In this document: one piece after another, positions 1-64,000 of the stretch
How the letters are laid out: every line of letters begins with the position of its first letter
Numbering within the stretch: position 1 is the stretch's first letter
NCBI RefSeq assembly: GCF_013315695.1
Contig: NZ_CP054353.1
From: Escherichia coli
GTDB lineage: Bacteria > Pseudomonadota > Gammaproteobacteria > Enterobacterales > Enterobacteriaceae
DNA length: 64,000 nt
Reading direction: 5' to 3' (one strand)
Made by a program: the position numbers and the translations under genes
Notes under the pieces: generated by a model
Seen by the model: the letters and a program-made list of their open reading frames with translations, nothing else
Told to the model about the DNA's origin: nothing
The model's database searches: none

Positions 1-2
1 AG

Positions 3-585
3 CGTAATCATCTGGAAAACGTAGCCAACGCGCTCGATAAGCATTTGCAGTATAACGTCGACAAACTGATCTTTTTGCGTAATGGCATGCGCGAAGCTCT
101 CGTGGCGCCACTGGATTTCACCTCTCTGCGTAATGCCGTAACCGAGTTCGAACAGCATCGCGACGAGCACACCTGGCAAATCGAACTCAACCGACGGCGC
201 ACCCTGCCAGTCAATGGCGTATCGGATGCATTAGTCAGCGAGGGGAATCTCCTGTCTCGCGAAAATGAAAGCCTCGACAATGAAATTACCGCTGCACTGG
301 AAGTTGGTTACTTGCTGCGACTGGCGCACAACTCCTCGTCGATGGTTGAACAGGCGGTGTATGTCTCGCGTGCTGGATTTTACGTTTCGACGCTGCCGAC
401 CTTGTTTACGCGCAATGTACCAACGCGTTATTACGGCTATGTCACCCAACCCTGGTTTATCGGCCATTCACAACGAGAAAATCGTCACCGCGCGGTACGC
501 TGGTTCACTTCGCAACCGGAACACGCCAGCAATACTGAACCGCAGGTTACCGTCAGTGTTCCGGTAGACAGTAATAACTACTGGT
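3..585 (+). pseudogene. dgcQ: dgcQ (yedQ) diguanylate cyclase, 5' fragment interrupted by prophage insertion; gene start lies upstream of window
   Basis: Frame from position 3 reads [28 protein letters not shown]...VDSNNYW, matching the periplasmic N-terminal region of E. coli DgcQ as I recall it; reading frame leaves host sequence after NNYW and stops 13 codons later in phage DNA (track ORF 45..626). Confidence 0.85.
580..585. repeat. Left copy of 6-bp target-site duplication ACTGGT
   Basis: ACTGGT at 580..585 is repeated at 38077..38082; joining the flanks restores an uninterrupted dgcQ frame (..[11 protein letters not shown]..). Confidence 0.7.
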
Positions 586-631
586 TGATCAGACATGAGA
601 TAAATGAAGGGGGATCCGTGAGATAAATAAC
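586..631. repeat. Left terminal inverted repeat with two GAGATAAAT motifs (candidate transposase binding sites)
   Basis: tgatcagacatGAGATAAATGaagggggatccgtGAGATAAATA; reverse complement of the right end reads tgatgcgccgcGCGATAAATGcactctatcttgtGCGATAAATG, with motifs at the same offsets (11 and 34). Confidence 0.65.
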
Positions 632-946
632 GAATTGGAGTGGGTTAACATGGGTTCTGGTGAACAGAACTGAAATTCTTTTCCGCTATACGATAGATAA
701 GTCGGGCATTGAAATCATCCTTCCTGGCAACTTAGAATCGAGTTTGCTGAAACATGACCCGTAACAAAAAGGATGATTCCAATGACTACTCAAAACAATA
801 AGCATGACAGCCTGGATTACTCAGAAAAGCCCAAAAGCAAGCACATTGTGACGTTCGAGCGCGATTCCGGTAGAAAAGGAGAATCGTCTTCCTCTGCCAA
901 TAAAACCACTATGCCGGCAGCTCCTGCTCCAGGGAAAAAATAAACA

Positions 947-1657
947 TCATTCATCGTTCGTTGCACGAACGCGCCTGATCTCCACTCTGGCAATCTGATC
1001 TGCTGGAATATAGGTTGCCAGAGCTCCCCAGTACTTATCAACCACGCCTTTATACTCTTCCCATTCGTTACTTCCTGAAGGGCTGCTGTGCGTGACGTAA
1101 AGAACCATATCGCCTTTATTTCCCAGGGTAAACGGACCGTTAGGCCACTCTTCAAAGTTCCCTGGCAGCCGTGACATCATACCGGAACCATCGCGAAGAA
1201 TCACTCTGACCTCGGTGACGCTGAAGCCTGTTTGATCAAACATTGCCTGCCATGCTGAGCTGGTATTGTCAGACCATGAAATATCATTATTCCACAGTAA
1301 TCTGTACATCCATTTGCGACCGTACCTGCGCCACCACGCACCGCATGTAACGGCACACAGAAGTGCTGGGGGGGTTGCCAGCCAGGCATTCAGACCTGCC
1401 CACATAACAGCCTGGTAAGCCATCATTGCTGTCAGGCCAAAAATCAGCGAAGAAAAAGTCACCTCAATGGGTTTGTGGTGATCCTTCAGCCCCACATTCG
1501 CAATAAAATACCCAATATAGCCACTGGTCAGGGTCACCAGTGTTGCCCATGGCAGATTTAATAACGAAACGTCAAACATATTTTCTCCCGGCATCCTGAA
1601 TATTACATAGAGAGCATAAAAAAAGCACGGTAAAGGGTCTACCGTGCTCTTATACAA
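947..1657 (-). CDS. Hypothetical membrane protein (three predicted hydrophobic helices plus ~120 aa soluble C-terminal domain); last gene before the left prophage end
   Basis: Track ORF 236 aa; hydrophobic segments LPWATLVTLTSGYIGYFIANV, VTFSSLIFGLTAMMAYQAVMWAGL, ALLCAVTCGAWW; real start may be the internal Met (MFDVSLL). No family recognised. Confidence 0.5.
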   Translation of the reverse strand: MYKSTVDPLPCFFYALYVIFRMPGENMFDVSLLNLPWATLVTLTSGYIGYFIANVGLKDHHKPIEVTFSSLIFGLTAMMAYQAVMWAGLNAWLATPPALLCAVTCGAWWRRYGRKWMYRLLWNNDISWSDNTSSAWQAMFDQTGFSVTEVRVILRDGSGMMSRLPGNFEEWPNGPFTLGNKGDMVLYVTHSSPSGSNEWEEYKGVVDKYWGALATYIPADQIARVEIRRVRATNDE

Positions 1658-1693
1658 TAAGGAGATTTTTGAAAGGACTTTAACAAGCAGGAA

Positions 1694-2092
1694 TTATCTG
1701 GATTTGTTAACGTCTTTCGTCTCCTCTGGCAGATCTTCATCAAACAACCTGCCCTGCATCCGATCCAGTTCTTCTTTTCTGACCCGCTTAACCACGCTGT
1801 AGACCCACTGAAGCGAAACACCAAAATTGCGGGCCAGTTCGTGGTGGTTGCGTCCGTTAAACTCCCTGAAGATTTCCCGGTCGCGCTGACTGACCTTCCA
1901 TACCATGCCCATCGGGAAATAAACGTTTTGCCCGCCCCAGACCTGCATCATTCGGTTCGCGACGGCCTGACCAATCTGGTCGGCAATTGCGGGCTCAATA
2001 TCAATAATCTCGCGAACGGTCTCAGAGGTATGCTGTGCCAGTTCCACCAGGAGTTCCGGCCCTTTACTTCGAAACTGATTCAGGTCGCTCAT
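1694..2092 (-). CDS. mor: Mor/C-family transcriptional activator (middle operon regulator-like)
   Basis: 132 aa; resembles phage Mu Mor as recalled (..HHELARNFGVSLQWVYSVVKR.. C-terminal HTH); sits after the GemA-like gene as in Mu. Confidence 0.75.
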   Translation of the reverse strand: MSDLNQFRSKGPELLVELAQHTSETVREIIDIEPAIADQIGQAVANRMMQVWGGQNVYFPMGMVWKVSQRDREIFREFNGRNHHELARNFGVSLQWVYSVVKRVRKEELDRMQGRLFDEDLPEETKDVNKSR

Positions 2093-2555
2093 GTTTTACT
2101 CCCGCAGCTCTGCGCTGCCACTTCTTCAGTTTCTCAATAACACTGCTTGCCTGTTCAGTATTGAGCCAGCGCAGGGCGCTGATGCCCGTTTCCCGCTTGA
2201 TCCACCGCGCTAATGCATTTTCTGAACGGTCACGAACAATGCCGGCAGCAGCCATTTCAAGCCATAGCGCACGGATTTTCCTGGACTGCGGATGGTTATC
2301 CAGCGGTAAACCGGAGCTGGCTTTTCTGGCAGGCTTAACGCGAAAGCCTTTCCTTTTCATGGATTCCAGCACGCAGTTTAGTTGTGTGGTATCCATTCCT
2401 TTGGTTGAGGCTTTACCGGTCAGCCCCTGTAACATCTGGCGGTAGGTGTCTTCATCCATACCCAGTTCATTACGGGCAATATGAATGAGCTGGATAAGAC
2501 GTTGTTTAGTCATCATCGTTGCTCCTTTTACCTGCGCCACCGATATAATCGACAT
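2064..2555 (-). CDS. GemA-like protein (Mu gp16 family)
   Basis: 163 aa ORF directly upstream of the mor-like gene on the same strand; sequence resembles Mu GemA/gp16-type proteins as recalled. Confidence 0.6.
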   Translation of the reverse strand: MSIISVAQVKGATMMTKQRLIQLIHIARNELGMDEDTYRQMLQGLTGKASTKGMDTTQLNCVLESMKRKGFRVKPARKASSGLPLDNHPQSRKIRALWLEMAAAGIVRDRSENALARWIKRETGISALRWLNTEQASSVIEKLKKWQRRAAGVKHERPESVSK

Positions 2556-2877
2556 ATAAAGGAAGCGCCACAGGCCAGCACAGGAACATCACCGACCAGC
2601 TAATCCAGTAGCCGGCACCACTGTAACGTGAATAAAACCCTGAACGGCGGTGCAGTTCAGCAGTACACCAACCGACAAAACAATACCAGAACAGGGCACA
2701 TACAACAGATTCAGCCGTCATTCTGAATATCCCCCCAACTGATATGAATATTACGGGCAGCAATGACAGGGTCGTTATTCCACCATGCACCTGACATGTA
2801 TTTTTCAACCTGTTCGCGTCCGGCAATAACACCAATTGTGATCCCCGGCCTGACGTTCTTAAAAAAGGCGCGGGCAA
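2506..2877 (-). CDS. Small hydrophobic protein; true start probably the internal Met near 2721
   Basis: Track ORF 123 aa; C-terminal 71 aa (MTAESVVCALFWYCFVGWC..WSVMFLCWPVALPLYV) has two hydrophobic helices; the N-terminal part overlaps ORF 2711..2941 in another frame. Confidence 0.3.
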   Translation of the reverse strand: MPAPFLRTSGRGSQLVLLPDANRLKNTCQVHGGITTLSLLPVIFISVGGIFRMTAESVVCALFWYCFVGWCTAELHRRSGFYSRYSGAGYWISWSVMFLCWPVALPLYVDYIGGAGKRSNDDD

Positions 2878-2941
2878 AAAGGTATCTGGCAGATATTCGG
2901 CAGGCTTTTAATTTCCGGCTGTTACCTGATAGCGTAATCAT
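2711..2941 (-). CDS. Hypothetical small phage protein
   Basis: 76 aa ORF tightly packed between neighbours in the early operon; no recognisable motif. Confidence 0.3.
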   Translation of the reverse strand: MITLSGNSRKLKACRISARYLFARAFFKNVRPGITIGVIAGREQVEKYMSGAWWNNDPVIAARNIHISWGDIQNDG

Positions 2942-3657
2942 CTGGCCTCCAGTTTCTGTTGTTCCTGCCCACTGACCGGGCGGTGCAGTCTGACGTTCTG
3001 CCCTTCACGAAACCCCGCATAGCGCGAGGCGTCGCCATTGCGGCTTCTTCCCGGTTTACGCGCCCTGGTGGTTTGCGTCTGCGGGTATTTATGTTCCAGC
3101 CACTGCTGCATCAGTTCACGCTCATCATCGGTCAGGGCAAAGGACTGTATTTCACTGATAACGGCCAGCACCCAGCCTTCGGCAAACTGGTCTCCACGGC
3201 TGGTGCGGGTGGCGGTTTTTATTCTTTTGTTCTGTGCACTGATATACTGCTGACGCGCCTTTTTCAGCTGACGGGCCAGCACTTCCCAGGTGTATGCAGC
3301 CAGTGCCGCACGTTCCCGGTTGCCGTAGAACCCCACAGACGGGTGCGTGCCGGGGTGAATGATGGAGTTAACACCAAATACCTCGCGGATGATGTTCATC
3401 AGGCCCAGCATGTAGCGCGGTGGACGGAGACTGCCTGTCGGCCAGTAGTGACTGATGGTTTCATCAATATCACTCATAGCAATGTCGGAATGTGTGATGC
3501 CGTGAACATCCATCAGTTTACGGGCTCGGCGCAGTGCCAGAGCGGCCTCGTGCGGGTTGCCGGATGCGGCCAGCGCCAGCAACTTTTTCAGTTTCTCAAT
3601 GTGTTTATTCTGGTCTGTCATTGTTCTGTATCTCCGGTATTTTTCTGCCGTTTCCAT
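2938..3657 (-). CDS. Hypothetical early protein, DUF2786-like N-terminal region
   Basis: 239 aa; N-terminal KLKKLLALAASGNPHEAALALRRARKLM resembles the DUF2786 motif common in Mu-like early regions (from memory). Confidence 0.55.
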   Translation of the reverse strand: METAEKYRRYRTMTDQNKHIEKLKKLLALAASGNPHEAALALRRARKLMDVHGITHSDIAMSDIDETISHYWPTGSLRPPRYMLGLMNIIREVFGVNSIIHPGTHPSVGFYGNRERAALAAYTWEVLARQLKKARQQYISAQNKRIKTATRTSRGDQFAEGWVLAVISEIQSFALTDDERELMQQWLEHKYPQTQTTRARKPGRSRNGDASRYAGFREGQNVRLHRPVSGQEQQKLEAR

Positions 3658-3833
3658 GCCCGGACAGCGTCGGACAGCTCTTTCAGGCTGTATGCTGCTT
3701 TAAGCTTTTCCCATAACCACTGTGTTGTTATGTGCATCAGCAGGGCAGCCAGGGCTGCCCCCGCACTGAGGCATGTCGCCAGGCCAGTAAGAATCAGTGT
3801 CCATGCGGTGATTTCCCTGAGTATGTCAGCCAT
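3618..3833 (-). CDS. Small membrane protein
   Basis: 71 aa with one hydrophobic helix (WTLILTGLATCLSAGAALAALLM); overlaps neighbours by a few codons, consistent with an operon. Confidence 0.4.
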   Translation of the reverse strand: MADILREITAWTLILTGLATCLSAGAALAALLMHITTQWLWEKLKAAYSLKELSDAVRAWKRQKNTGDTEQ

Positions 3834-3847
3834 TGAATGCCTCCCGG

Positions 3848-4144
3848 TTACTCGTTCGTGTAAATCACGCCCAGTCGTGCAGCCAGACGTTCCAGTTTTT
3901 TCTGTTTGTGGAAGTCAATCAGCCGGTCCATCCCCTGAAGGCGCAGTTGCTCTGTCATGATTTCCACGTCTGCCAGCTCTGCCGCGAGGTCACTTTCGCT
4001 GCCCTGTCCGTTCAGGTTGCGGGCGGCACTGGCCGCCAGTTCAGCGGCCTCTTCTGCCAGTTTCAGGGCCTGTGCGTCCGGCCCGAAACGCTGCAGGGCC
4101 AGACGGTAGAGGGCGGTGCGGGTGAGTTCGGTGTTTCGTGTCAT
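3848..4144 (-). CDS. MazG-like nucleotide pyrophosphohydrolase (small all-alpha NTP-PPase)
   Basis: 98 aa; acidic helix motifs LAEEAAELAAS and ELADVEIMTEQL resemble the EExxE/ExxD metal-binding helices of MazG/HisE-type pyrophosphatases. Confidence 0.5.
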   Translation of the reverse strand: MTRNTELTRTALYRLALQRFGPDAQALKLAEEAAELAASAARNLNGQGSESDLAAELADVEIMTEQLRLQGMDRLIDFHKQKKLERLAARLGVIYTNE

Positions 4145-4153
4145 GCCGCGCCC

Positions 4154-4426
4154 TCAGTGCTTCCGGCTGACGGTGATGTGCAGGCCGCCTTCTGCAGTGG
4201 TTTCCATCCGGTACGGCACCTCATGCTCTGCCGTGTGGGTGAGTGTGTTCATCAGTACCTGCAGGGCAGCCTCCTTTCCGTTGGTCGCCACAATGGCCTG
4301 TGTGGCCATGCTGATTAGCGCCGTCAGGACGTGATTCACATCGGTGAGGTCGCGGCATTCACACTCGTTGACATAGTGTTCAACAAGGGTTCGGGTGCGC
4401 TGTCGTGCTTCCTGTGGGGTAATCAT
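4154..4426 (-). CDS. Hypothetical early protein
   Basis: 90 aa ORF in the early operon; no motif recognised. Confidence 0.4.
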   Translation of the reverse strand: MITPQEARQRTRTLVEHYVNECECRDLTDVNHVLTALISMATQAIVATNGKEAALQVLMNTLTHTAEHEVPYRMETTAEGGLHITVSRKH

Positions 4427-4617
4427 TGCGCGTCCTCCCTGTCAGGGCGGGAGAATTCCATGACGGGCACGTCCGCCGAAAAATGCTGGCTGCAGTACGG
4501 GCAGACCAGGGTGACACGTACTGCAGGTATGTGATACTTACCGGACATCACGGCGATGGCGCTGTGAAAACGCAGGGCTGTTATATCCCTCTCGCACTGA
4601 ATACATTTAAATATCAT
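4423..4617 (-). CDS. Small zinc-ribbon-like protein
   Basis: 64 aa with CxxC ... CxxC spacing (CIQCERD ... CPYCSQ). Confidence 0.4.
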   Translation of the reverse strand: MIFKCIQCERDITALRFHSAIAVMSGKYHIPAVRVTLVCPYCSQHFSADVPVMEFSRPDREDAQ

Positions 4618-4714
4618 AATTTAATTCTCCTCTGTTTCCGGCGTGCAGAAGCCCACGGCGCTGACGCCGGAATAAAAAAGAAAATGTTTTTATTAAATAA
4701 TTAACGTGGTGTGT

Positions 4715-5245
4715 TTACTGCACATCCTGCTCAAAAGGAATTATTGAAAAATCCTCAATGTCGCTTTTAATGGAAATACCGGGAATATTTTTCACGGCCT
4801 CTTTTTCATTCAGAATGGCATCTTTATTTATTTCCTCCTTTACACGAATAAAGCGCTCAAGCCCCAGACGTCTCAGCAGTTCAATGACATTATCCGCCCC
4901 GCGAATGCTGACTGACGGCGGACGGTTTCGCCACTGCACCTCGCCGGTGGTGAGGTTAGCGAACTTCACCTTCCCGTTGCCGGTCAGTTCATCACGGTGC
5001 GCCTCACACCATGTCTGGATACCGGACTGCAGTTCGGCCATGCGTTTTTTCAGGCTCTCGGTGAGCGGGGCATAACGTGCAGTGATGTCGCCAATGGTGT
5101 CATTCATTTCTGTTTCAGCCCTGACCAGTTCACGTTGCGCGTCACCAAGCAGTCTGATTCCCTCAATGACCTCTTCGCGTGTCCCCGGCACCCAGAGTGC
5201 TGCTGCGGCTTTGATACGTTTTGCCCCTTTTGTACTTTTTGCCAT
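4715..5245 (-). CDS. gam: Gam-like host-nuclease inhibitor (DNA-end binding, Ku-like)
   Basis: 176 aa; strong resemblance to Mu Gam as recalled (AKRIKAAAALWVP.., ..CEAHRDELT.., ..RPPSVSIRG.., ..IEDFSIIPFEQ). Confidence 0.85.
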   Translation of the reverse strand: MAKSTKGAKRIKAAAALWVPGTREEVIEGIRLLGDAQRELVRAETEMNDTIGDITARYAPLTESLKKRMAELQSGIQTWCEAHRDELTGNGKVKFANLTTGEVQWRNRPPSVSIRGADNVIELLRRLGLERFIRVKEEINKDAILNEKEAVKNIPGISIKSDIEDFSIIPFEQDVQ

Positions 5246-5272
5246 ATTTTATGACTCCTCCTGTTGTGCTGA

Positions 5273-5542
5273 TTACCACAAAGATTCCGGCCACACGACG
5301 CGACAGCCGTGCAGTTCGAAAACGCCCTGACGGAAATATCCCCTGTGGTCATGTCCGGTATACAGATAACAGGCCTTTCCCTGCTCAAGCATGCGCATGC
5401 AATGCGCACTCCGGGAAACGCGGATGACAGGTTTGTTACCCCTGATGGTGATGCTTTGTACATCCGTGTTCGTCGCCTTAAGCGCCATAATGGCTGACTG
5501 CACTTTGCTGATTTGCTGGTTGATACCTGTGGTGGATTTCAT
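5273..5542 (-). CDS. Hypothetical early protein
   Basis: 89 aa ORF immediately downstream of the transposition ATPase gene. Confidence 0.4.
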   Translation of the reverse strand: MKSTTGINQQISKVQSAIMALKATNTDVQSITIRGNKPVIRVSRSAHCMRMLEQGKACYLYTGHDHRGYFRQGVFELHGCRVVWPESLW

Positions 5543-5544
5543 TA

Positions 5545-6750
5545 TTAAACCCCTTTGACAACGTCAGCGTTGACCTGTGGAACCCCGATTTCAGCGGCCA
5601 GATTCATGGCGGCTATCACCAGGTTACTGACGGCCAGCGGATACAGCAGGCTGACCATATTTTTACGATGACTTCCCGGATTGCTCAGGCGGGCACGTAT
5701 GGCATCCACTGCGCTGGCGTCCATAATGTCCGTCAGTTGTTTACCGGCCCGTTGCAGTTTGAACGTCAGAAATTCTTCAAGGTTATTGTCCAGAGGCAGA
5801 AGTTCGACCACCTCACAACGCTGAACGACTTCACGGACTTCCATATTGCGTTCAGACAGTTTTGTCGCCAGTTCCGGCTGGCCAATCAGCACGATGGACA
5901 GCAGTTTTTTGAAACCGGACTCCAGCTCAAAAAAGCGTTTGAGGTGTTTCAGTGTCGGAATGGGCAGACTGTGGGCCTCCTCAATCACCAAAACGTGGCT
6001 GAACCCCGCCTGGCTGCTGTCTTTCAGGACGCGATGCAACTGGCGAAAGCGGGCGTCCTGACTGCGTCTGATGCTTTCCAGTGGTGCGATGGTACTGATA
6101 ATGGCTTCGGCAATCGCTGCTGCCTTCAGGGTTTTCCCTTTCACATCGTTGTCTTCCATAGCGATGATGTATGGCTCGATAACAATTACCGGCGCATTCT
6201 CGCGGTTGATACGTTCAGTCAGGTCGCGGCGCAGCGTGGATTTACCCGCACCGGACTCACCGATGACGGCCATAAACCCACCATGACGGGCTGTCTGGTA
6301 CAACGCCTCACGCACGTAGCGAATGTCCGGGGTGGTGAACACATCATCAGAACCCTGCATGGCTTCATCGGCGAACGGGTCACGGAAAAGACCAAACGCT
6401 TTTTTGGTTGCTGGAAATAACACCTGTTTTTTGAGTAACATATTCTCTTCCTCACTGAGGCTCGTTTTATCTGTGGTACCCGCTGTACGGGGCGTGGCTG
6501 CGCCCTGTACAGCATCAAAACTCTTCGTTGTATCAATCCCCTGACTTTCCAGCCAGGACGCAAGACGCCGGCGCACTTCTCCGGGGCTGGTGCGGGGCCA
6601 CGCGTTATGATTCACAATCTGGGCCAGCGTGGCCTCAGAAACATCGACAGCTCTCGCCACCACCGCCTGTGGGATACGGGCCTCTTTCAGTTGCTGCTTC
6701 AGTACCAGCATGTTTTCCTCCTCAGTTGCCGTTAACAATGCTGATAACAC
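5545..6750 (-). CDS. Transposition ATPase (AAA+; functional analogue of Mu B / TniB-like)
   Basis: 401 aa; Walker A GESGAGKST and Walker B-like HVLVIEEAH; N-terminal HTH-like segment; directly downstream of the transposase. Confidence 0.85.
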   Translation of the reverse strand: MLSALLTATEEENMLVLKQQLKEARIPQAVVARAVDVSEATLAQIVNHNAWPRTSPGEVRRRLASWLESQGIDTTKSFDAVQGAATPRTAGTTDKTSLSEEENMLLKKQVLFPATKKAFGLFRDPFADEAMQGSDDVFTTPDIRYVREALYQTARHGGFMAVIGESGAGKSTLRRDLTERINRENAPVIVIEPYIIAMEDNDVKGKTLKAAAIAEAIISTIAPLESIRRSQDARFRQLHRVLKDSSQAGFSHVLVIEEAHSLPIPTLKHLKRFFELESGFKKLLSIVLIGQPELATKLSERNMEVREVVQRCEVVELLPLDNNLEEFLTFKLQRAGKQLTDIMDASAVDAIRARLSNPGSHRKNMVSLLYPLAVSNLVIAAMNLAAEIGVPQVNADVVKGV

Positions 6751-8491
6751 TGCTGCGTGCCGGCGTGGTCAGCGTGGCCATGACTTCATCCAGTGCAGCT
6801 TCCGGTACGCCGTCCGGGTACTGTGCCGTTAACTGGCGGTAATGTTCCGGCGTCCAGGTAAGGCCGTCGGCGCTGAACTTATCGCGCAGGGCTTTCGCGG
6901 CCTCCACATGAGTCATGGGACGTTGTTCAGTGCGCGGCCCGCGTACGTCAGAGGCCTGACCACGCTTCGGCATATAGGCCGGAAGTGTGGTGTCGTCGAT
7001 ATGTTTATACGGGTCAAGCCGCCCGCCGAACGGCAGCGCCTTCGCCTTGCGTGCGGCGGCTGCATCTGCGGCGTTGTCTGTACCGGTAACCAGCGCTTCA
7101 GTTTCTTTTGCCGCCATCTGTGCCGAGGTTTCCGGCAGGGCTTTGTAACTTTCGCCAAATACCGCCGCGCCTTCAGCAAAGCCAAACTCGTTCTTTCTGA
7201 CCTCTTCGACCAGGAAGAACGTCTCGTGGCCGTCCTCACCGGTCAGAACCACCTGTGCCACATCGCTGCGCCATGGGTTACGGGTAATCATCAGTTTTTC
7301 ACCAACCAGTACGCCCGGTACCGTTGATACGTCAAATTCAGTGCCCCGGAACGAGACACGAAGTTTTGGCGTGACTTTGCGGAGTTCTGGTGCCGCCACA
7401 GCCAGTTCACGACATACCTCAACGGAAGGCGCTTTTTTCAGCTGCTCAGCAGTAATCTTCAGCCAGATATCCGTGCGGGTTTTACCGTGGCGGCTGTGAA
7501 CAGCCGTGGCGTTAAAGTGGCTGCGCCATTTCGCGGCCAGCGCGTTGAGTTCTTCCAGACTGTGAACCGGCCGGAACTTCAGCCCCGGCTCCAGCTTGCG
7601 TTCGATAATGTCACGCGCCTTTTCCACCTGTCCGGTGGCGCGGGCGTTATGCGGCTTGTGCGCTATCAGGTCGATGCCCAGTGAGCGGCACATGTTTTTC
7701 GTCATACCCGCGGTGTTTGCCGAGCCGGGGTCGAGATAGAGTATTTTCGGCACGCCGTGCAGCACGTCTGCGCCGCCACGCTCCTGCATGGCGTTGATAA
7801 GCACAGAGCACAGGTTCTCACCTGATTCCGCGCCCGTCACATACTCAACGTAAATCCAGCCGCTGGCATGGTCGGTAATCTCGTAACTCCACACGCGGTC
7901 ACTGGCGATACGGGCAAGGTTAGCGGGCTTGTTCTTGTAGAACTTCGCGCTGTCCATCACCTGCAGCCCTTTATGTCCATTGCTCAGGTAGTAAAGCGTG
8001 CAGAGTGAGGCGTCAATCTGCCAGACATGATTGGGATGCAGACTGGCCACTTCGGTATGTGGTGCAGGGGCATCCAGTTGTTCCGGGTGCAGGCCATAGT
8101 TACGCAGAGCACGGCTGATGGCATCTTCAGACAACGGGAAAAACTCACTGGTGGTTTCATCTGTTCTGCCTGCGGTGATAAAGCCGTTAGCCCGCAGGGT
8201 TTCCACTGCATCTGCGATGGAATAGAGACGCTTACCGTTCTTGCGGGTGGCCTCACGCAGTGTGGCAGATATCAGCGCGGCTTCGTCGCGGGTCAGGGCG
8301 CTGCGCCCGGCATCGGCGCGTTTTTTGCGTTTATCAGTCACAGAGACCTCCTTCAGCCTGCGCAGCAGAGTGGCGCGGGACATGCCAAGTTCAGCACAGG
8401 CAGCGTCGTATATTGCACCGCGTTTACCATGCCCCGCGTCACGTGCCGCGCGGGCGACATAAACCAGTCGTTCAGTCAGGGCAGCATTCAT
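6722..8491 (-). CDS. DDE transposase (Mu A-like, integrase-core fold)
   Basis: 589 aa; N-terminal HTH, central HVWQIDASL-type DDE core; paired with an AAA+ ATPase gene as in transposable phages. Confidence 0.85.
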   Translation of the reverse strand: MNAALTERLVYVARAARDAGHGKRGAIYDAACAELGMSRATLLRRLKEVSVTDKRKKRADAGRSALTRDEAALISATLREATRKNGKRLYSIADAVETLRANGFITAGRTDETTSEFFPLSEDAISRALRNYGLHPEQLDAPAPHTEVASLHPNHVWQIDASLCTLYYLSNGHKGLQVMDSAKFYKNKPANLARIASDRVWSYEITDHASGWIYVEYVTGAESGENLCSVLINAMQERGGADVLHGVPKILYLDPGSANTAGMTKNMCRSLGIDLIAHKPHNARATGQVEKARDIIERKLEPGLKFRPVHSLEELNALAAKWRSHFNATAVHSRHGKTRTDIWLKITAEQLKKAPSVEVCRELAVAAPELRKVTPKLRVSFRGTEFDVSTVPGVLVGEKLMITRNPWRSDVAQVVLTGEDGHETFFLVEEVRKNEFGFAEGAAVFGESYKALPETSAQMAAKETEALVTGTDNAADAAAARKAKALPFGGRLDPYKHIDDTTLPAYMPKRGQASDVRGPRTEQRPMTHVEAAKALRDKFSADGLTWTPEHYRQLTAQYPDGVPEAALDEVMATLTTPARSSVISIVNGN

Positions 8492-8494
8492 TGG

Positions 8495-9409
8495 TTATGC
8501 CTCCAGCCCGTTAATCTGTGGCGTCGGCTCAGTCAGCCATGAAGGCGCTGCATTGCCTGTTGGCTCGTCCGGCAGGTCAAATGTGGAGCGCAGGCTACGC
8601 GCTGTGCTTTCCAGTTGACAGACCAGGCCTGCCATGAAGTCTCTGGGGGTATCAATCATGTTTTCAGCACAATATGCGCACAGCGTCTCAAAAGCGCTGG
8701 ACAGTCGGACGGCGATAGCAGATTCCGCCTCAACCGCTAATGCTGTTACTTCCGCCCGCAGCTTCTTAACCTCCTCATCAGGCTCAGGCGGCTGAATACG
8801 GGATTTCTTCTCCAGTCTGGTGGAGAGTGAATCTATTTTTTCATTTTTGTCGGCGAGTACGCGCTGTTGTGCTGCGTTGGTTTCGCGCGCTTCGCGCAGG
8901 GCCTGACGCAATTCACGTACTGACATGCGATCAACGTCGTCAAGCGTCAGGCCGGCAACTGTGCCGCCGTCGGCCAATTCATCAAGTTCTTCATTATCCA
9001 GAACCATCAGGTCGTACAGTTTGGCTTTCCCCAAAACGCTCAACGTTGAGCGTTTTGTTGGCTCATCACCTTCTCCCAAAAACTTCATACTGGCTTGCAT
9101 CATGCGGCGAGCAACTTGTGGTGCAAGTCCGAGTTCATTTTCTAAAATGTTTGTAAAATCACCGTGTGGCTCATTTTCTTTTAAGATGATCAGCCGCTTA
9201 CCCGCTTCCAGCATAGATTCAGCACTCTGCGCCATATAAAAACGTGCTTCGTGAACAATGCGATCACGTTCATAAGGCAGTCCATCACCAAACTGCTGCA
9301 TAATTTCCATGCGATGCTGTGTCATAGCGTTCAAATTGACATTGATGTTATCTGACAGCGGAACCTCAACATTCAGTTCAGTGTTAACGGGTGATTTGGT
9401 GCGTCCCAT
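8495..9409 (-). CDS. Hypothetical protein with coiled-coil region, between ner-like gene and transposase
   Basis: 304 aa ORF; heptad-rich central region (..RELRQALREARETNAAQQRVLADKNEKIDSLSTRLEKK..). Not recognised. Confidence 0.45.
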   Translation of the reverse strand: MGRTKSPVNTELNVEVPLSDNINVNLNAMTQHRMEIMQQFGDGLPYERDRIVHEARFYMAQSAESMLEAGKRLIILKENEPHGDFTNILENELGLAPQVARRMMQASMKFLGEGDEPTKRSTLSVLGKAKLYDLMVLDNEELDELADGGTVAGLTLDDVDRMSVRELRQALREARETNAAQQRVLADKNEKIDSLSTRLEKKSRIQPPEPDEEVKKLRAEVTALAVEAESAIAVRLSSAFETLCAYCAENMIDTPRDFMAGLVCQLESTARSLRSTFDLPDEPTGNAAPSWLTEPTPQINGLEA

Positions 9410-9419
9410 TGATTACTCC

Positions 9420-9791
9420 TTACAAACGACTACCTGAAATAACTCGTTGGTTGATTTCGTTAATACGATCCTGTGCACGCGCCATCTCGTGACTGTGAGC
9501 CATGGCGATCTGTAGTAACTGGATTCCCGGTGCGAAACGTCCGTTCTCTAATTTCATGGCCAGTCCCTCTTCAATAAGGGTATTAAGTGCTCGATTGATA
9601 TTCGCCGGGGACTCCCCCAGGGCTGATGCCAGTTCACCGTTAGAAACACCGTTCAGAGCATGACCGCGTAGAGCTTTGAGTACACGTAGGATGCGGGTCC
9701 CAGAACTGGAAATATTTACTTTACTCATGTCACATTTCCATTTTTGCAATATGTGATAACCTGTTGCATATGTGGAAAATTTATGCCGCAT
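9420..9791 (-). CDS. Putative DNA-binding protein (HTH-like)
   Basis: 123 aa; segment LNGVSNGELASALGESPANINRALNTLIEEGL resembles a winged-helix/HTH element. Confidence 0.4.
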   Translation of the reverse strand: MRHKFSTYATGYHILQKWKCDMSKVNISSSGTRILRVLKALRGHALNGVSNGELASALGESPANINRALNTLIEEGLAMKLENGRFAPGIQLLQIAMAHSHEMARAQDRINEINQRVISGSRL

Positions 9792-9969
9792 TTGACGTGG
9801 GTTTTAATCCCAGTTTTACGGCAATTTCATGGGCTTTGCCGTAACGAGCTTTGGTCTGTCCATTGAGAACACGATAGACCTCATTGCGGCTGTAGCCGTG
9901 TTCTTCGGCCCAGCGGGTAAACGTGATACCACGCTGACGGAAGAGATTTTTAACTTGTTCGGAAGTCAT
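9781..9969 (-). CDS. ner: Ner/Nlp-family DNA-binding protein
   Basis: 62 aa; resembles Ner/Nlp family (..TFTRWAEEHGYSRNEVYRVLNG..KARYGKAHEIAVKLG); first gene of the leftward early operon, divergent from the repressor. Confidence 0.75.
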   Translation of the reverse strand: MTSEQVKNLFRQRGITFTRWAEEHGYSRNEVYRVLNGQTKARYGKAHEIAVKLGLKPTSNAA

Positions 9970-10018
9970 TGTTGTCTCCTTTGTTGATGCAATGATGTTT
10001 GTTTTATATGTGATAGAT

Positions 10019-10038
10019 TATGAGAACTATTGTTCTCA
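10019..10038. promoter_or_regulatory. Candidate operator: 8-bp inverted repeat ATGAGAAC-N4-GTTCTCAT between the ner-like and repressor genes
   Basis: Perfect inverted repeat read directly from the sequence in the divergent control region. Confidence 0.35.
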
Positions 10039-10481
10039 TTGTCAATGAGGTTTGTGTGAATTTTGATTCTCTTTGCGCGTCGCGGTTCAAAGCTGAGCGT
10101 TCGCGGTTATCACTCAAGCAGGCTGAAGTAGCAGCCCTTTGTGGCGTTTCAAGAGAAATGTGGGGGAAATATGAACGAGGGGTTGCTGTTCCCGGAGGTG
10201 AGTTACTTGCAGCCTTTGCAAGAATTGGGGCCAATGTACAGTTCATTCTTACCGGGGAGTCATCAGGTATAACTTTATCACGTGATGAAATGGAGTTACT
10301 GCAGCACTACCGGCAGGCACCATTACAGGTCAAAGGTTCAGTTTTGTCGGCCTTGACTACTGGCTCCTCCAGAGAACGGGCGGAACAGGTTATTCATGGA
10401 GATGTTCTGGGGAATGTTATCAAAGGTAACGTAACCATAGGAACAGGTGGAATAATGAACAAAAATACCAAGAGAAGATGA
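10020..10481 (+). CDS. Phage repressor (XRE-family HTH); start codon uncertain, possibly GTG at 10056
   Basis: 153 aa; HTH LSLKQAEVAALCGVSREMWGKYERG; divergent from the early operon as for a c-type repressor. Confidence 0.7.
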   Translation: MRTIVLIVNEVCVNFDSLCASRFKAERSRLSLKQAEVAALCGVSREMWGKYERGVAVPGGELLAAFARIGANVQFILTGESSGITLSRDEMELLQHYRQAPLQVKGSVLSALTTGSSRERAEQVIHGDVLGNVIKGNVTIGTGGIMNKNTKRR

Positions 10482-11464
10482 GTAAAGAGAAGCAAACAGT
10501 TAACGGGGATGTGGGTAACGTTGTCAGCGGTGATGTTACCATTCATAACTATTCTGCTGACATACTTCCTTCGGCCCAGCAACCAATTTCGTTGCTGCAA
10601 AAACGCGATTTACACAGATTGATGGATGAATTGGTTGATCTGGGGGAAAGTAAGCGCGAGCTATGGATGACGATCCACACGAAACTTAATACCAAAACAG
10701 TTAATGAAATGACTGCGGCTGATTATCATGGTGCGGTTGAGATCCTTCAGAGATATGCACAACAGATCCAGAATATGAAGGACTGTAATCTTCTGGTCAG
10801 CAAAATAATGGCGCTTACTGACCCTGGGTATCGTCTTGACCGTGACAGATACTGTCTGAAGCATTTCGGTACAACCCATCTTAAAGGCCTAGACAAAGAG
10901 CAGTTGCAGGCTGTGTTTGGTTATTTTGATGATCTGCTGAATATTCGTGATGAGAGTAAAACTCTATCACCTCCATCGGAAAGCGGTGCAAAATCAGTCG
11001 CAACTGTACCAACCAGAAGCCGGAAGCCTCATGTAGTAGTGTTGGGGGGAGTGTTAGTTCTTGTAGCAATATTTTTCGTGGGAATGATTGTGTTCGCTGG
11101 TAAATGGGGAAATGCCAAAGCAGTAGCTTCTACTGAAACCAGCGTTTTTAACATTAAAACCAACGATAAAATAATAGAAGATTCCATCCCCGCACTGCGC
11201 AGCATGTTTCCAGGGTTAAATAAGTACTCAGATGATTTCCATTCGGTTTCAAGCTACAAGCAAAAAACGGGCTGGCATACCCTTAAATTTACTGTATCAG
11301 CAAAGGCATCCGTCCCCGAAAATTATAGTGTTAAGGGCAAGGTTTGTTACATTAACATAAGCCCTGATGGTAGTTATGCTCGGGTTTTGACTGCTCCATG
11401 TCGTTCACTGCTACTTGATCAGCAAAGCACTCCTGACAGTAAATACCGTTTTATTCTTAAATAG
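10478..11464 (+). CDS. Hypothetical bitopic membrane protein, translationally coupled to the repressor
   Basis: 328 aa; ATG overlaps the repressor stop (ATGA at 10478..10481); single hydrophobic helix VVVLGGVLVLVAIFFVGMIVFAG around aa 186-208; no family recognised. Confidence 0.6.
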   Translation: MSKEKQTVNGDVGNVVSGDVTIHNYSADILPSAQQPISLLQKRDLHRLMDELVDLGESKRELWMTIHTKLNTKTVNEMTAADYHGAVEILQRYAQQIQNMKDCNLLVSKIMALTDPGYRLDRDRYCLKHFGTTHLKGLDKEQLQAVFGYFDDLLNIRDESKTLSPPSESGAKSVATVPTRSRKPHVVVLGGVLVLVAIFFVGMIVFAGKWGNAKAVASTETSVFNIKTNDKIIEDSIPALRSMFPGLNKYSDDFHSVSSYKQKTGWHTLKFTVSAKASVPENYSVKGKVCYINISPDGSYARVLTAPCRSLLLDQQSTPDSKYRFILK

Positions 11465-11545
11465 AAAATAACAGCTGAATTACCATGGGATCAGAAAAAA
11501 GACAAAGGCGGCATCATGCTGCGTTCTGAAATTTTAATGTAAAAG

Positions 11546-12136
11546 GTGATGAACATGGCAGGGATTCAGGTTATCGCAGGAAGTTTTCCTAAAGGGTGGG
11601 CAAGCATGGGGTTCGGTACCATCGTGTTTGCCAAAAAAACAAAACAAGGCTTTCCTGAAAATATTGTATTAAATCTGAAAGAAGAGCTTTTATCGATTGA
11701 ACTTGCGGATAGTGAAGAGGAAAGCCGTATAGGTAAGGCGGCAGGCGCAGGTTTGCTTGGTGGATTAATCTTTGGTGGTGCAGGGTTGGTCATTGGAGGT
11801 TTGCTTGGTGCGGCGGACAAGACGAAAAAAACTATCACTTTTAAGGCAATGTTTACGGGAAATAGGTTACTTCTGGCTAAAACAGATTCAAAAACTTTTG
11901 TAAAACTTCAGTCAATTGCTGCTGATAATGCCCATAACGCATCTGTAATCAACATGAAGCAAACTAATAGGGGCGATGTTTCTTCTCGTAAACAACTAAC
12001 AGAAAATCCACAGCAGCAAGACTTACCTGCGCCCGCTACAACAGTAAAAATGACTGCCAAAGATAAGTTAGAATCGGCTCTTGGGCTGGGAATCATCGTT
12101 ATAGCTGTTTGGGCAATAATACACTTCTTTTTTTAG
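11546..12136 (+). CDS. Hypothetical membrane protein with glycine-zipper segment and C-terminal hydrophobic anchor
   Basis: 196 aa; GAGLLGGLIFGGAGLVIGGLLGAA and C-terminal LGLGIIVIAVWAIIHFFF; possible RBS aaaggtga upstream. Confidence 0.5.
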   Translation: MMNMAGIQVIAGSFPKGWASMGFGTIVFAKKTKQGFPENIVLNLKEELLSIELADSEEESRIGKAAGAGLLGGLIFGGAGLVIGGLLGAADKTKKTITFKAMFTGNRLLLAKTDSKTFVKLQSIAADNAHNASVINMKQTNRGDVSSRKQLTENPQQQDLPAPATTVKMTAKDKLESALGLGIIVIAVWAIIHFFF

Positions 12137-12137
12137 T

Positions 12138-12160
12138 GCAGCCCTTCAGGGCTGTTTCTG
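12138..12160. terminator. Hairpin between convergent genes (possible bidirectional terminator)
   Basis: gcagccc-ttca-gggctg stem-loop followed by tttctgtt, between ORF 11546..12136 (+) and 12174..12650 (-). Confidence 0.4.
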
Positions 12161-12173
12161 TTCAGGAGGTATC

Positions 12174-12650
12174 TTAAGGATTATCCGGGGCGTTTTCCTG
12201 TTTGCCGTACTTCGGAGACGAACAACATTCTGTTGGCTGACCGGTGAGTTTACGTAACTCCTTCATGAGCAGCTCCTGATCGTAAACTGTCATCAGTGCC
12301 GCAATGGTGGCATGCAGTGCATCGGGCAGTATCCAGGGTTGCCGGCCCGTGGGGCATATAACATCCAGCAGCTCATTCGTCCGACAGATACGCTCCTCGC
12401 CGTATGACAACAGGCCCTGTCCCGTGTATTCCTCTAGCCTGATCACTGTGCCACCCCGTGGCTTCTGCCAGGTCGTCAGATCTTCGCCATTCATACGGCG
12501 CTCATTCTCCACGTCAGCAGCATCGACAATGACGCTGTTTCCGAGTTCCTGTTTCACCATCTCTTCTATCCGCGCCAGTACGTAACTTTTACCGCTGCCC
12601 ACAGGACCGGACACAGTGACAGTGATGACCGGATTCAGTGTGTGCGTCAT
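12174..12650 (-). CDS. Small P-loop NTPase / kinase-like protein
   Basis: 158 aa; Walker A GPVGSGKS at residues 15-22; convergent with the preceding membrane-protein gene. Confidence 0.55.
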   Translation of the reverse strand: MTHTLNPVITVTVSGPVGSGKSYVLARIEEMVKQELGNSVIVDAADVENERRMNGEDLTTWQKPRGGTVIRLEEYTGQGLLSYGEERICRTNELLDVICPTGRQPWILPDALHATIAALMTVYDQELLMKELRKLTGQPTECCSSPKYGKQENAPDNP

Positions 12651-12747
12651 ATCGTATTCTCCTCTGTGAATAATTCATCGTTTATCCTGCACATCCCGTA
12701 TCCCCGGCTCTCTTAACGCGCTTTAAAATCCTTCGCGCCCTGTATTT

Positions 12748-13131
12748 GTGATGCTGTCTCCACCAAACGAGGAGACACACATGAAAAACCTGAAAAAATT
12801 CATTCCCCCTGTTAAAAAACCTCGCCTCAGCGGCTGGCTGCTGACCTCAGTGCTGTTGCTGGGCACCATCGCTCTGGTCTCACCACAGCAGCTGCCTGTT
12901 GTGATCTACAAGCTGGCACTCATCACGCTGGCAGCAGTGCTGGGTTACTGGCTTGACCGTTCGCTCTTCCCCAAAGCCCGTCCCGGTCAGTACCTGAAAC
13001 ATGACGACAGGCTGATGGCTGAAGGGCGTTTCCCGGTACAGACCGGCCTTCACCTGGTGTTTTCTGCTGCGTTAATCCGCCGTGCACTGATTGTTGCAGC
13101 GGTCTGCCTGGCTGTTGCGATGGGGCTTTAA
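12748..13131 (+). CDS. Putative holin / small membrane protein upstream of the endolysin
   Basis: 127 aa with 2-3 hydrophobic helices (LLTSVLLLGTIALV, LALITLAAVLGYW, LIVAAVCLAVAMGL); position immediately before the endolysin gene. Confidence 0.45.
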   Translation: MMLSPPNEETHMKNLKKFIPPVKKPRLSGWLLTSVLLLGTIALVSPQQLPVVIYKLALITLAAVLGYWLDRSLFPKARPGQYLKHDDRLMAEGRFPVQTGLHLVFSAALIRRALIVAAVCLAVAMGL

Positions 13132-13133
13132 TC

Positions 13134-13874
13134 ATGAACTGGCCGCAGATCACCTGGATTGTATGCATGTCCCTGAAACTGGCTTTCGAAGCCTTTCGGG
13201 TCTTCATCAGAACCGAACGCCTGTCAGTCCGCGCCGGGACCTTTCTGGTTCATATGGCATGGGTATTCTTTGTCGCAATGTTGCTCTGGTGTGGCGGCTT
13301 TTTCAGCCAGGCATGCGCAGCACAACCTCCGCAGGCTGCGCTGCAGTATCGCGATGATGTGATCCGTAATGCCCGGCTTGAATGGGGACTGTCTGCGCCG
13401 GTGGCCGATTTCGCCGCGCAACTGCATCAGGAAAGCGGCTGGCGACCTGATGCGATCTCGCCGGCTGGCGCTCAGGGACTGGCGCAGTTCATGCCTGCCA
13501 CTGCCGACTGGATAAGCCAGTTGATACCGATGCTGAGCAGTCGTGAGCCGTTTAATCCGGCATGGGCTATCCGGGCGCTGGTCAGCTATGACCGCTGGCT
13601 GTGGCAGCGTGTCAGCGCCGCCAGTGACTGCGAGCGTATGGCCATGACACTGTCGGGCTATAACGGTGGTCTGGGCTGGGTACAACGGGACAGGCGGCTT
13701 GCATCACAGAAAGGTCTGGACAGCACCCGCTGGTTCGGACATGTCGCCACGGTGAATGCCGGACGCAATGCGGCCAGCTGGCGGGAGAACCGCCATTATC
13801 CGCAGCGCATCCTGCGCGAACTGGCACCGCGATATCTCACATGGGGAGGCAGCAGTTGTGTGGCATCTGGTTAA
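13134..13874 (+). CDS. Endolysin, lytic transglycosylase (SLT domain), possibly signal-anchored
   Basis: 246 aa; SLT-type motifs QLHQESGWRPDAIS, GAQGLAQFMPAT and SGYNGG; an N-terminal hydrophobic segment may mean a later start around 13254. Confidence 0.8.
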   Translation: MNWPQITWIVCMSLKLAFEAFRVFIRTERLSVRAGTFLVHMAWVFFVAMLLWCGGFFSQACAAQPPQAALQYRDDVIRNARLEWGLSAPVADFAAQLHQESGWRPDAISPAGAQGLAQFMPATADWISQLIPMLSSREPFNPAWAIRALVSYDRWLWQRVSAASDCERMAMTLSGYNGGLGWVQRDRRLASQKGLDSTRWFGHVATVNAGRNAASWRENRHYPQRILRELAPRYLTWGGSSCVASG

Positions 13875-14508
13875 AAAGCTGCCGTGGCGCGGCATTCTGC
13901 TGGCCATTCTTATCAATGCCTTTCTGGTCGGCCTGTATGCCATGGGATACAGAAGTGGTCATGACTCTGCAAAGCGTGACGGTGATACCGCGCTCAGTCA
14001 GTTGCAGTCAGCATTTGACGCGTACAAAACGGAGCAGGCAACGCTTGAGAATGCTGCGCTGCGGGCCTGGGCCAGACGGTATCAGGAGCAGGTGGCCGCC
14101 GGGCAGCGGGCTGAAGCCGGTTATCTTGAGCAGATTGCTCAACTGGAGAGCCGGAACAAACAACTACAGGGGCAAATTAACGATGTCACACAGCGCTGGA
14201 TTGATGAAAAAGGTAAGAGTCATCCCATTGAGTGCGTGTTTACTCGCGGTTTCGTGCGCCAGTACAACGCCGCACTCGGGTATGACAACGCATCTGTCGA
14301 CACCGGTCATTCAGACTCAGTTGCCGCCACTGGCACCCGCTCTGGCACAGCGACCGGGCAACCTGAAACCACTGACACCCGGTTACGCGATTCGGGTGTC
14401 TCCCAGCGTGACGTTCTCGCCAACATCATCGACAACGCAGGACAATGTCGTCGCTGGCGGAACCAGATAAACGCGTTACTGGATGAACGGGAAGGATTAC
14501 AGAAATGA
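13858..14508 (+). CDS. i-spanin (Rz-like), GTG start preceded by GGGGAGG
   Basis: N-terminal hydrophobic helix ILLAILINAFLVGLYAMGY followed by a coiled-coil-like periplasmic region; immediately after the endolysin. Confidence 0.6.
   Translation: MWHLVKKLPWRGILLAILINAFLVGLYAMGYRSGHDSAKRDGDTALSQLQSAFDAYKTEQATLENAALRAWARRYQEQVAAGQRAEAGYLEQIAQLESRNKQLQGQINDVTQRWIDEKGKSHPIECVFTRGFVRQYNAALGYDNASVDTGHSDSVAATGTRSGTATGQPETTDTRLRDSGVSQRDVLANIIDNAGQCRRWRNQINALLDEREGLQK
14204..14470 (+). CDS. o-spanin (Rz1-like lipoprotein) embedded in the +1 frame of the i-spanin gene
   Basis: MKKVRVIPLSACLLAVSC lipoprotein signal with lipobox Cys, followed by proline-rich PVIQTQLPPLAPALAQRPGNLKPLTP; entirely inside the i-spanin gene. 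Confidence 0.6.
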   Translation: MKKVRVIPLSACLLAVSCASTTPHSGMTTHLSTPVIQTQLPPLAPALAQRPGNLKPLTPGYAIRVSPSVTFSPTSSTTQDNVVAGGTR

Positions 14509-14831
14509 CACTGCAGGTTGAATTCTGGACGGTGGTGAGTTTTTTGCTCACCTTCATGGGGTTTGTGGGAGGGCTCGCCAAATGGTTGTTCAGTAAAACA
14601 GAAGAACGCCAGGCGGCACGATTCGCCTCTCTTGAACAGGCCCTGCAACAGTCCGCATCCAACTGGGGCGAGCTGGAAAAAGAATTTATGCGATTTAAAG
14701 CGGATTTACCGCTGAATTATGTCCGTCGCGAGGATTATATCCGTGGCCAGACAGTCATCGAGGCCAAACTGGACGCGCTTTATAACAAACTGGAAGTGGT
14801 ACAGCAGTACCGCAATACCGGAGGTCAATAA
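14505..14831 (+). CDS. Small membrane protein (Mu gp25-position)
   Basis: 108 aa; N-terminal hydrophobic helix VVSFLLTFMGFVGGLAKWLF; start overlaps the i-spanin stop. Confidence 0.45.
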   Translation: MTLQVEFWTVVSFLLTFMGFVGGLAKWLFSKTEERQAARFASLEQALQQSASNWGELEKEFMRFKADLPLNYVRREDYIRGQTVIEAKLDALYNKLEVVQQYRNTGGQ

Positions 14832-15142
14832 TGGTCGATATTACCCGGGTACGCCGCGAATCCCTGCGCTGGAGTCTGCTGGTTGCCCTGAACAAAACCC
14901 GCCCTTACACCGCCAGCGAAACGTTGCTGCTGGACGTGTCCCGCGCCATCTACCCGGACACCACGCAACTGGAGCTGCGCCGGGAGCTTGATTATCTGGC
15001 AGATCGCAAAATGGTGGAGCTGGAGAAGAGACCGTCCGGTGACTGGTTTGCCGATCTGAGTCGCCTTGGTGTGGATATTGTGGAATACACCGTGGAATGC
15101 GGCCCGGGTATTGCCCGACCGGAAAAATACTGGAGTGAGTGA
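14831..15142 (+). CDS. Hypothetical protein (Mu gp26-position)
   Basis: 103 aa ORF, translationally coupled to neighbours. Confidence 0.45.
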   Translation: MVDITRVRRESLRWSLLVALNKTRPYTASETLLLDVSRAIYPDTTQLELRRELDYLADRKMVELEKRPSGDWFADLSRLGVDIVEYTVECGPGIARPEKYWSE

Positions 15143-15687
15143 TTATGGGACGTCGCAGCAGCATTGATTCTCTGCCGACGGATGTCCGCCGCTGGCTGGA
15201 GCGGGCGCTGACGGAGAATAATTTCACCGGCTATGCTGAACTTGAAAGTTTGTTAAAAGAGAGGGGATATGTGATAACCCGCTCCTCCCTGCAGCGGTTC
15301 GGCTACAAAATGGAGCAGCAACTGGCCCGTGTTCGTGCGGCAACTGAAGCAGCCAGGCTGATGGCTCGTGAAGCGGGGGATGATGCGGATGACCGTTCTG
15401 CGGGACTGATGACGTTGATCCAGACGGAGATGATCGACATCCTGATGCGTCTGCAACAAGTCAGTGACGAGAATGATCCGACTGATCGGGCGAAATTGCT
15501 GGCCACCGCTTCCCGCAATATTGCGACCCTGACCCGCGCCTCTGTCAATCTCAAGCGTTTTCAGAGTGAGGTCAAGGAAAAAGCAGAACTTGCAGCGAAT
15601 GCGGCCGAGAAAATTGCCCGTAAGGGCGGATTGTCAAGCGACGCAGTACAGGCACTTCGTCGCGAGATTCTGGGGATTGCCACATGA
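15139..15687 (+). CDS. Terminase small subunit-like protein (Mu gp27-position)
   Basis: 182 aa immediately upstream of and overlapping the large terminase gene. Confidence 0.6.
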   Translation: MIMGRRSSIDSLPTDVRRWLERALTENNFTGYAELESLLKERGYVITRSSLQRFGYKMEQQLARVRAATEAARLMAREAGDDADDRSAGLMTLIQTEMIDILMRLQQVSDENDPTDRAKLLATASRNIATLTRASVNLKRFQSEVKEKAELAANAAEKIARKGGLSSDAVQALRREILGIAT

Positions 15688-17207
15688 GCCAGTTCACGCC
15701 GGTAATACCAGACACTTCCGGTTATGATGCCCCTCCCGTTCTGTTGCCCTACCAGCAGCGCTGGGTGGCAGATGCCTCTCCGCTTAAGGTGATAGAAAAG
15801 AGCCGTCGTACCGGTATTACATGGGCTGAGGCATCCGATAACGTACTGACCGCCGCCTCTTCTGCGCCAGCAGGCGGGATGAATGTGTATTACATCGCTT
15901 ATAACCAGGACATGACCGTCGAATACATTCAGGCGTGTGCGATGTGGGCACGGGCATTCAACTATGCGGCCAGTGAAATTGAAGAAGGATTCTGGGAAGA
16001 GGACGACGACGACAAACACATCAAGACTTACACCATCAAATTTCCTGACTCCGGCTTTCGTATTGTTGCGCTCTCCAGCCGCCCGTCTAACCTGCGTGGC
16101 CGTCAGGGTATTATTGTTATCGACGAAGCGGCGTTCCATGAGCAACTGGACGAACTGCTGAAAGCGGCGCTGGCGATGCTTATCTGGGGGGGAAAGGTAC
16201 GCGTTATCTCCACCCATGACGGTGACGACAATCCGTTCAATACGCTTATCGGGGATATCCGTGCCGGACGTCAGGGAGGCAGCGTACATCGCATCACTTT
16301 CCGGGAAGCCGTATCTGAGGGGCTGTTCCGGCGCGTCTGTCTGCGCACCGGGAAGGAATGGTCAGAGGCATCCGAGCAGGCCTGGATGGCGTCGGTGTAC
16401 AAATTCTACGCTGCCGGCGCATCCGAAGAGCTTGACTGTATTCCGGTCAACGGTGGCGGCGCCTGGCTGTCCCGTGCCCTGATAGAGTCCCGCATGTCCG
16501 CTGATACGCCGGTATTGCGTCTGACCTGTCAGGAAGGTTATGAACTGCTGTCTGATGAGGTTCGCTTCCACGAGACACAGGACTGGCTTGATGAGCATCT
16601 GAAACCCTTGCTGGAGGCACTCCCCGCTGATGCCCGCTCTTTCCTGGGGCGCGACTTTGGCCGTAGCGGTGATTTGTCGGTGGACTATCCCCTGCTGCAG
16701 GAGAAGAACCTGGTACGACGCGTGCCATTCGTACTGGAGCTGCGTAACGTGCCGTTCAGACAGCAGGAGCAAATCACCTGGTATCTGATGGATGGCCTGC
16801 CCGGTCTACTGGGTGCAGCGTTTGATGCCCGTGGTAATGGTGCCTATCTGGCTGAATACGCCATGCAGCGCTACGGCTCCAGCCGGGTTCAGCAGGTGAT
16901 GCCAACTGAAGGCTGGTACCGGGAGCATATGCCTCCGGTCAAAGCTGCACTGGAAGACGGTAACCTGGTGGACTTACCAAAGGATGAAGACACACTGGAT
17001 GACCTGCGGGCCGTTCAGGTGGTGAACGGTGTCCCCCGCGTGCCGGAGCAACGCTCAAAAGCAAAGGCTGACGGTGGTAAACGCCACGGGGATTCAGCCA
17101 TCGCACTGGCGCTGGCGTATTTCGCCAGCCGTGAAATTAACAAAGGGCCGGTGAAGGCAAGCTCACGCCGTCGTCGTCAGGCGGCCCGTATGCTGGAGGG
17201 ATTCTGA
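15684..17207 (+). CDS. Terminase large subunit (Mu gp28-like)
   Basis: 507 aa, directly before the portal gene; size and position typical of Mu-type TerL. Confidence 0.8.
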   Translation: MSQFTPVIPDTSGYDAPPVLLPYQQRWVADASPLKVIEKSRRTGITWAEASDNVLTAASSAPAGGMNVYYIAYNQDMTVEYIQACAMWARAFNYAASEIEEGFWEEDDDDKHIKTYTIKFPDSGFRIVALSSRPSNLRGRQGIIVIDEAAFHEQLDELLKAALAMLIWGGKVRVISTHDGDDNPFNTLIGDIRAGRQGGSVHRITFREAVSEGLFRRVCLRTGKEWSEASEQAWMASVYKFYAAGASEELDCIPVNGGGAWLSRALIESRMSADTPVLRLTCQEGYELLSDEVRFHETQDWLDEHLKPLLEALPADARSFLGRDFGRSGDLSVDYPLLQEKNLVRRVPFVLELRNVPFRQQEQITWYLMDGLPGLLGAAFDARGNGAYLAEYAMQRYGSSRVQQVMPTEGWYREHMPPVKAALEDGNLVDLPKDEDTLDDLRAVQVVNGVPRVPEQRSKAKADGGKRHGDSAIALALAYFASREINKGPVKASSRRRRQAARMLEGF

Positions 17208-18700
17208 TGGCGAGGGGTATCTGGGTTTCACCCGATGAATTTGTTGCTTTTTCTGAGCCTCAGAAATCACTGACCGCGCAGATTGCCTCCCGCAGCCGCG
17301 CGATCGACTTTTACGGACTGGGCATGTATCTGCCCAATCCTGATCCCATTCTCAAGGCTCAGGGACGGGATATCCGTATCTACCGCGAACTGCGCACCGA
17401 CCCGCTGGTCGGGGGCTGTATCCGCAGACGTAAAGCAGCGCTCAAATCGCTGGAGCGTGGACTGGAGCGTGGTCACGCCTCTGCCCGGGTCTTCCGTTTC
17501 ATCCGCGACATGCTCGACGATCTGGATCTGTCCCGCATCATCGGTGAAATGAGCGATGCCGTGCTCTACGGGTATCAGCCCTGTGAAATCATGTGGGGCC
17601 GTTCGGTCAGGGCGTGGGCGGTGACGGATATTGTCGGCAAACCGCCTGAGTGGTTTCAGTTTGATACGGACAACTGCCTGCGCTTCCGGGCGCGTGATGC
17701 GGGTGTGGAGGGTGAGCTGCTGTCACCGTCAAAATTCGTGGTGCCGGCACAGGATGCCTCGTATGACAATCCTTACGGTTTCCCTGACCTGTCCATGTGC
17801 TTCTGGCCGGTCGCCTTCAAGAAAGGCGGGATGAAATTCTGGCTCCGCTTTGCCGAAAAGTTTGGCTCCCCGTGGGTGATCGGTAAGCACCCGAGGGGCG
17901 CAAATGATGCAGAGATTGAAAAACTGCTGGACTCCATGGAGCAGATGGTGGAGGACGCGGTGGCCGCCATCCCCGATGACAGCAGTATTGAGCTCAGGGC
18001 AGCGGATGGCAAGGCAGACAGCAGCGAGGTATTTCGCGAGCTGATCACACTGTCACGCAGTGAGATCTCCATTGCATTACTCGGTCAGAATCAGACCACG
18101 GAAGCGAACAGTAACAAGGCCTCTGCACAGGCCGGGCTGGAGGTAACGGCTGATATCCGCGATGCGGATGCGGACATCATTCAGGCGGCAGTGAATCAGG
18201 TCATCAGAACGGTGGTCACCCTGAACTTCGGCGATGTGCCGTGTCCGGTCTGGGCCATGTGGGAACAGGAGGCCATTGATGACACCCGCGCCACCCGCGA
18301 CGAAAAACTCACCCGCGCGGGACTGCGCCTGACCCCGCAGTACTTCATGCGGGAGTACCAGCTGCAGGAGGGGGATATTGACCTCTCTGATGCACCGGTT
18401 GCGGACGGGGCAGTGCCTGCGGAATTTGCCGAGGCGATAAGCGCCGATCATGATGCACAACAGCAGCTTGACGACGCGCTGGACATTCTGATGAACGGAG
18501 GTGTGTTAAATGGCACGCTGGAACCCGTCCTGGCACCTCTGTTTAAGCGGGTCGAAAATGGGGTTAACCCGTCTGAGCTGCTGGGCGAACTGGCGGAGCT
18601 CTACCCTCAGATGAACACGGACGATCTGCAGGAACGGTTGGCCCGCATTCTCTTTGTGGCAAATATCTGGGGGCGTCTGCATGAGCGTGACAACGGCTGA
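17207..18700 (+). CDS. Portal protein (Mu gp29-like)
   Basis: 497 aa; position between the terminase and head-morphogenesis genes. Confidence 0.8.
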   Translation: MARGIWVSPDEFVAFSEPQKSLTAQIASRSRAIDFYGLGMYLPNPDPILKAQGRDIRIYRELRTDPLVGGCIRRRKAALKSLERGLERGHASARVFRFIRDMLDDLDLSRIIGEMSDAVLYGYQPCEIMWGRSVRAWAVTDIVGKPPEWFQFDTDNCLRFRARDAGVEGELLSPSKFVVPAQDASYDNPYGFPDLSMCFWPVAFKKGGMKFWLRFAEKFGSPWVIGKHPRGANDAEIEKLLDSMEQMVEDAVAAIPDDSSIELRAADGKADSSEVFRELITLSRSEISIALLGQNQTTEANSNKASAQAGLEVTADIRDADADIIQAAVNQVIRTVVTLNFGDVPCPVWAMWEQEAIDDTRATRDEKLTRAGLRLTPQYFMREYQLQEGDIDLSDAPVADGAVPAEFAEAISADHDAQQQLDDALDILMNGGVLNGTLEPVLAPLFKRVENGVNPSELLGELAELYPQMNTDDLQERLARILFVANIWGRLHERDNG

Positions 18701-19502
18701 ACTGGCGTACTGCATGACGCTTCCCCCGAAGCGGGCAGTCAGTTACCTGAAGTCCAAAGGGTATCAGATTACCTGGGACTGGGAAGAAATGTGGCAGGAG
18801 GCCCATGCCCGCGCCTTTACCGTTGCTAAAGTGACCCGCCTGGATATCCTGGAAGATATTCGCGGGGCACTGCAGCAGGCTGTCGATGAAGGAAAAACCG
18901 ATCGCTGGTTCCGGCAGGAGCTGGAGCCGGTGCTGAAGCGTAAGGGATGGTGGGGACCACGTGACACGACTGACCCGGTAACGGGTAAGCCGGTCACCAT
19001 TCAGCAGGGCAGTCCGTGGCGGCTCGATACCATCTTTCGCACCAATATGTCCGTACTCTACAGCGCCGGTCGTTGGGCGGAACAGATGGAAAACGTCGAC
19101 GACAGGCCGTACTGGATGTATACCGGCATCAACGACAGCCATACCCGCAGGAGCCATCTGGCGCTGCATGGTCTGGTGCTGCGCTGGGATGACCCGTTCT
19201 GGCAGGCATTTTACCCGCCGAACGGCTGGCGCTGCCGCTGTAGTGTGATTGCCCTGAGTGCGGCGGATGTACGTGCCCGTGGCCTGAAGGTTATCAGCTC
19301 CGGCTCTGCCATGGGCCAGGAACTGAAACTGGTCTCAGAGAAAACCGGCGAAATGCGGAACGTGGCCACCTTTAATACCGGCACCACGAAGGTGACCACC
19401 GACGTCGGCTGGTCTTATGCACCGGGGGCAGCATACCGTCCCGACCTGGCCCGCTATCAGGGTACGCTTCAGCCACTGGCACAACAGGAACTGAGAGGAT
19501 AA
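18681..19502 (+). CDS. Head morphogenesis protein (Mu F-like)
   Basis: ATG at 18681 overlapping the portal stop; track ORF begins at 18654 with TTG; follows the portal as in Mu. Confidence 0.7.
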   Translation: MSVTTAELAYCMTLPPKRAVSYLKSKGYQITWDWEEMWQEAHARAFTVAKVTRLDILEDIRGALQQAVDEGKTDRWFRQELEPVLKRKGWWGPRDTTDPVTGKPVTIQQGSPWRLDTIFRTNMSVLYSAGRWAEQMENVDDRPYWMYTGINDSHTRRSHLALHGLVLRWDDPFWQAFYPPNGWRCRCSVIALSAADVRARGLKVISSGSAMGQELKLVSEKTGEMRNVATFNTGTTKVTTDVGWSYAPGAAYRPDLARYQGTLQPLAQQELRG

Positions 19503-19504
19503 CA

Positions 19505-19963
19505 ATGGCTTCCGATAACCTGGTCAGTATCACCATTAACGATAAATCCCTGCGCCGGAGCCTCCGTGCGCTGGATCTTGCTGCCACAGACCTGGAGCCC
19601 GCGATGCGCAAAATCGCCGGAACCCTGCTGGCGGAAACACAGTTTAACTTTCTTGATGAGGGGCGTCCGGGGTGGATCCCCTCGCTGGCAGCGGAAGAAC
19701 GTGACGGGCAGACACTGCAGGATACCGGGCGTCTGATGGGGTCAGTATCAACCGACCATGACGACCGGCAGGCTGTTGTGGGGACCAACGTTGTTTACGG
19801 TGCCATTCACCAGTTCGGGGGTAAAACGGGGCGTAATGAGTCTGTTGAACTTCCGGCCCGCCCGTTCCTGCCGGTGACGGGGGATGGAGAACTACAGCCT
19901 GAAGTGGTAATCCCCATCCTCGATACCATTGTCCGCCATCTTGAATCAGCGGCCCGTCGCTGA
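19505..19963 (+). CDS. Virion morphogenesis protein (Mu G-like)
   Basis: 152 aa ORF following the F-like gene. Confidence 0.6.
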   Translation: MASDNLVSITINDKSLRRSLRALDLAATDLEPAMRKIAGTLLAETQFNFLDEGRPGWIPSLAAEERDGQTLQDTGRLMGSVSTDHDDRQAVVGTNVVYGAIHQFGGKTGRNESVELPARPFLPVTGDGELQPEVVIPILDTIVRHLESAARR

Positions 19964-20177
19964 GTTTTCTCTCTTCAGGCGGGTGATTTATCATTGCCAG
20001 CGAATGAGGGGCTGTATTACCTTTATAAAGGCTTTACAGCCTCTGTTTTATAACCGCCTCCGGTTCACCGCATTGCTTTCCCTGTCCTTCTCCCCTGATG
20101 TTTTCTAAAGCAGATTAAAATCGCCGGGCCTGCATTTCTCACAAACTGTCTCCGACAACATAACGCGGGACAGCAAA

Positions 20178-21293
20178 ATGTCAGCCATTCACATTTTTAA
20201 AGCCGGTACTCATACCGATATGCACGGCAAAAAACTGCCGTTCACGCCAGACGATCTTGCCGCCTGCGTGAAAGCCTATGACCCGTCCGTCCATGAAGCA
20301 CCACTCGTGATTGGTCATCCCAGAACGGAAGACCCGGCGTGGGGCTGGGTGAAAGCCCTGTCGCTCAGCGGCGTCGATCTGATGGCAGAGCCTGCCCAGC
20401 TGGACCCGCAGTTTGCTGAGATGGTCACCGACGGACGATTCAAAAAAGTGTCCGCCTCTTTCTACCTCCCGGATTCACCGTCCAATCCGAAGCCCGGCGT
20501 GCTCTACCTTCGCCATGTGGGCTTTCTCGGGGCACAGCCACCTTCCGTCAAGGGGCTGAAACAGGTGTCCTTCAGTGAGCAGGAAGAAGGTGTGGTGGAG
20601 TTCGCCGACTGGCAGGCCATCACGAATGCCTCCCTGTGGGGAAAGCTGCGCGATTTTCTGATCGCCCGCTTCAGTCTGGACGAGGCAGAAAAAGTCCTGC
20701 CGGAATGGCAGCTCAACAGTCTGCGCGAAGAGGCGTACCGCGACACACTGTCGCAGGATGCAGCAGGTGCACAATTCAGTGAGACAGGCCCGGGGCCGTC
20801 TTCCGCAAGTAACGAGGAATCATCGATGACAAAAGAAGAGATTGAAGCCCTTCAGGAGGAGAACCGCCGCTTGAAGCAGCAGGCTGCTGATCGCGATGCG
20901 CGTGATGCACAGGTCAGACAGGAGCAACTGCATAAGGACAATGTGGCCTTTGCAGAAAAACTGGTCGCAGAGGGCCGTCTGGCTCCCCGCGCCTCCTCCG
21001 TGGTGGTTGCCCTGCTGGATGCCGTCGCCGGTGGCGACAAGCCGGTGGAGTTTGCTGAGGGGGAAAGCCGCACACCGCTGGCCACCGCCTTTCGTTCATT
21101 GCTCTCCGACGGGGAGCCGGTGATGAATTTCGCCGAACAGGCCACAAAAGAGCGTGTCGGCGACACGGTGAAGGTGGATGTGGCAGAGTTTGCGGAAGCC
21201 GATCCTGAGCGTCTGGCCCTGCATCAGAAAGCAGTGGCCCTGTCCAAAAAAGAAGGCATCAGCTATGAGGCTGCTGTCGCACGCTGCCTGTAA
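20178..21293 (+). CDS. Head protease / scaffold protein (Mu I-like)
   Basis: 371 aa immediately upstream of the major capsid gene; acidic coiled-coil C-terminal half typical of scaffolds. Confidence 0.65.
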   Translation: MSAIHIFKAGTHTDMHGKKLPFTPDDLAACVKAYDPSVHEAPLVIGHPRTEDPAWGWVKALSLSGVDLMAEPAQLDPQFAEMVTDGRFKKVSASFYLPDSPSNPKPGVLYLRHVGFLGAQPPSVKGLKQVSFSEQEEGVVEFADWQAITNASLWGKLRDFLIARFSLDEAEKVLPEWQLNSLREEAYRDTLSQDAAGAQFSETGPGPSSASNEESSMTKEEIEALQEENRRLKQQAADRDARDAQVRQEQLHKDNVAFAEKLVAEGRLAPRASSVVVALLDAVAGGDKPVEFAEGESRTPLATAFRSLLSDGEPVMNFAEQATKERVGDTVKVDVAEFAEADPERLALHQKAVALSKKEGISYEAAVARCL

Positions 21294-21307
21294 TTTAAGG
21301 AGAGAGC

Positions 21308-22261
21308 ATGTCTGATTACTTAAAAGGTAAACGTGTCGTTGATCCGGTACTGACCAGTATCGCCCGTGGCTATAAAAATGCCGCATTCATCGGCGAACGT
21401 ATTTTCCCCGTCGTGCTGACGGACAAGGAAGGCGTGCGTGTACCGACCTTCGGGAAAACCGCCTTTGTGGAATATGACACCGAGCGTGCCGTCGGGGCGG
21501 ACAGCAATGTTCTGGTCCGTGAAAAAACAGGCACGCTGGACCTGGTGCTGGGTGAACACGATCTGGCTGCGCCGGTGGACTATCGCGAGCAGGCGGAGTC
21601 CATGTTTAACGAAGAGAGCAAGGCCATCCGTCGCGCCACGAATGGCGTGAACCTGCGCCGTGAACTTATCGCTGCCCGTCTGGCTCAGGATGAAAAGGTC
21701 TACCGTACCGGGCACGTCAAAAAACTGACAGCCAGTGATCGCTGGGCCGGTGGTAAGGGGGACCCCATCGGGGTGATTGAAGCCGGTATGGAAGCGGTCC
21801 GTACGGCCACGGGGCTGCGTCCTAACCTGATGACCATGGGGGCCGGCGTGATGGCGCTGCTGAAGTTCCACCCGGCGATTCAGGCCGCCATCGGAGCCAA
21901 CGAACGCAAGCGCATCACCACAGAAATCCTGCAGGACCTCTTTCAGATCGAAGAGATCGTCATCGGTGCCCCAGTCTCCCTGCCGTCCATGAAAGCGGCA
22001 ATGGATAAGAACAGCGTGCCGGCGGATATCTGGGGAGACAATCTGATGCTGCACTATGTCGGCAAACCGCAGCCGGGGGCGGACAGCGCGGACGAGAACG
22101 AGCCGTCCTTCGGCTACACCCTGCGTCGTAAGGGGATGCCTGTTGCCGACAAATACGACGGAGCCGGTGGCAAGGTGAAGTACTGCCGTTATACCGATAT
22201 CTACAAAGTCGCCGTGGTTGGTGGCGATGCCGGGTATCTCATTACCGGTATCAGTAAATAA
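21308..22261 (+). CDS. Major capsid protein (Mu T-like)
   Basis: 317 aa with strong RBS (aggagag) after the protease/scaffold gene. Confidence 0.8.
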   Translation: MSDYLKGKRVVDPVLTSIARGYKNAAFIGERIFPVVLTDKEGVRVPTFGKTAFVEYDTERAVGADSNVLVREKTGTLDLVLGEHDLAAPVDYREQAESMFNEESKAIRRATNGVNLRRELIAARLAQDEKVYRTGHVKKLTASDRWAGGKGDPIGVIEAGMEAVRTATGLRPNLMTMGAGVMALLKFHPAIQAAIGANERKRITTEILQDLFQIEEIVIGAPVSLPSMKAAMDKNSVPADIWGDNLMLHYVGKPQPGADSADENEPSFGYTLRRKGMPVADKYDGAGGKVKYCRYTDIYKVAVVGGDAGYLITGISK

Positions 22262-22270
22262 GGAGGCGTT

Positions 22271-22609
22271 ATGGGAACCACTCAGCAGGTCATTCTGATC
22301 ACAACCGTAACGGCAGGGGCAGCACTGGCACAGCAGCGTTTTGTCGGGGCAGATAATACCCCCTGTAAAGCCGGTGCCGCAGCGCTCGGGGTTGCCGAAG
22401 TGGATGCTGTTACCGGCGACAGCACGCCGGTGAGCGTTCTGGGCATTATTGCTGTCGAGGCCGGGGCCGCTGTCAGCCGTGGTGTGGCTGTTCAGTCAGA
22501 TGCTCAGGCCAGAGCCGTGCCGCAGTCCGGCGACGGTAAATCCTGTGGTATTGCACTTGATGAAGCCGGGGGTGAAGGCGACGTCATTCGTATCCTGCGC
22601 GGGGTGTGA
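22271..22609 (+). CDS. Hypothetical head-associated protein
   Basis: 112 aa Ala/Gly/Val-rich ORF downstream of the major capsid gene. Confidence 0.45.
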   Translation: MGTTQQVILITTVTAGAALAQQRFVGADNTPCKAGAAALGVAEVDAVTGDSTPVSVLGIIAVEAGAAVSRGVAVQSDAQARAVPQSGDGKSCGIALDEAGGEGDVIRILRGV

Positions 22610-22610
22610 C

Positions 22611-23057
22611 ATGTACTGCACCCTGGAGGATTTGCTTGCGCAGGTGCCGGAGCGGACGCTTATCGAGCTCACCAGTGAAGAGATGGACTTCGACTCACCT
22701 GCAACAGTGAATACCCGTGTGGTGGACAGCTGTATCCGCTATGCCGACGAGCTGATTGATGCCCATCTGCGCGGACGCTATATCCTGCCACTGGCAGAGA
22801 TACCGACTGTTCTGCGGGACATTGCCATCACGCTGGTCCGTTACCGGCTCTACGCCCGCCGCCCGGAAGGTGACCTCCCGGATACGGTGAAGGATGACCA
22901 CAAAGAAGCGCTGCGGCAACTCAGGGAGTTACGTGATAACAGGCTCACGCTGGGGCTGCCGTCCACTCAGAAAGATGTGCCTGAGCCTGGCGAGTTTCGT
23001 GTACGCAGTCGCCCGGCTACTTTCGGCGGTCGTGACGGTTTACTGGAGAAATACTGA
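22611..23057 (+). CDS. Head completion / connector-like protein (Mu gp36-position)
   Basis: ATG at 22611 directly after the preceding stop; track ORF 22449..23057 extends upstream in the same frame. Confidence 0.55.
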   Translation: MYCTLEDLLAQVPERTLIELTSEEMDFDSPATVNTRVVDSCIRYADELIDAHLRGRYILPLAEIPTVLRDIAITLVRYRLYARRPEGDLPDTVKDDHKEALRQLRELRDNRLTLGLPSTQKDVPEPGEFRVRSRPATFGGRDGLLEKY

Positions 23058-23521
23058 TGAACGTTCTGCCCGTCCTTGATGCGGTACTGGCCCGGTTACG
23101 CGAGAAGCTGCCGCAACTGCAGGTGGAGTACTTCCCGGAGAAACCGGCTGAATATCGCCTGAACCATCCGGTTGGCGCGTTGCTGTTGAGCTATGCCGGT
23201 TCGCGCTTTGACAGGCCGGATGATACCGGTGCAGTGATCCAGTCTCAGACTATCCAGCTCTGCGTCACGGTGGTCTTCCGCCAGCTCAACGGTAAAAAAG
23301 GGGCGATTAATGTCCTGGATGCTGTCCGCCGCATTCTCGGTGGCCACACCCCGCCCGGCTGCCGCCGCCGTATCTGGCTGACCCGCGAGGTGTTTATCGG
23401 TGAAGTCAGGGGGCTGTGGCAGTACGCCCTCGACTTCGCGACTGAAAGCGTCTTTATCGAAGACAGCGATTTACCGTCCGGCCCGCTGTTAACCGAAGTG
23501 AACTATGAGGAAAGCGAGTGA
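23057..23521 (+). CDS. Hypothetical tail-completion protein (Mu gp37-position)
   Basis: 154 aa, start overlaps the previous stop. Confidence 0.5.
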   Translation: MNVLPVLDAVLARLREKLPQLQVEYFPEKPAEYRLNHPVGALLLSYAGSRFDRPDDTGAVIQSQTIQLCVTVVFRQLNGKKGAINVLDAVRRILGGHTPPGCRRRIWLTREVFIGEVRGLWQYALDFATESVFIEDSDLPSGPLLTEVNYEESE

Positions 23522-23772
23522 TGAAAGAATACCGCTATTCCGGCCCGGCCAGCGGCGTCACGCTGTCGGACGGAACCGAAATCCTGCTCTGGCCGGGGAA
23601 GACGGTTTCCCTGCCGGAGGAGCATGACTACGTGAAGGTACTGGTGGCGCTGAAACATCTGACGCCGGTACCTGAAGAGACTAAACCCGCCGGCACACCG
23701 GCTGTGCAGTCACCAAAGCGCAGAAGCAGCAGTGACAGCGAAGTGAAAACGGAGGACACCCATGGCAGCTAA
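23518..23772 (+). CDS. Hypothetical protein (Mu gp38-position)
   Basis: 84 aa, coupled between neighbouring genes. Confidence 0.45.
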   Translation: MMKEYRYSGPASGVTLSDGTEILLWPGKTVSLPEEHDYVKVLVALKHLTPVPEETKPAGTPAVQSPKRRSSSDSEVKTEDTHGS

Positions 23773-25189
23773 CTATCTGCATGGTCCCGAAACCATTGAG
23801 GTGGAAAACGGTGCCCGCCCGGTTAAAACGGTGAAATCTGCCGTTATTGGCCTGATTGGTACCGCCCCGATGGGGGATGTCAATACGCTGGTACAGTGCC
23901 TGTCTGAGAAAGACGCAGCGGCATTTGGCAGCCAGTTCACCGGCTTTACCATTCCGCAGGCGCTGGATGCGATTTATGACCATGGTGCAGGTATCGTTCT
24001 GGTCATTAACGTCCTCGACCCGGCGAAACATAAAACGGCGATCGAGGATGAGGTGGTTACCTTTGACAAATCGACAGGGCAGGCCAGACTGGCGCATCCG
24101 GTTGTCGCTAATGTGGTGGTGAAAAACAGTGAAGGCAGCACCTCCCACACGGCGAACACGGACTACCGTGTTGATGCGCAGGCGGGTGTGCTCACGAACC
24201 TGGGCAAGGCTATTGAGGCCGGTGGCAGCGTGAAGGTGAGCTATGAGTACGCGGACCCGTCGAAGGTGACTGCGGCGGACATCATCGGCGGGGTGAACAG
24301 CGCCGGAAACCGAACCGGCATGAAGCTGCTTAACGACAGCTTCAACCTGTACGGCTATTTCGCCAAAATTCTGATTGCGCCGGTGTTCTGCACCCAGAAG
24401 AGTGTCGCAGTTGAGCTTATCGCCATGGCAGAGAAGCTGGGCGCGGTAACCTACATTGATGCGCCTGTCGGTACCACCTTTGCACAGGCTCTGGCAGGTC
24501 GTGGCCCGGAAGGCACCATCAACTTCAATACCAGCTCCGACCGCGTCCGTCTGTGCTATCCGCATGTGAAGGTATATGACCCGGTGACAAACACAGAGCG
24601 TCTGGAGCCGCTCAGCCAGCGTGCAGCAGGTCTGCGTGCCAGAGTCGATCTGGACAAGGGCTACTGGTGGTCATCCTCCAATCAGGAGATTCTGGGGATC
24701 ACTGGCGTGGAGCGCCAGCTGTCCGCGATGATTGATGACCCGCAGAGTGAGGTGAACCTGCTTAACGAACAGGGGATCACCACGGTATTCAGCAGTTACG
24801 GCAGCGGCCTTCGTCTGTGGGGTAACCGGACGGCAGCATGGCCAACGGTCACCCATATGCGTAACTTTGAGAACGTTCGCCGCACCGGTGATGTGATCAA
24901 CGAGTCCATTCGTTATTTCAGCCAGCAGTACATCGACATGCCGATTACTCAGGCGCTGATTGATGCACTGACGGAGTCGGTCAACGCCTACGGTCGCAAA
25001 ATGACTGGTGATGGTGCGGTACTGGGCTTCCGTTGCTGGTTTGATCCGGCCCGCAATCCGGAGACGGAGCTGGCCGCCGGGCACCTGTTGCTGAGCTACA
25101 AATATACGCCACCACCGCCGCTGGAGCGACTGACGTTTGAGACTGAGATCACCTCGGAATACCTGTTAACCCTGAAAGGGGGCAACTGA
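23762..25189 (+). CDS. Tail sheath protein (Mu L-like)
   Basis: 475 aa immediately followed by the tail tube gene. Confidence 0.8.
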   Translation: MAANYLHGPETIEVENGARPVKTVKSAVIGLIGTAPMGDVNTLVQCLSEKDAAAFGSQFTGFTIPQALDAIYDHGAGIVLVINVLDPAKHKTAIEDEVVTFDKSTGQARLAHPVVANVVVKNSEGSTSHTANTDYRVDAQAGVLTNLGKAIEAGGSVKVSYEYADPSKVTAADIIGGVNSAGNRTGMKLLNDSFNLYGYFAKILIAPVFCTQKSVAVELIAMAEKLGAVTYIDAPVGTTFAQALAGRGPEGTINFNTSSDRVRLCYPHVKVYDPVTNTERLEPLSQRAAGLRARVDLDKGYWWSSSNQEILGITGVERQLSAMIDDPQSEVNLLNEQGITTVFSSYGSGLRLWGNRTAAWPTVTHMRNFENVRRTGDVINESIRYFSQQYIDMPITQALIDALTESVNAYGRKMTGDGAVLGFRCWFDPARNPETELAAGHLLLSYKYTPPPPLERLTFETEITSEYLLTLKGGN

Positions 25190-25710
25190 TGTCAAAGATT
25201 GAGATAAACCGCATCACGAATGCCAACATCTATCTGGATGGTACTAACCTGCTGGGACGGGCTGAGGAAGTTAAACTCCCCGATGTCTCCATGATTATGC
25301 AGGAACACAAGGCGCTGGGGATGGTGGGTAAGGTGGAACTCCCGGCTGGTTTTGACAAACTGGAAGGCGAAATCAAATGGAACAGCTTTTACCGCGATGC
25401 GATGCTGTCTGCCGCGAACCCGTACAGGTCGCTGGCACTGCAGTGTCGTTCCAGCGTCCAGCGCTACAGCTCGCAGGGGCTGATTGACGAAATCCCGCTG
25501 GTCACCTTCCTGACGATTATGTTCAAGAAGAACCCGCTGGGGACGTTCAAACAGCACGAGAACGCCGAGTTCTCCAGTAGCTTCACCTGCACGTATATCA
25601 GACAGGTACTGGATGGTGAAGAGCTGCTGCAACTGGACTATCTGGCCAACATCTTCCGGGTCGGCGGTGTTGATCAACTGACTGACTACCGTATCAATAT
25701 CGGGGGCTGA
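25189..25710 (+). CDS. Tail tube protein (Mu M-like)
   Basis: 173 aa between sheath and chaperone/tape-measure genes. Confidence 0.75.
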   Translation: MSKIEINRITNANIYLDGTNLLGRAEEVKLPDVSMIMQEHKALGMVGKVELPAGFDKLEGEIKWNSFYRDAMLSAANPYRSLALQCRSSVQRYSSQGLIDEIPLVTFLTIMFKKNPLGTFKQHENAEFSSSFTCTYIRQVLDGEELLQLDYLANIFRVGGVDQLTDYRINIGG

Positions 25711-25712
25711 CG

Positions 25713-25994
25713 GTGAGTGTTGAACTGACGGATAAAGGAGGACGATGTGCGGCACTGGGCATGTCAAATGGTACGTGGTTTACCCTCCTTGATATTCCGG
25801 GGGTGGAAACCCTTTTTAATACCCGTAAAACCAATGACCCGATTGACTGCACACGTTCAAAGGCCCGCAAACTGGCGGATTTGATTGAAGCATGGGAGCC
25901 TCCCGACCACTGGTTCTCCGGCATCGGCAAATCTGAGGGAAAGACGCTTCTCATCGCTTTCCTGCGTAACTGCAAGGGGTTTCGCACTTGCTGA
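25713..25994 (+). CDS. Hypothetical protein, uncertain
   Basis: 93 aa track ORF between tube and chaperone genes; no motif. Confidence 0.3.
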   Translation: MSVELTDKGGRCAALGMSNGTWFTLLDIPGVETLFNTRKTNDPIDCTRSKARKLADLIEAWEPPDHWFSGIGKSEGKTLLIAFLRNCKGFRTC

Positions 25995-26091
25995 CATCAC
26001 AGGGGCTCCGGCCCCTTCTTCTTAATCTCCTTTAATATCCGTCACGCGCTTCTCCCGACATACTGCCCTGAACTTACACAGGAGCACAATC

Positions 26092-26427
26092 ATGTCACAG
26101 ACCCCATCCGATACTTTTAAATTGTCTTATCCCTTCACCACTGCTGCAGGCACCAGAATTGAGCTGGTTGAACTGAAACGCCTGACGGTAAAAGACCTGA
26201 AGCAGGTGCGCAAAATCAGCAAAAACCCGGCAGACTGGGACGAACCGCTGATTGCCCGCAGTACTGGTCTTCTCCCGGAAGATCTCGACAATATGGATCT
26301 GGCTGATTACCTGCAGTTACAGAAACGATTTCAGCTCATCACGGGGATGGGTGAGAGCAACCAGGGCGCTGACGCAGGCGCAGGGGCTGCTGGCGAGATG
26401 GTTCCGGTTTCAGCCGGGGGAGATTGA
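26092..26427 (+). CDS. Tail assembly chaperone
   Basis: 111 aa immediately upstream of the tape measure gene; overlapped by a second frame (26252..26509). Confidence 0.55.
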   Translation: MSQTPSDTFKLSYPFTTAAGTRIELVELKRLTVKDLKQVRKISKNPADWDEPLIARSTGLLPEDLDNMDLADYLQLQKRFQLITGMGESNQGADAGAGAAGEMVPVSAGGD

Positions 26428-26509
26428 TGCCCTCGATACTGACGATCTGGAGATGTGGCTGGAGCAGGCTGAAGAGCAAATAAAAAGCGAGTACGGCGAC
26501 AAATCATAG
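26252..26509 (+). CDS. Overlapping frame, possible frameshift extension of the tail assembly chaperone
   Basis: +1 frame relative to 26092..26427; its C-terminal part (..DALDTDDLEMWLEQAEEQIKSEYGD) looks protein-like; G5 run at 26416..26420 near the upstream stop. Confidence 0.4.
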   Translation: MPAVLVFSRKISTIWIWLITCSYRNDFSSSRGWVRATRALTQAQGLLARWFRFQPGEIDALDTDDLEMWLEQAEEQIKSEYGDKS

Positions 26510-26584
26510 TACAGACAGCCGCCAGTAGCGGCTGTTCTGCGTTATTCCCTCACGTCTTTTCACCTTCCCCGGAGGTTAACCACT

Positions 26585-29536
26585 ATGTCGGGACAGTTTT
26601 CAGTCGGCGTTGTTATCGGCGGGATGATTGGCAGCACATTCCGTTCTGCAATGAGCGGTACCCGCCGTGCGCTTGATTCCCTGAGCGATACCTCACGCCG
26701 CCTGCAGGAACGTCAGAACGCTTTAACCCGTGCAACAGAACGTTATGGTCAACTGGGTTCTTCCCGGATGCAGCATCTCAACAGCGAGCTGCTGCGGGTA
26801 AGCCGCACCATGGAGCAAATTGAGCGCCAGCAGCGCCGTCTGTCAGCGGCATCCGCTACCAGTGATGCGCTGAAAGCTAACCGCATGGCGCTGTATGGTC
26901 AGGGGATTGAAGCGTATGGCATGGCACAGACTGTTTATCATACGGTTTCCCCTGCCGTTCAGCAGTCCATGTCTTTTCAGGACAAAATGATTGATATGTC
27001 GATCACCGCAAAATATGACAATAAAACGCGGGATGCACTTGCCGGACAGATAAAAGGCTGGGCGCTTAAATACAATCAGTATCAGGATGAGCTGCAGGAG
27101 GCGGTGGGTTCACTCATCAGCGACAATATTGATAATGTGTCAGATATCGGTTTTCTGATGCCGGATATTGCCCGCGCGGCAACGGCAACACGCACGTCTG
27201 CTCAGGACTGGGCAAAAGTGGCCGCAGTCTGGCAAAACTCCCTGAAAGGTGCGGCCAGAGATTTTGGTGCCGTTCAGAATATTATGGCTTATGCCGGTGA
27301 CCAGGGGTCATTTGAAATCCCGGATCAGGTCAAGTGGATGCAGTCCCTGGCCCCAATGATGGCGGGTATTGCCAGTGGAAAAGAGGCTGTTGCTGAAATC
27401 GGGGCCAGTCTCCAGATAGCAAAAATCGGTGCAGGTTCCACCGACGAAGCAGCTAATAATTTTAAAAACTTTCTTACCAAAATTTTTGCCCGCGATACTC
27501 AGAAACAGTTTGCTGATCTGGGTATTGATTTGCAGGGATCTATTGCGAGTTATAAAGCTGCGGGGATCTCTCCGATTGAAGGGATGTTGAGTGTTATAGA
27601 ACGTTACCTCAATGCCAAAAGCCCCGAAGCGCTGGCCGGCTTCAAATCAGCCATGAAAATAAAGAATGATACGGCAAGAGATGAGGCACTTCAGGCTCTG
27701 GCGAAAAACTTTGGTCTGGGCGATATGTTCGCGGATATGCAGGTCATGGCATTTATCCGCCCGATGCTGGCCAACATGGACAGATATCGAGAGATCCGTG
27801 CCGGTGCTCTCAGGGCTGCGGATAACGATTTGCTTGCCAGTGCTTATGATCAGCGGCTGAAATCTCCCCTTGAAGCCACTAAAACACTTATGGTCAGCAG
27901 TCGCGATCTGGCAATTACGCTGGGCGATCAATTAGCTCCATCTTTTATTTCTTTGACTCAGGAACTGCTTCCACTCATTCAGGGGGCAAAACACTGGGTA
28001 GCGACTCACCCGCAATTTGTCAGTGGGGCTTTTAAGCTCATCAGTGCGCTCCTTGCGATTAAGATAGCGACTGTTGGTCTCAAACTGGGGCTGAATCTCC
28101 TTATTTCCCCCTTTGTAAGTGTCTGGAAAAATGCTGTTTTACTTCGGGCCAACTGGCTTCGTCTGTCGCTCGCACTGGGGCAAGGCGGTAAGCTCCGCTG
28201 GCTGGTGACCGGATTTAGCGCCGTCGCCAGAGGAGCCAGAACACTGAGTGGCGTGCTCTCCGGGGGGCTGGTTCGCGGAATTATGCTCGCCGGACGTGCT
28301 GTTCTCTGGATTGGACGTGCGCTGATGATGAATCCCATCGGTCTCGTTATCACCGCTGTCGCGGCAGCAGCTTACCTTATCTACCGCAACTGGGGGGCAG
28401 TCAGTGGCTGGTTTAAACAGCGCTGGGCAGACATTCAGGAAGCCTTTAACGGCGGCATTGTGGGAATTGGTAAGTTACTGATTAACTGGTCGCCGGCAGG
28501 CCTGCTCTATAAAGCCTTTGCGGCTGCGCTGAAATATTTCGGCGTTGCTCTGCCGGCAAAGTTCACCGACTTCGGTGGCCATCTTATCGACGGTCTGATT
28601 AACGGTATCAAAAACAAATGGGGGTCGCTCAAATCCAGTGTAACCGGAATGGGTGACAGCATCAGTAGCTGGTTTAAACAGTGCTGGGCTGACATTCAGG
28701 AAGCCTTTAACGGCGGTATCGCGGGAACTGGTAAGCTGCTGATTAACTGGTCGCCGGCAGGTCTGCTCTATAAAGCCTTTGCAGCTGCGCTGAAATATCT
28801 TGGTGTTGATCTGCCGGCAAAGTTCACCGACTTCGGTGGCCATCTTGTCGACGGTCTGATTAACGGTATCAAAAACAAATGGGAGTCGCTCAAATCCAGT
28901 GTAACCGGAATGGGTGACAGCATCAGTGGCTGGTTCAGCGAAAAGCTGGGCATTCATTCGCCGAGCCGCGTGTTTATGGGCTTTGGTGACAATATCGCGC
29001 AGGGGGCCGCCATTGGCCTGCAGCGGACCACTCCGCTTGCAGCTCTGGCCGGGCAGCGAATGGCCAGTGAACTGCTCCCCAAAATGCCCGTGAGCATTCA
29101 GGGGCCAGAAATACGGGATAACACTTCAGGTGTTCGCTTCAGTATGCCGTTGCCCGATATCAATGGGTTTATGTCGTCTGCTAAAAATGCGATCGGAGCC
29201 GTAATCAATAGTTTGTCTTCCATGCCCGCTATCCCGCTCTCCACCCGGGCATCGATTTTACCAGGGCAACGTCTGGCAAATGAGATGACACCGGATGTTC
29301 CCCGTATCCCCTCGCCTGAAATCATGGCTGCCGGATATTCAGGCCGTGGTGCAGCTGCAACCGGCGGTGGAACGTCTGGTGGTATCCAGGTCAGCTTTAA
29401 TCCTCAGTTTTTCCTCAATGGCAGGGAAACCACAGCGCCTGCAGGACTGACTGGTGCCCTGAATATGAGTCTGCATGAGCTGGAAAAAATGCTGGAGCGT
29501 CTGCTGGCTCAGAAACAACGTAAGGAGTACCGCTGA
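26585..29536 (+). CDS. Tail tape measure protein
   Basis: 983 aa, largest tail ORF, after the chaperone genes; contains internal tandem duplication and hydrophobic segments. Confidence 0.85.
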   Translation: MSGQFSVGVVIGGMIGSTFRSAMSGTRRALDSLSDTSRRLQERQNALTRATERYGQLGSSRMQHLNSELLRVSRTMEQIERQQRRLSAASATSDALKANRMALYGQGIEAYGMAQTVYHTVSPAVQQSMSFQDKMIDMSITAKYDNKTRDALAGQIKGWALKYNQYQDELQEAVGSLISDNIDNVSDIGFLMPDIARAATATRTSAQDWAKVAAVWQNSLKGAARDFGAVQNIMAYAGDQGSFEIPDQVKWMQSLAPMMAGIASGKEAVAEIGASLQIAKIGAGSTDEAANNFKNFLTKIFARDTQKQFADLGIDLQGSIASYKAAGISPIEGMLSVIERYLNAKSPEALAGFKSAMKIKNDTARDEALQALAKNFGLGDMFADMQVMAFIRPMLANMDRYREIRAGALRAADNDLLASAYDQRLKSPLEATKTLMVSSRDLAITLGDQLAPSFISLTQELLPLIQGAKHWVATHPQFVSGAFKLISALLAIKIATVGLKLGLNLLISPFVSVWKNAVLLRANWLRLSLALGQGGKLRWLVTGFSAVARGARTLSGVLSGGLVRGIMLAGRAVLWIGRALMMNPIGLVITAVAAAAYLIYRNWGAVSGWFKQRWADIQEAFNGGIVGIGKLLINWSPAGLLYKAFAAALKYFGVALPAKFTDFGGHLIDGLINGIKNKWGSLKSSVTGMGDSISSWFKQCWADIQEAFNGGIAGTGKLLINWSPAGLLYKAFAAALKYLGVDLPAKFTDFGGHLVDGLINGIKNKWESLKSSVTGMGDSISGWFSEKLGIHSPSRVFMGFGDNIAQGAAIGLQRTTPLAALAGQRMASELLPKMPVSIQGPEIRDNTSGVRFSMPLPDINGFMSSAKNAIGAVINSLSSMPAIPLSTRASILPGQRLANEMTPDVPRIPSPEIMAAGYSGRGAAATGGGTSGGIQVSFNPQFFLNGRETTAPAGLTGALNMSLHELEKMLERLLAQKQRKEYR
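28411..28932 (+). repeat. Two tandem copies of a 261-bp (87 aa) unit inside the tape measure gene
   Basis: GWFKQRWADIQEAFNGGI..KSSVTGMGDSIS repeated as SWFKQCWADIQEAFNGGI..KSSVTGMGDSIS; unit starts at 28411 and 28672, next at 28933. Confidence 0.8.
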
Positions 29537-30420
29537 TGTTTGCCGTACTGGGTGATATTGAGTTTGAGCTGATTACCTACTGGGACGGCTTCGAGGCCAC
29601 GTTCGGCGTCGATTATGCGGAGCATGCCCGCATCGGGGGTAAGCCTGGCCTGCAGTTCGTCGGCGACAGGCTGGACGAAATCCAGATAACTCTGGTTTTC
29701 CATCAGCATTATTGTGTACCCGATGTGGAGCTGGCGAGACTGCGAACAGCCATGAAAGCCCATCAGGCACTGGCGCTGGTCTTCGGCAACGGTGACTATC
29801 GCGGCTGGTTCGTGATTACCGATGTGACTGCAACCAGCGAGCAGACTGACAGTACCGGCAACGTGCTGGCTGTCAGTGCCACCGTGTCTCTCCGGGAATA
29901 CACCGGTGACCCGAAAAATCCTCTGCAACCACCGGCAATACGCACGAAGCTCCCGGGTGTCGGGGCGGTCTCCGGTGCCATTCCTTCGCCTTCAGGGGTG
30001 GCGCAGTTCATCCGCAACGGCGTCAACTATGCGAAACAGGCGCAGTCTGTACTCCAGACCACTATCAGCGCCGTTCGGGTGACACAGAAAATGAAGGATA
30101 ACCCCGTTGTCGCACTGACCCGTGTGCCGGGGCTGATGAGCGGACTGGGTAATATCTCCGGGGCTCTGGGGAAAAGTGTTCCGGCGTTTAACGCACTCTC
30201 TGAATCCATGCCCGATGCCATCAGTCTGGCCAGAACAGCCAGCGAAGCAGCCACGTATGTACAGCAGGCACAGTCTGCGCTGAGTGGTGTGGACAAAAGA
30301 AATATTGCAGGTGCTCTGGATACCGTTTCCGGGCAGCTTAACGCCGCCGGCACAGCATTCAACCGCATGTCTCCGGGATTAAGTGCAATGGCCACCAGAA
30401 TACTGACGAGGAGTGTGTGA
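29536..30420 (+). CDS. DNA circularisation protein (Mu N-like)
   Basis: 294 aa directly after the tape measure gene, as in Mu. Confidence 0.65.
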   Translation: MFAVLGDIEFELITYWDGFEATFGVDYAEHARIGGKPGLQFVGDRLDEIQITLVFHQHYCVPDVELARLRTAMKAHQALALVFGNGDYRGWFVITDVTATSEQTDSTGNVLAVSATVSLREYTGDPKNPLQPPAIRTKLPGVGAVSGAIPSPSGVAQFIRNGVNYAKQAQSVLQTTISAVRVTQKMKDNPVVALTRVPGLMSGLGNISGALGKSVPAFNALSESMPDAISLARTASEAATYVQQAQSALSGVDKRNIAGALDTVSGQLNAAGTAFNRMSPGLSAMATRILTRSV

Positions 30421-30632
30421 TGTTTCTTGAACATATTACCCGTGACGGAGAGCGCTGGGATTCGCTGGCATGGCAGTACTACGGTGACCCGCTGGGCTAT
30501 CCCCGGATTATTGCAGCCAATCCGCACGTGGCCATCACGCCGGTGCTGCCCTCCGGGTTGTTGTTACTGATCCCGGTTATTGAGGCTGAAGATGCCCGTA
30601 CAGAAGAGGATATTGCCCCATGGCTGAGATAA
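30417..30632 (+). CDS. Small tail protein, LysM-like (P2 X-like)
   Basis: 71 aa; N-terminal GERWDSLAWQYYGD resembles the LysM-type motif of P2 gpX-like tail proteins. Confidence 0.45.
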   Translation: MMFLEHITRDGERWDSLAWQYYGDPLGYPRIIAANPHVAITPVLPSGLLLLIPVIEAEDARTEEDIAPWLR

Positions 30633-31774
30633 ACAGTACTGCGCAAGCCACATCAGCGTTAACCGGCGTCAGCGATGTGCTGACGCCGGTATTCACTCTG
30701 TGGTATCTGCAGAAAAACATCACCTCTGATATCGCGCCTTATGTCACCCGTGTGGTCTGGAGCGATAACATCAAAAATGAGTCCGATACCATTGAGGTGG
30801 AGCTGGACGACACCGATGGCCGCTGGCTGGATAAGTGGTATCCGGGCAAGGGTGACACGCTGACGCTGAAAATGGGTTATCAGGGCGAGAAACTGCTGTC
30901 CTGCGGTACATTCTCAATAGACGAGATCGAAGTGAGTTCGCCCGCGTCCGTTGTCGCTATCCGTGGGGTGGCCACCTCGGTTAACAGTGCTCTGCGGACT
31001 AAATCCAGCCGTGGTTTTGAGAACACCACGCTGGCAGCTGTTGCGGGGCGGATTGCCAGAAAGCACCGGCTGAAACTGGTGGGCAGCATTGAGTCCATCA
31101 GAATCGACCGGGTGACCCAGTATGCTGAAACCGACGTGGGTTTTCTGCGCCGGCTGGCCAGCGAGTATGGTTATGCAGTGAAAGTGGTCAGTGACCAGCT
31201 GATTTTTTCTCATCTGGCCACACTGCGCAGTCAGGAGCCGGTCAGGCAGTTAAAACCGCAGGATGTGGCCCGCTTTTCCCTGCGTGACACCATCAACCGG
31301 GTCTATAAATCTGCAAAGGTAAAACACCAGAAAAGCAGCAGTAAAAAACTGATCGTCTACGAAGCTGATGGTGGTACCCGTGAAAGCGACAAAAAGCTCA
31401 AAGGTGGTAAGGTTACCAGCGCTGACTCACTTAAAGTTAACAGCCGCGTCAGCGACCCGGACAGTGCCCGGATTAAAGCGGATTCAGCACTGGCCAGACA
31501 TAACGAATACCAGCAGAACGGCTCCCTGACGCTGACGGGAACACCTCAACTGACAGCAGGCAACAAAATTGAACTGGTGGGTTTTGGGCAGTTATCCGGG
31601 CCATGGCTCATAACCACTGCCCGCCATGCGTTTGACCGTAACAGCGGCTACACCACAGAGCTGGAAGTGGCACGGGGGCCAGTCACAAGAGGGAAAAAAC
31701 AAAAAACTCAGAAACTCACGGTTTATCACCCGGATGGCAGTACATCGACGGTGATTAAGGAGAAGAAAAAATGA
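30620..31774 (+). CDS. Tail/baseplate hub protein (Mu P-like)
   Basis: 384 aa, position between the N-like and spike genes. Confidence 0.65.
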   Translation: MAEINSTAQATSALTGVSDVLTPVFTLWYLQKNITSDIAPYVTRVVWSDNIKNESDTIEVELDDTDGRWLDKWYPGKGDTLTLKMGYQGEKLLSCGTFSIDEIEVSSPASVVAIRGVATSVNSALRTKSSRGFENTTLAAVAGRIARKHRLKLVGSIESIRIDRVTQYAETDVGFLRRLASEYGYAVKVVSDQLIFSHLATLRSQEPVRQLKPQDVARFSLRDTINRVYKSAKVKHQKSSSKKLIVYEADGGTRESDKKLKGGKVTSADSLKVNSRVSDPDSARIKADSALARHNEYQQNGSLTLTGTPQLTAGNKIELVGFGQLSGPWLITTARHAFDRNSGYTTELEVARGPVTRGKKQKTQKLTVYHPDGSTSTVIKEKKK

Positions 31775-32367
31775 CTGGTGTCACTCGTCAGGTCGGTACG
31801 GTCAGTGCCGTTGATGCCGACAGGGTTCAGGCCCGCGTTCGTCTGCCTGAATGCGATAACCTGCGCACAAACTGGCTTAACGTGCTGCAGCGCAATATCC
31901 AGGATAACAAAGATTACTGGCTCCCTGACGTGGGGGAGCAGGTTGAGGTGCTGCTCGATGCCAACGGCGAGGATGGTGTTATTCTGGGCGCGGTGTATTC
32001 AGACGTCGATAAACCACCGTTCAGTGACAAAAATATCCGGGGAACCCGGTTTGCTGATGGTGCAGAGTACAGCTACAACCGGAAGACGCACACTCTGATC
32101 ATCCGGGGCGGCATTGAGCATATTGTCATTGAGTGTGGTGCTGATGTGGTATTGAAAACACAGAAAGCCACGATTGACGCACCGGAAACCGAACTTACCG
32201 GAGATCTGCGTGTCAGGGGTAAACTGATTTACGAAGGAGGCATGGCGGGTTCTGGTGGTGAAGGTGTTACCGCGACCATCCATGGCAATATCGAGATTAA
32301 AGGGAATGCCCATGCCACGGGCAGTATGTTGTCTGATGGCGAAAACTCCAGCCACCACTCCCACTGA
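31771..32367 (+). CDS. Baseplate central spike protein (gpV-like)
   Basis: 198 aa; Gly-rich C-terminus with HxH-type residues (NSSHHSH) as in spike tips; between hub and wedge genes. Confidence 0.65.
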   Translation: MTGVTRQVGTVSAVDADRVQARVRLPECDNLRTNWLNVLQRNIQDNKDYWLPDVGEQVEVLLDANGEDGVILGAVYSDVDKPPFSDKNIRGTRFADGAEYSYNRKTHTLIIRGGIEHIVIECGADVVLKTQKATIDAPETELTGDLRVRGKLIYEGGMAGSGGEGVTATIHGNIEIKGNAHATGSMLSDGENSSHHSH

Positions 32368-32421
32368 GCTTTTTAAACGCCTTTAATATCAGCGTTCCCG
32401 CACGGGGGCAATACTGCCCCC

Positions 32422-32769
32422 ATGAAAACAACCTCAGTATTCTGGCAACCAGCCCTGCAGGCTCCCGGCGAAATTGTCCGGGGGCTGGATGATATCCGGC
32501 AGGCGATTCAAATTATCCTGCGGACTCCCCGCGGCAGCGACCCGCATCGCCCGGAGTTCGGCAGCAATCTGCATCTTTATATCGACTGGCCTGTAGACCG
32601 GGCCATTCCGCATGTGGTGCGCGAATCCGTCGATGCCATCCGGCGCTGGGAGCCCCGCTGCCAGCTTATGTCAGTTAAACCCGCCGTCGACGGCGAACAT
32701 CTTACGCTCCGGGTGAGCTGGAAAGGCTCAGACGGACAGACCCGGACTCAGGAGCTGCTATGGCGCTGA
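32422..32769 (+). CDS. Baseplate wedge protein (gpW/gp25-like)
   Basis: 115 aa immediately upstream of the J-like baseplate gene. Confidence 0.6.
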   Translation: MKTTSVFWQPALQAPGEIVRGLDDIRQAIQIILRTPRGSDPHRPEFGSNLHLYIDWPVDRAIPHVVRESVDAIRRWEPRCQLMSVKPAVDGEHLTLRVSWKGSDGQTRTQELLWR

Positions 32770-33863
32770 CAGAACCCGATTTTATTGAACGCGATGCCGA
32801 CAAAATCACGGCAGAAATGATTGCGAAGTATGAAGCGGATACCGGCAAAACGCTGTACCCGGCACAGGCAGAACGTCTGCTGATTGATCTGTGGGCCTAT
32901 CGCGAAATGCTGGTCAGGGTTGCGGTACAGGAGGCAGCAAAGCAGAATCTGGTCGCCTTTGCCCGTGAGCCGATGATTGATTACCTCGGTGAACTGGTTG
33001 GTGTATACCGTCTTGCCGCGCAGCCTGCCACCACCACGCTCCAGTTCTCCGTAGATGAGGCACTGGCCATTGATGTGCTGATCCCGGCAGGCACCCGCGT
33101 CAGCGCTTCCGACAGCGTTATTTTTGCCACCGATACAGATGTGGTACTGAAGGCCGGATTGCTGCTGGTCAATGTCACGTCCACCTGTACCGAACCCGGT
33201 ACCGCTGGTAACGGCTGGCAACCTGCGCAGGTCAGTCAGTTACTCGATGAGATTGATAACGTCGACCTGCTGGTGAGCAATCTGACGGCCAGTTCCGGCG
33301 GTTCAGAACAGGAAGACGATGACAGGCTCCGGGAGCGTATCAGGCTGGCCCCGGAGTCATTCACCAATGCCGGAAGCCGTGGCGCATACCGCTTTCATGC
33401 CATGCAGGCCCATCCCAACATTGTCGATGTTGCTGTGCTTTCCCCGGTTCCCGGGACCGTAGATCTGTATCCGCTGCTCAGTACCGGTCTGCCGGACGGC
33501 GGTGTTCTCACGCTGGTAGAGAGTTTCTGCTCTGATGAGAAAGTCAGGCCACTCACTGATACAGTGCGGGCTAAAACACCAGTGAAGGTGGATTACACCA
33601 TTGAAGCCAGGATTACGATCTATCGTGATCAGGATGCCAGGTCTGTAAAAGATGCCGCTAACAGCGCCATACAGAACTGGGTGGCATCACGTGCCGCCAC
33701 GCTGGGGCGCGATATTGTCCCCAGCCAGATTATCAGTGCATTGTCCGTTTCCGGGGTGTACCCGGTTGAACTGGTGACACCGGCACTGCGGGTGGTGGCA
33801 GAAAACGAATGGGCAAACTGTACGGCAATCACTCTTAACATGACTGGAGTGTCTGATGACTGA
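32760..33863 (+). CDS. Baseplate wedge protein (gpJ-like)
   Basis: 367 aa in conserved W-J-I-fibre order. Confidence 0.7.
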   Translation: MALTEPDFIERDADKITAEMIAKYEADTGKTLYPAQAERLLIDLWAYREMLVRVAVQEAAKQNLVAFAREPMIDYLGELVGVYRLAAQPATTTLQFSVDEALAIDVLIPAGTRVSASDSVIFATDTDVVLKAGLLLVNVTSTCTEPGTAGNGWQPAQVSQLLDEIDNVDLLVSNLTASSGGSEQEDDDRLRERIRLAPESFTNAGSRGAYRFHAMQAHPNIVDVAVLSPVPGTVDLYPLLSTGLPDGGVLTLVESFCSDEKVRPLTDTVRAKTPVKVDYTIEARITIYRDQDARSVKDAANSAIQNWVASRAATLGRDIVPSQIISALSVSGVYPVELVTPALRVVAENEWANCTAITLNMTGVSDD

Positions 33864-34434
33864 GCCATTACAACTCCCGCCACCGCTTGAGGGTGATATC
33901 AGTCTCAGGACGCTGGGAAGACTGGCAGGACGGCTGGATAACATCGACCTGAGCGTACTGATGGTCTTTCTCGTCGATATCGTCGACAGTTCCGCGCTGC
34001 CATGGCTGGGCGAGCAGTTCTCACTGTCTGGCGATGGCTGGGAGCTGGCGGAATCGGACGATGTTCGCCGCATGCTTATAAAAGCAGCCATCGAACTGCA
34101 CCGGTATAAAGGGACGCCGTGGTCAATCCGGGAAGTTATCCGCCGTTTTGGCTTTGGTGAAGTGGATCTGATTGAAGGCACAGGTCGTCTCAGTTACGAC
34201 GGCAATCGCAGCTATAACGGACTGTTTGTTCATGGAGATGCAGCCGCCTGGGCAGTTTATCGCGTTATTCTGAAACAGCCCATTACTAACGATCAGGCCG
34301 CGATGCTGCGTCAGACGCTGGCTGCATTTGCACCGGCCCGCTGCCATCTGGCCAGCCTGGAGTATCAGTCTGTGGCCATTCGCTATAACAATACAGCCAT
34401 CCATGATGGCAGTTATAACCACGGGAGCAGTTGA
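33856..34434 (+). CDS. Baseplate protein (gpI-like)
   Basis: 192 aa immediately upstream of the tail fibre gene. Confidence 0.6.
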   Translation: MTEPLQLPPPLEGDISLRTLGRLAGRLDNIDLSVLMVFLVDIVDSSALPWLGEQFSLSGDGWELAESDDVRRMLIKAAIELHRYKGTPWSIREVIRRFGFGEVDLIEGTGRLSYDGNRSYNGLFVHGDAAAWAVYRVILKQPITNDQAAMLRQTLAAFAPARCHLASLEYQSVAIRYNNTAIHDGSYNHGSS

Positions 34435-36221
34435 TTATGGGAAACCTGAATGAAACAGAAAAGTGGGAAGAAAATATCTATCAACTGGAGACATCAGATC
34501 CGGTTCTGGGTGGTGCAGACGGGATATCAAATCGAGCCCCCCGGCAACTGGCAAACAGGACGAAATGGCTGAAGAAAAAAACGGAGGAAGCCGCACAGTC
34601 ACTGGCTGAACACGTACGTTCCCGTAACCACCCGGACGCGACACTGACAGCTAAGGGGTTCACCCAACTGAGCAGTGCCACCAACAGCACCTCTGAAACG
34701 CTGGCCGCCACACCAAAAGCCGTCAAGGCTGCATACGACCTTGCAGCCGGCAAGGCGCCCGTCAGCCACACTCACCCGTGGAGTCAGATAACGGGAGTGC
34801 CTGCTGCCTCGCTGACGGCAAAAGGCACCGTACAATTGAGCAGTGCCATCAACAGCACGTCTGAAATACTGGCCGCCACACCGAAGGCGGTCAAGGCTGC
34901 ATACGACCTTGCAGCCGGCAAGGCGCCCGTCAGCCACACTCACCCGTGGAGTCAGATAACGGGAGTGCCTGCTGCCTCGCTGACGGCAAAAGGCACCGTA
35001 CAACTGAGCAGCGCCATCAACAGCACGTCTGAAACGCTGGCCGCCACACCGAAAGCGGTCAAGGCTGCATACGACCTGGCAGCCGGCAAGGCGCCTGCCA
35101 GCCACACTCACCCGTGGAGTCAGATAACGGGAGTGCCTGCGGCTTCACTGACGGCAAAAGGCACCGTACAACTGAGCAGCGCCACGGACAGTCAATCAGA
35201 AACTGAGGCTGCCACGCCGAAGGCGGTCAAGGCTGCATACGACCTTGCAGCCGGCAAGGCGCCCGTCAGCCACACTCACCCGTGGAGTCAGATAACGGGA
35301 GTGCCTGCTGCCTCGCTGACGGCAAAAGGCACCGTACAACTGAGCAGTGCCATCAACAGCACGTCTGAAATACTGGCCGCCACACCGAAAGCGGTCAAGG
35401 CTGCATACGATCTGGCAGCCGGCAAGGCGCCCGTCAGCCACACTCACCCGTGGAGTCAGATAACGGGAGTGCCTGCTGCCTCGCTGACGGCAAAAGGCAC
35501 CGTACAACTGAGCAGTGCCATCAACAGCACGTCTGAAATACTGGCCGCCACACCGAAAGCGGTCAAGGCTGCATACGATCTGGCAAACGGAAAACAACCG
35601 GCAGATGCCACGCTCACTGCTCTGGCAGGACTTGCCACTGCAGCAGATCGGTTGCCTTATTTTACCGGAGCAGACCGCGCAGCGCTGGCAACCCTTACAG
35701 CTATTGGTCGCGCTATTATCGCTAAGGGCAGTATAAAAGATGTCCTCAATTACCTTGGTTTGGGGGAAGGCTCTGCATTGCCTGTTGGTGTACCGGTTCC
35801 GTGGCCCACCGCCACACCGCCAGCAGGCTGGTTACAGTGCAACGGAGCTACGTTCACCAAAGAACAATATCCTGTTCTGGCCAGAGTCTACCCGACCCTC
35901 CGTCTTCCCGATTTACGCGGTGAGTTTATCCGTGGATGGGACGGTGGTCGCAAGGTTGATACCGGGCGTGCGCTACTTTCATTTCAGGAAGGGACTATCG
36001 TATCCGGTTTTGATGATAATGATACCGGAGATATCAGTTCGCTCGGCTCTACACAATACGGATTTGGTGACGCTTTAACCTCTAATCAACTGGGGGTCAT
36101 AAATGGCAAAAAGTGGATATTTGATGCATCCTCTAAAGGTGCACAAAGATATGACTGGTGGGCTTATGTATCAGCTCGCCCCCGCAATATCGCATTTAAC
36201 TATATCGTGAGGGCGGCGTGA
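34431..36221 (+). CDS. Tail fibre protein with six tandem repeats and an invertible C-terminal domain
   Basis: 596 aa; six 56-aa repeats (..TAKGTVQLSSAINSTSE.LAATPKAVKAAYDLAAGKAPVSHTHPWSQITGVPAAS..); C-terminal ~130 aa lie within the Gin-invertible segment. Confidence 0.8.
   Translation: MIMGNLNETEKWEENIYQLETSDPVLGGADGISNRAPRQLANRTKWLKKKTEEAAQSLAEHVRSRNHPDATLTAKGFTQLSSATNSTSETLAATPKAVKAAYDLAAGKAPVSHTHPWSQITGVPAASLTAKGTVQLSSAINSTSEILAATPKAVKAAYDLAAGKAPVSHTHPWSQITGVPAASLTAKGTVQLSSAINSTSETLAATPKAVKAAYDLAAGKAPASHTHPWSQITGVPAASLTAKGTVQLSSATDSQSETEAATPKAVKAAYDLAAGKAPVSHTHPWSQITGVPAASLTAKGTVQLSSAINSTSEILAATPKAVKAAYDLAAGKAPVSHTHPWSQITGVPAASLTAKGTVQLSSAINSTSEILAATPKAVKAAYDLANGKQPADATLTALAGLATAADRLPYFTGADRAALATLTAIGRAIIAKGSIKDVLNYLGLGEGSALPVGVPVPWPTATPPAGWLQCNGATFTKEQYPVLARVYPTLRLPDLRGEFIRGWDGGRKVDTGRALLSFQEGTIVSGFDDNDTGDISSLGSTQYGFGDALTSNQLGVINGKKWIFDASSKGAQRYDWWAYVSARPRNIAFNYIVRAA
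34644..35651 (+). repeat. Six tandem copies of a 168-bp in-frame repeat within the tail fibre gene
   Basis: Unit starts at 34644, 34812, 34980, 35148, 35316, 35484; near-identical units with a few substitutions. Confidence 0.85.
35755..35834. repeat. Left inverted repeat of the invertible tail-fibre segment (contains candidate recombination site)
   Basis: 80-bp sequence ttggtttgggggaaggctctgcattgcc...cagcaggctggtta is the reverse complement of 37280..37359. Confidence 0.8.
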
Positions 36222-36227
36222 TACCGT

Positions 36228-61348: not shown

Positions 61349-61424
<76 letters not shown>

Positions 61425-61469
61425 GTTTAAAAGACATCGGCGTCAAGCGGATGTCTGGCTGAAAGGCCT

Positions 61470-61543
61470 GAAGAATTTGGCGCGTTAACAAAGCGGTTAT
61501 GTAGCGGATTGCAAATCCGTCTAGTCCGGTTCGACTCCGGAAC
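61470..61543 (+). tRNA. cysT: tRNA-Cys (anticodon GCA)
   Basis: GGCGCGTTAACAAAGCGGTTATGTAGCGGATTGCAAATCCGTCTAGTCCGGTTCGACTCCGGAACGCGCCTCCA. Confidence 0.9.
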
Positions 61544-61564
61544 GCGCCTCCACTTTCTTCCCGA

Positions 61565-61651
61565 GCCCGGATGGTGGAATCGGTAGACACAAGGGATTTA
61601 AAATCCCTCGGCGTTCGCGCTGTGCGGGTTCAAGTCCCGCTCCGGGTACCA
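61565..61651 (+). tRNA. leuZ: tRNA-Leu (anticodon TAA)
   Basis: GCCCGGATGGTGGAATCGGTAGACACAAGGGATTTAAAATCCC...GGGTTCAAGTCCCGCTCCGGGTACCA; long variable arm. Confidence 0.9.
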
Positions 61652-61693
61652 TGGGAAAGATAAGAATAAAATCAAAGCAATAAGCAGTGTCGT

Positions 61694-61719
61694 GAAACCA
61701 CCTTCGGGTGGTTTTTTTG
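61694..61719 (+). terminator. Rho-independent terminator after the tRNA cluster
   Basis: gaaaccacc-ttcg-ggtggttt hairpin followed by a T-run. Confidence 0.6.
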
Positions 61720-61846
61720 TGCCTGCAACTTGTCGTTACACCCTCCTTAATTTTTAATCACCGGCAAAGCCACTCAAAAAGTATCTCTGATACGGACCGG
61801 CATGTAAGATAGGTGCTGGCGAGTTGAGATCCACAAGGAAAAGCGT

Positions 61847-62512
61847 ATGAAAACGGGACCGTTAAACGAAAGTGAGTTGGAATGGCTGGACGATATTCTG
61901 ACCAAATACAACACTGACCACGCCATTCTTGATGTGGCGGAGCTGGACGGTTTATTGACGGCGGTGTTGAGTTCTCCGCAAGAGATTGAACCGGCACAGT
62001 GGCTGGTTGCCGTGTGGGGTGGGGCTGACTATGTGCCGCGCTGGGCGTCAGAGAAAGAGATGACGCGCTTTATGAACCTGGCTTTTCAACATATGGCCGA
62101 TACCGCAGAGCGTCTGAACGAATTCCCGGAGCAGTTTGAGCCGTTATTCGGCTTGCGAGAAGTCGATGGCAGCGAGCTGACGATTGTTGAGGAGTGGTGC
62201 TTTGGCTATATGCGGGGCGTGGCACTTTCTGACTGGTCAACGTTGCCCGATTCGTTAAAACCAGCGCTGGAGGCGATTGCGCTGCACGGTACTGAGGAAA
62301 ACTTCGAGCGGGTAGAGAAGATGTCGCCAGAAGCGTTTGAAGAGAGCGTAGATGCTATTCGGCTGGCGGCGCTTGATTTACATGCATACTGGATGGCGCA
62401 TCCGCAGGAAAAAGCTGTTCAGCAACCGATCAAAGCAGAAGAGAAACCGGGGCGTAACGATCCTTGTCCGTGTGGCAGTGGTAAGAAATTTAAGCAGTGC
62501 TGCCTGCATTAA
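61847..62512 (+). CDS. yecA: UPF0149-family protein YecA with C-terminal SEC-C zinc motif
   Basis: 221 aa ending ..[18 protein letters not shown]; matches E. coli YecA. Confidence 0.8.
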
Positions 62513-62562
62513 GAGGTCACATTGGGTGTCAGCGTTAATTCTGGCACCCAATAAGAATCTAA

Positions 62563-63774
62563 TCACCCCACTTCTGGTAACAAGCCTGCCGCAATCAAAA
62601 ATTGCACGCCAATCACAGCAATACCACAGAGAAACACCACCACCAGCGCCGGACGACCACCTTTCACCCGGTAACCCGCCTGAGGATTGTGCTTCCTGCT
62701 TTGCCAGGTCAACAGCGAAGGGATAATCAATGCCAGTACCGCCAGTGCCACACCGGCGTAACCCAGCGCCATCACAAATCCTCGTGGATAAAACAGTGCA
62801 AACGCCAGTGGCGGCAGAAAGGTAATTGCACCAGTTTGCAATCGTCCACCAACGGTATTTGAACGCTGAAACAAATCTGCCAGATAATCAAATAAGCCTA
62901 ACGCTACGCCGAGGAAGGACGTGGCGAGGGCTAAATCAGCAAATAAATGCACTGCCAGCTCAACATGCGGAGAGGCCACCATTTCGCGTAACGCCTGTAA
63001 CAGCCCGTTTAATCCGGCATGATTAGCCAGCAATCCCATAAAGGTTGTTGAATCAATGCTGCCAAGGGTCGCCAGCTGCCAGAAAATATATGCCACCAGG
63101 GGGATCGCACTACCGATTATAAACACCCAGCGTAGCTTACGAATGTTGCCATCCATATAGCTGACAATACTCGGCACGCTACCGTGAAAACCAAACGACG
63201 TAAAAATCACCGGGATTGCAGACAGTGCCAGTCCCTGTTGCAACGGCAGGGTTAAAAGATTCACTTTGTGAATATGCGGTAGCAGCAATACCAGCATCAC
63301 CACCAAAAAAATAATTTTGGCGCTGAACAGAAAACGGTTAAATAAATCGACCAGCGAAGTTCCGACACAAACCACGCCACCGGCAACAAAAGTGAACAAC
63401 AGCACGCCAGCGGTTGCCGACATTGAAATACCTGTCCAGTCGCTGATGCTGGAGGCCAACAATTCACCGGCACCGCTGATGTATGCCGCAGTCAGAGCAT
63501 ACATTAAGAACATCATACTGAAGCCCGTCAGCCACTGACCGTAGCGTCCCAGATAGCGTTTTGCCAGCGTGCCCAGACCGGTATCTGCCGGGACATGCTG
63601 GTACACCTCCAGCAGTAATAGCGCCGTGTAGCACATCAATGCCCAAAGCCCAATTAACAAGATTAACGTGACGCTAAAACCAACACCTGCCGCAGCCAGC
63701 GGCATTGCCAGCATACCAGCGCCAATTGTGGTTCCCGCCACGATAAAAACACTTCCCAGAGTTCTGTTTTTCAC
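62563..63774 (-). CDS. tyrP: Tyrosine-specific transport protein TyrP
   Basis: 403 aa [33 protein letters not shown].. polytopic permease matching E. coli TyrP. Confidence 0.85.
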
Positions 63775-63853
63775 GCTTTCTTCTGTCCTGACGATCTTTA
63801 TGAGTGATATCTGCGGCGCAGGTTAAGGCATAACGGCTGATTCGTCAAACCGA

Positions 63854-63883
63854 CGTTACATATGTTGTAAATATAAATGTACA
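63854..63883. promoter_or_regulatory. TyrR box(es) in the tyrP promoter region
   Basis: TGTAAATATAAATGTACA (TGTAAA-N6-TTTACA-like) plus an overlapping GTTACATATGTTGTAAA element upstream of tyrP. Confidence 0.5.
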
Positions 63884-63963
63884 ATAAAAAGCGTTCAGTT
63901 CTGCGCTGGCGCAAAGTCTTCATAAGCGGCAATCGCTACGCTAGGCTTTTTTTGAGGAGGAAC

Positions 63964-64000
63964 GATGGACTCTATTCACGGTCACGAAGTGTTAAATATG
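63964..64000 (+). CDS. 5' end of a CDS continuing beyond the window (unidentified)
   Basis: ATG preceded by gaggagg RBS; reads MDSIHGHEVLNM then window ends. Confidence 0.35.

Follow-up and report, generated by a model that had tools for sequence, protein, structure and literature searches.

We found that each end of a transposable prophage of Escherichia coli carries two directly repeated 23-bp units that open with a G(A/C)GATAAAT core, and we consider it probable (about 0.8) that these repeats are sequence-specific binding sites of the phage transposase, TnpA. This reading rests on the position of the repeats, on their conservation and on analogy with related elements. The prophage lies in a 64,000-nucleotide stretch of contig NZ_CP054353.1, hereafter called the window. 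It is a transposable myovirus of the BcepMu type and represents, in E. coli, the BcepMu/B3 lineage that has been known since 2004; its paired GATAAAT cores are the E. coli counterpart of the 23-bp repeats whose presence at the ends of the Burkholderia phages BcepMu and phiE255 was reported earlier.

The prophage occupies positions 586-38076 exactly, inside dgcQ, and has 5'-TG...CA-3' tips. In queries spanning the flanks, run against more than 5,300 E. coli genomes, dgcQ homology ended at position 585 and restarted at 38077. In K-12, the uninterrupted gene reads ...AATAACTACTGGTATGGCG... / ...TAACTACTGGTATGGCG..., with a single ACTGGT at the empty site. Because the empty site carries one copy, the two copies of ACTGGT that flank the prophage represent a 6-bp target duplication. 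The boundary features are as follows.

580-585, plus strand: left copy of the target-site duplication ACTGGT, placed by comparison with the K-12 empty site and by the end of dgcQ homology at 585
586-596, plus strand: left terminal 11 nt, TGATCAGACAT, whose 5'-TG tip is the presumed cleavage and strand-transfer end; the same tip is found in five other E. coli insertions, and TGA in all family ends
38066-38076, minus strand: final 11 nt of the right end, which from the tip inward read TGATGCGCCGC and on the plus strand finish in CA-3', set against a right-class consensus of TGAaGCGCcgC and the R1 site of phage Mu
38077-38082, plus strand: right copy of ACTGGT, placed by comparison with the K-12 empty site and by the resumption of dgcQ homology

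The interrupted gene, dgcQ (yedQ), encodes a diguanylate cyclase regulating cellulose synthesis; since the prophage splits it into two parts (window 1-585 and 38077-39026), it is inactivated in this strain.

A preliminary description of the sequence had proposed a search for the same termini in other genomes, and had held that related copies bounded elsewhere would speak against these ends. The opposite was found. Together with the dgcQ flanks and the K-12 site, five further E. coli copies place the ends at 586 and 38076: their tips, TGATCAG...GCATCA, are identical, and they lie in diverse sites, namely in gudD, a DUF4153 gene, a fimbrial gene, an ABC permease gene and zraS, flanked by the 6-bp duplications ACATGG, GCTTGC, GGGATG, GCAGGG and TCTTCG, respectively. 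A 6-bp duplication was thus observed in six of six chromosomal copies, each at a different locus, and also in four IMG/VR end pairs located on the same contig. Apparent 5-bp duplications in IMG/VR ends that could not be assigned to one contig were near chance expectation and were left out.

The left end was present in 253 of 5,426 complete E. coli genomes (approximately 5%), at many loci, and the identical dgcQ insertion in only four genomes of the collection. Alignment of 134 distinct flanks from the window, the E. coli copies and the IMG/VR loci showed a target preference of approximately 5'-NCHDGN-3', with a palindromic skew within the duplication: C was found at position 2 in 36-51% of flanks and G at position 5 in 34-49%, G at position 3 in only 3-6% and C at position 4 in 6-16%. 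Short, orphan remnants of prophage ends were also observed on E. coli plasmids. Plasmid pCS18F-NDM-Fos (NZ_CP074577.1) carries a 140-bp fragment of the left end whose first 9 nt are missing, beside IS3 and IS1 fragments, and pCUVET16-559.2 carries a 111-bp right-end piece with the tip included, on a plasmid that has tail-fibre, holin and other phage-like genes; left-end matches occur at about 105 plasmid places.

The left end, 586-628 on the plus strand, reads TGATCAGACAT-GAGATAAAT-G-N13-GAGATAAAT, where N13 is AAGGGGGATCCGT. The right end, 38076-38034 on the minus strand, reads TGATGCGCCGC-GCGATAAAT-G-N13-GCGATAAAT, where N13 is CACTCTATCTTGT. Each end has two G(A/C)GATAAAT cores, 23 bp apart, which start 11 and 34 nt from the tip, exactly as the preliminary description had reported for both termini. 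The corresponding repeats are listed below.

597-619, plus strand: left repeat 1, 23 bp, core GAGATAAAT at 597-605, presumed TnpA site L1; BcepMu has GAGATATTT at the same offset
620-642, plus strand: left repeat 2, 23 bp, core GAGATAAAT at 620-628, presumed TnpA site L2; BcepMu has GCGATATTT at the same offset
38043-38065, minus strand: right repeat 1, 23 bp, core GCGATAAAT at 38057-38065, presumed TnpA site R1; BcepMu has GCGATATTT at the same offset
38020-38042, minus strand: right repeat 2, 23 bp, core GCGATAAAT at 38034-38042, presumed TnpA site R2, identified by the composite pattern and the repeat search

Against an expectation of 6.9, the heptamer GATAAAT was counted 11 times in the 64-kb window, the two terminal 45-nt stretches accounting for four of these occurrences. 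The composite pattern TGA-N8-GMGATAWWT-N14-GMGATAWWT matched the two prophage ends only in the window, and gave no match in 100 shuffles. The repeat search returned TGAGATAAAT twice at the left end and GCGATAAATG twice on the minus strand at the right end, both as 10-nt direct repeats with 23-nt spacing. No third copy of the core was detected in the family consensus to 110 nt, each end having two cores only.

Comparison with BcepMu provided further support for the repeats. From the tip, the BcepMu left end reads TGAAGAGAGGT GAGATATTT-N14-GCGATATTT and its right end TGAAGCGCGGC GCGATATTT-N14-GCGATAAAT. At both ends BcepMu therefore has, like the prophage, a TGA tip and G(A/C)GATA(T/A)(T/A)T cores at offsets 11 and 34, in the same 23-nt register. 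The two phages differ in host, the prophage residing in E. coli, in the core sequence (GATAAAT compared with mostly GATATTT) and in the tip (TGAT compared with TGAA), and megablast found no match between them, their DNA similarity being too low. The ends of phiE255 and BcepMu have been described as bearing imperfect direct repeats of 23 bp, possible recognition sites of gp40, the rve transposase (Ronning et al., PMC2920897), and BcepMu-type prophages as having TG...CA termini and Tn552-like transposases (KS10 paper, PMC2628397). The ends of B3, a siphovirus of the Beetrevirus group, also show a TGA or TGT tip and related cores at the same offsets, the cores being degenerate (GAGAAATAC, GCGATAAAG, GCGAAATTT and GCAATAAAT) and the right-end spacing being 22 nt.

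To follow the ends across the family, 80 IMG/VR loci were collected through tnpA homology. The motif was present in every one of these loci that extends to the tip; the remaining loci stop at or before mor or part-way into the end. Approximately ten distinct left-end variants were obtained in this manner, in which TGA, TGAGATAAAT and GAGATAWWT are kept and the spacers differ. A motif scan of IMG/VR yielded at least 120 stretches, which were reduced to 85 non-redundant ends (38 left-class and 47 right-class). Cores are conserved by construction in this second set, so that independent evidence for them comes only from the tnpA-derived ends and from BcepMu, B3 and Mu; outside the imposed columns, the 85 ends showed a conserved TGA tip and near-zero information in the spacers. 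Klebsiella phage KP12 was left out of the end comparison, its record lacking tips and its invertase-side end starting about 55 nt inside the right tip. Fixed cores separated by variable spacers are the pattern expected of short protein-binding sites held in a fixed register. The conserved part, both between left and right ends and across the family, covers only about 10 nt per 23-bp unit, a small length for a site of bipartite type.

We considered the possibility that the motifs are merely part of a generic terminal inverted repeat, with TnpA reading the tip or some other part and the inner copy having no function. The left and right ends are indeed identical at 26 of 45 positions, tip included. 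However, this similarity is modular, consisting of a tip, a core, a 14-nt variable spacer and a second core; the inner core is as conserved across the family as the outer one, the 23-nt register is kept in BcepMu, and transposases of related structure rely on several repeated sites at each end. We therefore regard a generic inverted repeat as unlikely. The preliminary description had named the motifs as the best candidates for transposase end-binding sites, and this proposal is supported by homology with the BcepMu repeats, by the published suggestion for phiE255 and BcepMu and by conservation in the family.

The gene content of the prophage points to the same lineage. It has an rve transposase, an inverted early operon, TG...CA termini, 23-bp end repeats, insertion at many sites with a short duplication, and Mu-like head together with P2-like tail genes, all of which are BcepMu-like characters. 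B3-like organisation has been described as that of Mu with the early operon inverted, the transposition proteins of Mu and B3-like phages being different (PMC5977238). In the window, open reading frames, PHROG matches and RefSeq annotation locate mor beside the left tip and tnpA several kilobases further in, an order that is inverted relative to Mu. The leftward early arm comprises mor, a gemA-like gene, gam, the ExeA-like ATPase, TnpA, DUF3102 and HTH proteins. It is followed by a divergent repressor region at about 10 kb, with lysis, Mu-like head and P2-like tail genes running rightward beyond it. In identical copies, RefSeq annotates the head, packaging and tail genes as DUF3486, DUF935 portal, Mu F-like, G-like, sheath, tube and gpD/V/W/J/I, in BcepMu order. 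The early genes relevant here are the following.

1694-2092, minus strand: Mor-type late activator (phrog_532, 1.3e-44; position of BcepMu gp01), near the end of the leftward early operon and reading toward the left tip
5545-6750, minus strand: ExeA-like AAA+ "DNA transposition protein", an analogue of MuB, TnsC and IstB (phrog_296, 6.6e-94; RefSeq "ExeA family"; position of BcepMu gp08)
6722-8491, minus strand: TnpA, a 589-aa DDE (rve) transposase with N-terminal helical DNA-binding domains, assigned by Pfam rve, BcepMu/B3 homology and predicted fold

BcepMu and phiE255 (genus Bcepmuvirus) have the same gene order as the prophage. The B3-like phages likewise have an inverted early operon with mor beside the left tip. 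PhiKM (PQ738613.1), Phi06_2974 B and the prophages of about 250 complete E. coli genomes are essentially the same phage as that of the window. The DNA of PhiKM is 98% identical over 1.7-4.4 kb of the window, its matches starting only at about window position 1734 and leaving the tip-proximal 1.1 kb or so unmatched. A literature search found no publication on the ends of the E. coli members.

This gene arrangement bears on a further reading, in which the motifs would be -10-like promoter elements driving inward transcription from both ends. ATAAAT agrees with the -10 consensus (TATAAT) at five of six positions. Even so, a promoter scan of both ends found none of these hexamers used in a sigma-70-like site, the -35 element of the outer copy would fall in the variable host flank, and the end-adjacent genes, mor and gin, read toward the tips. 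We consider this reading highly improbable.

We then turned to the protein that would bind the repeats. TnpA is 99% identical to its PhiKM counterpart, 68% identical over 577 aa to BcepMu TnpA (gp09), 69% identical to phiE255 gp40 and 56% identical to the transposases of Pseudomonas phage B3 and B3-like phages. Its family contains at least 389 clusters at E <= 1e-30 in a library of 50%-identity representatives. The rve domain is its only Pfam content, and D160, D254 and E290, which form a D,D(35)E triad, are invariant in an alignment of 111 diverse homologues. A sequence search against the PDB gave only weak matches to retroviral integrase cores, so a comparison at the level of fold was needed. 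The AlphaFold2 model built from the 111-homologue alignment (pLDDT 91.7) comprises N-terminal helical domains (approximately residues 1-50 and 68-140), an RNase H-like core, a beta-barrel and a C-terminal helical tail. Its best structural matches were TnsB and IstA, across the DNA-binding, catalytic and beta-barrel domains, with 12-17% identity. TnpA therefore combines N-terminal DNA-binding domains, a DDE core, a beta-barrel and an adjacent AAA+ ATPase gene, in the manner of TnsB and IstA. No relation to MuA was detected by profile comparison (hhalign probability 0.2%). The linker between the two N-terminal helical domains contains a near-invariant basic stretch at residues 55-62 (RKKRADAGR, with R55, R58, D60 and G62). 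On sequence and model grounds, one may speculate that R55 and R58 are candidate minor-groove readers of the A/T-rich ATAAAT core.

TnsB, IstA and MuA bind arrays of end repeats of about 20 bp and work with an AAA+ partner, TnsC and IstB being examples. The prophage differs from Tn7 and CAST elements, which use TnsB, in having no TnsA and no CRISPR or attTn7 targeting, and its insertion sites are diverse. The annotation of BcepMu TnpA as a "Tn552/IS1604 rve transposase" points to another comparison. Tn552 of Staphylococcus aureus encodes p480, a D,D(35)E transposase with an ATP-binding partner; its CA-3' ends are essential and it generates 6-7-bp duplications. In each of its terminal repeats, the transposase reportedly protects two 23-bp motifs that stand side by side as direct repeats. 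The repeat layout of the prophage fits this arrangement, Tn552 being a small transposon and not a phage. In a tblastn search of plasmids with TnpA, the matches listed comprised IS481-like proteins of about 26% identity and a few true relatives, and did not reach Tn552.

These comparisons suggest how the repeats could be used. Each repeat would be bound by one TnpA protomer through the N-terminal helical domains, giving two protomers per end and presumably four per synaptic complex. Such a complex would bring the terminal CA-3' ends, located 11 nt outward from the first repeat, into the active sites formed by D160, D254 and E290. The CA-3' ends would then be cleaved, and the resulting 3'-OH ends would attack target DNA with a 6-bp stagger, probably with the assistance of the adjacent ExeA-like AAA+ protein during strand transfer.

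Phage Mu, which moves by replicative transposition, has MuA sites L1-L3 and R1-R3 with a 22-bp consensus. It resembles the prophage in its TG...CA tips, in having several transposase sites per end and in its Mu-like head and packaging genes. It differs in its 5-bp duplication (6 bp in the prophage) and in its transposase, the prophage having none of the MuA type. Mu has three MuA sites per end; in the prophage two cores per end were seen, and its right end resembles Mu R1 and R2. At the sequence level, the Mu right end reads TGAAGCGGCGC-ACGAAAAAC-N13-ACGATAAAT, where N13 is GCGAAAGCGTTTC, and Mu R2 contains CGATAAAT as well as ACGATAAAT. The right tip of the prophage (38055-38076, minus strand) agrees with Mu R1 in 17 of its 22 nucleotides and with the BcepMu right end in 16 of 22. 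Among the 128,000 strand positions in the window, a score of 17/22 to the Mu right tip is attained by only one further 22-mer, and the right-class family consensus, TGAaGCGCcgC, is nearly the same as the Mu tip TGAAGCGGCGC. The Mu left end (TGTATTGATTCACTTGAAGTACGAAAAAAA...) agrees with that of the prophage at only 7 of 22 positions.

The statement in the preliminary description that the ends differ from those of Mu thus holds for the left ends and fails for the right. The distinct lineage that it deduced from this difference is non-Mu, as indicated by the comparison with MuA, the 6-bp duplication and the inverted early operon. It is not new, belonging to the BcepMu/B3 lineage and having PhiKM in GenBank. 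The deduction itself was weak, the right tip of Mu being as close as that of BcepMu.

The resemblance to Mu raised the possibility that the GATAAAT cores are sites for an accessory protein, either of the IHF, HU or Fis type or one of the phage HTH or DUF3102 products encoded next to tnpA, and not for the transposase. The cores are A/T-rich, and the Mu right end has CGA(A/T)AAA at nearly the same offsets despite the unrelated N-terminus of its transposase. However, the Mu cores fall inside the established MuA sites R1 and R2, and the motif recurs in hosts ranging from Burkholderia to E. coli, always with identical offsets relative to the cleavage site, a constancy which the phage's own recombinase fits better than host factors do. 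An accessory protein as the main reader of the cores therefore appears improbable. Since the Mu right end has similar cores though the MuA DNA-binding domains are not detectably related to those of TnpA, the core sequence could partly reflect a constraint other than TnpA binding.

The right end of the prophage also contains an invertible tail-fibre segment (35752-37425), flanked by 229-nt inverted repeats at 35752-35980 and 37134-37362 that are 90% complementary. The segment was found in both orientations among copies in other genomes. A Gin-like recombinase adjoins it, encoded by the open reading frame 37297-37998, or by approximately 37426-37998 if it corresponds to the 573-nt recombinase gene of identical copies; BcepMu has an acyltransferase in this place instead. 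At the outer edge of the segment, a gix-like TTCCCCCAAACCAACGTTTATCTC gives rise to a near-match, GAGATAAAC, to the transposase core. This near-match and GAGATAATG, 23 nt apart at 37361-37392 on the minus strand, were evaluated as a further transposase site. The pair was rejected because it lies at the outer edge of the 229-nt inverted repeats and looks like an invertase crossover site.

Other blocks of conserved sequence were found near the tips, as follows.

629-680, plus strand: 10-bp-phased array AACGAATTGGAG TGGGTTAACA TGGGTTCTGG TGAACAGAAC TGAAAT, at the left end only, recognised from left-class ends and the Mu left end
670-695, plus strand: conserved left block AA-N5-TTnC-N7-GAA (AATT-N3-TTnC-N7-GAA), here CTGAAATTCTTTTCCGCTATACGATA, at about 88-110 of the left-class consensus
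37995-38019, minus strand: conserved right block TTTCA-N7-GAAAAAGAATT, read from the tip, at about 58-80 of the right-class consensus

In the 38 left-class ends, three or four (C/T)GGGA(T/A) units in 10-nt phase lie just inside the second repeat. Their autocorrelation was 42, 30 and 19 at 10, 20 and 30 nt, respectively, and at most 9 at other lags outside the peaks (4-39 nt). The phased array was absent from the 47 right-class ends. It was also observed at the left ends of BcepMu (44-90) and B3 (44-100), and nt 31-80 of the Mu left end carry the same phased array, CCGGGAGGAC ATTGGATTAT TCGGGATCTG ATGGGATTAG, followed by CTTGCAAGCCTGTAGTGCAAATTTT. The pac site of Mu has been mapped to roughly nt 32-58 of its left end. 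As the array is shared with this part of Mu, we propose, by analogy, the left-end GGGA array at 629-680 as a candidate Mu-type pac signal.

The array also bears on the idea that the GATAAAT motifs themselves are pac signals for the Mu-like terminase. A pac site is expected at one end only, whereas the cores are present at both ends in inverted orientation, and the phased GGGA array, confined to the left end and common to the left end of Mu, is a better candidate. We thus judge it very unlikely that the cores serve in packaging, and retain binding by TnpA as the preferred reading.

On the genome the left and right blocks point the same way and are not inverted with respect to each other; they lie about 90 nt from the tip in left ends and about 60 nt from it in right ends. 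The right-class consensus is TTTCA/TTGCA-N7-GCAAAAGAATT. In relatives the block is partly palindromic (TTGCA...TGCAA), and Mu has CTTGCAAGCCTGTAGTGCAAATTTT at the corresponding left position. The features shared with Mu are, at the right end, the tip TGAAGCGGCGC followed by CGA(A/T)AAA cores 22-23 nt apart and, at left ends only, the 10-bp-phased (C/T)GGGA(T/A) array followed by the TTGCA...TGCAA block. Tentatively, BcepMu-like and Mu ends may share cis elements despite having transposases with unrelated DNA-binding regions, a possibility that we rate as rather doubtful at present.

These findings leave the known mechanism unchanged, the same repeats having been described earlier for BcepMu and phiE255. 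They provide base-exact ends, a duplication length and an end-site layout for a prophage that approximately 5% of complete E. coli genomes carry. Because the element interrupts genes such as dgcQ, gudD and zraS, this should aid prophage annotation, and it should also help in the design of mini-elements. What might be new is modest and comparative, namely the resemblances to the ends of Mu, the array proposed as a pac signal and the palindromic target preference. If the phased array is the pac site read by the shared Mu-type terminase, it would represent a packaging signal conserved across transposable phages, and the asymmetry between left and right ends would be set by packaging and not by transposition.

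Follow-up and report, generated by a model that had tools for sequence, protein, structure and literature searches.

The membrane-protein gene near the left end of a transposable prophage of Escherichia coli, at positions 947-1579 on the minus strand of the window (the whole stretch of 64,000 nucleotides that was analysed), forms one half of a convergent two-gene cassette. An initial reading made from the sequence alone had regarded the locus as a single gene and had overlooked the partner, a small gene at 782-943 on the plus strand encoding a microprotein of 53 aa. Neither the conserved pairing of the membrane protein with a microprotein that ends in a proline-rich tail nor the antisense arrangement of the two genes appears to have been described before. 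Taken as a whole, the feature is real and moderately interesting, and it is a readily testable lead.

The membrane protein and its family

The open reading frame at 947-1657 on the minus strand exists as the sequence-only reading described it, directly downstream of the Mor-family gene at 1694-2092. The product of 236 aa, counted from a TTG at 1657, had to be shortened. The true start is the ATG at 1579, which stands behind a GGGAGAAAAT Shine-Dalgarno sequence and gives a protein of 210 aa (RefSeq WP_001571573.1, uncharacterised). This start is backed by the RefSeq annotation, by a PHROG profile of 210 positions, and by all homologues, which begin with MFD or MID. The three helices followed by a C-terminal domain, which had been predicted, were recovered in an AF2 model built from 42 homologues (pLDDT 85.6). 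The model places the helices at residues 11-28, 37-60 and 65-97, and a beta-rich domain at residues 119-205, with a short helix between helix 3 and this domain. The C-terminal domain (residues ~109-205) is predicted to be a cytoplasmic Sm-like beta-barrel, and its pI in the window protein is 4.8. The transmembrane segments are moderately hydrophobic, with Kyte-Doolittle maxima of 1.2-1.5, and the helices are rich in Gly and Thr. Hydropathy and the positive-inside rule predict an N-out/C-in orientation, the positive charges being located in loop 1 and directly behind helix 3. The dN/dS values of the gene, 0.08-0.21, correspond to purifying selection.

The statement that the protein belongs to no recognisable family was too strong. 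Its entire length of 210 aa matches phrog_12870, on all 210 positions of the profile (E 1.9e-133), and it lies at the periphery of Pfam DUF6338. Like the members of both families it has about 200 aa, the transmembrane helices coming first and a soluble domain last. Both families are of unknown function, so that filing the protein under them names it without explaining it. In Pfam the query itself had no match, and PF19865 (DUF6338) was not reached even at E <= 10, while the same family was matched by 11 of the 42 close and 8 of the 86 distant homologues (E <= 1e-3; best 2e-6). Judged from these profile matches, the protein may be a peripheral relative or a sister group of DUF6338. Its size and topology (210 aa, three predicted transmembrane helices; relatives of 196-233 aa) agree with the description of that family, which we take to be integral membrane proteins of about 170-230 aa. 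A profile search over 1.84 billion cluster representatives (clusters at 50% identity) returned at least 500 matches at E <= 0.001, of which 172 had E <= 1e-30; single-domain proteins of ~200-215 aa made up almost all of them. The relatives found by Foldseek in AFDB50 were mostly uncharacterised, with three labelled DUF421 and one annotated as an S-2TMbeta effector (A0A2E2SZZ5, E 1.7e-17, TM-score 0.73). Searches of NCBIfam gave nothing for the query above threshold (sub-threshold RhaT only, E 0.18), and the PDB profile search gave chance-level matches only. None of the defence HMMs in PADLOC-DB 2.0.0 was matched by the membrane protein or by the microprotein.

The convergent microprotein gene

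The membrane-protein gene had been described as the last one before the left terminus, followed by ~320 bp of non-coding end sequence. The distance is in fact 361 bp, and it harbours the conserved microprotein gene with its own promoter. The microprotein (RefSeq WP_001571575.1; phrog_15726, E 1e-41) is hydrophilic and predicted to be disordered, with a pI of 9.7 and the C-terminal tail PAAPAPGKK. In the window the stop codons of the two genes are 3 nt apart. A convergent ORF of 36-58 aa was found at the corresponding place in nearly every locus with enough flanking DNA, enteric or alphaproteobacterial, in phage or island. The distance from stop to stop ranges from a 2 nt overlap to 8 nt in most loci and reaches ~100 nt in a few. 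Four loci were fetched later as a test of the presence of the partner, and all four carry it, one of them without an ATG start. The microproteins have in common an N-terminal M-[TS]-[DN]-K-N and either [DE][YF]SExPK or repeated [NS][YF]xPxT. The tail is usually of the PPxPxKK type, with some enteric versions ending acidic, and the sequence outside the motifs is poorly conserved. In eleven enteric loci only the microprotein frame is open, and the dN/dS of ~0.14, where measurable, corresponds to purifying selection. In E. coli the pair goes together, with full-length matches to the small-gene region in 117 genomes and to the membrane-protein gene likewise in 117. The exceptions are the Pantoea-type loci L013 and L044, where the microprotein gene is missing and the end repeats come directly after the membrane-protein gene. 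The microprotein is thus not an obligatory antidote.

Independent experimental support for the translation of such peptides comes from P. stutzeri, the subject of the sole report of them. There, three proline-rich peptides whose genes lie immediately downstream of a DUF6338 gene, on its strand, were detected by digest-free proteomics (PMC10433244). Two of them, ...APPPPKK (36 aa) and ...PPPPPKKGG (41 aa), gave 44-114 spectral matches, and the authors judged the peptides not to be conserved beyond that species (PMC10433244). We located this locus at CP036186.1 2666115-2667116, with genes for a DUF1156 methylase, a SNF2 helicase and a PLD-domain protein 14-20 kb upstream, a neighbourhood that suggests a defence island.

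Several observations connect the two proteins of the cassette. The net charges of the barrel (C-terminal 112 residues) and the microprotein are inversely correlated (Spearman -0.63, p 0.0015, n=22, not corrected for phylogeny). L010 is an exception, and six further pairs fit this complementarity. Among the E. coli alleles the C-terminal domain diverges 3-4 times faster than the transmembrane part, and the partner changes alongside. In an AF2 model in which a (GGGGS)6 linker joined the membrane protein to the microprotein, the latter came out disordered (pLDDT 30-41) and undocked; the paired alignment of 22 rows was shallow, and the linker served as a workaround. Direct binding is consequently something that we infer.

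The prophage and its termini

The cassette is situated in a BcepMu-like transposable prophage of 37.5 kb, which occupies positions 586-38076 of the window and is inserted in dgcQ in the E. coli chromosome. The nearest deposited phage is PhiKM, classified in GenBank as Bcepmuvirus. The prophage is bordered by the target-site duplication ACTGGT, at 580-585 and 38077-38082, and carries GATAAATG repeats with a spacing of 23 bp at both ends. At the left terminus (586-628) there are two TGAGATAAAT repeats, at 596-605 and 619-628, 23 bp apart, and at the right end (38076, reverse complement) there are GCGATAAATG repeats with the same spacing. These terminal repeats are presumed to be binding sites for the transposase. 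Relatives that lack the cargo have only the first ~40 bp of the terminus in common with the window. The first 2200 bases of the window are 100% identical to NZ_OZ547117.1 and NZ_LR898874.1. In other genomes the matches to the prophage end start at ~586, beside unrelated host genes (gudD, zraS, ptsP, kefF, mdfA), a pattern that is expected from Mu-type transposition.

The early genes run leftward on the minus strand from 9791 down to 1694 and comprise regulators, DUF3102, MuA-like, MuB-like, Gam, GemA and Mor. The last gene of this arm, mor (1694-2092), is annotated in RefSeq as 'Mor transcription activator family protein', and PF08765 is found in homologous loci. The lysis, head and tail genes are oriented rightward; the lysis cassette of this prophage, consisting of holin, SLT endolysin and spanin, lies ~11 kb off on the other arm.

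Three further features of the region were recorded. The prophage splits dgcQ (yedQ), which encodes a diguanylate cyclase regulating cellulose synthesis, into halves at 1-584 and from 38083 onward. Both halves are marked by RefSeq as pseudogene fragments, and the strain is for this reason probably devoid of DgcQ. A gene for a Gin-like recombinase (~37426-37998) adjoins the tail-fibre and tail-fibre-assembly ORFs (window ~36228-37998), and the strands of the tail-fibre ORFs differ between the window and the RefSeq annotation of NZ_OZ547117.1 despite the identity of the first 2.2 kb; this suggests an invertible host-range segment similar to the Mu G segment. An IS1A lies beside a truncated fliR at ~41668-42466 of the window (coordinates converted from NZ_OZ547117.1), and this flagellar export gene appears to be disrupted.

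Distribution of the cassette

The view of the gene as variable cargo, or moron, held up in the genome survey. Counted at >=90% identity, mor-gemA of this type was found at 708 places and in 639 of the 5426 complete E. coli genomes, whereas the membrane-protein gene was found in only 129-131 genomes (138-140 places, even by sensitive blastn). The cargo is present in about 20% of the E. coli prophages with the same mor-gemA, and most of the mor-gemA matches break off at query position 41-44. Sampled prophages without the cargo (three prophages and phage PhiKM) have their left end ~160 bp past mor. When window positions 500-1800 were compared by blastn with L018, L019, L020 and L003, homology was confined to 586-625 and to the part from 1734, the 3' end of mor. 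Homology to the cargo-less relatives thus stops at 625 and resumes at 1734, which delimits the accessory module to 626-1733. The module includes the last ~14 codons of mor, and its place is taken by ~120 bp in the cargo-less relatives. The GC content of the cassette is not clearly distinct from that of the early region. Klebsiella phage KP12 was considered as a case of alternative cargo and rejected; its ORF after mor resembles a fragment of the small terminase, and the record is a chimeric "clone".

The cargo reading needs one qualification, namely that the gene is not a recent one-off acquisition. Prophages of Serratia, Citrobacter, Salmonella and Pantoea use the same slot after mor; compared with the window, they show only 49-63% identity in MuA, MuB and Gam, and 56-69% in the membrane protein. 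In E. coli the alleles found at this slot encode proteins of 210, 207 and 214 aa. Some alleles of the slot have an additional small gene after mor and ahead of the membrane-protein gene (L070 2243-2479, L008 7690-7977; 78 or 95 aa), and neither of these two matches PHROG or PADLOC. More distant members occur inside HK97-like alphaproteobacterial prophages between head-tail adaptor and tail genes (L016, L015, L057), next to HNH and terminase genes (L059), and between Mu F and Phage_tail_S genes (L065). Others were met in integrase/primase islands and beside HicB and Rap1a genes, with one on a Rhodobacteraceae plasmid and one in a Bradyrhizobium island. Judged from these sequence comparisons, positions 626-1733 are a mobile two-gene cassette which recurs in unrelated phages and islands. 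Among the records of isolated Mu-type and BcepMu-type phages none has the membrane-protein gene. The only homologue in an isolated phage, 29% identical, is that of Synechococcus phage Ssp-JY41 (PP438431.1 91-726), again at the extreme end of the record.

Solo remnants of the prophage left end, ~150 bp long and 88-89% identical, were seen on plasmid NZ_CP065153.1 (L077 2960-3110) and in ~185 other E. coli records. They retain the end repeats and the microprotein promoter, without either of the two genes. They are located on chromosomes and at 108 plasmid places, and many are from avian or chicken isolates.

Transcripts and RNA structures

Between mor and the membrane-protein gene there is a strong intrinsic terminator at 1621-1651 on the minus strand, with a 14-bp stem and a T-run. 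Eight enteric loci keep this AAAGCACGGTnGA...CCGTGCTTTTT terminator, 45-60 nt ahead of the ATG, and no conserved promoter was found in them between the terminator and the ATG. In other phages the membrane-protein gene abuts or, as in L065, overlaps upstream late genes. On account of the terminator, the lack of a promoter and the abutment to late genes elsewhere, lytic-cycle transcripts appear to be the source of the membrane protein, with the terminator attenuating them in this prophage. Expression in the lysogen, which a classical prophage defence needs, finds no support, as no promoter was detected. Counted from the centre of the terminator dyad, a putative start site that follows TAATAT lies ~43 nt downstream, a spacing that would fit a Mor-dependent promoter. 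The dyad was also considered as a Mor-binding site, and this was rejected because no similar dyad precedes the late operons and the single further match falls within the tail-sheath gene.

The microprotein gene is preceded by a sigma-70 promoter at 709-738 on the plus strand (TTGAAA-18 nt-TAGAAT; 10 of 12 consensus matches), the hexamers and spacing of which are kept in seven divergent enteric loci. This promoter and the 5' UTR of the microprotein gene are bracketed by a long-range hairpin at 707-784, with a stem of 17-20 bp formed by the arms 707-723 and 768-784, and one of the arms is antisense to the Shine-Dalgarno sequence and ATG of the microprotein. Folded as the minus strand, the hairpin has -33.8 kcal/mol (z -4.56, none of 200 shuffles as good), as against -22.3 (z -2.2) for the plus strand. 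Six pairs of the stem show compensatory changes, with 0 of 500 shuffles reaching the observed values. Read as the minus strand, 16-17 of 17 positions pair in six of the seven loci, since the A.C mismatches of the plus strand turn into G.U. This asymmetry and the folding energies assign the hairpin to the minus strand and thus to the membrane-protein mRNA, in its 3' UTR; an mRNA that reaches this far has to cross the whole microprotein gene in antisense. The same asymmetry and energies led us to reject an IS10-style fold-back that silences read-in on the plus strand. The hairpin is not a universal feature of the family, as it was found only in a subset of the enteric loci, and a search of Rfam gave nothing near threshold. 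An inward-facing terminator-like hairpin at 653-671 on the plus strand came from a pattern scan only, and its sequence is also present in a plasmid solo-end remnant; it may, as a weak suggestion, block transcription entering from host DNA.

Proposed function and alternatives

Our preferred reading, put forward tentatively and with less than even confidence, is a membrane effector restrained by an antisense transcript and by a microprotein that the lysogen would express, with a putative role in phage-phage conflict, i.e., superinfection exclusion or abortive infection. This role is proposed because of the patchy distribution, the mobility among phages and islands, the co-divergence of the C-terminal domain and its partner, and the analogy with effectors that combine transmembrane helices and a beta-barrel. 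The microprotein gene would be transcribed from its own sigma-70 promoter, presumably in the lysogen too. Production of the membrane protein would have to await read-through of the mor terminator by lytic-cycle transcription, or, in other phages, transcription of the late operon. The mRNA of the membrane protein would be antisense across the whole microprotein gene, and this overlap would help to restrain the membrane protein. The microprotein would add to the restraint by binding to the oppositely charged barrel domain. Once released, the membrane protein might oligomerise through the Sm-like barrels and alter the permeability of the inner membrane or the entry of DNA, and such membrane activity would, at the presumed time of expression, serve exclusion of superinfecting phages or abortive infection. 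The broader proposal, that the Sm-barrel membrane protein and the proline-tailed microprotein make up an unrecognised and widespread two-component conflict system of phages and mobile elements in alpha- and gammaproteobacteria and the wider DUF6338, is one that we regard as rather doubtful.

The main rival, ranked so for the gene's apparent dependence on lytic transcripts, is an accessory membrane function for the phage itself during the lytic cycle, such as lysis timing, a holin/antiholin-like activity or depolarisation, with the antisense microprotein gene serving only to silence it in the lysogen. The gene is co-oriented with and abuts lytic operons in every context (mor here, L065, L016, L057), and it has no promoter of its own. 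In BFVD its transmembrane part weakly resembles LydA/class III holins (E 0.007-0.05), and one distant member of the family matches Phage_holin_9. These similarities come, however, at TM-scores of only 0.2-0.4; the gene is missing from ~80% of near-identical E. coli prophages, and the prophage already has a cassette of holin, SLT endolysin and spanin elsewhere. A cytoplasmic Sm-like barrel and a co-evolving partner are moreover no part of what characterises holins. We consider such a lytic function unlikely. Several of the same observations can be read as an addiction or toxin-antitoxin module which stabilises the mobile element, with the membrane protein as toxin and, as antitoxin, the microprotein (type II-like), the convergent transcript (type I-like) or both. 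The stop codons nearly abut in most loci, so that the transcripts must overlap, the small gene has a constitutive-type promoter, the two proteins are complementary in charge, and the cassette is found on many kinds of mobile elements. Yet L013 and L044 hold the putative toxin gene without the antitoxin gene, the candidate toxin of 210 aa has a folded domain, unlike type I toxins, and lacks its own promoter, and an addiction module is not obviously needed by a transposable prophage. We find this reading quite improbable.

We give less credence again to a lysogenic conversion of host physiology unrelated to phages, in which the protein would be a small channel, a transporter or an envelope-stress factor. 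It draws on the inner-membrane location, on the layout of three transmembrane helices and an Sm-like barrel, which loosely recalls MscS-type channels, and on weak sub-threshold matches of single members to transporter families. The least probable of the readings reverses the roles, making the microprotein the active factor, a proline-rich peptide with its target in the cytoplasm, for instance the ribosome or a chaperone, and the membrane protein its lytic-induced antagonist, sink or exporter. It is the microprotein that has the conserved autonomous promoter, and the related P. stutzeri peptides were abundant in a data set in which the DUF6338 protein was not detected, membrane fractions having been left out. 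The motifs [NS]YxPxT and PPxPKK may resemble those of proline-rich antimicrobial peptides. Set against this are the weak conservation outside the motifs and the loci that have no microprotein gene.

If the pairing is functional, it would provide the first testable role for DUF6338-type proteins, which fill at least 500 clusters at 50% identity, and also a role for a class of proline-rich microproteins mostly missed by annotation pipelines. In that case, too, the known prophage cargo would gain a membrane effector regulated by a microprotein. Clinical E. coli, ST131 among them, commonly harbour the carrier prophage, and susceptibility to phage therapy could therefore differ between strains with and without the cassette. 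If the gene is merely a minor lysis accessory, the finding is an ordinary one.

Comparison with known systems

The S-2TMbeta effectors (CBASS Cap15, Panoptes OptE) resemble the query in having a short N-terminal transmembrane module and a small cytoplasmic beta-barrel, and in their occurrence in defence or mobile loci. Known members act as oligomers that disrupt the inner membrane (PMC12657218). The class is defined by a two-pass transmembrane element and a nucleotide-binding beta-barrel, whereas the query has three transmembrane helices, an Sm-like barrel and no linked cyclase. PF18153 (S_2TMBeta) was matched neither by the query nor by any of 128 relatives scanned singly, and genes for a CD-NTase or mCpol nucleotide synthase were absent from every neighbourhood examined. 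The likeness is an analogy and not family membership. The query likewise falls outside the holins, taken as small transmembrane proteins beside an endolysin in a lysis cassette, and outside the MscS-type channels, in which the MS_channel Pfam combines a TM3 pore helix, an Sm-like beta domain and a C-terminal alpha-beta domain.

Type I toxin-antitoxin pairs with convergent transcripts overlapping at their 3' ends are exemplified by txpA/RatA and bsrG/SR4 of B. subtilis prophages. As in the cassette, a membrane-protein gene of a prophage is opposed by a convergent overlapping transcript, and the small gene has a constitutive-type promoter. In our case the antisense overlap is implied by the near-abutting stop codons and by the minus-strand 3' UTR hairpin beyond the small gene. 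The type I toxins are peptides of <60 aa, whereas the cassette encodes a folded-domain protein of 210 aa. Its antisense transcript, in contrast to that of type I pairs, encodes a conserved protein under selection, and the arrangement is also viable without the small gene (L013, L044).

Inner-membrane proteins for superinfection exclusion include T4 Imm, P22 SieA and HK97 gp15, which are non-essential and encoded at variable genome positions. The query is similar to them as a phage-encoded inner-membrane protein of variable position, and no sequence or fold similarity to Imm, SieA or gp15 was detected. We know of no protein of this type with an Sm-like domain or a microprotein partner. The DUF6338 gene of P. 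stutzeri likewise has genes for proline-rich microproteins with PPPPKK ends beside it (PMC10433244); there the small genes are three and on the same strand, while the cassette of the window has one, in convergent orientation.

Follow-up and report, generated by a model that had tools for sequence, protein, structure and literature searches.

The semi-essential early (SEE) region of phage Mu, which runs from kil to gemA/mor (Mup05-Mup17), consists of small, tightly packed and dispensable genes, gam included. Mu Gam binds DNA ends and protects them from RecBCD-type nucleases. Among MazG-type enzymes, the E-x-x-E...E-x-x-D motif is the Mg-binding tetrad of M. tuberculosis MazG (Glu119/Glu122/Glu138/Asp141) and of C. 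jejuni dUTPase (PMC10014863). A cyanophage MazG prefers dGTP/dCTP and does not act on ppGpp (PMC6850273). Another phage MazG-like domain, the anti-TIR pyrophosphatase Atd1 of Pectobacterium phage PcCB7V, has ppGpp hydrolase activity and gives protection from TIR-STING and retron-TIR toxicity (bioRxiv 10.1101/2022.06.09.495361). AntiDefenseFinder reports Atd1 homologues only in virulent phages of the genera Phapecoctavirus, Justusliebigvirus, and Lazarusvirus (PMC11724313).

We analyzed a 64,000-nt stretch of E. coli DNA (the window) in which nine tightly packed genes occupy the minus strand at 2506-5542, between a B-like transposition ATPase and gemA/gp16. This array has the same position and orientation as the Mu SEE region, downstream of A and B and ending with gemA and then mor. 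The homologous proteins are only Gam (61% identical to Mu gp10 across 169 aa, E 5e-72), GemA (36%), and Mor (31%), and Mu has no detectable counterpart for the remaining small proteins, the MazG-like enzyme included. The transposase and B protein are also of the BcepMu type (integrase-core transposase and ExeA-family ATPase), whereas Mu has MuA and MuB. The array very probably forms the accessory ("semi-essential") section of a BcepMu-like prophage's early operon, carrying Gam and a MazG-like NTP pyrophosphohydrolase.

The BcepMu-like prophage is 37.5 kb long and splits dgcQ. Its TG...CA ends, short target duplication, and variable insertion sites are those of a transposable phage; the 6-bp duplication compares with 5 bp in Mu. 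The same prophage occupies a different site in strain 2822 (E. coli ST131), and the array region is 100% identical in the prophages of that strain and others. Escherichia phage PhiKM (PQ738613, Bcepmuvirus) is 98% identical to the prophage, and window positions 2000-6000 match it at 98% nucleotide identity across 96%. PhiKM has the same gene order in the array region and a different left-end cargo gene; its annotation lists the MazG-like gene as "hypothetical" and misses the zinc-ribbon gene, with an opposite-strand ORF annotated instead. Of 5426 complete E. coli genomes, 639 have prophage matches. The array is an ordinary block of accessory early genes from a BcepMu-type prophage that is common in this species.

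The original prediction placed at least eight short packed ORFs between the transposition ATPase and the gemA-like gene, in the early region of a Mu-type phage. All of the ORFs that it named are present, the genes number nine, and the order of transposase, B, nine small genes, gp16, and Mor on the minus strand agrees with an early region. Intergenic gaps range from -11 to +27 nt apart from a single 97-nt spacer, three ATGA stop/start overlaps occur, and a GGAG-type Shine-Dalgarno motif precedes the start of every gene. Each ORF matches a PHROG family (E 1e-14 to 1e-77), and the median dN/dS values calculated with diverged orthologues are 0.11-0.38, with only 1-3 usable comparisons for some genes. 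Because of these matches and ratios, the ORFs are more than chance open frames. The ORF coordinates also agree with the RefSeq/PGAP calls in the 100%-identical ST131 prophage. One boundary had to be redrawn. The ORF at 2506-2877 (123 aa), first read as one gene at the left edge, is in fact two overlapping genes, 2506-2721 and 2711-2941, as favored by PGAP, PHROG matches, and frame-specific conservation. The phrog_6436 match starts only at Met53 of the 123-aa ORF, and 2711-2941 overlaps its N-terminal extension. The 97-nt spacer, the sole sizeable one in the array, matched no Rfam family.

Table 1. Features of the prophage and its early-gene array (window coordinates), with dN/dS and the number of related architectures, out of 52, that retain each gene
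Feature	Position	Strand	Evidence	dN/dS	Retained
Prophage ends	586-38076		TGAT...ATCA
6-bp target duplication	580-585 and 38077-38082		ACTGGT
Intrinsic-terminator-like hairpin just after mor	1621-1651	-	14-bp stem + T-run; consensus match only
Mor-family transcription activator, last early-operon gene	1694-2092	-	phrog_532 1.3e-44
gp16/GemA homologue, downstream boundary	2064-2513	-	Pfam GemA 7.7e-41
71-aa protein, two hydrophobic aromatic-rich helices	2506-2721	-	phrog_6436; PGAP call	0.16	36/52
Basic protein, 76 aa	2711-2941	-	phrog_3681 4.1e-54; PGAP call	0.13	17/52
DUF2786 + DUF7168 protein, 227 aa	2938-3621	-	PF10979 4.4e-11; PF23771 1.6e-25
Single-pass membrane protein, 71 aa, hydrophobic helix about residues 12-33	3618-3833	-	phrog_3958 1.1e-41	0.38 (1 pair)	8/52
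MazG-like protein, 98 aa	3848-4144	-	phrog_2245 "NTP pyrophosphohydrolase" 5.5e-34		41/52
90-aa protein, start overlaps previous stop (ATGA)	4154-4426	-	phrog_3691 1.4e-55	0.38	17/52
Predicted zinc-ribbon protein, 64 aa	4423-4617	-	phrog_3401 1.2e-40; C5-x2-C8 ... C39-P-x-C42	0.17	35/52
Intergenic spacer, 97 nt	4618-4714	-	AT-rich run, then GC-rich hairpin without T-tract; read from sequence
Gam	4715-5245	-	phrog_491 6.7e-73; Pfam Phage_Mu_Gam PF07352 2.2e-40	0.11	17/52
89-aa protein, directly after B-like ATPase	5273-5542	-	phrog_2041 3.1e-36	0.21 (3 usable pairs)	50/52
B-like transposition ATPase (ExeA family), upstream boundary	5545-6711	-	phrog_296 "DNA transposition protein" 6.6e-94; PGAP "ExeA family protein"
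Best sigma-70-like promoter match in divergent control region	10017-10045	-	TTGACA-17-CATAAT; consensus match, 11/12 positions

Two array products have an assignable biochemistry, Gam and the MazG-like protein. That one of the ORFs is Gam-like, as proposed earlier, is borne out by the Pfam match, the identity to Mu Gam, and a match to the solved structure PDB 2p2u (E 2.8e-7). By sequence, the product is Gam, a Ku-like protector of double-stranded DNA ends and host-nuclease inhibitor. The gene is retained in only 17 of the 52 architectures.

The 98-aa product is supported as a small all-alpha MazG-type NTP pyrophosphohydrolase at superfamily level only, with its activity predicted from sequence and structural model. 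It contains a predicted metal-binding tetrad of E32, E35, E56, and D59 (E32-A-A-E35 and E56-L-A-D59) with the same spacing as that of M. tuberculosis MazG, and its EExxE...ExxD acidic motif is in register with 5ie9. Among 69 diverse relatives, D59 and E31 do not vary, and conservation is 90% or higher at E32, E35, and E56. The closest kin type is that of the small MazG-like NTP pyrophosphohydrolases (S. solfataricus SSO3215/1vmg, integron iMazG 2q5z/2q73, B. subtilis YpjD 2gta, Bacillus MazG 5ie9, and DCTPP1/RS21-C6), with marginal similarity: the 69-sequence profile matches solved MazG structures weakly, at E 0.013-0.5. What sets the family apart from these single-domain proteins is a pair of invariant glutamines, Q25 and Q66, and a conserved C-terminal K83/R86. 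The original description of this product as MazG/HisE-like stands for the acidic motifs and for the all-alpha NTP-PPase fold, which is shared with solved MazG/HisE proteins; any closer family placement does not. Of the related Pfam models (MazG PF03819, MazG-like PF12643, and PRA-PH PF01503), the one that the protein itself matches best is PRA-PH, which at E = 0.029 fails the Pfam thresholds; no NCBIfam model matched, and an hhalign comparison of its profile with single-sequence E. coli MazG was not significant. Foldseek matches were likewise weak, with E-values of 0.18 and above.

Such weak Pfam and hhalign support, together with a predicted structure of essentially two long helices, could also describe a non-catalytic helical hairpin, a binding or regulatory factor that merely resembles MazG. 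We regard this as very improbable. The most conserved residues of the family are the acidic MazG metal positions and two glutamines, which would be unexpected for a coiled coil, and Pfam MazG (PF03819) is touched by 31 of the 69 relatives at E <= 0.1 and by 4 at <= 1e-3.

If the protein is a MazG-type enzyme, it would probably form an oligomer, as other small MazG proteins do, hold Mg2+ through E32/E35/E56/D59, and cleave the alpha-beta bond of an NTP to give NMP and PPi. As to its role, our preferred guess is that it trims or cleans the (d)NTP pool during replication by transposition. Because phage Mu is without a homologue, the MazG-like gene is not required for Mu-type replication. An alternative is that the enzyme acts in counter-defense or host takeover, with (p)ppGpp or a nucleotide immune signal as the substrate; hydrolysis would then block the barriers that abortive infection or the stringent response poses early in lytic growth. 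Atd1 provides the precedent; by its description, it is likewise a single phage MazG-type catalytic domain among early or accessory genes. The MazG-like gene also lies in a predicted early operon near gam, a known anti-nuclease, and is kept in 41 of the 52 architectures of an otherwise mosaic block. However, the default chemistry of the MazG superfamily is (d)NTP hydrolysis, the cyanophage enzyme leaves ppGpp intact, Atd1 is reported only in virulent genera, and a scan of Phapecoctavirus phAPEC8, covering 1-50 kb, with an HMM of the 98-aa protein's family gave no match. We therefore consider the counter-defense role unlikely and retain pool trimming as the preferred reading.

The seven other genes are genuine and under selection, and they are accessory genes specific to the lineage. 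The 89-aa protein is the most widely kept of the array, and it had no Pfam, PDB, or PADLOC match. In Mu, the position after B is occupied by Kil, to which the 89-aa protein showed no significant similarity. A wider proposal is that the MazG-like enzyme of transposable phages is a dedicated counter-defense or host-takeover hydrolase (with (p)ppGpp, an immune signal, or a defense-relevant dNTP as its target) and that the 89-aa protein is likewise a new Kil-like host-takeover factor. It would fit the retention of the MazG-like gene in about 80% of the mosaic early regions of BcepMu-like phages and its identical position in a MuA-type lineage, but we hold it to be unlikely. The zinc ribbon foreseen in the array is a sound prediction, with two conserved CxxC knuckles whose cysteines, C5, C8, C39, and C42, show no variation among 24 distinct orthologues (30-100% identity), and no Pfam family matched it. 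The 90-aa protein matched neither Pfam nor PDB. In the 227-aa protein, the PGAP start is at 3621 and a longer ORF extends to 3657; the DUF2786 and DUF7168 pair is present in all 64 homologues. Hydropathy supports the expected small membrane proteins, of which there are two, the single-pass protein (peak 1.88-1.98) and the 71-aa protein at the left edge, which probably has two TM segments (peaks 1.65 and 1.61).

The array block is mosaic in gene content across relatives. The interval between B and gp16 ranges from 309 to 4296 nt, and retention of single genes from 8 to 50 of the 52 architectures, a variation in keeping with the dispensable and mosaic content of a SEE-like region. The order of A/B, small genes, and gemA-mor is the same in 73 loci anchored on B and 80 anchored on the MazG-like gene. 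In all 80 of the latter, the MazG-like gene sits between B and gemA; among them is a second lineage (L072), whose transposase is of the MuA type.

The promoter match in Table 1 lies between a Ner-like gene (9781-9969, minus strand) and a repressor-like gene (10020-10481, plus strand) and is a candidate early promoter, and the hairpin after mor is likely the end of the early transcript. Upon induction or infection, one leftward transcript would start from the control region near 10.0 kb, pass through the regulator genes, transposase, B ATPase, and the nine genes of the array, continue across gemA and mor, and end at the hairpin (1651-1621). Translational coupling of the small genes is suggested by their overlapping stop and start codons. 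By analogy with Mu, Gam would then bind the ends of linear phage DNA and shield them from RecBCD-type nucleases. The array could instead be lysogenic-conversion or defense cargo expressed from the prophage, for example for superinfection exclusion by small membrane proteins, since two such proteins are present and prophage accessory regions often bear defense genes. We give this hardly any probability. All nine genes belong to the early operon, in which they follow the transposase and B genes and precede mor, and none of them matched a PADLOC defense model. No internal promoter within the array rose above background, and given this and their place in the early operon, the genes should be repressed in a lysogen.

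These results do not overturn current understanding, and the Gam, MazG-like, and DUF2786 annotations are already in RefSeq. An anti-defense role is established for Gam alone, and that in phage Mu; its extension to early accessory genes as anti-defense or host-takeover functions is a reasonable generalization from precedent, namely Mu Gam and, in unrelated virulent phages, Atd1. About one of every eight complete E. coli genomes carries this prophage, ST131 clinical strains among them. Because the prophage is so common, its early genes would be expressed in many clinical isolates upon induction. The nine conserved small proteins, compact and well delimited, are a sensible screening set for host-takeover and anti-defense activities.

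Between 1.7 and 9.4 kb of the window, the minus strand carries all of the coding potential. The genes of the array and their two neighbours are listed in the table. The spacing between array genes is −11 to +27 nt, except for a single 97-nt spacer, and ATGA overlaps occur at three junctions. A GGAG/GAGG-type ribosome-binding motif lies upstream of all nine starts, and each protein matches a PHROG family with an E value of 1e-14 to 1e-77. The median dN/dS of all array genes, measured against diverged orthologues from viral contigs with 1-3 usable pairs for some genes, is 0.11-0.38. Because of the PHROG matches, the dN/dS values, and the Shine-Dalgarno motifs, which rule out spurious ORFs, we regard the small packed ORFs of the original prediction as nine real genes under selection. 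Independent gene calls were available from the RefSeq annotation of E. coli ST131 strain 2822, one of several complete E. coli genomes with prophages 100% identical to this region. One ORF of the original prediction had to be redrawn. A single 123-aa gene at 2506-2877 was rejected in favor of two genes (2506-2721 and 2711-2941) based on the PGAP calls, a PHROG match starting from Met53, and the overlapping 76-aa frame (phrog_3681).

Genes of the early-region array and its flanks, with their retention in related loci
Feature	Position	Strand	Family match	Retained in (of 52 architectures)
B-like transposition ATPase	5545-6711	minus	ExeA family, phrog_296 6.6e-94	
89-aa protein	5273-5542	minus		50
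Gam, 176 aa	4715-5245	minus		17
64-aa zinc ribbon (predicted)	4423-4617	minus		35
90-aa protein	4154-4426	minus		17
98-aa MazG-like protein	3848-4144	minus		41
71-aa protein, one strong hydrophobic helix	3618-3833	minus		8
227-aa DUF2786 protein	2938-3621	minus		37
76-aa protein	2711-2941	minus	phrog_3681 4.1e-54	17
71-aa protein, two hydrophobic helices	2506-2721	minus		36
gp16/GemA homologue	2064-2513	minus	Pfam GemA 7.7e-41	

The one real gap in the array is the 97-nt spacer that separates gam from the zinc-ribbon gene (4618-4714). An AT-rich run in it precedes an inverted repeat (CCGGCGT...ACGCCGG) without a T-tract, and the spacer may act as a site of internal regulation or processing. 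An Rfam search of window positions 1-13000, spacer included, found no RNA family.

The array lies in a Mu-like prophage at 586-38076 with TGAT...ATCA ends; the 6 bp ACTGGT are directly duplicated on either side of it (580-585 and 38077-38082). GATAAAT(G/A) motifs recur near both ends. The prophage interrupts dgcQ (yedQ), a diguanylate cyclase gene regulating cellulose synthesis, and the gene fragments are at 45-585 and 38077 to about 39026. Strain 2822 carries the prophage elsewhere, within a lambdoid-prophage gene. Differing insertion sites are the prediction of transposition, and the prophage has therefore moved between sites across strains. Escherichia phage PhiKM, classified in Bcepmuvirus, shares 98% identity with the array region. 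Of 5426 complete E. coli genomes, 639 match the 4-kb query, 617 of them with at least 80% coverage. The top sigma-70-like promoter match (TTGACA-17-CATAAT, 10045-10017, minus strand) is in the divergent control region between the Ner-like gene and the repressor-like HTH gene, and a terminator-like hairpin with a 14-bp stem (1651-1621) is downstream of mor. We infer that one early transcript spans all nine small genes. The array might instead be defence cargo expressed by the prophage, which is unlikely because of its position inside the early operon and because PADLOC returned no defence-model match for any early-region protein.

The 176-aa protein is identified as Gam, with all tests agreeing: it matches Pfam PF07352 (2.2e-40), phrog_491 (6.7e-73), and the solved putative Gam 2p2u, and is 61% identical to Mu Gam. 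The Gam-like gene of the original prediction is thereby borne out. Mu Gam is an established shield of linear DNA ends against host exonucleases, and by homology the array protein would protect DNA ends in the same way.

The 98-aa protein was expected to carry MazG/HisE-like acidic motifs. Direct sequence evidence for its MazG identity is thin. The Pfam search gave PRA-PH only (E = 0.029), NCBIfam had no match for any of the ten proteins searched, including this one, and neither phmmer against the PDB nor a narrow 20-sequence profile against solved structures found a MazG relative. PHROGs placed it in phrog_2245, 'nucleoside triphosphate pyrophosphohydrolase' (5.5e-34), the same name as given by PGAP. 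When 1.84 billion representatives were searched with a profile, a family of 10,508 proteins emerged at E≤1e-3, most of them 90-110 aa in length. Among 69 diverse members that were aligned, with 31-70% identity to the query, Gln25, Glu31, Asp59, and Gln66 are invariant, and Glu32, Glu35, and Glu56 are conserved in at least 90%. The resulting layout, E-x-x-E, 20 residues, and E-x-x-D, corresponds to the Mg-binding tetrad of M. tuberculosis MazG and the C. jejuni dUTPase (PMC10014863), and the predicted acidic motifs (Glu32, Glu35, Glu56, and Asp59) thus fall at the MazG metal-binding positions. Pfam MazG was touched by 31 of the 69 members at E≤0.1 and by 4 at E≤1e-3. The 69-sequence profile weakly reached the solved MazG-type structures 5ie9, 2q73/2q5z, 2gta, and 1vmg (E 0.013-0.5) with the motifs in register. 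AlphaFold gave a high-confidence model (pLDDT 96), and its top Foldseek ranks were DCTPP1 and iMazG with weak E-values. With hhalign, the family profile had no significant match to the lone E. coli MazG sequence (probability 0.7%). We place the protein in the all-alpha NTP-PPase superfamily, with the predicted catalytic metal site kept, and regard it as a distinct subfamily missed by the curated Pfam and NCBIfam models and caught by PHROGs. A non-catalytic helical protein is an unlikely reading because of which residues are conserved. Our literature search found nothing specific on MazG of transposable phages.

The zinc-ribbon and small membrane proteins of the original prediction were also recovered. 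The 64-aa protein has cysteines in C5-x2-C8 and C39-P-x-C42, all four invariant in 24 of 24 distinct orthologues down to 30% identity, and is a predicted zinc ribbon. The two membrane proteins are those with hydrophobic helices in the table. The 89-, 90-, and 76-aa proteins had no match in Pfam, PDB, or PADLOC. For the DUF2786 protein, the PDB sequence search was empty and a literature search on function found nothing specific.

In the IMG/VR loci recovered with its family, the MazG-like gene invariably shares its strand with gp16 and Mor and lies upstream of both. Among these loci is another lineage, a relative of Klebsiella phage Kp4866-3 with a MuA-type transposase and MuB, in which the MazG domain has a C-terminal extension. 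With the B ATPase as the anchor, an unbiased survey gave 73 loci with both B and gp16, reduced to 52 distinct architectures. The B-to-gp16 block is mosaic in these and ranges from 309 to 4296 nt. Gam is kept less often than the MazG-like gene (17/52 versus 41/52), and in many relatives without Gam its slot holds a protein of about 200 aa, for example at 2616-3227 of Klebsiella phage KP12 and at 4047-4667 (phrog_846) of L072, a locus of the MuA-type-transposase lineage. Phage Mu has homologues of Gam, GemA, and Mor only, and a search of Mu found none for the MazG-like protein or the seven unassigned array proteins. The organization is therefore that of the Mu semi-essential early region, but most of the gene content is lineage-specific. 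Compared with the prophage, the PhiKM GenBank record is partial as well as circularly permuted, and its tail genes immediately precede those of the left end; at 7484-7705, the conserved zinc-ribbon gene is left out and an ORF on the opposite strand is annotated in its place.

Other prophage regions carry possible cargo. Beyond the early terminator are a 210-aa protein with hydrophobic N-terminal segments (947-1579, minus, phrog_12870) and a convergent 53-aa ORF (783-944, plus, phrog_15726) with a promoter-like site at 709-738. PADLOC had no match for these two genes. Only 8 of the 52 architectures contain the 210-aa gene, and in PhiKM another gene takes its place; the left end looks like a variable moron slot. 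In the immunity region, a low-GC block (10020-12650; 0.43 versus about 0.55 elsewhere in the prophage) holds the repressor-like HTH gene (10020-10481), downstream 328-aa (10478-11464) and 196-aa (11546-12136) proteins with hydrophobic segments, and, on the opposite strand to these two, a 158-aa protein (12174-12650) named 'ABC transporter ATPase' by PGAP. PHROGs class the latter three as unknown function, and PADLOC gave nothing significant for this cargo, only weak HTH matches. The three genes are candidates for lysogen-expressed cargo. At the right end, a Gin-like recombinase (about 37426-37998, mapped from the strain MSB1_4I annotation) adjoins oppositely oriented tail-fibre and assembly genes, an arrangement that points to an invertible host-range segment like that of Mu. 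Against MSB1_4I, the window aligns in two parts (92% coverage), possibly owing to the orientation of this segment.

The best supported reading of the array is an early accessory operon segment combining Gam end protection with MazG-like NTP hydrolysis. Its genes would be translationally coupled, Gam would guard DNA ends, and the MazG-like enzyme would hydrolyse a nucleoside triphosphate, its most plausible task being to trim or clean the (d)NTP pool in replicative transposition. The enzyme might alternatively be a counter-defence or host-takeover hydrolase similar to Atd1, a phage MazG-like anti-TIR pyrophosphatase. Atd1 degrades ppGpp (bioRxiv 10.1101/2022.06.09.495361), but it is reported in virulent phages only (PMC11724313) and cyanophage MazG leaves ppGpp untouched (PMC6850273); we consider this alternative rather improbable. 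The first 50 kb of phAPEC8 had no match to the MazG-like family, and tblastn of E. coli MazG against the phage collection recovered two-domain MazG genes only. An anti-defence role of the array, as originally proposed, is a hypothesis by analogy. The original prediction is accurate but ordinary. The MazG-like and Gam assignments are already in RefSeq, and the array constitutes the early accessory region of a common Mu-like prophage that has already been sequenced and annotated.

Follow-up and report, generated by a model that had tools for sequence, protein, structure and literature searches.

A DUF3102-family gene directly upstream of the transposase in a B3/BcepMu-type prophage of Escherichia coli and its possible part in transposition

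The closest described relatives of the gene analysed here are found in the transposable phages B3, BcepMu, phiE255 and KS10. The proteins of these phages (B3 ORF13, BcepMu gp10, phiE255 gp41 and KS10 gp15) are members of PHROG 1748, a family to which no functional annotation is attached, and the corresponding Pfam domain is DUF3102 (PF11300). In the genome paper of KS10 the protein was named 'conserved hypothetical' (PMC2628397). The conserved markers of transposable phages have been given as TnpA, TnpB, Mor and GemA, and the DUF3102 gene was not discussed among them (PMC8705779). In the B3-like phage Fc02 a homologous early operon is turned on upon induction, and its transcriptome left most early-operon ORFs besides A, B, gemA and mor without an assigned function (PMC9936078). 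The published literature on DUF3102, PF11300, BcepMu gp10, transposable-phage reviews, Saltoviridae and Beetrevirus was searched and no functional study was found; the protein is already known as a catalogued family, and its function is unpublished.

The 304-aa ORF under study was compared with these proteins. It showed full-length homology, equal length and an equal slot, and its identity to the phage proteins of Burkholderia and Pseudomonas was 40-52%. Nothing essential was different, and the ORF represents an enterobacterial allele. The window, that is the whole stretch of 64,000 nucleotides of E. coli DNA that was analysed (contig NZ_CP054353.1), contains the gene within the early operon of a prophage, with the following features.

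586..38076, no strand: transposable prophage, inserted in dgcQ, with TG..CA-type ends, TGAT...ATCA
10017..10045, minus strand: early promoter-like site TTGACA-17-CATAAT, 11/12 matches, sigma-70-like, upstream of the ner-like gene
9781..9969, minus strand: ner-like HTH protein, early operon gene 1 (Pfam, PHROG)
9420..9728, minus strand: winged-HTH (wHTH) protein, 102 aa, IclR-type HTH, PHROG 1368, pI 10.7, of the B3 ORF14 and BcepMu gp12 family
9416..9421, minus strand: Shine-Dalgarno sequence AAGGAG, 6 nt 5' of the ATG of the next gene, overlapping the stop codon (TAA) of the wHTH gene before it
8495..9409, minus strand: DUF3102/PHROG 1748 ORF, 304 aa, ATG start, TAA stop, equal to RefSeq WP_000533821.1
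6722..8491, minus strand: transposase A, 589 aa, rve/DDE, B3/Tn552 type, without the Mu I-alpha domain (Pfam, PHROG)
5545..6711, minus strand: transposition ATPase B, AAA_22/ExeA-like, PHROG 296 (Pfam, PHROG)

The host dgcQ sequence breaks off at 585 and picks up again at 38077, and the 6-bp direct repeat ACTGGT borders the prophage on both sides (580-585 and 38077-38082). A 6-bp duplication is the footprint of B3/Tn552-family transposases (PMC8705779). Each prophage end carries GNGATAAAT twice, inverted at the two ends and 23 bp apart (597 and 620; 38065 and 38042), and these repeats are likely transposase-binding sites; internal copies, sought across the prophage as a possible enhancer, were not found. 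The Pfam analysis of transposase A revealed an rve core without Mu-specific domains, and its closest phage relatives were PhiKM (classified as Bcepmuvirus), KP12, phiE255, BcepMu and B3. The prophage is a B3/BcepMu-type transposable phage and not a Mu-type one. The earlier note, which was made from the sequence alone, had taken Mu as the reference for the element, and this choice has to be replaced by the B3/BcepMu type, where the present gene order is the norm. Its statement that Mu has no gene between ner and A is in agreement with the phage collection, in which Mu was not among the tblastn matches of the DUF3102 ORF.

Two other regions of the prophage were also observed. A low-GC block (41-45%) at 10478-12650, between the repressor and lysis genes, contains ORFs of 328 aa and 196 aa, the latter with hydrophobic stretches, and a minus-strand 158-aa ORF named 'ABC transporter ATPase' in RefSeq; the block looks like lysogeny-expressed cargo. 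The right end (about 36200-38000) holds genes for tail-fibre assembly and for a 'recombinase family protein', as named by RefSeq in matching genomes, and is reminiscent of the Gin invertible host-range segment of Mu.

The early operon runs in the order ner-like gene, wHTH gene, DUF3102 gene, transposase A, ATPase B, with Gam and other genes after them. Since one strong promoter lies 5' of ner and no terminator-like site was found on the minus strand between the early promoter and the transposase, the DUF3102 gene is the third cistron of this operon. The ORF had been described earlier with the right coordinates and the right length of 304 aa, and as the sole gene between the ner-like gene and the transposase; the 102-aa wHTH gene also lies there. 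The mechanical ORF of the wHTH gene is 123 aa long (9420-9791, minus strand), and its start is probably the ATG at 9728, giving 102 aa in agreement with RefSeq and the PHROG profile. In most B3-type phages the wHTH and DUF3102 genes occur together, but KS10 has the DUF3102 gene without it. The spacer between the -35 and -10 elements of the early promoter (10017-10045) contains a perfect palindrome, TGAGAAC-AATA-GTTCTCA, which is likely an operator for the divergent repressor (10020-10481) or for Ner. A repeated motif, (T)ATCACATAT / ACATAT(T)GCAA, was noted in the ner leader (about 9995-10010, minus strand) and twice between ner and the wHTH gene (9729-9780), and may be a regulator-binding site.

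The evidence for the DUF3102 gene itself was analysed. The protein is 100% identical to WP_000533821.1, whose RefSeq name is 'DUF3102 domain-containing protein'. It matched Pfam DUF3102 with 28.5 bits over residues 65-173 (31.0 bits for the isolated head alone), which exceeds the curated gathering cutoff (24.4 bits), and the same domain was matched by 43 of 46 aligned relatives. The PHROG 1748 profile matched over the full length, its positions 1-300 (of 302) aligning with residues 1-302 (E 8.4e-141). The label 'unrecognised', given to the protein earlier, is thereby withdrawn. A scan of 1.8 billion cluster representatives, with clusters defined at 50% identity, gave about 1650 homologue clusters at E<=1e-3 and 219 at E<=1e-30, and the 5.8 kb around the gene was found in 643 of 5426 complete E. 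coli genomes. In pairwise comparison with eight viral-contig alleles the dN/dS ratio was 0.05-0.2 in every segment of the gene and 0.06-0.09 in the neighbouring transposase A. Mass spectrometry of an ESBL E. coli strain has detected a 'DUF3102 domain-containing protein', QGA32870, whose gene adjoins that of an HTH protein (QGA32871) and lies five genes from Gam (QGA32865) (PMC9927464). QGA32870 is probably the orthologue of the 304-aa ORF because the gene order, which is the basis of this assignment, is identical. Given the strong Shine-Dalgarno sequence, the low dN/dS, the number of clusters and the probable orthologue in proteomics, the ORF is regarded as a genuine protein-coding gene under purifying selection throughout. 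The transposase ATG at 8491 lies 3 nt past the stop of the ORF, and a GGAGG is present ahead of it within the last codons of the ORF; this tight spacing is compatible with translational coupling of the two genes.

The position of the gene was examined among related phages. A homologue lies directly 5' of the transposase in B3 (ORF13), BcepMu (gp10), phiE255 (gp41) and JBD25 (gp15), as well as in Bise, Microcystis phage Mae-JY22, KS10 (gp15) and two metagenome contigs, and in the B3/BcepMu-type phages examined it is usually preceded by a gene for a roughly 100-aa IclR-type wHTH protein. The phage collection contained 69 records with a B3-type transposase, 67 of them with a tblastn-detectable homologue, and the genus breakdown was equal. 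The two remaining records, Leptolyngbya phage Lsp-JY19 and Komp_PAO1_1, have an ORF of 311 or 331 aa in the slot, which is of the JBD25 head subtype. Eighty IMG/VR loci were retrieved with the family profile, and in every one of the 77 that had enough downstream DNA the transposase comes next, usually 3 nt past the stop. This result bears out the conservation of position for which a check in related prophages had been proposed. The slot is conserved in phages of Proteobacteria and cyanobacteria, and phages of the B3/BcepMu lineage as a rule encode a protein of roughly 300 aa directly 5' of the transposase.

Phages of the PhiKM type have an extra 105-aa ORF (PHROG 5446) between the DUF3102 gene and the transposase, as at 27544-27861 (minus strand) of locus L092, and this insertion was also seen in the PhiKM-type IMG/VR loci L034-L039, L046 and L055. 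IncF plasmids of Enterobacter and Citrobacter encode a 243-aa protein with the DUF3102 core only (hhalign 99.2%), which heads a cassette with a Mor-family activator and a tape-measure gene and no transposase (L095, 6899-9763; L096, 6899-9891). A transposase-independent role was considered on the basis of these cassettes and rejected, as they are probably remnants of a deleted Mu-like prophage kept on plasmids or phage-plasmids.

The distribution of the gene was further compared with that of the N-terminal I-alpha domain (HTH_Tnp_Mu_1) of Mu-type transposases. KS10 gp15 belongs to PHROG 1748 over its full length (E 2.6e-53; hhalign 97.6%), and the transposase downstream of it is very different, being 541 aa long with the Mu C-terminal domain present and I-alpha absent. 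Ralstonia YO012_1 has a Mu-type transposase of 560 aa without I-alpha, and an ORF of up to 374 aa located 4 nt 5' of it aligned weakly with the DUF3102 core (hhalign 50%, E 1.7e-4). The D3112 transposase (690 aa) carries HTH_Tnp_Mu_1 (E 7.6e-44), and between ner and A of D3112 the DUF3102 gene is missing, three small unrelated ORFs being present instead. D3112-like Pseudomonas phages are numerous, with 120 Pseudomonas matches to the KS10 transposase core in the phage collection, and they were not among the DUF3102 matches there; the Pseudomonas count was 51 DUF3102 matches against 52 B3-type transposase matches. This comparison, which rests on four lineages plus Mu, suggests that the DUF3102 gene is present with transposases that lack I-alpha (B3 type, KS10 and probably Ralstonia) and absent with those that have it (D3112 and Mu).

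The domain organisation of the protein was studied with an AlphaFold2 monomer model built with an 80-sequence alignment (mean pLDDT 89), in which a helix at residues 20-40 is followed by a helical head at 48-161. The parts of the protein are as follows.

8921..9274, minus strand: residues 46-163, conserved DUF3102 core, HTH-like helical head (Pfam, AlphaFold2, alignment)
9077..9166, minus strand: residues 82-111, predicted helix-turn-helix (HGDFTNILENELGLAPQVARRMMQASMKF), helices 82-93 and 97-111, by structural resemblance only
8582..8920, minus strand: residues 164-276, three long helices, hairpin or bundle (AlphaFold2), a module common to head variants (JBD25 gp15)
8498..8581, minus strand: residues 277-304, acidic tail lacking K and R, modelled at low confidence (AlphaFold2, composition)
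8537-8545, minus strand: PxW motif, P289-S-W291, in the tail (alignment)

Near-invariant residues of the core are G70, L73, K77, E78, H82, G83, A100, K130, L134, L145, G148, M162, E166 and L167, and the most conserved segment of the family, L145-x2-GG-x3-G-x2-LDD-x4-M-x3-EL-x3-LR, lies in the head. The central region had been described earlier as heptad-rich; long helices are indeed modelled there (164-205, 210-249 and 256-276, at pLDDT 95-98), and the monomer model folds them as an intramolecular hairpin or bundle. The whole protein is acidic (pI 4.75). Among 80 relatives the tail retains P289 in 80%, PxW in 40 of the 80 sequences and a Trp in acidic context in about 60.

The Foldseek search of the whole model against the PDB gave nothing at E<=0.001, and ParB/KorB/VirB-type families appeared only at E 0.2-4. 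Structure matches in BFVD were confined to uncharacterised or DUF3102 phage proteins, some of them from phages not known to transpose. The predicted head shows at most a weak resemblance to the central HTH domains of ParB, KorB, VirB and SopB. No ParBc or related Pfam match to the ParB/Srx (CTP-binding) N-terminal domain was obtained at E<=0.1, and the model contains helices only before the HTH. The head may thus be described as an HTH-containing helical domain, 'ParB-DBD-like at best', and not as a member of the ParB family.

Some family members of 430-545 aa (P0168, P0205, P0235, P0242, P0248 and P0268) carry an N-terminal extension of 150-280 aa before the DUF3102 head, and three of these extended members have repeated Cys/His-rich units, possibly zinc-binding repeats. 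A Rosetta-stone fusion in the extended members was considered and dropped, as the extensions contained no Pfam domain. Similarly, a SAP/HeH reading of 'LTLDDVDRMSVRELRQALREAR' is not claimed, the weak Pfam SAP matches being found in just 2 of 46 sequences.

The two halves of the protein were found to behave as separate modules. JBD25-type proteins (PHROG 4623) have the C-terminal half in common (hhalign 97.9%) and a different HTH-like head. Identity among enterobacterial alleles is 66-88% for the head and 93-100% for both the C-half and the transposase, and dS is 0.8-1.5 for the head against 0.06-0.2 for the C-half and 0.08 for the transposase. The breakpoint falls at the head/C-half border (8921-9409 against 8498-8920; loci L021-L048), so that the variable segment comprises the head and the wHTH gene and the conserved segment the C-half, A and B. 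The jump in dS indicates recombination between two modules and not positive selection. The PhiKM type shows the reverse pattern, with the C-half 77% and A 99% identical, and a strict co-variation of C-half and transposase, which had been considered, is not supported because this type breaks it.

The searches for a function were negative within their scope. No protein of established function was matched in Pfam, PHROGs, NCBIfam, PADLOC or PDB sequence searches; the PDB sequence searches with the protein and with the 80-sequence profile returned coiled-coil noise only, NCBIfam and Rfam gave nothing relevant for the ORF, and none of the PADLOC defence or anti-defence families was matched. The earlier note had named homology to a Mu-like early protein of established function as its refutation, and neither the family nor the PDB sequence searches returned any: Pfam, PHROG and NCBIfam revealed no homology to Ner, A, B, Kil, Gam, GemA or Mor. 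The same searches recognised the neighbours of the ORF as Ner-like, A, B, Gam, GemA and Mor. The DNA-binding domain of MuA I-alpha and the Mu repressor (HTH_Tnp_Mu_1, PF02316) gave no Pfam or winged-helix fold match, and the TniQ Pfam domain gave no match at E<=0.1.

The DUF3102 protein is tentatively interpreted as an accessory subunit that acts in trans within the machinery of transposition and replication, a reading that may well be right though it falls a little short of an even case. It draws on the synteny, the single operon, the architecture, the conserved PxW, the modularity, the complementarity with I-alpha and the purifying selection. The HTH-like head would attach either to DNA itself or to a partner already on the DNA, for instance the basic wHTH protein, with the helical hairpin serving for oligomerisation or as a spacer. 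Docking of the acidic PxW tail on the transposase, or on the AAA+ ATPase, would promote or gate transpososome assembly. The protein could in this manner stand in for the N-terminal I-alpha (enhancer/operator-binding) domain that MuA-type transposases carry in cis. MuA I-alpha of the Mu- and D3112-type transposases is proposed as a functional analogue from the distribution only; the DUF3102 protein differs in being a separate polypeptide, and no sequence or fold similarity was detected. Several points count against an accessory subunit, namely that the protein is acidic, that the fold evidence is weak, that no I-alpha similarity was found, that the C-half and tail are variable and A and B constant, and that the comparative sample is small. 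The Tn552 transposase, moreover, works alone in vitro.

A stronger form of the accessory-subunit reading is doubtful. It holds that PHROG 1748/DUF3102 is an obligatory third subunit in all transposable phages without I-alpha, acting as a DNA- or wHTH-bound adaptor whose acidic PxW tail would recruit or license the transposase or the ATPase; the B3/BcepMu system would then be a transposon of three or four components, nearer in mechanism to Tn7/Tn5053 than to Mu. The TniQ/TnsD adaptors of Tn7/Tn5053-like elements show a similar three-component logic, with a Tn552/TniA-related rve transposase and an AAA_22/TniB-like ATPase, and docking of a tail peptide on the ATPase is a recurrent theme in that superfamily. 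The differences are that the DUF3102 protein has no TniQ domain, that its gene lies upstream of the transposase whereas the TniQ-type gene lies downstream of the ATPase, and that phage integration needs no specific target.

The protein might alternatively be a DNA-binding regulator or DNA organiser of the early operon, KorB/ParB-DBD-like and paired with the basic wHTH protein as KorB is with KorA. Its target would then be early or middle transcription, or the topology of the phage DNA, and its link with the transposase would be one of operon position only. This alternative is considered unlikely.

A role as an adaptor for host takeover, in which the acidic Trp tail and the helical body bind a host protein and ready the cell for replicative transposition, is less likely again. 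Candidate targets would be replication restart, the clamp, a ClpX-type unfoldase, a nucleoid protein or a defence factor. The acidic, all-helical protein with its disordered tail and short conserved motif would suit such a role, as would a head that diverges faster and is more mosaic than A, B or the wHTH protein. However, dN/dS stays at or below 0.2 with no sign of an arms race, PADLOC and anti-defence family matches are absent, and a partner within the phage is favoured by the coupling to the transposase, which is strict in hosts as different as Enterobacteria and cyanobacteria.

The earlier note had offered either an accessory factor or early cargo, and of these the accessory factor is favoured because the position upstream of the transposase is strict. 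Dispensable cargo (a moron) or a spurious ORF has as its sole support the lack of any known function, and is effectively excluded by the conservation data, that is the universally conserved slot and the purifying selection together with the Shine-Dalgarno sequence, the homologue clusters and the probable orthologue in proteomics.

As it stands, the gene encodes a catalogued domain of unknown function, DUF3102, in its usual place. The prophages that carry it are common: this one or close relatives occur in about 12% of complete E. coli genomes, ST131 included, and B3/BcepMu-type relatives are also present in Pseudomonas, Burkholderia, Salmonella and Klebsiella. Should transposition prove to require the DUF3102 protein as a cofactor, any minimal B3-type transposition system or genetic tool would have to include it, and its action would show how a transposase without an enhancer-binding domain is regulated.

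Follow-up and report, generated by a model that had tools for sequence, protein, structure and literature searches.

A predicted lysis/lysogeny switch between divergent early and late genes in a BcepMu-type prophage of Escherichia coli

Positions 9420-10481 of the 64,000-nucleotide stretch of E. coli DNA analyzed here (the window) most probably form the lysis/lysogeny control region of an intact BcepMu-type prophage, whose early and late genes diverge from a central switch. Judging from the sequence, we give this reading a probability of about 93%. All early genes, from the gene of a 62-amino-acid helix-turn-helix (HTH) protein (9781-9969) to mor (1694-2092), are on the minus strand, and the repressor and late genes are on the plus strand. 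Because this divergence is a property of the whole gene array, chance is not at issue. The divergent early/late layout is an already known, published hallmark of BcepMu-like phages, and RefSeq already contains this prophage family in hundreds of E. coli genomes; the finding as such is ordinary. The analysis provides a predicted switch map with a promoter, an operator in its spacer, a terminator and three late-promoter dyads (Table 1).

Table 1. Features of the prophage and its borders (window coordinates)
Feature	Position	Strand	Details
Left target-site duplication ACTGGT	580..585		6 bp; in host gene dgcQ
Left prophage end	586..640	+	starts TGAT; two GAGATAAAT repeats, 597-605 and 620-628
Predicted intrinsic terminator closing early operon, just past mor	1621..1651	-	14-bp stem, then T run
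mor, Mor/C-family transcription activator, last early gene	1694..2092	-	Pfam Mor E 4e-43
gemA homologue	2064..2513	-	Pfam GemA E 8e-41; 44% identical to BcepMu gp02
gam, host-nuclease inhibitor	4715..5245	-	Pfam Phage_Mu_Gam E 2e-40
ExeA/AAA_22 ATPase	5545..6711	-	Pfam AAA_22 E 4e-20; 59% identical to BcepMu gp08
rve DDE transposase, BcepMu/Tn552 type	6722..8491	-	Pfam rve
DUF3102 protein, BcepMu gp10 homologue	8495..9409	-	41% identical
IclR-type winged-HTH regulator, BcepMu gp12 homologue	9420..9728	-	Pfam HTH_IclR; 34% identical to gp12
First early gene, 62-aa HTH, BcepMu_gp16 family, Cro/Ner position	9781..9969	-	
Predicted early promoter Pe	10017..10045	-	-35 TTGACA (10045..10040), 17-nt spacer, -10 CATAAT (10022..10017)
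Candidate repressor operator, perfect palindrome ATGAGAAC-TATT-GTTCTCAT	10020..10039		inside Pe spacer
Prophage repressor, P22-c2/XRE-type HTH, no peptidase domain	10056..10481	+	Pfam HTH_31/HTH_3
Repressor C-terminal tail motif GDVLGNVIKGNV	10398..10433	+	
328-aa Flk_N-type membrane protein, single transmembrane helix	10478..11464	+	PF27202 Flk_N
Membrane-protein N-terminal motif GDVGNVVSGDV, matching repressor tail	10505..10537	+	
Candidate Mor-dependent late promoter dyad TAACGCGCTTTAAAA	12714..12728	+	67 nt upstream of holin start
Lysis cassette: holin, SLT transglycosylase, spanin	12781..14508	+	
Head and P2-like tail morphogenesis genes	15145..36221	+	BcepMu gp27-gp52 order
Second late dyad copy (TAAAGCAGATTAAAA)	20106..20120	+	upstream of head gene 20178
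Third late dyad copy, one mismatch	32371..32385	-	upstream of baseplate gene 32422
Probable invertible tail-fibre segment	35752..37362		229-nt inverted repeats, 35752-35980 and 37134-37362
Gin-like serine DNA invertase	37426..37998	+	Pfam Resolvase E 6e-51; 43% identical to Mu Gin
Right prophage end	38025..38076	-	ends ATCA; two GCGATAAAT repeats, 38034-38042 and 38057-38065
Right target-site duplication ACTGGT	38077..38082		

Borders, integrity and prevalence of the prophage

The intact transposable prophage spans positions 586..38076 (37.5 kb) with TG..CA ends and disrupts the E. coli gene dgcQ; the exact borders of the element are now fixed. The initial annotation had placed the left end at about 586, which is borne out by the end repeats and the target duplication, and matches in other genomes begin at 585/586, the left prophage end. 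The termini (TGAT...ATCA) carry two GNGATAAAT repeats per end, those of the right end being inverted relative to those of the left, and align with the ends of BcepMu, whose left end is laid out likewise (TGA..GAGATATTT..GCGATATTT). TG..CA termini have been reported for the BcepMu group (PMC2628397). The empty site, reconstructed with one copy of ACTGGT, was found uninterrupted, with identity reaching 100%, in 5356 E. coli genomes. An identical prophage with the same internal layout is present at a different locus in ST131 strain 2822, and the family occupies up to 3-4 places per genome. Such copies at different sites imply that the element transposed recently and as a whole. Every core prophage gene is an open reading frame, and Rfam and tRNA scans of the prophage interior gave no matches.

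We also considered that two unrelated elements could lie back to back in a decayed or composite prophage, in which case the divergence would have no regulatory meaning. The region at 10.0-12.0 kb has a lower GC content (0.43) and unrelated accessory genes, and a Mu-like Gam and invertase are combined with an otherwise BcepMu-like remainder, as expected for a composite. However, a single pair of inverted ends and a single target duplication enclose all 37.5 kb, the core genes are uninterrupted, a 96%-identical relative has been deposited as a phage isolate, and the copies at other sites point to movement of the element as a whole. Hence, we regard a composite origin as very unlikely.

About one complete E. 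coli genome in nine harbours a BcepMu-like prophage, and 601 genomes carry the control region. The same arrangement was found as one aligned piece, at different insertion sites, in at least 100 independent complete E. coli genomes. These data bear on an assembly error, which the initial annotation had named as what would refute its reading: the segment 586..10000 could have been inverted during assembly, with the real prophage being arranged like Mu. The order and orientation of the genes are the same in at least 100 independently assembled genomes, in the phage isolates PhiKM and KP12, and in BcepMu, and the identical copy at another locus has the same internal layout. In addition, the left repeats and the 6-bp duplication are located exactly at 580-605 and mirror the right end, a match that an internal inversion would have broken. 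An assembly inversion is excluded on these grounds, and we consider its probability negligible.

Kinship with BcepMu and distance from Mu

A resemblance to BcepMu-type phages had been suggested, and a synteny comparison supported it. When the 54 prophage proteins were compared with BcepMu (NC_005882) by tblastn, 36 matched, with gene order and strand conserved, including mor, gemA, the ATPase, the transposase, gp10, gp12, gp16 and gp17, followed by lysis, head and P2-like tail genes. Along gp27-gp52 there were 25 consecutive matches at 31-75% identity, covering a Mu-like head and a P2-like tail. In the BcepMu record, genes 1-13 and 15-16 are on the bottom strand, and gene 14 and genes 17-52 are on the top strand; a two-cluster layout with the lysogeny control region at genes 16/17 has been described for this phage (PMC2771037). 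Our prophage likewise has its early genes clustered on the bottom strand and its late genes on the top strand, with the gp16 and gp17 homologues flanking the switch, and it also shares the rve-type transposase, the ExeA-type ATPase, the gp10 and gp12 homologues, a single Mor/C-family activator beside the left end, and TG..CA ends with two GNGATAWWT repeats each. Both have a holin-SLT-spanin cassette and the same late dyad before the lysis, head and baseplate genes. There are also differences. The E. coli prophage encodes a Mu-type Gam and a Gin-like invertase and has an invertible tail-fibre segment; the invertase and the segment are absent from BcepMu itself. Between repressor and lysis genes the two phages carry different accessory genes, and the gene that follows the repressor is similar to gp18 in its N-terminal motif alone. 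Megablast of window positions 1-20000 gave no BcepMu match, and the kinship is thus at the protein level; the genera of the ICTV are, in practice, delimited by genus-level nucleotide similarity. The nearest phage isolate is PhiKM (PQ738613), with 96% identity over the 55% of the query that aligned, and it is filed under Bcepmuvirus. PhiKM and the E. coli prophages of JJ1887, IAI39 and CE10 have the same gene order as the prophage described here.

In Mu, the repressor had been said to be at the left with the early genes reading rightward, and the Mu record (NC_000929) agrees: c is at the far left on the minus strand, and ner, A and B through mor, C and lys read rightward. Like Mu, our prophage is transposable, has TG..CA ends and short target duplications, encodes homologues of mor, gemA, gam, the terminase and head genes, and carries a Gin-type invertase with an invertible fibre segment. 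In contrast to Mu, the block corresponding to c-to-mor is reversed with respect to the late genes, a single Mor/C gene is present instead of two, and the target duplication is 6 bp, compared with 5 bp in Mu. Of the early genes, only mor, gemA and gam match Mu, and these are likewise reversed with respect to the late genes. Homology to Mu does not extend to the transposase, the ATPase, the repressor or the first early gene, and Mu A, B, c and ner had no match among the prophage proteins by tblastn or blastp.

These comparisons also address the possibility that the prophage is a true Mu relative of the Muvirus lineage in which the c-to-mor early block was recently inverted, which would make it a new rearranged Mu variant and not a member of a lineage with this layout as its ancestral state. 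The mor, gemA and gam genes, some head genes and the Gin-like invertase do match Mu, at 27-62% identity, but the transposase and ATPase match BcepMu gp09 (68%) and gp08 (59%) rather than Mu A and B, gp17 and gp16, not Mu c and ner, are the homologues of the repressor and of the first early gene, and the tail genes follow the P2-like order of BcepMu. Moreover, the layout is common to relatives from Burkholderia, Klebsiella, Serratia and Pseudomonas, and is therefore old. A recent rearrangement of a Mu phage is accordingly highly improbable, and we interpret the element as a member of the BcepMu group.

The early operon, the switch and the late genes

The initial annotation had assigned mor, gemA, gam, the ATPase, the transposase and a gene at the position of ner to the minus strand, all of which Pfam searches and the existing annotation confirmed. 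By tblastn, the mor product is 55% identical to BcepMu gp01 and 31% identical to Mu Mor. Gam is 61% identical to Mu Gam and had no tblastn match in BcepMu. The transposase is 68% identical to BcepMu gp09 over 581 amino acids, with no tblastn match to Mu A, and the adjacent ATPase is the predicted transposition helper in place of MuB. The open frame of the IclR-type HTH gene continues to 9791; PHROG 1368 (E 2e-44) spans residues 1-100 of the 102-amino-acid form. The first early gene had been called ner-like, which holds for its position and not for its homology: its product belongs to TIGR04111 BcepMu_gp16 (94.4 bits versus a cut-off of 34), is 45% identical to BcepMu gp16 and has no similarity to Mu Ner. 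Homology of the switch genes to Ner or Mu c was rejected, as blastp and tblastn gave no matches. The predicted terminator past mor has a folding energy of -20.1 kcal/mol (z -6.45).

On the plus strand, the repressor expected from the initial annotation was confirmed as an XRE/P22-c2-type HTH protein ending at 10481. RefSeq starts the gene at ATG 10020, and an alternative GTG at 10056 is preceded by a GAGG ribosome-binding site. The protein is 39% identical to BcepMu gp17 over 134 amino acids with an alignment offset that fits GTG 10056, and a Serratia homologue has been called at 140 amino acids. From sequence, translation probably starts at GTG 10056 rather than at the annotated ATG. A search of the PDB matched the repressor to P22 c2 (E 9e-5; Foldseek TM 0.83-0.85). 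No C-terminal S24 peptidase was found, and residues 70-141 comprise a short helical region and a tail. Hence, the HTH matches that of P22 c2, but the domain for RecA-dependent self-cleavage of lambdoid and P22-type CI repressors is absent. The repressor does not abut the lysis genes, as had been thought; three uncharacterized accessory genes (10478-12650; GC 0.43, one of them on the minus strand) lie between it and the holin gene, which starts at 12781. For these genes and for those at 782-1579, PADLOC defence models gave nothing significant, and Pfam gave only a weak AAA_30 match (12174-12650, E 0.003, below the threshold of that family).

The predicted early promoter Pe agrees with the consensus at 11 of 12 positions and is the sole match of a consensus scan of 9300-10700. 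Equivalent leftward promoters are predicted in BcepMu and KP12. The palindrome within the Pe spacer, our candidate operator, is unique in the 64-kb window even with 3 mismatches allowed, and no further copies were found there; well-studied switches usually carry several operators, and this prophage has one candidate. The 10-mer ATATGTGATA (9749 and 10006) was rejected as a second operator, since its 6 occurrences in the window versus 2.7 expected are not significant. Comparing five immunity types, we found that each has a dyad of its own at this position, and that the length of the Pe spacer is constant; in the other types read, the -35 box at the same spacing is TTGATA, TTGACT, TTGACA or a weak CTGGCA. 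PhiKM has a different immunity module, with homology ending at window position 10021/10022. It has the palindrome TGCTCATAATTATGAGCA and a 118-amino-acid repressor without the tail motif described below, lacks a Flk_N partner gene, and has a Dam-type methylase region after the repressor. Immunity modules are swapped at an exact joint within the early promoter. Between immunity types with differing repressors and palindromes, the gp16-type protein shows 87% conservation, and its target must therefore lie elsewhere than the palindrome.

We propose the following course of regulation. Pe, a predicted strong sigma-70 promoter, would fire leftward over about 8.4 kb, and its transcript would encode the gp16-type and IclR-type HTH proteins, gp10, the transposase, the ATPase, gam, small genes, gemA and mor before stopping at the predicted terminator (1651..1621). 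In a lysogen, the repressor would bind the single palindrome that fills the Pe spacer (10020-10039) and thereby block Pe. A consensus scan of 9300-10700 gave no sigma-70 promoter reading rightward into the repressor gene; an extended -10 element read by eye, TGaTAGATT (10011-10019), is the best candidate. It overlaps the -10 box of Pe on the opposite strand, and the two promoters would thus be mutually exclusive. The link from early to late genes would act in trans and not by read-through: Mor, the last early product, is predicted to switch on three late promoters that read rightward into the lysis, head and baseplate genes and each carry the dyad TAAMGCNNNTTAAAA. The operator region of Mu also serves as a transposition enhancer near the left end. 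With a link in trans and a transposase other than MuA, nothing would force the switch of a BcepMu-type prophage to the genome end.

The late dyad has 5 matches in the window versus 0.45 expected. In BcepMu there are 3 matches versus 0.06 expected, at the three equivalent positions: the counterpart of the lysis-gene dyad is at 11486, that of the second copy at 18813 (18301 in KP12) and that of the third at 30772. At the far end of the late region, the minus-strand genes inside the tail-fibre segment encode Collar and tail-fibre-assembly domains.

A motif common to the repressor and a membrane protein

The start of the membrane-protein gene overlaps the repressor stop codon (ATGA), and the two products carry matching motifs, IHGDVLGNVIKGNVTI in the repressor tail and VNGDVGNVVSGDVTI at the partner N-terminus. 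The two sites are the only matches in a six-frame translation of the window, and the N-terminal motif is among the best-conserved stretches of the membrane-protein family. A family profile of the membrane protein compared with BcepMu gp18 aligned at the motif alone (E 0.27), and a nucleotide search of phages with the repressor and membrane-protein region gave no match. BcepMu, Pseudomonas transposable phages and P2-like phages of Burkholderia and Ralstonia have cognate pairs of this kind as well, with the motif subtypes FHGxVGQ, NRVAGRDF and GGVQVG. Across 33 non-redundant phage gene pairs the motif co-varies between the partners: two thirds of the cognate pairs (22/33) score above the 99th percentile of shuffles, and the mean motif score is 39 for cognate versus 24.7 for non-cognate pairs (permutation p <= 5e-5).

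We tentatively suggest, at somewhat less than even odds, that the matched motifs are a direct contact interface that sets the pairing of repressor and membrane protein and ties the lysis/lysogeny switch to a membrane partner. The partner might hold the repressor back or set it free, or it might work by amyloid-like templating, as in the E. coli defence pair Bab/Agp. If functional, the matched motif would be an unexplored control route for prophage repressors that lack a self-cleaving domain and are RecA-insensitive. Our literature search found no description of matched repressor/membrane-protein motifs, and the shared motif is possibly new.

The closest parallels are the amyloid signalling motif pairs of adjacent genes (BASS1-11, among them the RHIM-like BASS3, and E. 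coli Bab/Agp), in which a Gly/Val/Gln/Asn-rich motif of about 15-20 amino acids likewise lies C-terminally in one protein and N-terminally in the product of the next gene. As in BASS pairs, motif subtypes co-vary between the partners and are joined to several unrelated partner domains, and the identity within pairs is 56% in our set compared with the reported 43-56%. However, an XRE repressor is here paired with a Flk_N-type membrane protein, in place of an NLR/STAND-type sensor with a membrane-targeting or enzymatic cell-death effector. A Pfam search of the motif regions at E <= 10 detected no RHIM, bactofilin or other family, and the sole resemblance to described motifs is the G-V-Q-V-G core of BASS3/RHIM in one subtype, at two loci.

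AlphaFold2 modelled the membrane protein alone with a confident helical domain (residues 31-155), an alpha/beta C-terminal domain (221-328) and a disordered motif, and a Foldseek search of the PDB with this model found no relative (best E 0.12). In a repressor-linker-partner fusion the globular domains were again confident, and short beta strands were predicted in both motifs at low confidence (pLDDT 40-56).

Gene order and relationship to BcepMu and Mu

When the 54 prophage proteins were compared with BcepMu using tblastn, 36 gave matches, with identical order and strands. Among these are the transposase (68%) and ATPase (59%), gp10, gp12, gp16 and gp17, and nearly every lysis, head and tail gene. 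Among the early genes only mor, gemA and gam matched Mu by tblastn, and in Mu these are oriented the other way round with respect to the late genes. The contrast is directly visible in the deposited gene tables of both phages, which show the Mu repressor at one end with early genes reading rightward, as the initial annotation had stated. BcepMu genes 1-13 occupy the bottom strand, genes 17-52 the top strand, with the region controlling lysogeny at genes 16/17 and the lysis cassette after it (PMC2771037). The terminal 45 nt of both prophage ends align in register with the BcepMu ends; TG..CA termini are described for the BcepMu group (PMC2628397). The closest phage isolate, PhiKM (PQ738613; 96% identity over the aligned 55% of the query), is filed under Bcepmuvirus, an assignment previously reported for ST131 prophages. 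The gene tables, the tblastn matches and the published BcepMu map thus bear out the resemblance to BcepMu-type phages suggested in the initial annotation, and support a prophage of the BcepMu type with the standard divergent layout, an arrangement that is already known and ordinary. Gam shares 61% identity with its Mu counterpart and had no BcepMu match; hence, Mu-like and BcepMu-like genes are combined as a mosaic in the early region.

The ORF list, Pfam, PHROGs, NCBIfam and the RefSeq annotation agreed on the layout (Table), placing all named early genes on the minus strand and the repressor, like the late genes, on the plus strand, as first described. Three details changed. The protein labelled ner-like belongs to the BcepMu_gp16 family (94 bits against TIGR04111, cut-off 34) and lacks similarity to Mu Ner; the repressor and the lysis genes are not adjacent, low-GC accessory genes of about 2.3 kb in total lying between them; and the repressor probably starts at GTG 10056. 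This accessory block (GC 0.43) encodes an Flk_N-type protein, a protein of 193 aa containing hydrophobic stretches and, on the minus strand, a 158-aa P-loop protein; none of its genes matched any known defence model.

Table. Features of the prophage, and immunity types of relatives
Feature	Coordinates	Strand	Remarks
mor	1694-2092	-
gemA	2064-2513	-
Run of small genes	between gemA and gam	-
gam	4715-5245	-
ExeA/AAA_22 ATPase	5545-6711	-
rve DDE transposase	6722-8491	-
DUF3102 protein	8495-9409	-
IclR-type winged HTH	9420-9728	-
62-aa HTH protein	9781-9969	-	BcepMu_gp16 family, TIGR04111
Pe (predicted)	-35 10045..10040, -10 10022..10017	-	TTGACA, 17-nt spacer, CATAAT; 11/12 consensus positions
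Candidate operator	10020-10039		perfect palindrome ATGAGAAC-TATT-GTTCTCAT
XRE-type repressor	end at 10481	+
Repressor tail motif	10398-10433	+
Partner N-terminal motif	10505-10537	+
Three accessory genes	10478-12650		between repressor and lysis cassette
Late dyad TAAMGCNNNTTAAAA	12714-12728		upstream of holin (lysis)
Holin-SLT-spanin lysis cassette	from 12781	+
Head and tail genes	after lysis cassette, to 36221	+
Late dyad TAAMGCNNNTTAAAA	20106-20120		upstream of head gene 20178
Late dyad TAAMGCNNNTTAAAA	32371-32385		upstream of baseplate gene 32422
JJ1887/PhiKM immunity type			-35 TTGATA; dyad TGCTCATAATTATGAGCA
CU39ES-1 immunity type			-35 TTGACT; dyad TGGTG-N10-CACCA
Serratia (L093) immunity type			-35 TTGACA; dyad GTGATCTATACATCAC
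L096 (relative locus) immunity type			dyad GGTATTCA-TT-TGAATACC

A strong terminator is predicted after mor (1651..1621, -20.1 kcal/mol, z -6.45). Between it and the left prophage end lie two uncharacterised genes (782-1579; 53 aa, plus strand; 210 aa, minus strand), with a 10/12 promoter-like site (709-738) upstream of the 53-aa gene. The dyads preceding late genes matched five times in the window (0.45 expected) and occur at three equivalent places in BcepMu (3 matches, 0.06 expected) and at two of the three in the relative KP12 (OM835952), making them candidate Mor-dependent late promoters. Mor acting at these sites would switch on the late genes; owing to this proposed dependence, an early operon directed away from the late genes could still activate them. 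The KP12 record is filed under Vequintavirinae, though the clone is a BcepMu-like element. In the tail-fibre region (35752-37998), 229-nt inverted repeats (90% complementary) bound a 1153-nt segment with alternative tail-fibre tip and assembly genes, adjoined by a Gin-like invertase; BcepMu has been described as having no invertible tail-fibre system.

Prophage borders and assembly orientation

The prophage begins with TGAT and ends with ATCA (sequence at 580-640 and 38025-38082). Each end carries two GNGATAAAT repeats, the left pair inverted relative to the right; this 9-mer occurs five times in the window, four of them at these ends. ACTGGT lies on either flank. A 600-nt empty-site query, joining both flanks via a single ACTGGT, aligned without interruption in 5356 of the 5426 complete E. 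coli genomes (identity up to 100%); therefore, the prophage spans 586..38076 (37,491 bp) and its target duplication measures 6 bp.

An inversion of 586..10000 in the assembly, set beforehand as evidence against the described orientation, is excluded by other genomes and by the intact borders. The same gene order was found as a single aligned piece in at least 100 complete genomes, the control region is present in 601 of 5426 genomes, and in ST131 strain 2822 a gene of a lambdoid prophage harbours an identical copy. Both the inverted terminal repeats and the target duplication coincide exactly with the borders.

Window 1-14000 is 100% identical to the E. coli MSB1_4I chromosome (NZ_LR898874). 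RefSeq annotates a truncated dgcQ ending at 584; the prophage splits dgcQ (yedQ) into parts at 1-585 and 38083-39026. The gene product is a diguanylate cyclase that regulates cellulose synthesis, and DgcQ is therefore expected to be absent from the strain. Beyond the prophage, host features include the small RNA DsrA (40034-40120) and a tRNA Gly-Cys-Leu cluster (61349-61651).

Predicted early promoter and operator, and the repressor

A consensus scan of 9300-10700 found a single sigma-70-like site, the predicted leftward early promoter Pe, whose spacer is filled by a palindrome that is unique in the window with up to three mismatches permitted. Strong leftward promoters are also predicted beside the repressor start in BcepMu and KP12. 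The homology to PhiKM stops inside the Pe -10 hexamer. For the control region, 465 of the 5426 E. coli genomes fall into an 80-90% identity band, and for the records of this band among the matches listed (28 of 40) the match is restricted to 9420-10021 (82-83%). Position 10021/10022 is a precise mosaic joint, to the right of which repressor, palindrome and accessory genes are exchanged as a module while the Pe -35 keeps its 17-nt spacing. Right of the joint, repressor and dyad are particular to each immunity type, with the -35 hexamer still 17 nt from the -10 (Table). This co-variation provides good comparative support for the predicted operator within the early-promoter spacer. The 10-mer ATATGTGATA occurs in each of the two intergenic stretches of the control area (9749-9758 and 10006-10015) and is nearly conserved in other immunity types, where the second copy differs by one base. 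Its occurrence across the window is statistically not unusual; it may be a target of the conserved gp16-type protein.

The repressor has an N-terminal domain of the P22 c2 type and no peptidase domain. Judged from sequence, it probably starts at GTG 10056, which is preceded by GAGG, and not at the RefSeq ATG 10020. We favour the GTG because the annotated ATG falls within the candidate operator palindrome and early promoter, the alignment offset to gp17 fits, and the Serratia homologue has a gene call of 140 aa and a GTG in the corresponding position. Over-long starts also occur in relatives, the CU39ES-1 repressor annotation overlapping the divergent gene. The consensus scan of 9300-10700 found no repressor promoter; our best guess is an extended -10 (TGaTAGATT, 10011-10019) that overlaps the Pe -10. 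The repressor gene is unannotated in the PhiKM record, which contains an open XRE-type frame (L001 28666-29022) on the strand opposite to the early genes.

A motif shared by the repressor and its neighbour

The start of the gene following the repressor overlaps the repressor stop (ATGA); its product is a 328-aa membrane protein, the partner. The repressor C-terminus (...IHGDVLGNVIKGNVTIGTGGIMNKNTKRR) and the partner N-terminus (MSKEKQTVNGDVGNVVSGDVTIHNY) share the motif GDVxGNVxxGxV, which matched only these two sites in the six-frame translation of the window. Pairing of this kind also occurs in BcepMu, Ps59, AP3 and RsoM1USA, the motif variant differing from one to the next. From 79 viral-contig loci encoding repressor homologues we obtained 33 non-redundant pairs; in 22 of these the tail scored against the N-terminus above the 99th percentile of shuffles, and over all 33 the mean score was 39 for cognate versus 24.7 for non-cognate pairs (permutation p ≤ 5e-5). 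Cognate pairs comprise several motif subtypes, from BcepMu-like, P2-like and Pseudomonas transposable phages, and the two motifs of a pair co-vary. Amino-acid identity across the motif amounts to 56% and third-codon-position identity to 38%, and the latter, low value argues that the similarity is kept at the protein level and does not stem from recent gene conversion. With the motif excluded, most partners form one family (Pfam Flk_N); a cognate motif is also present in three or more further, unrelated types of partner. In the E. coli-type partner family, the motif ranks among the most strongly conserved segments. AlphaFold2 predicted the N-terminal 30 residues of the partner alone to be disordered, and short strands in both motifs of a repressor-linker-partner fusion (pLDDT only 40-56). 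The motif regions matched no motif model, and the literature searched contained no report of a repressor/membrane-protein motif pairing. The gene-pair logic is like that of amyloid signalling motifs in bacteria, the E. coli Bab/Agp pair among them, but the partner proteins of those systems differ from the repressor/Flk_N-type pair.

Follow-up and report, generated by a model that had tools for sequence, protein, structure and literature searches.

Repressors of the lambdoid P22 C2 and 434 type act at operators that are dyads with an A/T-rich centre, overlap a lytic promoter, and are present in several copies of differing affinity. In the transposable phage Mu, three operator clusters and an IHF site span approximately 200 bp between c and ner. 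For Fc02, a phage of the B3 family, strand-specific RNA-seq shows that promoter pE and the ner gene come on once a temperature-sensitive repressor is inactivated; pE overlaps with a promoter pC2, the repressor of the lysogen is also transcribed from a distal promoter, pC1, and the study defines no operators (PMC9936078). No description of the BcepMu operator was found in the literature searched, and the literature search likewise returned neither a published description of the operator discussed below nor an experimental study of its repressor group.

Here, we describe the control region of a BcepMu-like prophage in a 64,000-nucleotide stretch of Escherichia coli DNA (the window), with positions counted from its first nucleotide. 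The region separates a leftward ner-like gene from a rightward gene for an XRE-type repressor, and contains a perfect dyad, O1 (10020..10039, no strand), within a predicted leftward early promoter, Pe, and a second, weaker operator-like dyad, O2 (10054..10073, also no strand). From the layout of the locus, its conservation, and its covariation with the repressor, we infer that O1 binds the repressor and serves in repression: with a probability of about 0.85, O1 is the main operator of the prophage's 141-aa XRE repressor, through which Pe would be blocked, and O2 is a second, weaker site.

The closest solved relatives of the repressor's DNA-binding domain are the N-terminal domain of P22 C2 (E 1.7e-5) and the 434 repressor (E 3.6e-3). 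Unlike these lambdoid systems, the window element is a transposable phage whose repressor has no S24 peptidase domain, whose half-site (GAGAAC) is different, and which has two sites, one of them inside the repressor's own coding sequence. As in Mu, the repressor gene is divergent from a ner-transposase early operon, there is a second regulator of the Ner type, and early-promoter shut-off is the role expected of the repressor. However, the window repressor is of the XRE type, with no match to the Mu-repressor/MuA N-terminal winged helix in Pfam; two dyads are found by a weight-matrix scan around an intergenic region of just 86 bp (9970-10055), rather than several operator clusters; and no evidence was found for an operator of the window doubling as a transposition enhancer.

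BcepMu has the same gene order at gp16, gp17, and gp18 (ner, XRE repressor, and overlapping gene), and gp17 is 38.5% identical to the window repressor. Its leftward promoter is the same (TTGACA-17-CATACT), with a 7-4-7 dyad in the spacer, GGTATGC-GTTT-GATTACC, and a half-site related to this dyad at the gp17 start codon, although dyad sequence and specificity differ from those of the window. The B3-family phages Fc02 and Ps59 have a ner-like gene that is homologous to that of the window, with similarity at the DNA level, whereas their repressor is only ~36% identical. Ps59 has a short repressor-ner intergenic region with a leftward TTGACA-17-CATTAT, a 7-4-7 spacer dyad, GGTGCCA-AATA-TTGCACC, that differs in sequence from O1, and a half-site related to that dyad at the repressor start; a counterpart of the distal pC1 of Fc02 was not identified in the window. 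Finally, Bacillus subtilis SinR, also XRE-type, has the consensus GTTCTYT (PMC3163267), which matches the right half-site of the window, GTTCTC(T/A), but the half-sites are reversed in the SinR oligonucleotide (GTTCTCT-AA-AGAGAAC), SinR is absent among the significant PDB sequence matches to the repressor, and the resemblance is probably coincidental.

An ST131 chromosome (NZ_CP103742) matches the segment from 9400 to 10500 with 100% identity, and similar DNA is present in 623 of 5,426 complete E. coli genomes, 126 of which cover at least 80% of the stretch. The query matches NZ_CP103742.1 in two places, which suggests that this ST131 genome carries a pair of BcepMu-like prophages whose immunity types may differ. 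The nearest isolated phage is PhiKM, a Bcepmuvirus, and none of the isolated phages in the collection has a repressor at least 60% identical to that of the window.

The early operon lies on the minus strand and begins with the ner-like gene (9781..9969), which encodes a 62-aa protein of the BcepMu gp16 family (PHROG 925 'HTH DNA binding protein', E 1e-32, and RefSeq) and is preceded by a Shine-Dalgarno sequence, AAGGAG, at 9976-9981. It continues on the same strand with genes for an IclR-like winged-helix protein (9420-9728), a DUF3102 protein (8495-9409), and an rve-type transposase (6722-8491), and then an ExeA-family gene. On the plus strand, the stop codon of the repressor is overlapped by a gene for a 328-aa protein (10478..11464; PHROG 10002) that is probably co-transcribed with it; the BcepMu gene in the same position, gp18, is annotated as 'membrane protein'. 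The two genes overlap in ATGA (10478-10481), and the C-terminal residues of the repressor, HGDVLGNVIKGNVTIG, are similar to those with which the downstream protein begins, NGDVGNVVSGDVTIHNY (10420-10540); other repressor homologues end in a GxRIAGRDY motif instead.

O1 is a perfect 8-bp inverted repeat with a 4-bp spacer, ATGAGAAC-TATT-GTTCTCAT (full sequence ATGAGAACTATTGTTCTCAT), of which the best conserved core is GAGAAC-N4-GTTCTC at 10022-10037, and the sequence is unique in the 64 kb with up to three mismatches allowed. A sequence-only reading of this DNA had identified the palindrome correctly in its sequence and its perfection, and had placed it at 10019..10038, one base too far to the left; the overlap that it reported with the first ATG of the repressor ORF is real, the first three bases of O1 being that ATG. 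A consensus scan of both strands from 9700 to 10300 reveals a single sigma-70-like promoter, Pe, on the minus strand and facing the ner-like gene (TTGACA-17-CATAAT), which has 11 of 12 consensus matches and, as a consensus match, is a predicted promoter. The -35 hexamer TTGACA is at 10040..10045 and the -10 hexamer CATAAT at 10017..10022 (both minus strand, from the promoter scan and conservation), and transcription is predicted to start at 10007..10011 on the same strand, approximately 6-8 nt downstream of the -10, where a CA is weakly conserved and alignment positions -10 to -7 show modest conservation. O1 takes up the entire 17-bp spacer of Pe and extends over the first three nucleotides of the -10; read on the opposite strand, the CAT of CATAAT is the annotated ATG at 10020. 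The element therefore has the two-fold symmetry and short central spacer of phage operators and overlaps the core elements of a predicted early promoter. Pe is predicted to drive the ner-like/transposase operon of this BcepMu-like prophage of E. coli ST131.

Related loci from genome and viral contig collections numbered 105 and were reduced to approximately 75 non-redundant control regions, of which about 70 (69-70) were used in the analyses. They span Enterobacterales, Pasteurellaceae, Pseudomonas, and Burkholderiales; according to the genome records, the hosts include Pectobacterium, Brenneria, Lonsdalea, Photorhabdus, Orbaceae, Actinobacillus, Glaesserella, Pseudomonas, Microbulbifer, Azonexus, Acidovorax, Methylotenera, and Burkholderiaceae. 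Across 69 non-redundant loci, a 29-bp block composed of the -10, the dyad, and the -35 (ATTATGAGAACnnnnGTTCTCnTTGTCAA) has mostly 1-2 bits per position, compared with 0.1-0.7 bits in the DNA to its left, and is more conserved than the repressor's own coding DNA. Within it, the -10 positions of Pe have 1.5-2.0 bits in 69 loci, with conservation dropping abruptly to the left, and TGTCAA, the complement of the -35, has 0.9-1.8 bits per position; the central spacer of the dyad is A/T-rich and less conserved than the arms (69 loci). No convincing rightward promoter for the repressor was found by the consensus scan of 9700-10300, and the proposed circuit is incomplete without one. Two candidates, an extended -10 (TGaTAGATT, 10011-10019) and TATTGT at the dyad centre, were set aside, both being weak and neither receiving support from conservation to the left of the block.

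The longest repressor ORF extends from 10020 to 10481, and RefSeq/PGAP starts the repressor at ATG 10020 (WP_001571568.1, 153 aa). We re-annotate the gene as 10056..10481 (plus strand), encoding 141 aa from a GTG start, with a Shine-Dalgarno-like GAGG at 10047..10050 (plus strand), 5 nt upstream. The sequence-only reading had suggested just such a downstream start, and the suggestion holds: besides the GAGG, most homologues among 104 relatives from a protein search are 139-143 aa long with the N-terminus MNFDSLC, and the O1 ATG is unusable in 52 of 70 loci, being out of frame with the repressor in 36 and followed by an in-frame stop in 16. The conserved start has a Shine-Dalgarno-like motif ahead of it in 66 of 70 loci, whereas the O1 ATG has one in 12 of 70, and in one relative (L041, 94% identity) the site reads ATGTGA, with a stop directly after the ATG. 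Conservation across 10020-10055 is without three-base periodicity in about 70 loci, and the ner-to-repressor distance, which is 92-100 bp in E. coli prophages of three other immunity types, is 86 bp in the window with the GTG and 50 bp with the ATG. These comparisons support GTG 10056 as the real start and the annotated ATG 10020 as wrong, the latter evidently being conserved as part of the -10 hexamer and the operator, not as a translation start. In the window itself the ATG is in frame and open, and it may possibly see minor use on a distal-promoter transcript of the kind reported for Fc02.

The repressor is of the XRE/Cro-CI helix-turn-helix type (Pfam HTH_31, E 4.7e-7; HTH_3, E 8.5e-5). 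Pfam searches detect the helix-turn-helix alone, with no C-terminal S24 peptidase domain in either the 141-aa or the 153-aa form, and RecA-driven self-cleavage is therefore not expected; PF00717 is present in a few distant repressor homologues.

The gene divergent from the repressor encodes a Ner-like protein in most of the related loci and an unrelated ribbon-helix-helix protein in many enterobacterial ones, and the same GAGAAC dyad adjoins either kind of partner. The dyad arms vary symmetrically, with base 5 of the half-site being A/A in 57 loci and T/T in 12, and the variants correspond to the recognition helix of the repressor. SRE[M/I/V]W helices are associated with A at position 5 (GAGA-A-C) in 112 of 112 half-sites, and SRE[T/S]W helices with T at this position (GAGA-T-C or GAGATT) in 25 of 28; RREMW goes with GTGCAC and SRVMW with GATAAC. 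One locus (L103) breaks the rule, having SRESW with GAGAAC. Because the half-site variants track the repressor helix, not the partner gene, the dyad is best read as the repressor's operator and not that of Ner. The covariation events are few, with approximately four half-site classes and many loci related by descent, and the covariation is supportive, not decisive, in favouring the repressor as the ligand.

A similar conclusion is suggested by heteroimmune relatives within E. coli. Four prophage types have ner and the sequence as far as the -10 in common and diverge beyond it, such that the break in homology falls at the -10 of Pe; in about 490 E. coli genomes the prophage is ~83% identical to the window, only up to base 10021. 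In all four, the leftward promoter has the same geometry, and its 17-nt spacer contains a dyad whose arms are 4 bp apart: the O1 dyad in type 1 (the window and strain MS20645), TGCTCAT-AATT-ATGAGCA in type 2 (PhiKM and EC958), GTGCAGA-TTAC-CTCAC in type 3 (ZH063), and TATCCCA-AAAA-TGGGATA in type 4 (A20). Every type encodes a distinct XRE repressor, with ~27% identity to that of the window in types 2-4, and type 3 has a further copy of its dyad, GTGCAGA-AAAA-CTCAC, immediately upstream of the repressor ATG. The Ner proteins of EC958 and ZH063 are identical (WP_000123378.1), but their dyads are different and their repressors unrelated. Because the dyad is swapped together with the repressor, it behaves as expected for an immunity determinant, and operator specificity travels with the repressor both among the four immunity types and in the pairing of helix residue 4 with half-site base 5. 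The A20 dyad (L005 3090-3107; TATCCCAAAAATGGGATA) fits TATCC-N8-GGATA, which we take to be the operator consensus of HipB, another XRE-type regulator.

Together, the position of the dyad between the -35 and -10, its exchange along with the repressor, its conservation across genera, and its tracking of the recognition helix support a repressor operator. The sequence-only reading had offered the repressor and the Ner-like protein as alternative ligands; the former is retained, and the latter is disfavoured by the identical Ner with different dyads and by the ribbon-helix-helix partners.

A search for further half-site copies, which had been put forward in the same reading, located the second site, O2 (GTGTGAAT-TTTG-ATTCTCTT; core 10056-10071), which overlaps the GTG itself and covers this start and repressor codons 1-6. 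With a weight matrix built solely from O1 sites at loci with a repressor below 85% identity to that of the window, O1 (at 10020, ATGAGAACTATTGTTCTCAT) ranks first with 31.9 bits, O2 (10054-10073) second with 17.4 bits, and a match at 42334 (AAGTGAACTGCAGTTGCCAT) third with 9.7 bits. A score of 17.4 bits is reached anywhere in 1.3% of shuffled 64-kb windows. The matches at 42334 and at 663 (8.6 bits) are at shuffle level, with 36% of shuffles reaching 9.7 bits, and are not taken as sites; single half-sites with one mismatch are at chance frequency in the window (41 found and 44.9 expected). A half-site copy, TTGAGAAC, at 9863 inside ner was also rejected as an operator and is attributed to coding constraint (VLNGQ), because heteroimmune PhiKM, which uses another operator, keeps the copy.

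In 61 of 70 related loci, the match ranked second across the locus by the weight matrix is placed 31-35 bp downstream of O1. From centre to centre, O1 and O2 are 32-35 bp apart, or roughly three helical turns, and the distance in the window is 34 bp. Third-codon positions have ~1.2 bits within O2 versus ~0.15 further downstream, a conservation that could partly reflect selection on the mRNA 5′ end or the N-terminal peptide. Codon choice is strongly skewed relative to the same amino acids elsewhere in these genes, with TCT for Ser in 56 of 59 (26% elsewhere), TTT for Phe in 54 of 54 (58%), and CTT for Leu in 41 of 42 (15%). Moreover, one wobble position in the right half of O2 changes in step with O1, an A in O1 being accompanied by an A in O2 in 13 of 13 loci regardless of the amino acid encoded, and in four loci in which the start codon has moved upstream (L084, L096, L102, and L104) the GAGAAC-type motif is still there. 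In the type 4 prophage of A20, the palindrome at the repressor start, GACA-AAAA-TGTC, is unlike that phage's first dyad, and the two-site rule is therefore not universal.

Other explanations of the dyad can be set against these observations. Binding by the Ner-like protein, as a Cro analogue, is suggested by the location, since Mu Ner acts in the divergent control region and Ner-like genes adjoin the dyad in most loci, but it is very unlikely given that EC958 and ZH063 combine one Ner with unrelated dyads and repressors, that the GAGAAC dyad also stands beside ribbon-helix-helix partners unrelated to Ner, and that half-site variants follow the repressor's recognition helix; a better candidate for Ner is TGCAATGATG, a motif of the ner leader whose conservation accompanies that of Ner from E. 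coli through to Pseudomonas. The inverted repeat could alternatively act as an RNA hairpin in the repressor mRNA leader, influencing stability or translation rather than binding a protein. The plus-strand RNA does form the 8-bp stem when folded (centroid -13.1 kcal/mol), some of the changes in the arms preserve symmetry, and a distal promoter could read through the element, as in Fc02. This nonetheless seems improbable, because the sequence itself is conserved across distant taxa beyond what pairing requires, uncompensated variants are common (GTGAAC opposite GTTCTC in 12 loci, and a right arm of ATTCTC in 17), O2 repeats the sequence in direct and not complementary orientation, and the variants follow residues of the protein. 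The fold has a z-score of only -1.5, the element is outside the Pe transcript, and Rfam has no credible match within 9300-10700.

A palindrome of this kind is unremarkable alone, because there are about 20 distinct perfect inverted repeats of at least 8 bp (spacer 0-10) in the 64-kb window, and it could be supposed that O1 is a chance palindrome at the true start of a 153-aa repressor, as PGAP picked the ATG and the ORF is open from it. However, when the 86-bp intergenic region is shuffled, such a repeat arises in just 0.5% of cases, and the location and the conservation in related loci lift the palindrome above chance. With conservation over ~70 loci lacking codon periodicity, the ATG out of frame or stopped in most of them and seldom preceded by a Shine-Dalgarno-like motif, and both substitutions seen in the extension in near-identical copies being non-synonymous (R to G and C to Y), coincidence is extremely unlikely. 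A host-factor site is scarcely credible: the core does contain GAAC-N4-GTTC, which resembles the Gram-positive LexA box (Cheo box), and three loci read CGAAC-N4-GTTCG, but the site is found in hosts from the Gamma- and Betaproteobacteria, the recognition sequence of E. coli LexA is CTGT-N8-ACAG, and the site is swapped with the phage repressor and covaries with that repressor's helix.

Several other motifs are present in and around the early operon. The motif TGCAATGATG(TTTG) at 9984-10002, between the predicted Pe start and the ner ribosome-binding site, is kept wherever the partner is Ner-like, from E. coli to Pseudomonas (ATGCAAAGATG), including loci L007, L016, L019, L027, and L113, and is a candidate Ner-binding site or leader element. 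A direct repeat flanking O1, CAATGATGTTTGT (9990-10002) and CAATGAGGTTTGT (10043-10055), was not accepted as a pair of Ner sites because types 2-4 lack the right copy while retaining the same Ner. The ner/IclR-like intergenic region (9735-9781) has an imperfect 20-nt inverted repeat, and has in common with the early promoter start region (10000-10019) an exact 10-mer, ATATGTGATA (9749-9758 and 10006-10015), and a 20-nt stretch of 75% identity; this may be a repeated regulatory motif or a counterpart of the distal repressor promoter of Fc02. A 52-aa ORF (9829-9987, plus strand) is antisense to the whole of ner and is open in PhiKM (L002 2928-3086) despite ~83% DNA identity. Fc02 has overlapping antisense genes opposite ner and gene 10 (PMC9936078), which the ORF recalls, and it may instead be a simple consequence of codon structure.

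There is also a perfect 26-bp palindrome, CAAAACGCTCAACGTTGAGCGTTTTG (9032-9057), inside the DUF3102 gene on the minus strand. Five diverged E. coli versions (e.g. CAAAACGCTCAGCGCTGAGCGTTTTG, TAAAAGCGACAACGTTGTCGCTTTTG, and CAAATGTGCCAACGTTGGCACATTTG) remain self-complementary at 24-26 of 26 positions via symmetric changes while the peptide varies, and similar palindromes of 22-30 bp with AAA/TTT flanks are found 0.8-1.5 kb from O1 in Pectobacterium, Photorhabdus, Glaesserella, and Methylotenera. It looks like a conserved DNA- or RNA-level element, and may be more unusual than the operator.

We propose that a dimer of the XRE repressor, on the two GAGAAC half-sites of O1, would cover the Pe spacer together with part of the -10, denying RNA polymerase access to the early genes, the ner-like gene and the transposase gene among them, a shut-off by which lysogeny and immunity would be maintained. 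Binding at O2, 34 bp away, would most likely contribute cooperativity, negative autoregulation, or both. This operator logic is that of classical phage repressor/operator systems and is ordinary phage biology, with the modest twist that an operator is embedded in the first codons of its own repressor gene. The balance of probability tips slightly towards a broader view, in which Pe, O1, O2, and the repressor constitute one portable immunity cassette. Such a cassette would have moved between prophages, transposable and other, of the Gamma- and Betaproteobacteria, combining with Cro-like partners of unrelated kinds (Ner-type or ribbon-helix-helix), and it would be chiefly O2 that dictates repressor codons 1-6 (M/V-N-F-x-S-L).

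For annotation, the start of a RefSeq family would be corrected, with WP_001571568.1 and its relatives being 12 residues too long and the 12-residue extension consisting of promoter and operator DNA read as codons. For the prophages, an immunity determinant would be defined for a BcepMu-like element in at least 126 of 5,426 complete E. coli genomes, which would explain the differing immunity specificity among relatives with the same ner module. The pairing of recognition-helix residue 4 with half-site base 5 provides a testable recognition rule for a widespread repressor group, and, if the cassette reading is true, the conserved N-terminus of these repressors would be a by-product of a DNA site for the repressor's self-control.

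Follow-up and report, generated by a model that had tools for sequence, protein, structure and literature searches.

In the BcepMu-like (Bcepmuvirus-type) transposable prophage of Escherichia coli studied here, sequence comparison indicates that the immunity repressor and the gene directly behind it, ORF1, are a unit that is conserved across genera and is part of the immunity module. The C-terminal tail of the repressor and the N-terminal head of ORF1 carry a common motif of roughly 17-24 residues, and ORF1 is tentatively interpreted as the dedicated membrane partner of the repressor, i.e. a membrane-anchored anti-repressor or repressor modulator. An earlier note on the window (the whole stretch of 64,000 nucleotides analysed) had combined ORF1, ORF2 and a convergent gene for a P-loop protein into one candidate exclusion or defence module wired to the repressor. 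All three open reading frames and their listed features were found again, and the wiring of ORF1 to the repressor turned out to be tighter than claimed, comprising both genetic linkage and the tail/head match. The three genes did not hold together as one module, because they assort independently. On a cautious reading the region contains two unrelated things, a distal lysogenic operon and a separately transcribed convergent P-loop gene, with the operon plausibly running from the repressor through ORF1 and ORF2 to a terminator. The annotation used was the PGAP annotation of the IAI39 locus, which is 99.9% identical to that of the window. The features are as follows.

10017..10045, minus strand: leftward sigma-70-like promoter (TTGACA-17-CATAAT) of the early operon, a consensus match only
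10020-10039: perfect palindrome ATGAGAACtattGTTCTCAT between the promoter hexamers, candidate operator
10020..10481, plus strand: immunity repressor with XRE-type HTH, divergent from the early operon (ner-like, IclR-like, transposase)
10389..10451, plus strand: repressor C-terminal tail motif VIHGDVLGNVIKGNVTIGTGG, residues 124-144, conserved in E. coli, Yersinia, Serratia and Salmonella repressors
10478..11464, plus strand: ORF1, 328 aa, putative membrane partner of the repressor, beginning in an ATGA start/stop overlap
10499..10552, plus strand: ORF1 N-terminal head motif VNGDVGNVVSGDVTIHNY, residues 8-25, from the homologue alignment
10568..10957, plus strand: predicted cytoplasmic helical Flk_N domain of ORF1, residues ~31-160 (NCBIfam, Pfam, AF2, AFDB50)
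11030..11098, plus strand: single transmembrane helix of ORF1, residues 185-207, read from the sequence
11138..11464, plus strand: predicted periplasmic alpha+beta domain of ORF1, residues ~221-328, with two invariant cysteines (C290, C308)
11546..12136, plus strand: ORF2, 196 aa, putative independent cargo ending the lysogenic operon
12138..12165, plus strand: terminator-like hairpin GCAGCCCTTCAGGGCTGT with T-rich tail between the convergent ORF2 and P-loop genes, from a consensus scan only
12174..12650, minus strand: P-loop protein gene, 158 aa, convergent, with Walker A GPVGSGKS at 12585-12608
12781 onwards: holin/SLT lysis cassette (PGAP annotation of the IAI39 locus)

The true start of the repressor is probably GTG 10056, because a GAGG lies 5 nt upstream of this codon and homologues are called at 141 aa (Salmonella) and 140 aa (Serratia). 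Its HTH shows weak matches to the HipB, MqsA and PezA models. The palindrome is present in a single copy in the window, and in a control with 100 shuffles, 21 contained one or more matches when up to three mismatches were allowed. As the earlier note had observed, the ORF1 start codon overlaps the repressor stop codon (agATGAgt, 10478-10481). Homologues of ORF1 are located directly 3' of a repressor with a 4-bp overlap, which is usual rather than universal, in BcepMu-like prophages of E. coli, Yersinia, Serratia and Salmonella, and the genes 3' of these homologues vary. A gene for an HTH protein lies upstream in all eight diverse family members inspected (adjacent in seven, one gene away in L116) and upstream of the partner in 80 of 80 P2-like IMG/VR loci, where the pairs are separated by 2-35 nt in various frames. 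ORF1 is in the -1 frame relative to the repressor, and no canonical slippery heptamer for a -1 frameshift fusion of the two was found.

The match between the repressor tail and the ORF1 head was assessed against shuffled sequences and gave z = 8.6 for the pair in the window and z values of 3.9-12.3 in nine independent pairs. Residues G13-G18 of the head are invariant in 18 homologues with 44-82% overall identity to ORF1. In P2-like pairs the motif reads ...GNRVAGRD[YF]NE... on both proteins in 43 of 43 distinct pairs. Of the loci examined, all P2-like and almost all Mu-like ones have a match, and the motifs fall into several classes that co-vary between tail and head. The beta-type motif is missing in one lineage (L118) and also in L164 and L176. 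Control combinations with ORF2, the 203-aa protein of SF-088, the KP12 lipoprotein and the Citrobacter repressor/ORF2 pair exhibited no match (z between -0.8 and 2.5). The DNA segments encoding the two motifs are only 48-67% identical, and codon choice differs for roughly half of the residues that are identical; the match is thus kept at the protein level. Since the codons differ between the two segments, a recent duplication or gene conversion was ruled out as the origin of the match, and since the segments are about 100 nt apart, so was the reading of the same DNA in two frames.

Tail and head also vary together. Among 23 dereplicated pairs, some of them picked for high scores, cognate combinations had a mean score of 48.4 versus 25.6 for non-cognate ones, and the observed sum exceeded those of all 100,000 permutations. 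Repressors with cores 62-68% identical to that of the window carry a class II tail and have a class II partner, and in L115 the core resembles that of the window and the tail and head are of class III. Judged from these comparisons, the tail follows the partner and not the DNA-binding core of the repressor. In a tail-blind sample, for which repressor homologues were gathered by core sequence only, the match was present in 32 of 33 repressors with a Flk_N partner, and motif-less repressors scored at background. Eight tail-bearing repressors have a partner lacking Flk_N that still starts with a matching head; at least six of these eight partners are membrane proteins (two transmembrane helices, or a zinc ribbon plus two), and no transmembrane helix was predicted in the short partners L181 and L186. 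The partner appears, with these two exceptions to the anchor, to consist of a matching head and a membrane anchor with a spacer that is usually Flk_N. The head is disordered in the AF2 model of ORF1. An AF2 prediction of the repressor fused to ORF1(1-165), made with a paired 23-row alignment, left the motifs disordered (pLDDT < 50) and docked them nowhere, and is uninformative rather than negative, lending the proposed contact no support.

A co-varying motif of about 20 residues, shared by the C terminus of an upstream protein and the N terminus of the protein encoded by the adjacent downstream gene, is also the genomic signature by which amyloid signalling motif pairs were discovered (bioRxiv 10.1101/2020.01.06.895854, 10.1101/2024.11.07.622273). 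Such pairs include Bab/Agp (BASS11) in E. coli prophage islands, Bell/NLR (BASS1-10) and fungal HET-S/NWD2, and their motif families likewise co-vary within pairs. This leads to the question whether clustering of the partner could template the repressor tail and switch the repressor off. The class I motif would suit such a role, being rich in G, N, V and I, free of proline and disordered in monomer models, and there is a precedent for aggregation in the anti-repressor RstC, which aggregates the CTX-phage repressor RstR. On the other hand, class II motifs contain conserved R and D/E residues whose positions coincide in tail and head. Like charges would then be stacked on one another if the amyloid were parallel and in register, so that an antiparallel strand pair fits better. 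Moreover, in the known pairs a pore-forming death effector is coupled to a sensor, which is an NLR or TPR protein, whereas here an XRE repressor is linked to an anchored Flk_N, zinc-ribbon or two-helix protein; the repressor/partner pair shows no sensor-to-death-effector arrangement and matches no described amyloid-signalling architecture. Amyloid templating is consequently regarded as quite improbable.

The preferred reading of ORF1 as a membrane partner of the repressor is consistent with its domain organization. The earlier note had described a protein of 328 aa with one transmembrane helix, and this was confirmed, with the hydrophobic helix at residues ~185-207 preceded by RSRKPH in accordance with the positive-inside rule. 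Its remark that it recognised no family among the three proteins no longer applies to the N-terminal domain of ORF1 (Pfam PF27202, Flk_N) or to ORF2 (PF27000), although both families are functionally uncharacterised. The Flk_N assignment is precomputed on P0001, which is 100% identical to ORF1, and on homologues, several of them flagged as weak. Pfam-A scans of the three proteins gave nothing at E <= 0.001, the Pfam copy used in these scans reporting neither PF27202 nor PF27000. ORF1 matches the NCBIfam Flk model over residues 19-147 (E 2.9e-12, 46.6 bits), and the Flk_N domain is modelled by AF2 with pLDDT > 90. A Foldseek search of AFDB50 with the model retrieved Flk-annotated proteins with E-values of 2e-10 to 1e-5, and nothing other than uncharacterised Flk-like proteins and lipoproteins; against the PDB the best E-value was 0.14. 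A sequence search of the PDB with the ORF1, ORF2 and P-loop families yielded P-loop matches only.

[quoted passage not shown] The two have a homologous helical Flk_N domain with an anchor helix on its C-terminal side, and ORF1 could hence be a phage copy of Flk that acts independently of the repressor and brings about lysogenic conversion, with flagellar type III secretion or motility differently timed in lysogens. Several differences make this very improbable. The score of 46.6 bits is far under the cut-off of 353 bits for the Flk equivalog NF007987. Flk is chromosomal and has repeated Flk_N units, no head motif and no repressor partner, whereas in ORF1 a head motif precedes a single unit and the helix is followed by a periplasmic domain. 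A function as Flk would also leave the tail/head co-variation and the partners lacking Flk_N unexplained.

ORF1 departs from the tail-anchored architecture of Flk by a 120-residue domain following the helix at residues 185-207. Most of its phage relatives are tail-anchored like Flk, those of ~190-220 aa having a hydrophobic helix at the extreme C terminus. Elsewhere the periplasmic domain occurs as a free lipoprotein: in L018 the gene order is repressor, Flk_N protein (206 aa), lipoprotein (175 aa), the lipoprotein matching the C-terminal domain of ORF1 with E 8e-19, and in KP12 a repressor without the tail motif is followed by the lipoprotein only. Judging from these gene orders, the domain was probably gained when ORF1 fused with a lipoprotein gene that in other prophages lies next to it.

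A second family resemblance is to phage anti-repressors of the Ant type, of which P22 Ant is the classic example. Several Flk_N relatives match the central or C-terminal part of the profiles PHROG 245 'anti-repressor Ant' (P0114 with E 2.3e-8, P0083 with E 6e-6, four others with E ~1e-3 to 5e-3) and PHROG 2127, while P0070 reaches no more than E 0.18 with PHROG 245. ORF1 itself gave no match to PHROG 245; only relatives match, mostly weakly. In Pfam, nothing but ORF6C and GemA was matched, and these faintly. Repressor binding would be the role in common with ORF1, but Ant proteins are soluble, their promoters are under separate control, and no terminal motif of theirs recurs in their targets.

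The direction of control may be the reverse of the one proposed, with the repressor tail restraining a membrane effector. ORF1, with or without ORF2, would then be a lysogen-expressed exclusion or abortive-infection protein kept inactive by the tail, as by an HTH antitoxin with a neutralising C-terminal tail, and released upon loss or titration of the repressor. The position in the lysogenic operon, the membrane location, the antitoxin-like gene order with its 4-bp overlap and the variable cargo slot all agree with this, and partners as minimal as a head plus two transmembrane helices resemble small membrane effectors. In addition, the free lipoprotein is found beside tail-motif-less repressors, suggesting a function of its own in lysogens. 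In lambda, the exclusion genes rexA and rexB likewise follow cI, are co-transcribed with it in lysogens and include an inner-membrane protein, but they have no sequence relation to ORF1 and no motif shared with the repressor, whereas here it is the repressor protein itself to which the partner is linked. Type II toxin-antitoxin systems such as HipBA and HigBA resemble the pair in the upstream HTH protein with a flexible C-terminal tail and in the start/stop overlap, yet identity between tail and head is not a feature of these systems, and known antitoxin tails do not bind their toxins through a like-with-like motif. No toxin family was found for ORF1 in Pfam, NCBIfam, PHROGs or PADLOC, and neither PHROGs nor NCBIfam gave a match to known exclusion or Abi families. 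Homology to defence systems, for which the earlier note had proposed a search, did not emerge from PADLOC-DB 2.0: the best E-values, 0.007-0.014, concerned the P-loop or a short stretch only (ORF1 0.014 over 40 residues, ORF2 none, the P-loop protein at Walker A level with E >= 0.007). Furthermore, the pair is kept across genera within the immunity module, unlike a moron that comes and goes. The effector reading is thus held to be rather unlikely.

ORF2 has the glycine zipper GKAAGAGLLGGLIFGGAGLVIGGLLGAA and the C-terminal hydrophobic anchor previously described. The previously assumed start, giving 196 aa, is probably not the true one, and ATG 11555 (193 aa) is most likely the start, because PGAP calls it there and the PHROG profile aligns from residue 4. 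The family is Pfam PF27000 (PH_gly_zipper). SF-088 retains the repressor and ORF1 and has unrelated genes in place of ORF2, and Citrobacter has ORF2 without ORF1, behind a different repressor. ORF2 may accordingly be classed, with some reserve, as an independent tail-anchored PH/glycine-zipper membrane protein of moron type, and its role could be exclusion or membrane perturbation. Exclusion or defence is possible for both ORF2 and the periplasmic domain of ORF1; nothing found points there specifically.

The convergent P-loop protein was correctly recognised by its Walker A motif, and its 158 aa are a short form of an E. coli-only protein that has 247 aa in most relatives. In GPVGSGKS (residues 15-22), which conforms to GxxxxGK[ST], G15, P16, G18, G20, K21 and S22 are invariant in 16 homologues and V17 and S19 nearly so, and VIVDAAD at residues 40-46 could be a Walker B motif. 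All matches in Pfam, NCBIfam and the PDB had E >= 0.0036 and covered the P-loop only. The gene has a backbone-like GC3 of 0.60 versus 0.36-0.40 for the repressor, ORF1 and ORF2. It forms a separate transcription unit, divergent from the holin gene and outside the repressor module. In most related E. coli prophages its neighbour is unrelated cargo, namely Dam methylase, and SF-088, which has the repressor and ORF1, lacks the gene. The P-loop gene perhaps belongs to an accessory region adjoining the lysis genes and might encode an orphan mini-NTPase-like protein. The adjacency of ORF1, ORF2 and the P-loop gene, seen in 99 genomes of E. coli, is what a single defence system made up of the three genes would show. 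Their independent assortment, the deviating composition of the P-loop gene, its place on the opposite strand behind a terminator, its pairing with unrelated cargo elsewhere and the lack of a significant PADLOC match leave almost no credence for such a system.

The genes are not core, as the earlier note had supposed. The slot between the immunity gene and the lysis genes contains other genes in PhiKM, KP12 and most related E. coli prophages, and the module is not present in all related Bcepmuvirus phages. Of 5426 E. coli genomes, 635 matched part of a 3.8-kb query, mostly via the flanks; only 99 of these hold the module as in the window and the other flank-matching genomes have other cargo in the slot, in agreement with the variable cargo that had been postulated. 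A tblastn search of sequenced phage isolates showed all three genes (ORF1, ORF2, P-loop) to be nearly absent, with parts only in PhiKM, KP12, Phi06_2974 B and 520873.

From the linkage, the motif match, its co-variation, the modularity of the partners and the topology features, we infer a contact between the motifs and a regulatory consequence. The repressor tail and the ORF1 head would pair by a like-with-like beta-strand contact, by which a fraction of the repressor could be retained or titrated at the inner membrane, or modulated there in some other way. Upkeep or loss of repression would then answer to the state of the partner and, via its transmembrane and periplasmic parts, possibly to the envelope. 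ORF1 would be co-translated with its target, and an anti-repressor at a fixed ratio to its own repressor would need an additional control step. Control of repressors from the membrane is familiar from Mlc, which is sequestered by PtsG, and from BlaR1/MecR1 acting on BlaI/MecI. There too the route from the envelope to transcription runs through a membrane protein that targets a cytoplasmic repressor or is encoded together with one, but homology is lacking and ORF1 has no protease or transporter domain. Such systems are not known from phages, and a search of the literature on Flk, prophage repressors, tail-anchored proteins and BcepMu morons gave no description of the pair.

A wider proposal, considered unlikely, is that many Mu-like and P2-like phages of Proteobacteria have an undescribed switch, in which a repressor and a membrane-anchored partner are coupled via identical, co-evolving terminal beta-motifs, possibly by prion-like or amyloid templating. 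Through its sequestration or aggregation, the repressor could then be put out of action by events at the membrane or in the envelope, with SOS-independent induction as the result, and ORF1 would be a version with an acquired periplasmic sensor domain.

The labels under which these prophage genes are annotated, 'ABC transporter ATPase' and 'flagella biosynthesis regulator', are artefacts, and the region should not be counted as a single defence system. The form in the window is present in at least 99 complete E. coli genomes and the P2-like form in well over 100 IMG/VR prophage contigs, and the motif classes represent natural swap experiments. If the contact were amyloid-like, the matched-motif signalling of cell-death systems would extend to transcriptional control. 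The exit from lysogeny of temperate phages that are not SOS-inducible, among them many Mu-like and P2-like phages, is poorly understood; if the proposed role is true, a membrane-anchored partner bearing a copy of the repressor tail would be a concrete candidate for the link by which the envelope acts on the genetic switch.

The window sequence is E. coli chromosome carrying a BcepMu-like (Bcepmuvirus) transposable prophage, and a 3.8-kb query was matched at 100% in one strain and at 99.9-100% in several more. The early genes are directed leftward, and the repressor and late genes are transcribed rightward:

6722-8491, leftward: transposase, early gene
leftward: DUF3102 protein and IclR-like HTH protein, early genes
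9781-9969, leftward: BcepMu_gp16/ner-like protein, early gene
10020-10481, plus strand: XRE-type HTH immunity repressor, as annotated
10478-11464, plus strand: ORF1, 328 aa, membrane partner of the repressor
11546-12136, plus strand: ORF2
12174-12650, minus strand: P-loop gene, 158 aa
from 12781, rightward: holin, late gene
from 13134, rightward: SLT lysin, late gene, with packaging genes beyond

A strong leftward promoter match encloses, between its hexamers, the palindrome ATGAGAACtattGTTCTCAT, a plausible candidate operator. The annotated ATG of the repressor (10020) falls within this promoter and palindrome and has no Shine-Dalgarno sequence; the start is probably the GTG at 10056, located behind a GAGG and giving a protein of 141 aa. 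ORF2 probably starts at 11555, and a hairpin resembling a terminator is found 3' of this gene. The DUF3486/Mu gp27-like gene of the window (15139-15687) is intact, unlike that of the prophage copy in E. coli IAI39 (L001, 11743-12288), which contains an internal stop and is annotated as a pseudogene. The DsrA sRNA was located at 40034-40120 (Rfam, 102.5 bits), and tRNA genes for Gly, Cys and Leu are clustered at 61349-61651; the host chromosome therefore resumes before approximately 40 kb, and the prophage adjoins the dsrA region.

All ORFs described in the earlier note are present in the sequence, and so are their features: the repressor and ORF1 overlap at ATGA, ORF1 has a single helix, ORF2 has a glycine zipper and a C-terminal anchor, and the convergent 158-aa protein has a Walker A motif. 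The proposal that the three genes form a single unit was not borne out, as composition, the layouts found in E. coli and the arrangements in other genera all separate them. The GC3 is 0.36-0.40 for the repressor, ORF1 and ORF2, and 0.60 for the P-loop gene, similar to the phage backbone. Part of the 3.8-kb query was matched in 635 of 5426 complete E. coli genomes and the entire module in 99, and the slot between the repressor and the lysis genes has at least three layouts in this species. Besides the arrangement of the window, there is that of strain SF-088, which shares this repressor and ORF1; after them come a 203-aa protein, which showed no similarity to ORF2, and a DUF2441 protein, with the P-loop gene absent. 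In the commonest layout the repressor is a different one, and it is accompanied by a Dam methylase, two small genes and a P-loop protein of 242-247 aa. The repressor and ORF1 are kept with the identical 4-bp overlap in BcepMu-like prophages of Yersinia, Serratia and Salmonella, where the genes 3' of ORF1 vary from a 249-aa protein plus Dam to Dam only or small genes.

ORF2 belongs to the Pfam family PH_gly_zipper and in Citrobacter is found directly 3' of a different repressor (Phage_CI_repr), with ORF1 absent. It is an independent tail-anchored PH/glycine-zipper protein encoded last in the lysogenic operon, and might conceivably act in exclusion or in perturbing the membrane. The P-loop family is restricted to E. 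coli and close relatives, and its similarity to known NTPases is limited to the P-loop itself, so that the labels "ABC transporter ATPase" and "KAP NTPase" are over-annotation. Members are 141, 158, 182 or 247 aa long, the window protein being a short form: residues ~51-125 are missing from the 182-aa forms, and a 90-residue C-terminal domain from those of 141 and 158 aa. These modular length forms suggest repeated recombination within the gene at the cargo boundary. The P-loop protein is an orphan whose gene has a promoter region of its own on the side of the holin gene; it is a separate item from the repressor module.

In an AlphaFold2 (AF2) model of ORF1, built from an 18-row alignment, residues 1-30 at the N-terminus are disordered, 31-160 form a confident helical domain, 189-207 a transmembrane helix and 221-328 a confident alpha+beta domain. 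The N-terminal domain is Flk_N (NCBIfam Flk, E 2.9e-12; PF27202; AFDB50 matches). Flk/Fluke is a cytoplasmic, tail-anchored protein that inhibits the switch in flagellar secretion specificity (PMC13344023). The C-terminal domain contains two invariant cysteine residues and occurs as a free lipoprotein with a lipobox in phage KP12 (E 5e-17) and in prophage locus L018 (E 8e-19), which places it in the periplasm. Among 1.84 billion representatives, a profile search yielded only 114 relatives: proteins of ~190-220 aa in which the head motif and Flk_N are joined to a C-terminal helix; lipoproteins of ~130-200 aa; and a few ORF1-like fusions. Since the order in L018 is repressor, Flk_N protein, lipoprotein, ORF1 is a fusion of two neighbouring genes. 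Some free lipoprotein homologues of the periplasmic domain (P0087, 318 aa, and relatives) have an extra C-terminal region of ~180 residues, which ends in a conserved cysteine-rich tail (...GCL.I[YF]SP...W.C).

The repressor carries a C-terminal motif, the tail (...VIHGDVLGNVIKGNVTIGTGG...), that is matched by an N-terminal motif of ORF1, the head (...VNGDVGNVVSGDVTIHNY). The G13-G18 core of the head (GNVVSG) is invariant in 18 homologues and the remaining motif nearly so. An HTH gene lies upstream of all eight diverse family members examined, in Mu-like or P2-like contexts, and in seven of them tail and head match (z 3.9 to 12.3 against shuffles); no such match was present in the non-partner neighbour genes tested. 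Among 80 P2-like IMG/VR loci, ...GNR[VI]AGRD[YF]NE... is found on both proteins in 43/43 distinct pairs, with intergenic gaps of 2-17 nt. In the P2-like prophage L116 an 88-aa gene (2095-2361) lies between the repressor and the Flk_N partner, and the pair is thus not always overlapping. In the P2-like Escherichia phage 520873 (NC_049344) the homologous repressor has the tail ...ISGGNNRIAGRDYNE and the next gene the head ...SNGSNNRVAGRDFHE. This Flk_N gene, located between the repressor and the integrase (L004, 2784-3396), is unannotated and split by a frameshift; as 520873 is an isolated phage, the partner is dispensable for plaque formation, at least there.

The motif classes (I, GDVGNV...; II, GNRVAGRDF; and III) co-vary between the two proteins. 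In 23 dereplicated pairs, 8 of which were chosen for high scores, the mean score was 48.4 for cognate versus 25.6 for non-cognate combinations, and the observed cognate total was reached by 0 of 100,000 permutations. Repressor cores 62-68% identical to that of the window bear tails of class II and have class II partners, and in locus L115 a window-like core is combined with tail and head of class III. The tail is thus a module that goes with the partner and not with the DNA-binding core. The motif-coding segments share 48-67% DNA identity, and roughly every second identical residue is encoded by a different codon; the similarity is maintained at the protein level.

Repressor homologues were also gathered by core sequence only, blind to the tail, giving 60 distinct loci. 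Tail and head matched in 32 of the 33 loci with an Flk_N partner, and repressors with short or helical C-termini gave background scores and were followed by unrelated genes. Eight tail-bearing repressors precede non-Flk_N partners that still start with a matching head, at least six of these being membrane proteins. Four have the head and two helices (L158, L192, L175, L197), L182 has a zinc ribbon (CxxC...CxxC) between head and two helices, L183 has another domain and a helix, and L181 and L186 are short with no predicted transmembrane segment. The partners in L134 and L144 share the architecture of L182, yet were tallied among the Flk_N hits. No PHROG match was obtained for the small membrane partners (the four two-helix proteins, L134, L144, L182 and L183). 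Head and membrane anchor are therefore near-constant features of the partner, and the spacer between them is variable. One lineage (L118, L164, L176) seems to rely on helical ends in place of the beta-type motif: in these loci and in L165 and L179 the repressor ends in a helical segment (...VLKLVINH / ...KLVVNR) and the membrane protein encoded downstream has an acidic helical segment at its start, possibly another way of docking the same two partners. In L154 (IMG/VR 2778261154_000006) the gene after a tail-bearing repressor encodes another, different repressor (134 aa) and not a partner; this is a recombination junction or else a pair of immunity genes in tandem.

That the motif is alike on two co-made proteins, co-varies in class and is independent of the remainder of the repressor would best be accounted for by direct like-with-like contact of tail and head, and because the partner is anchored, this contact would draw the repressor to the inner membrane. 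The same genomic signature has been used for finding amyloid signalling motifs (10.1101/2020.01.06.895854; for the Bab/Agp case in E. coli, 10.1101/2024.11.07.622273), and tail and head could by analogy be such a pair; however, the conserved R and D/E of class II are more easily reconciled with antiparallel strand pairing than with an in-register amyloid. In an AF2 model of the repressor fused to ORF1(1-165) both motifs were disordered and docked nowhere, which speaks neither for nor against contact. Several Flk_N family members matched "anti-repressor Ant" PHROGs (P0114, E 2.3e-8; P0083, 6e-6; others ~1e-3), with ORF1 itself below the profile, and these matches agree with a possible repressor-binding role. 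Together with the motif-contact argument they favour ORF1 as a membrane-anchored repressor modulator. The logic may also be reversed, with the repressor tail restraining a membrane effector. For ORF1 as a modulator, the periplasmic domain may be a sensor, or it may be a passenger unrelated to the switch that serves the lysogen in some other way.

No description of the repressor/membrane-partner pairing was found in the searchable literature or family libraries, where the parts have domain names only or no annotation. A repressor with a protein partner is an old idea. The apparently new element is a combination: the partner is anchored and co-translated, the terminal motif is matched, and the spacers are interchangeable. 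The breadth of that combination over Mu-like and P2-like prophages looks new as well.
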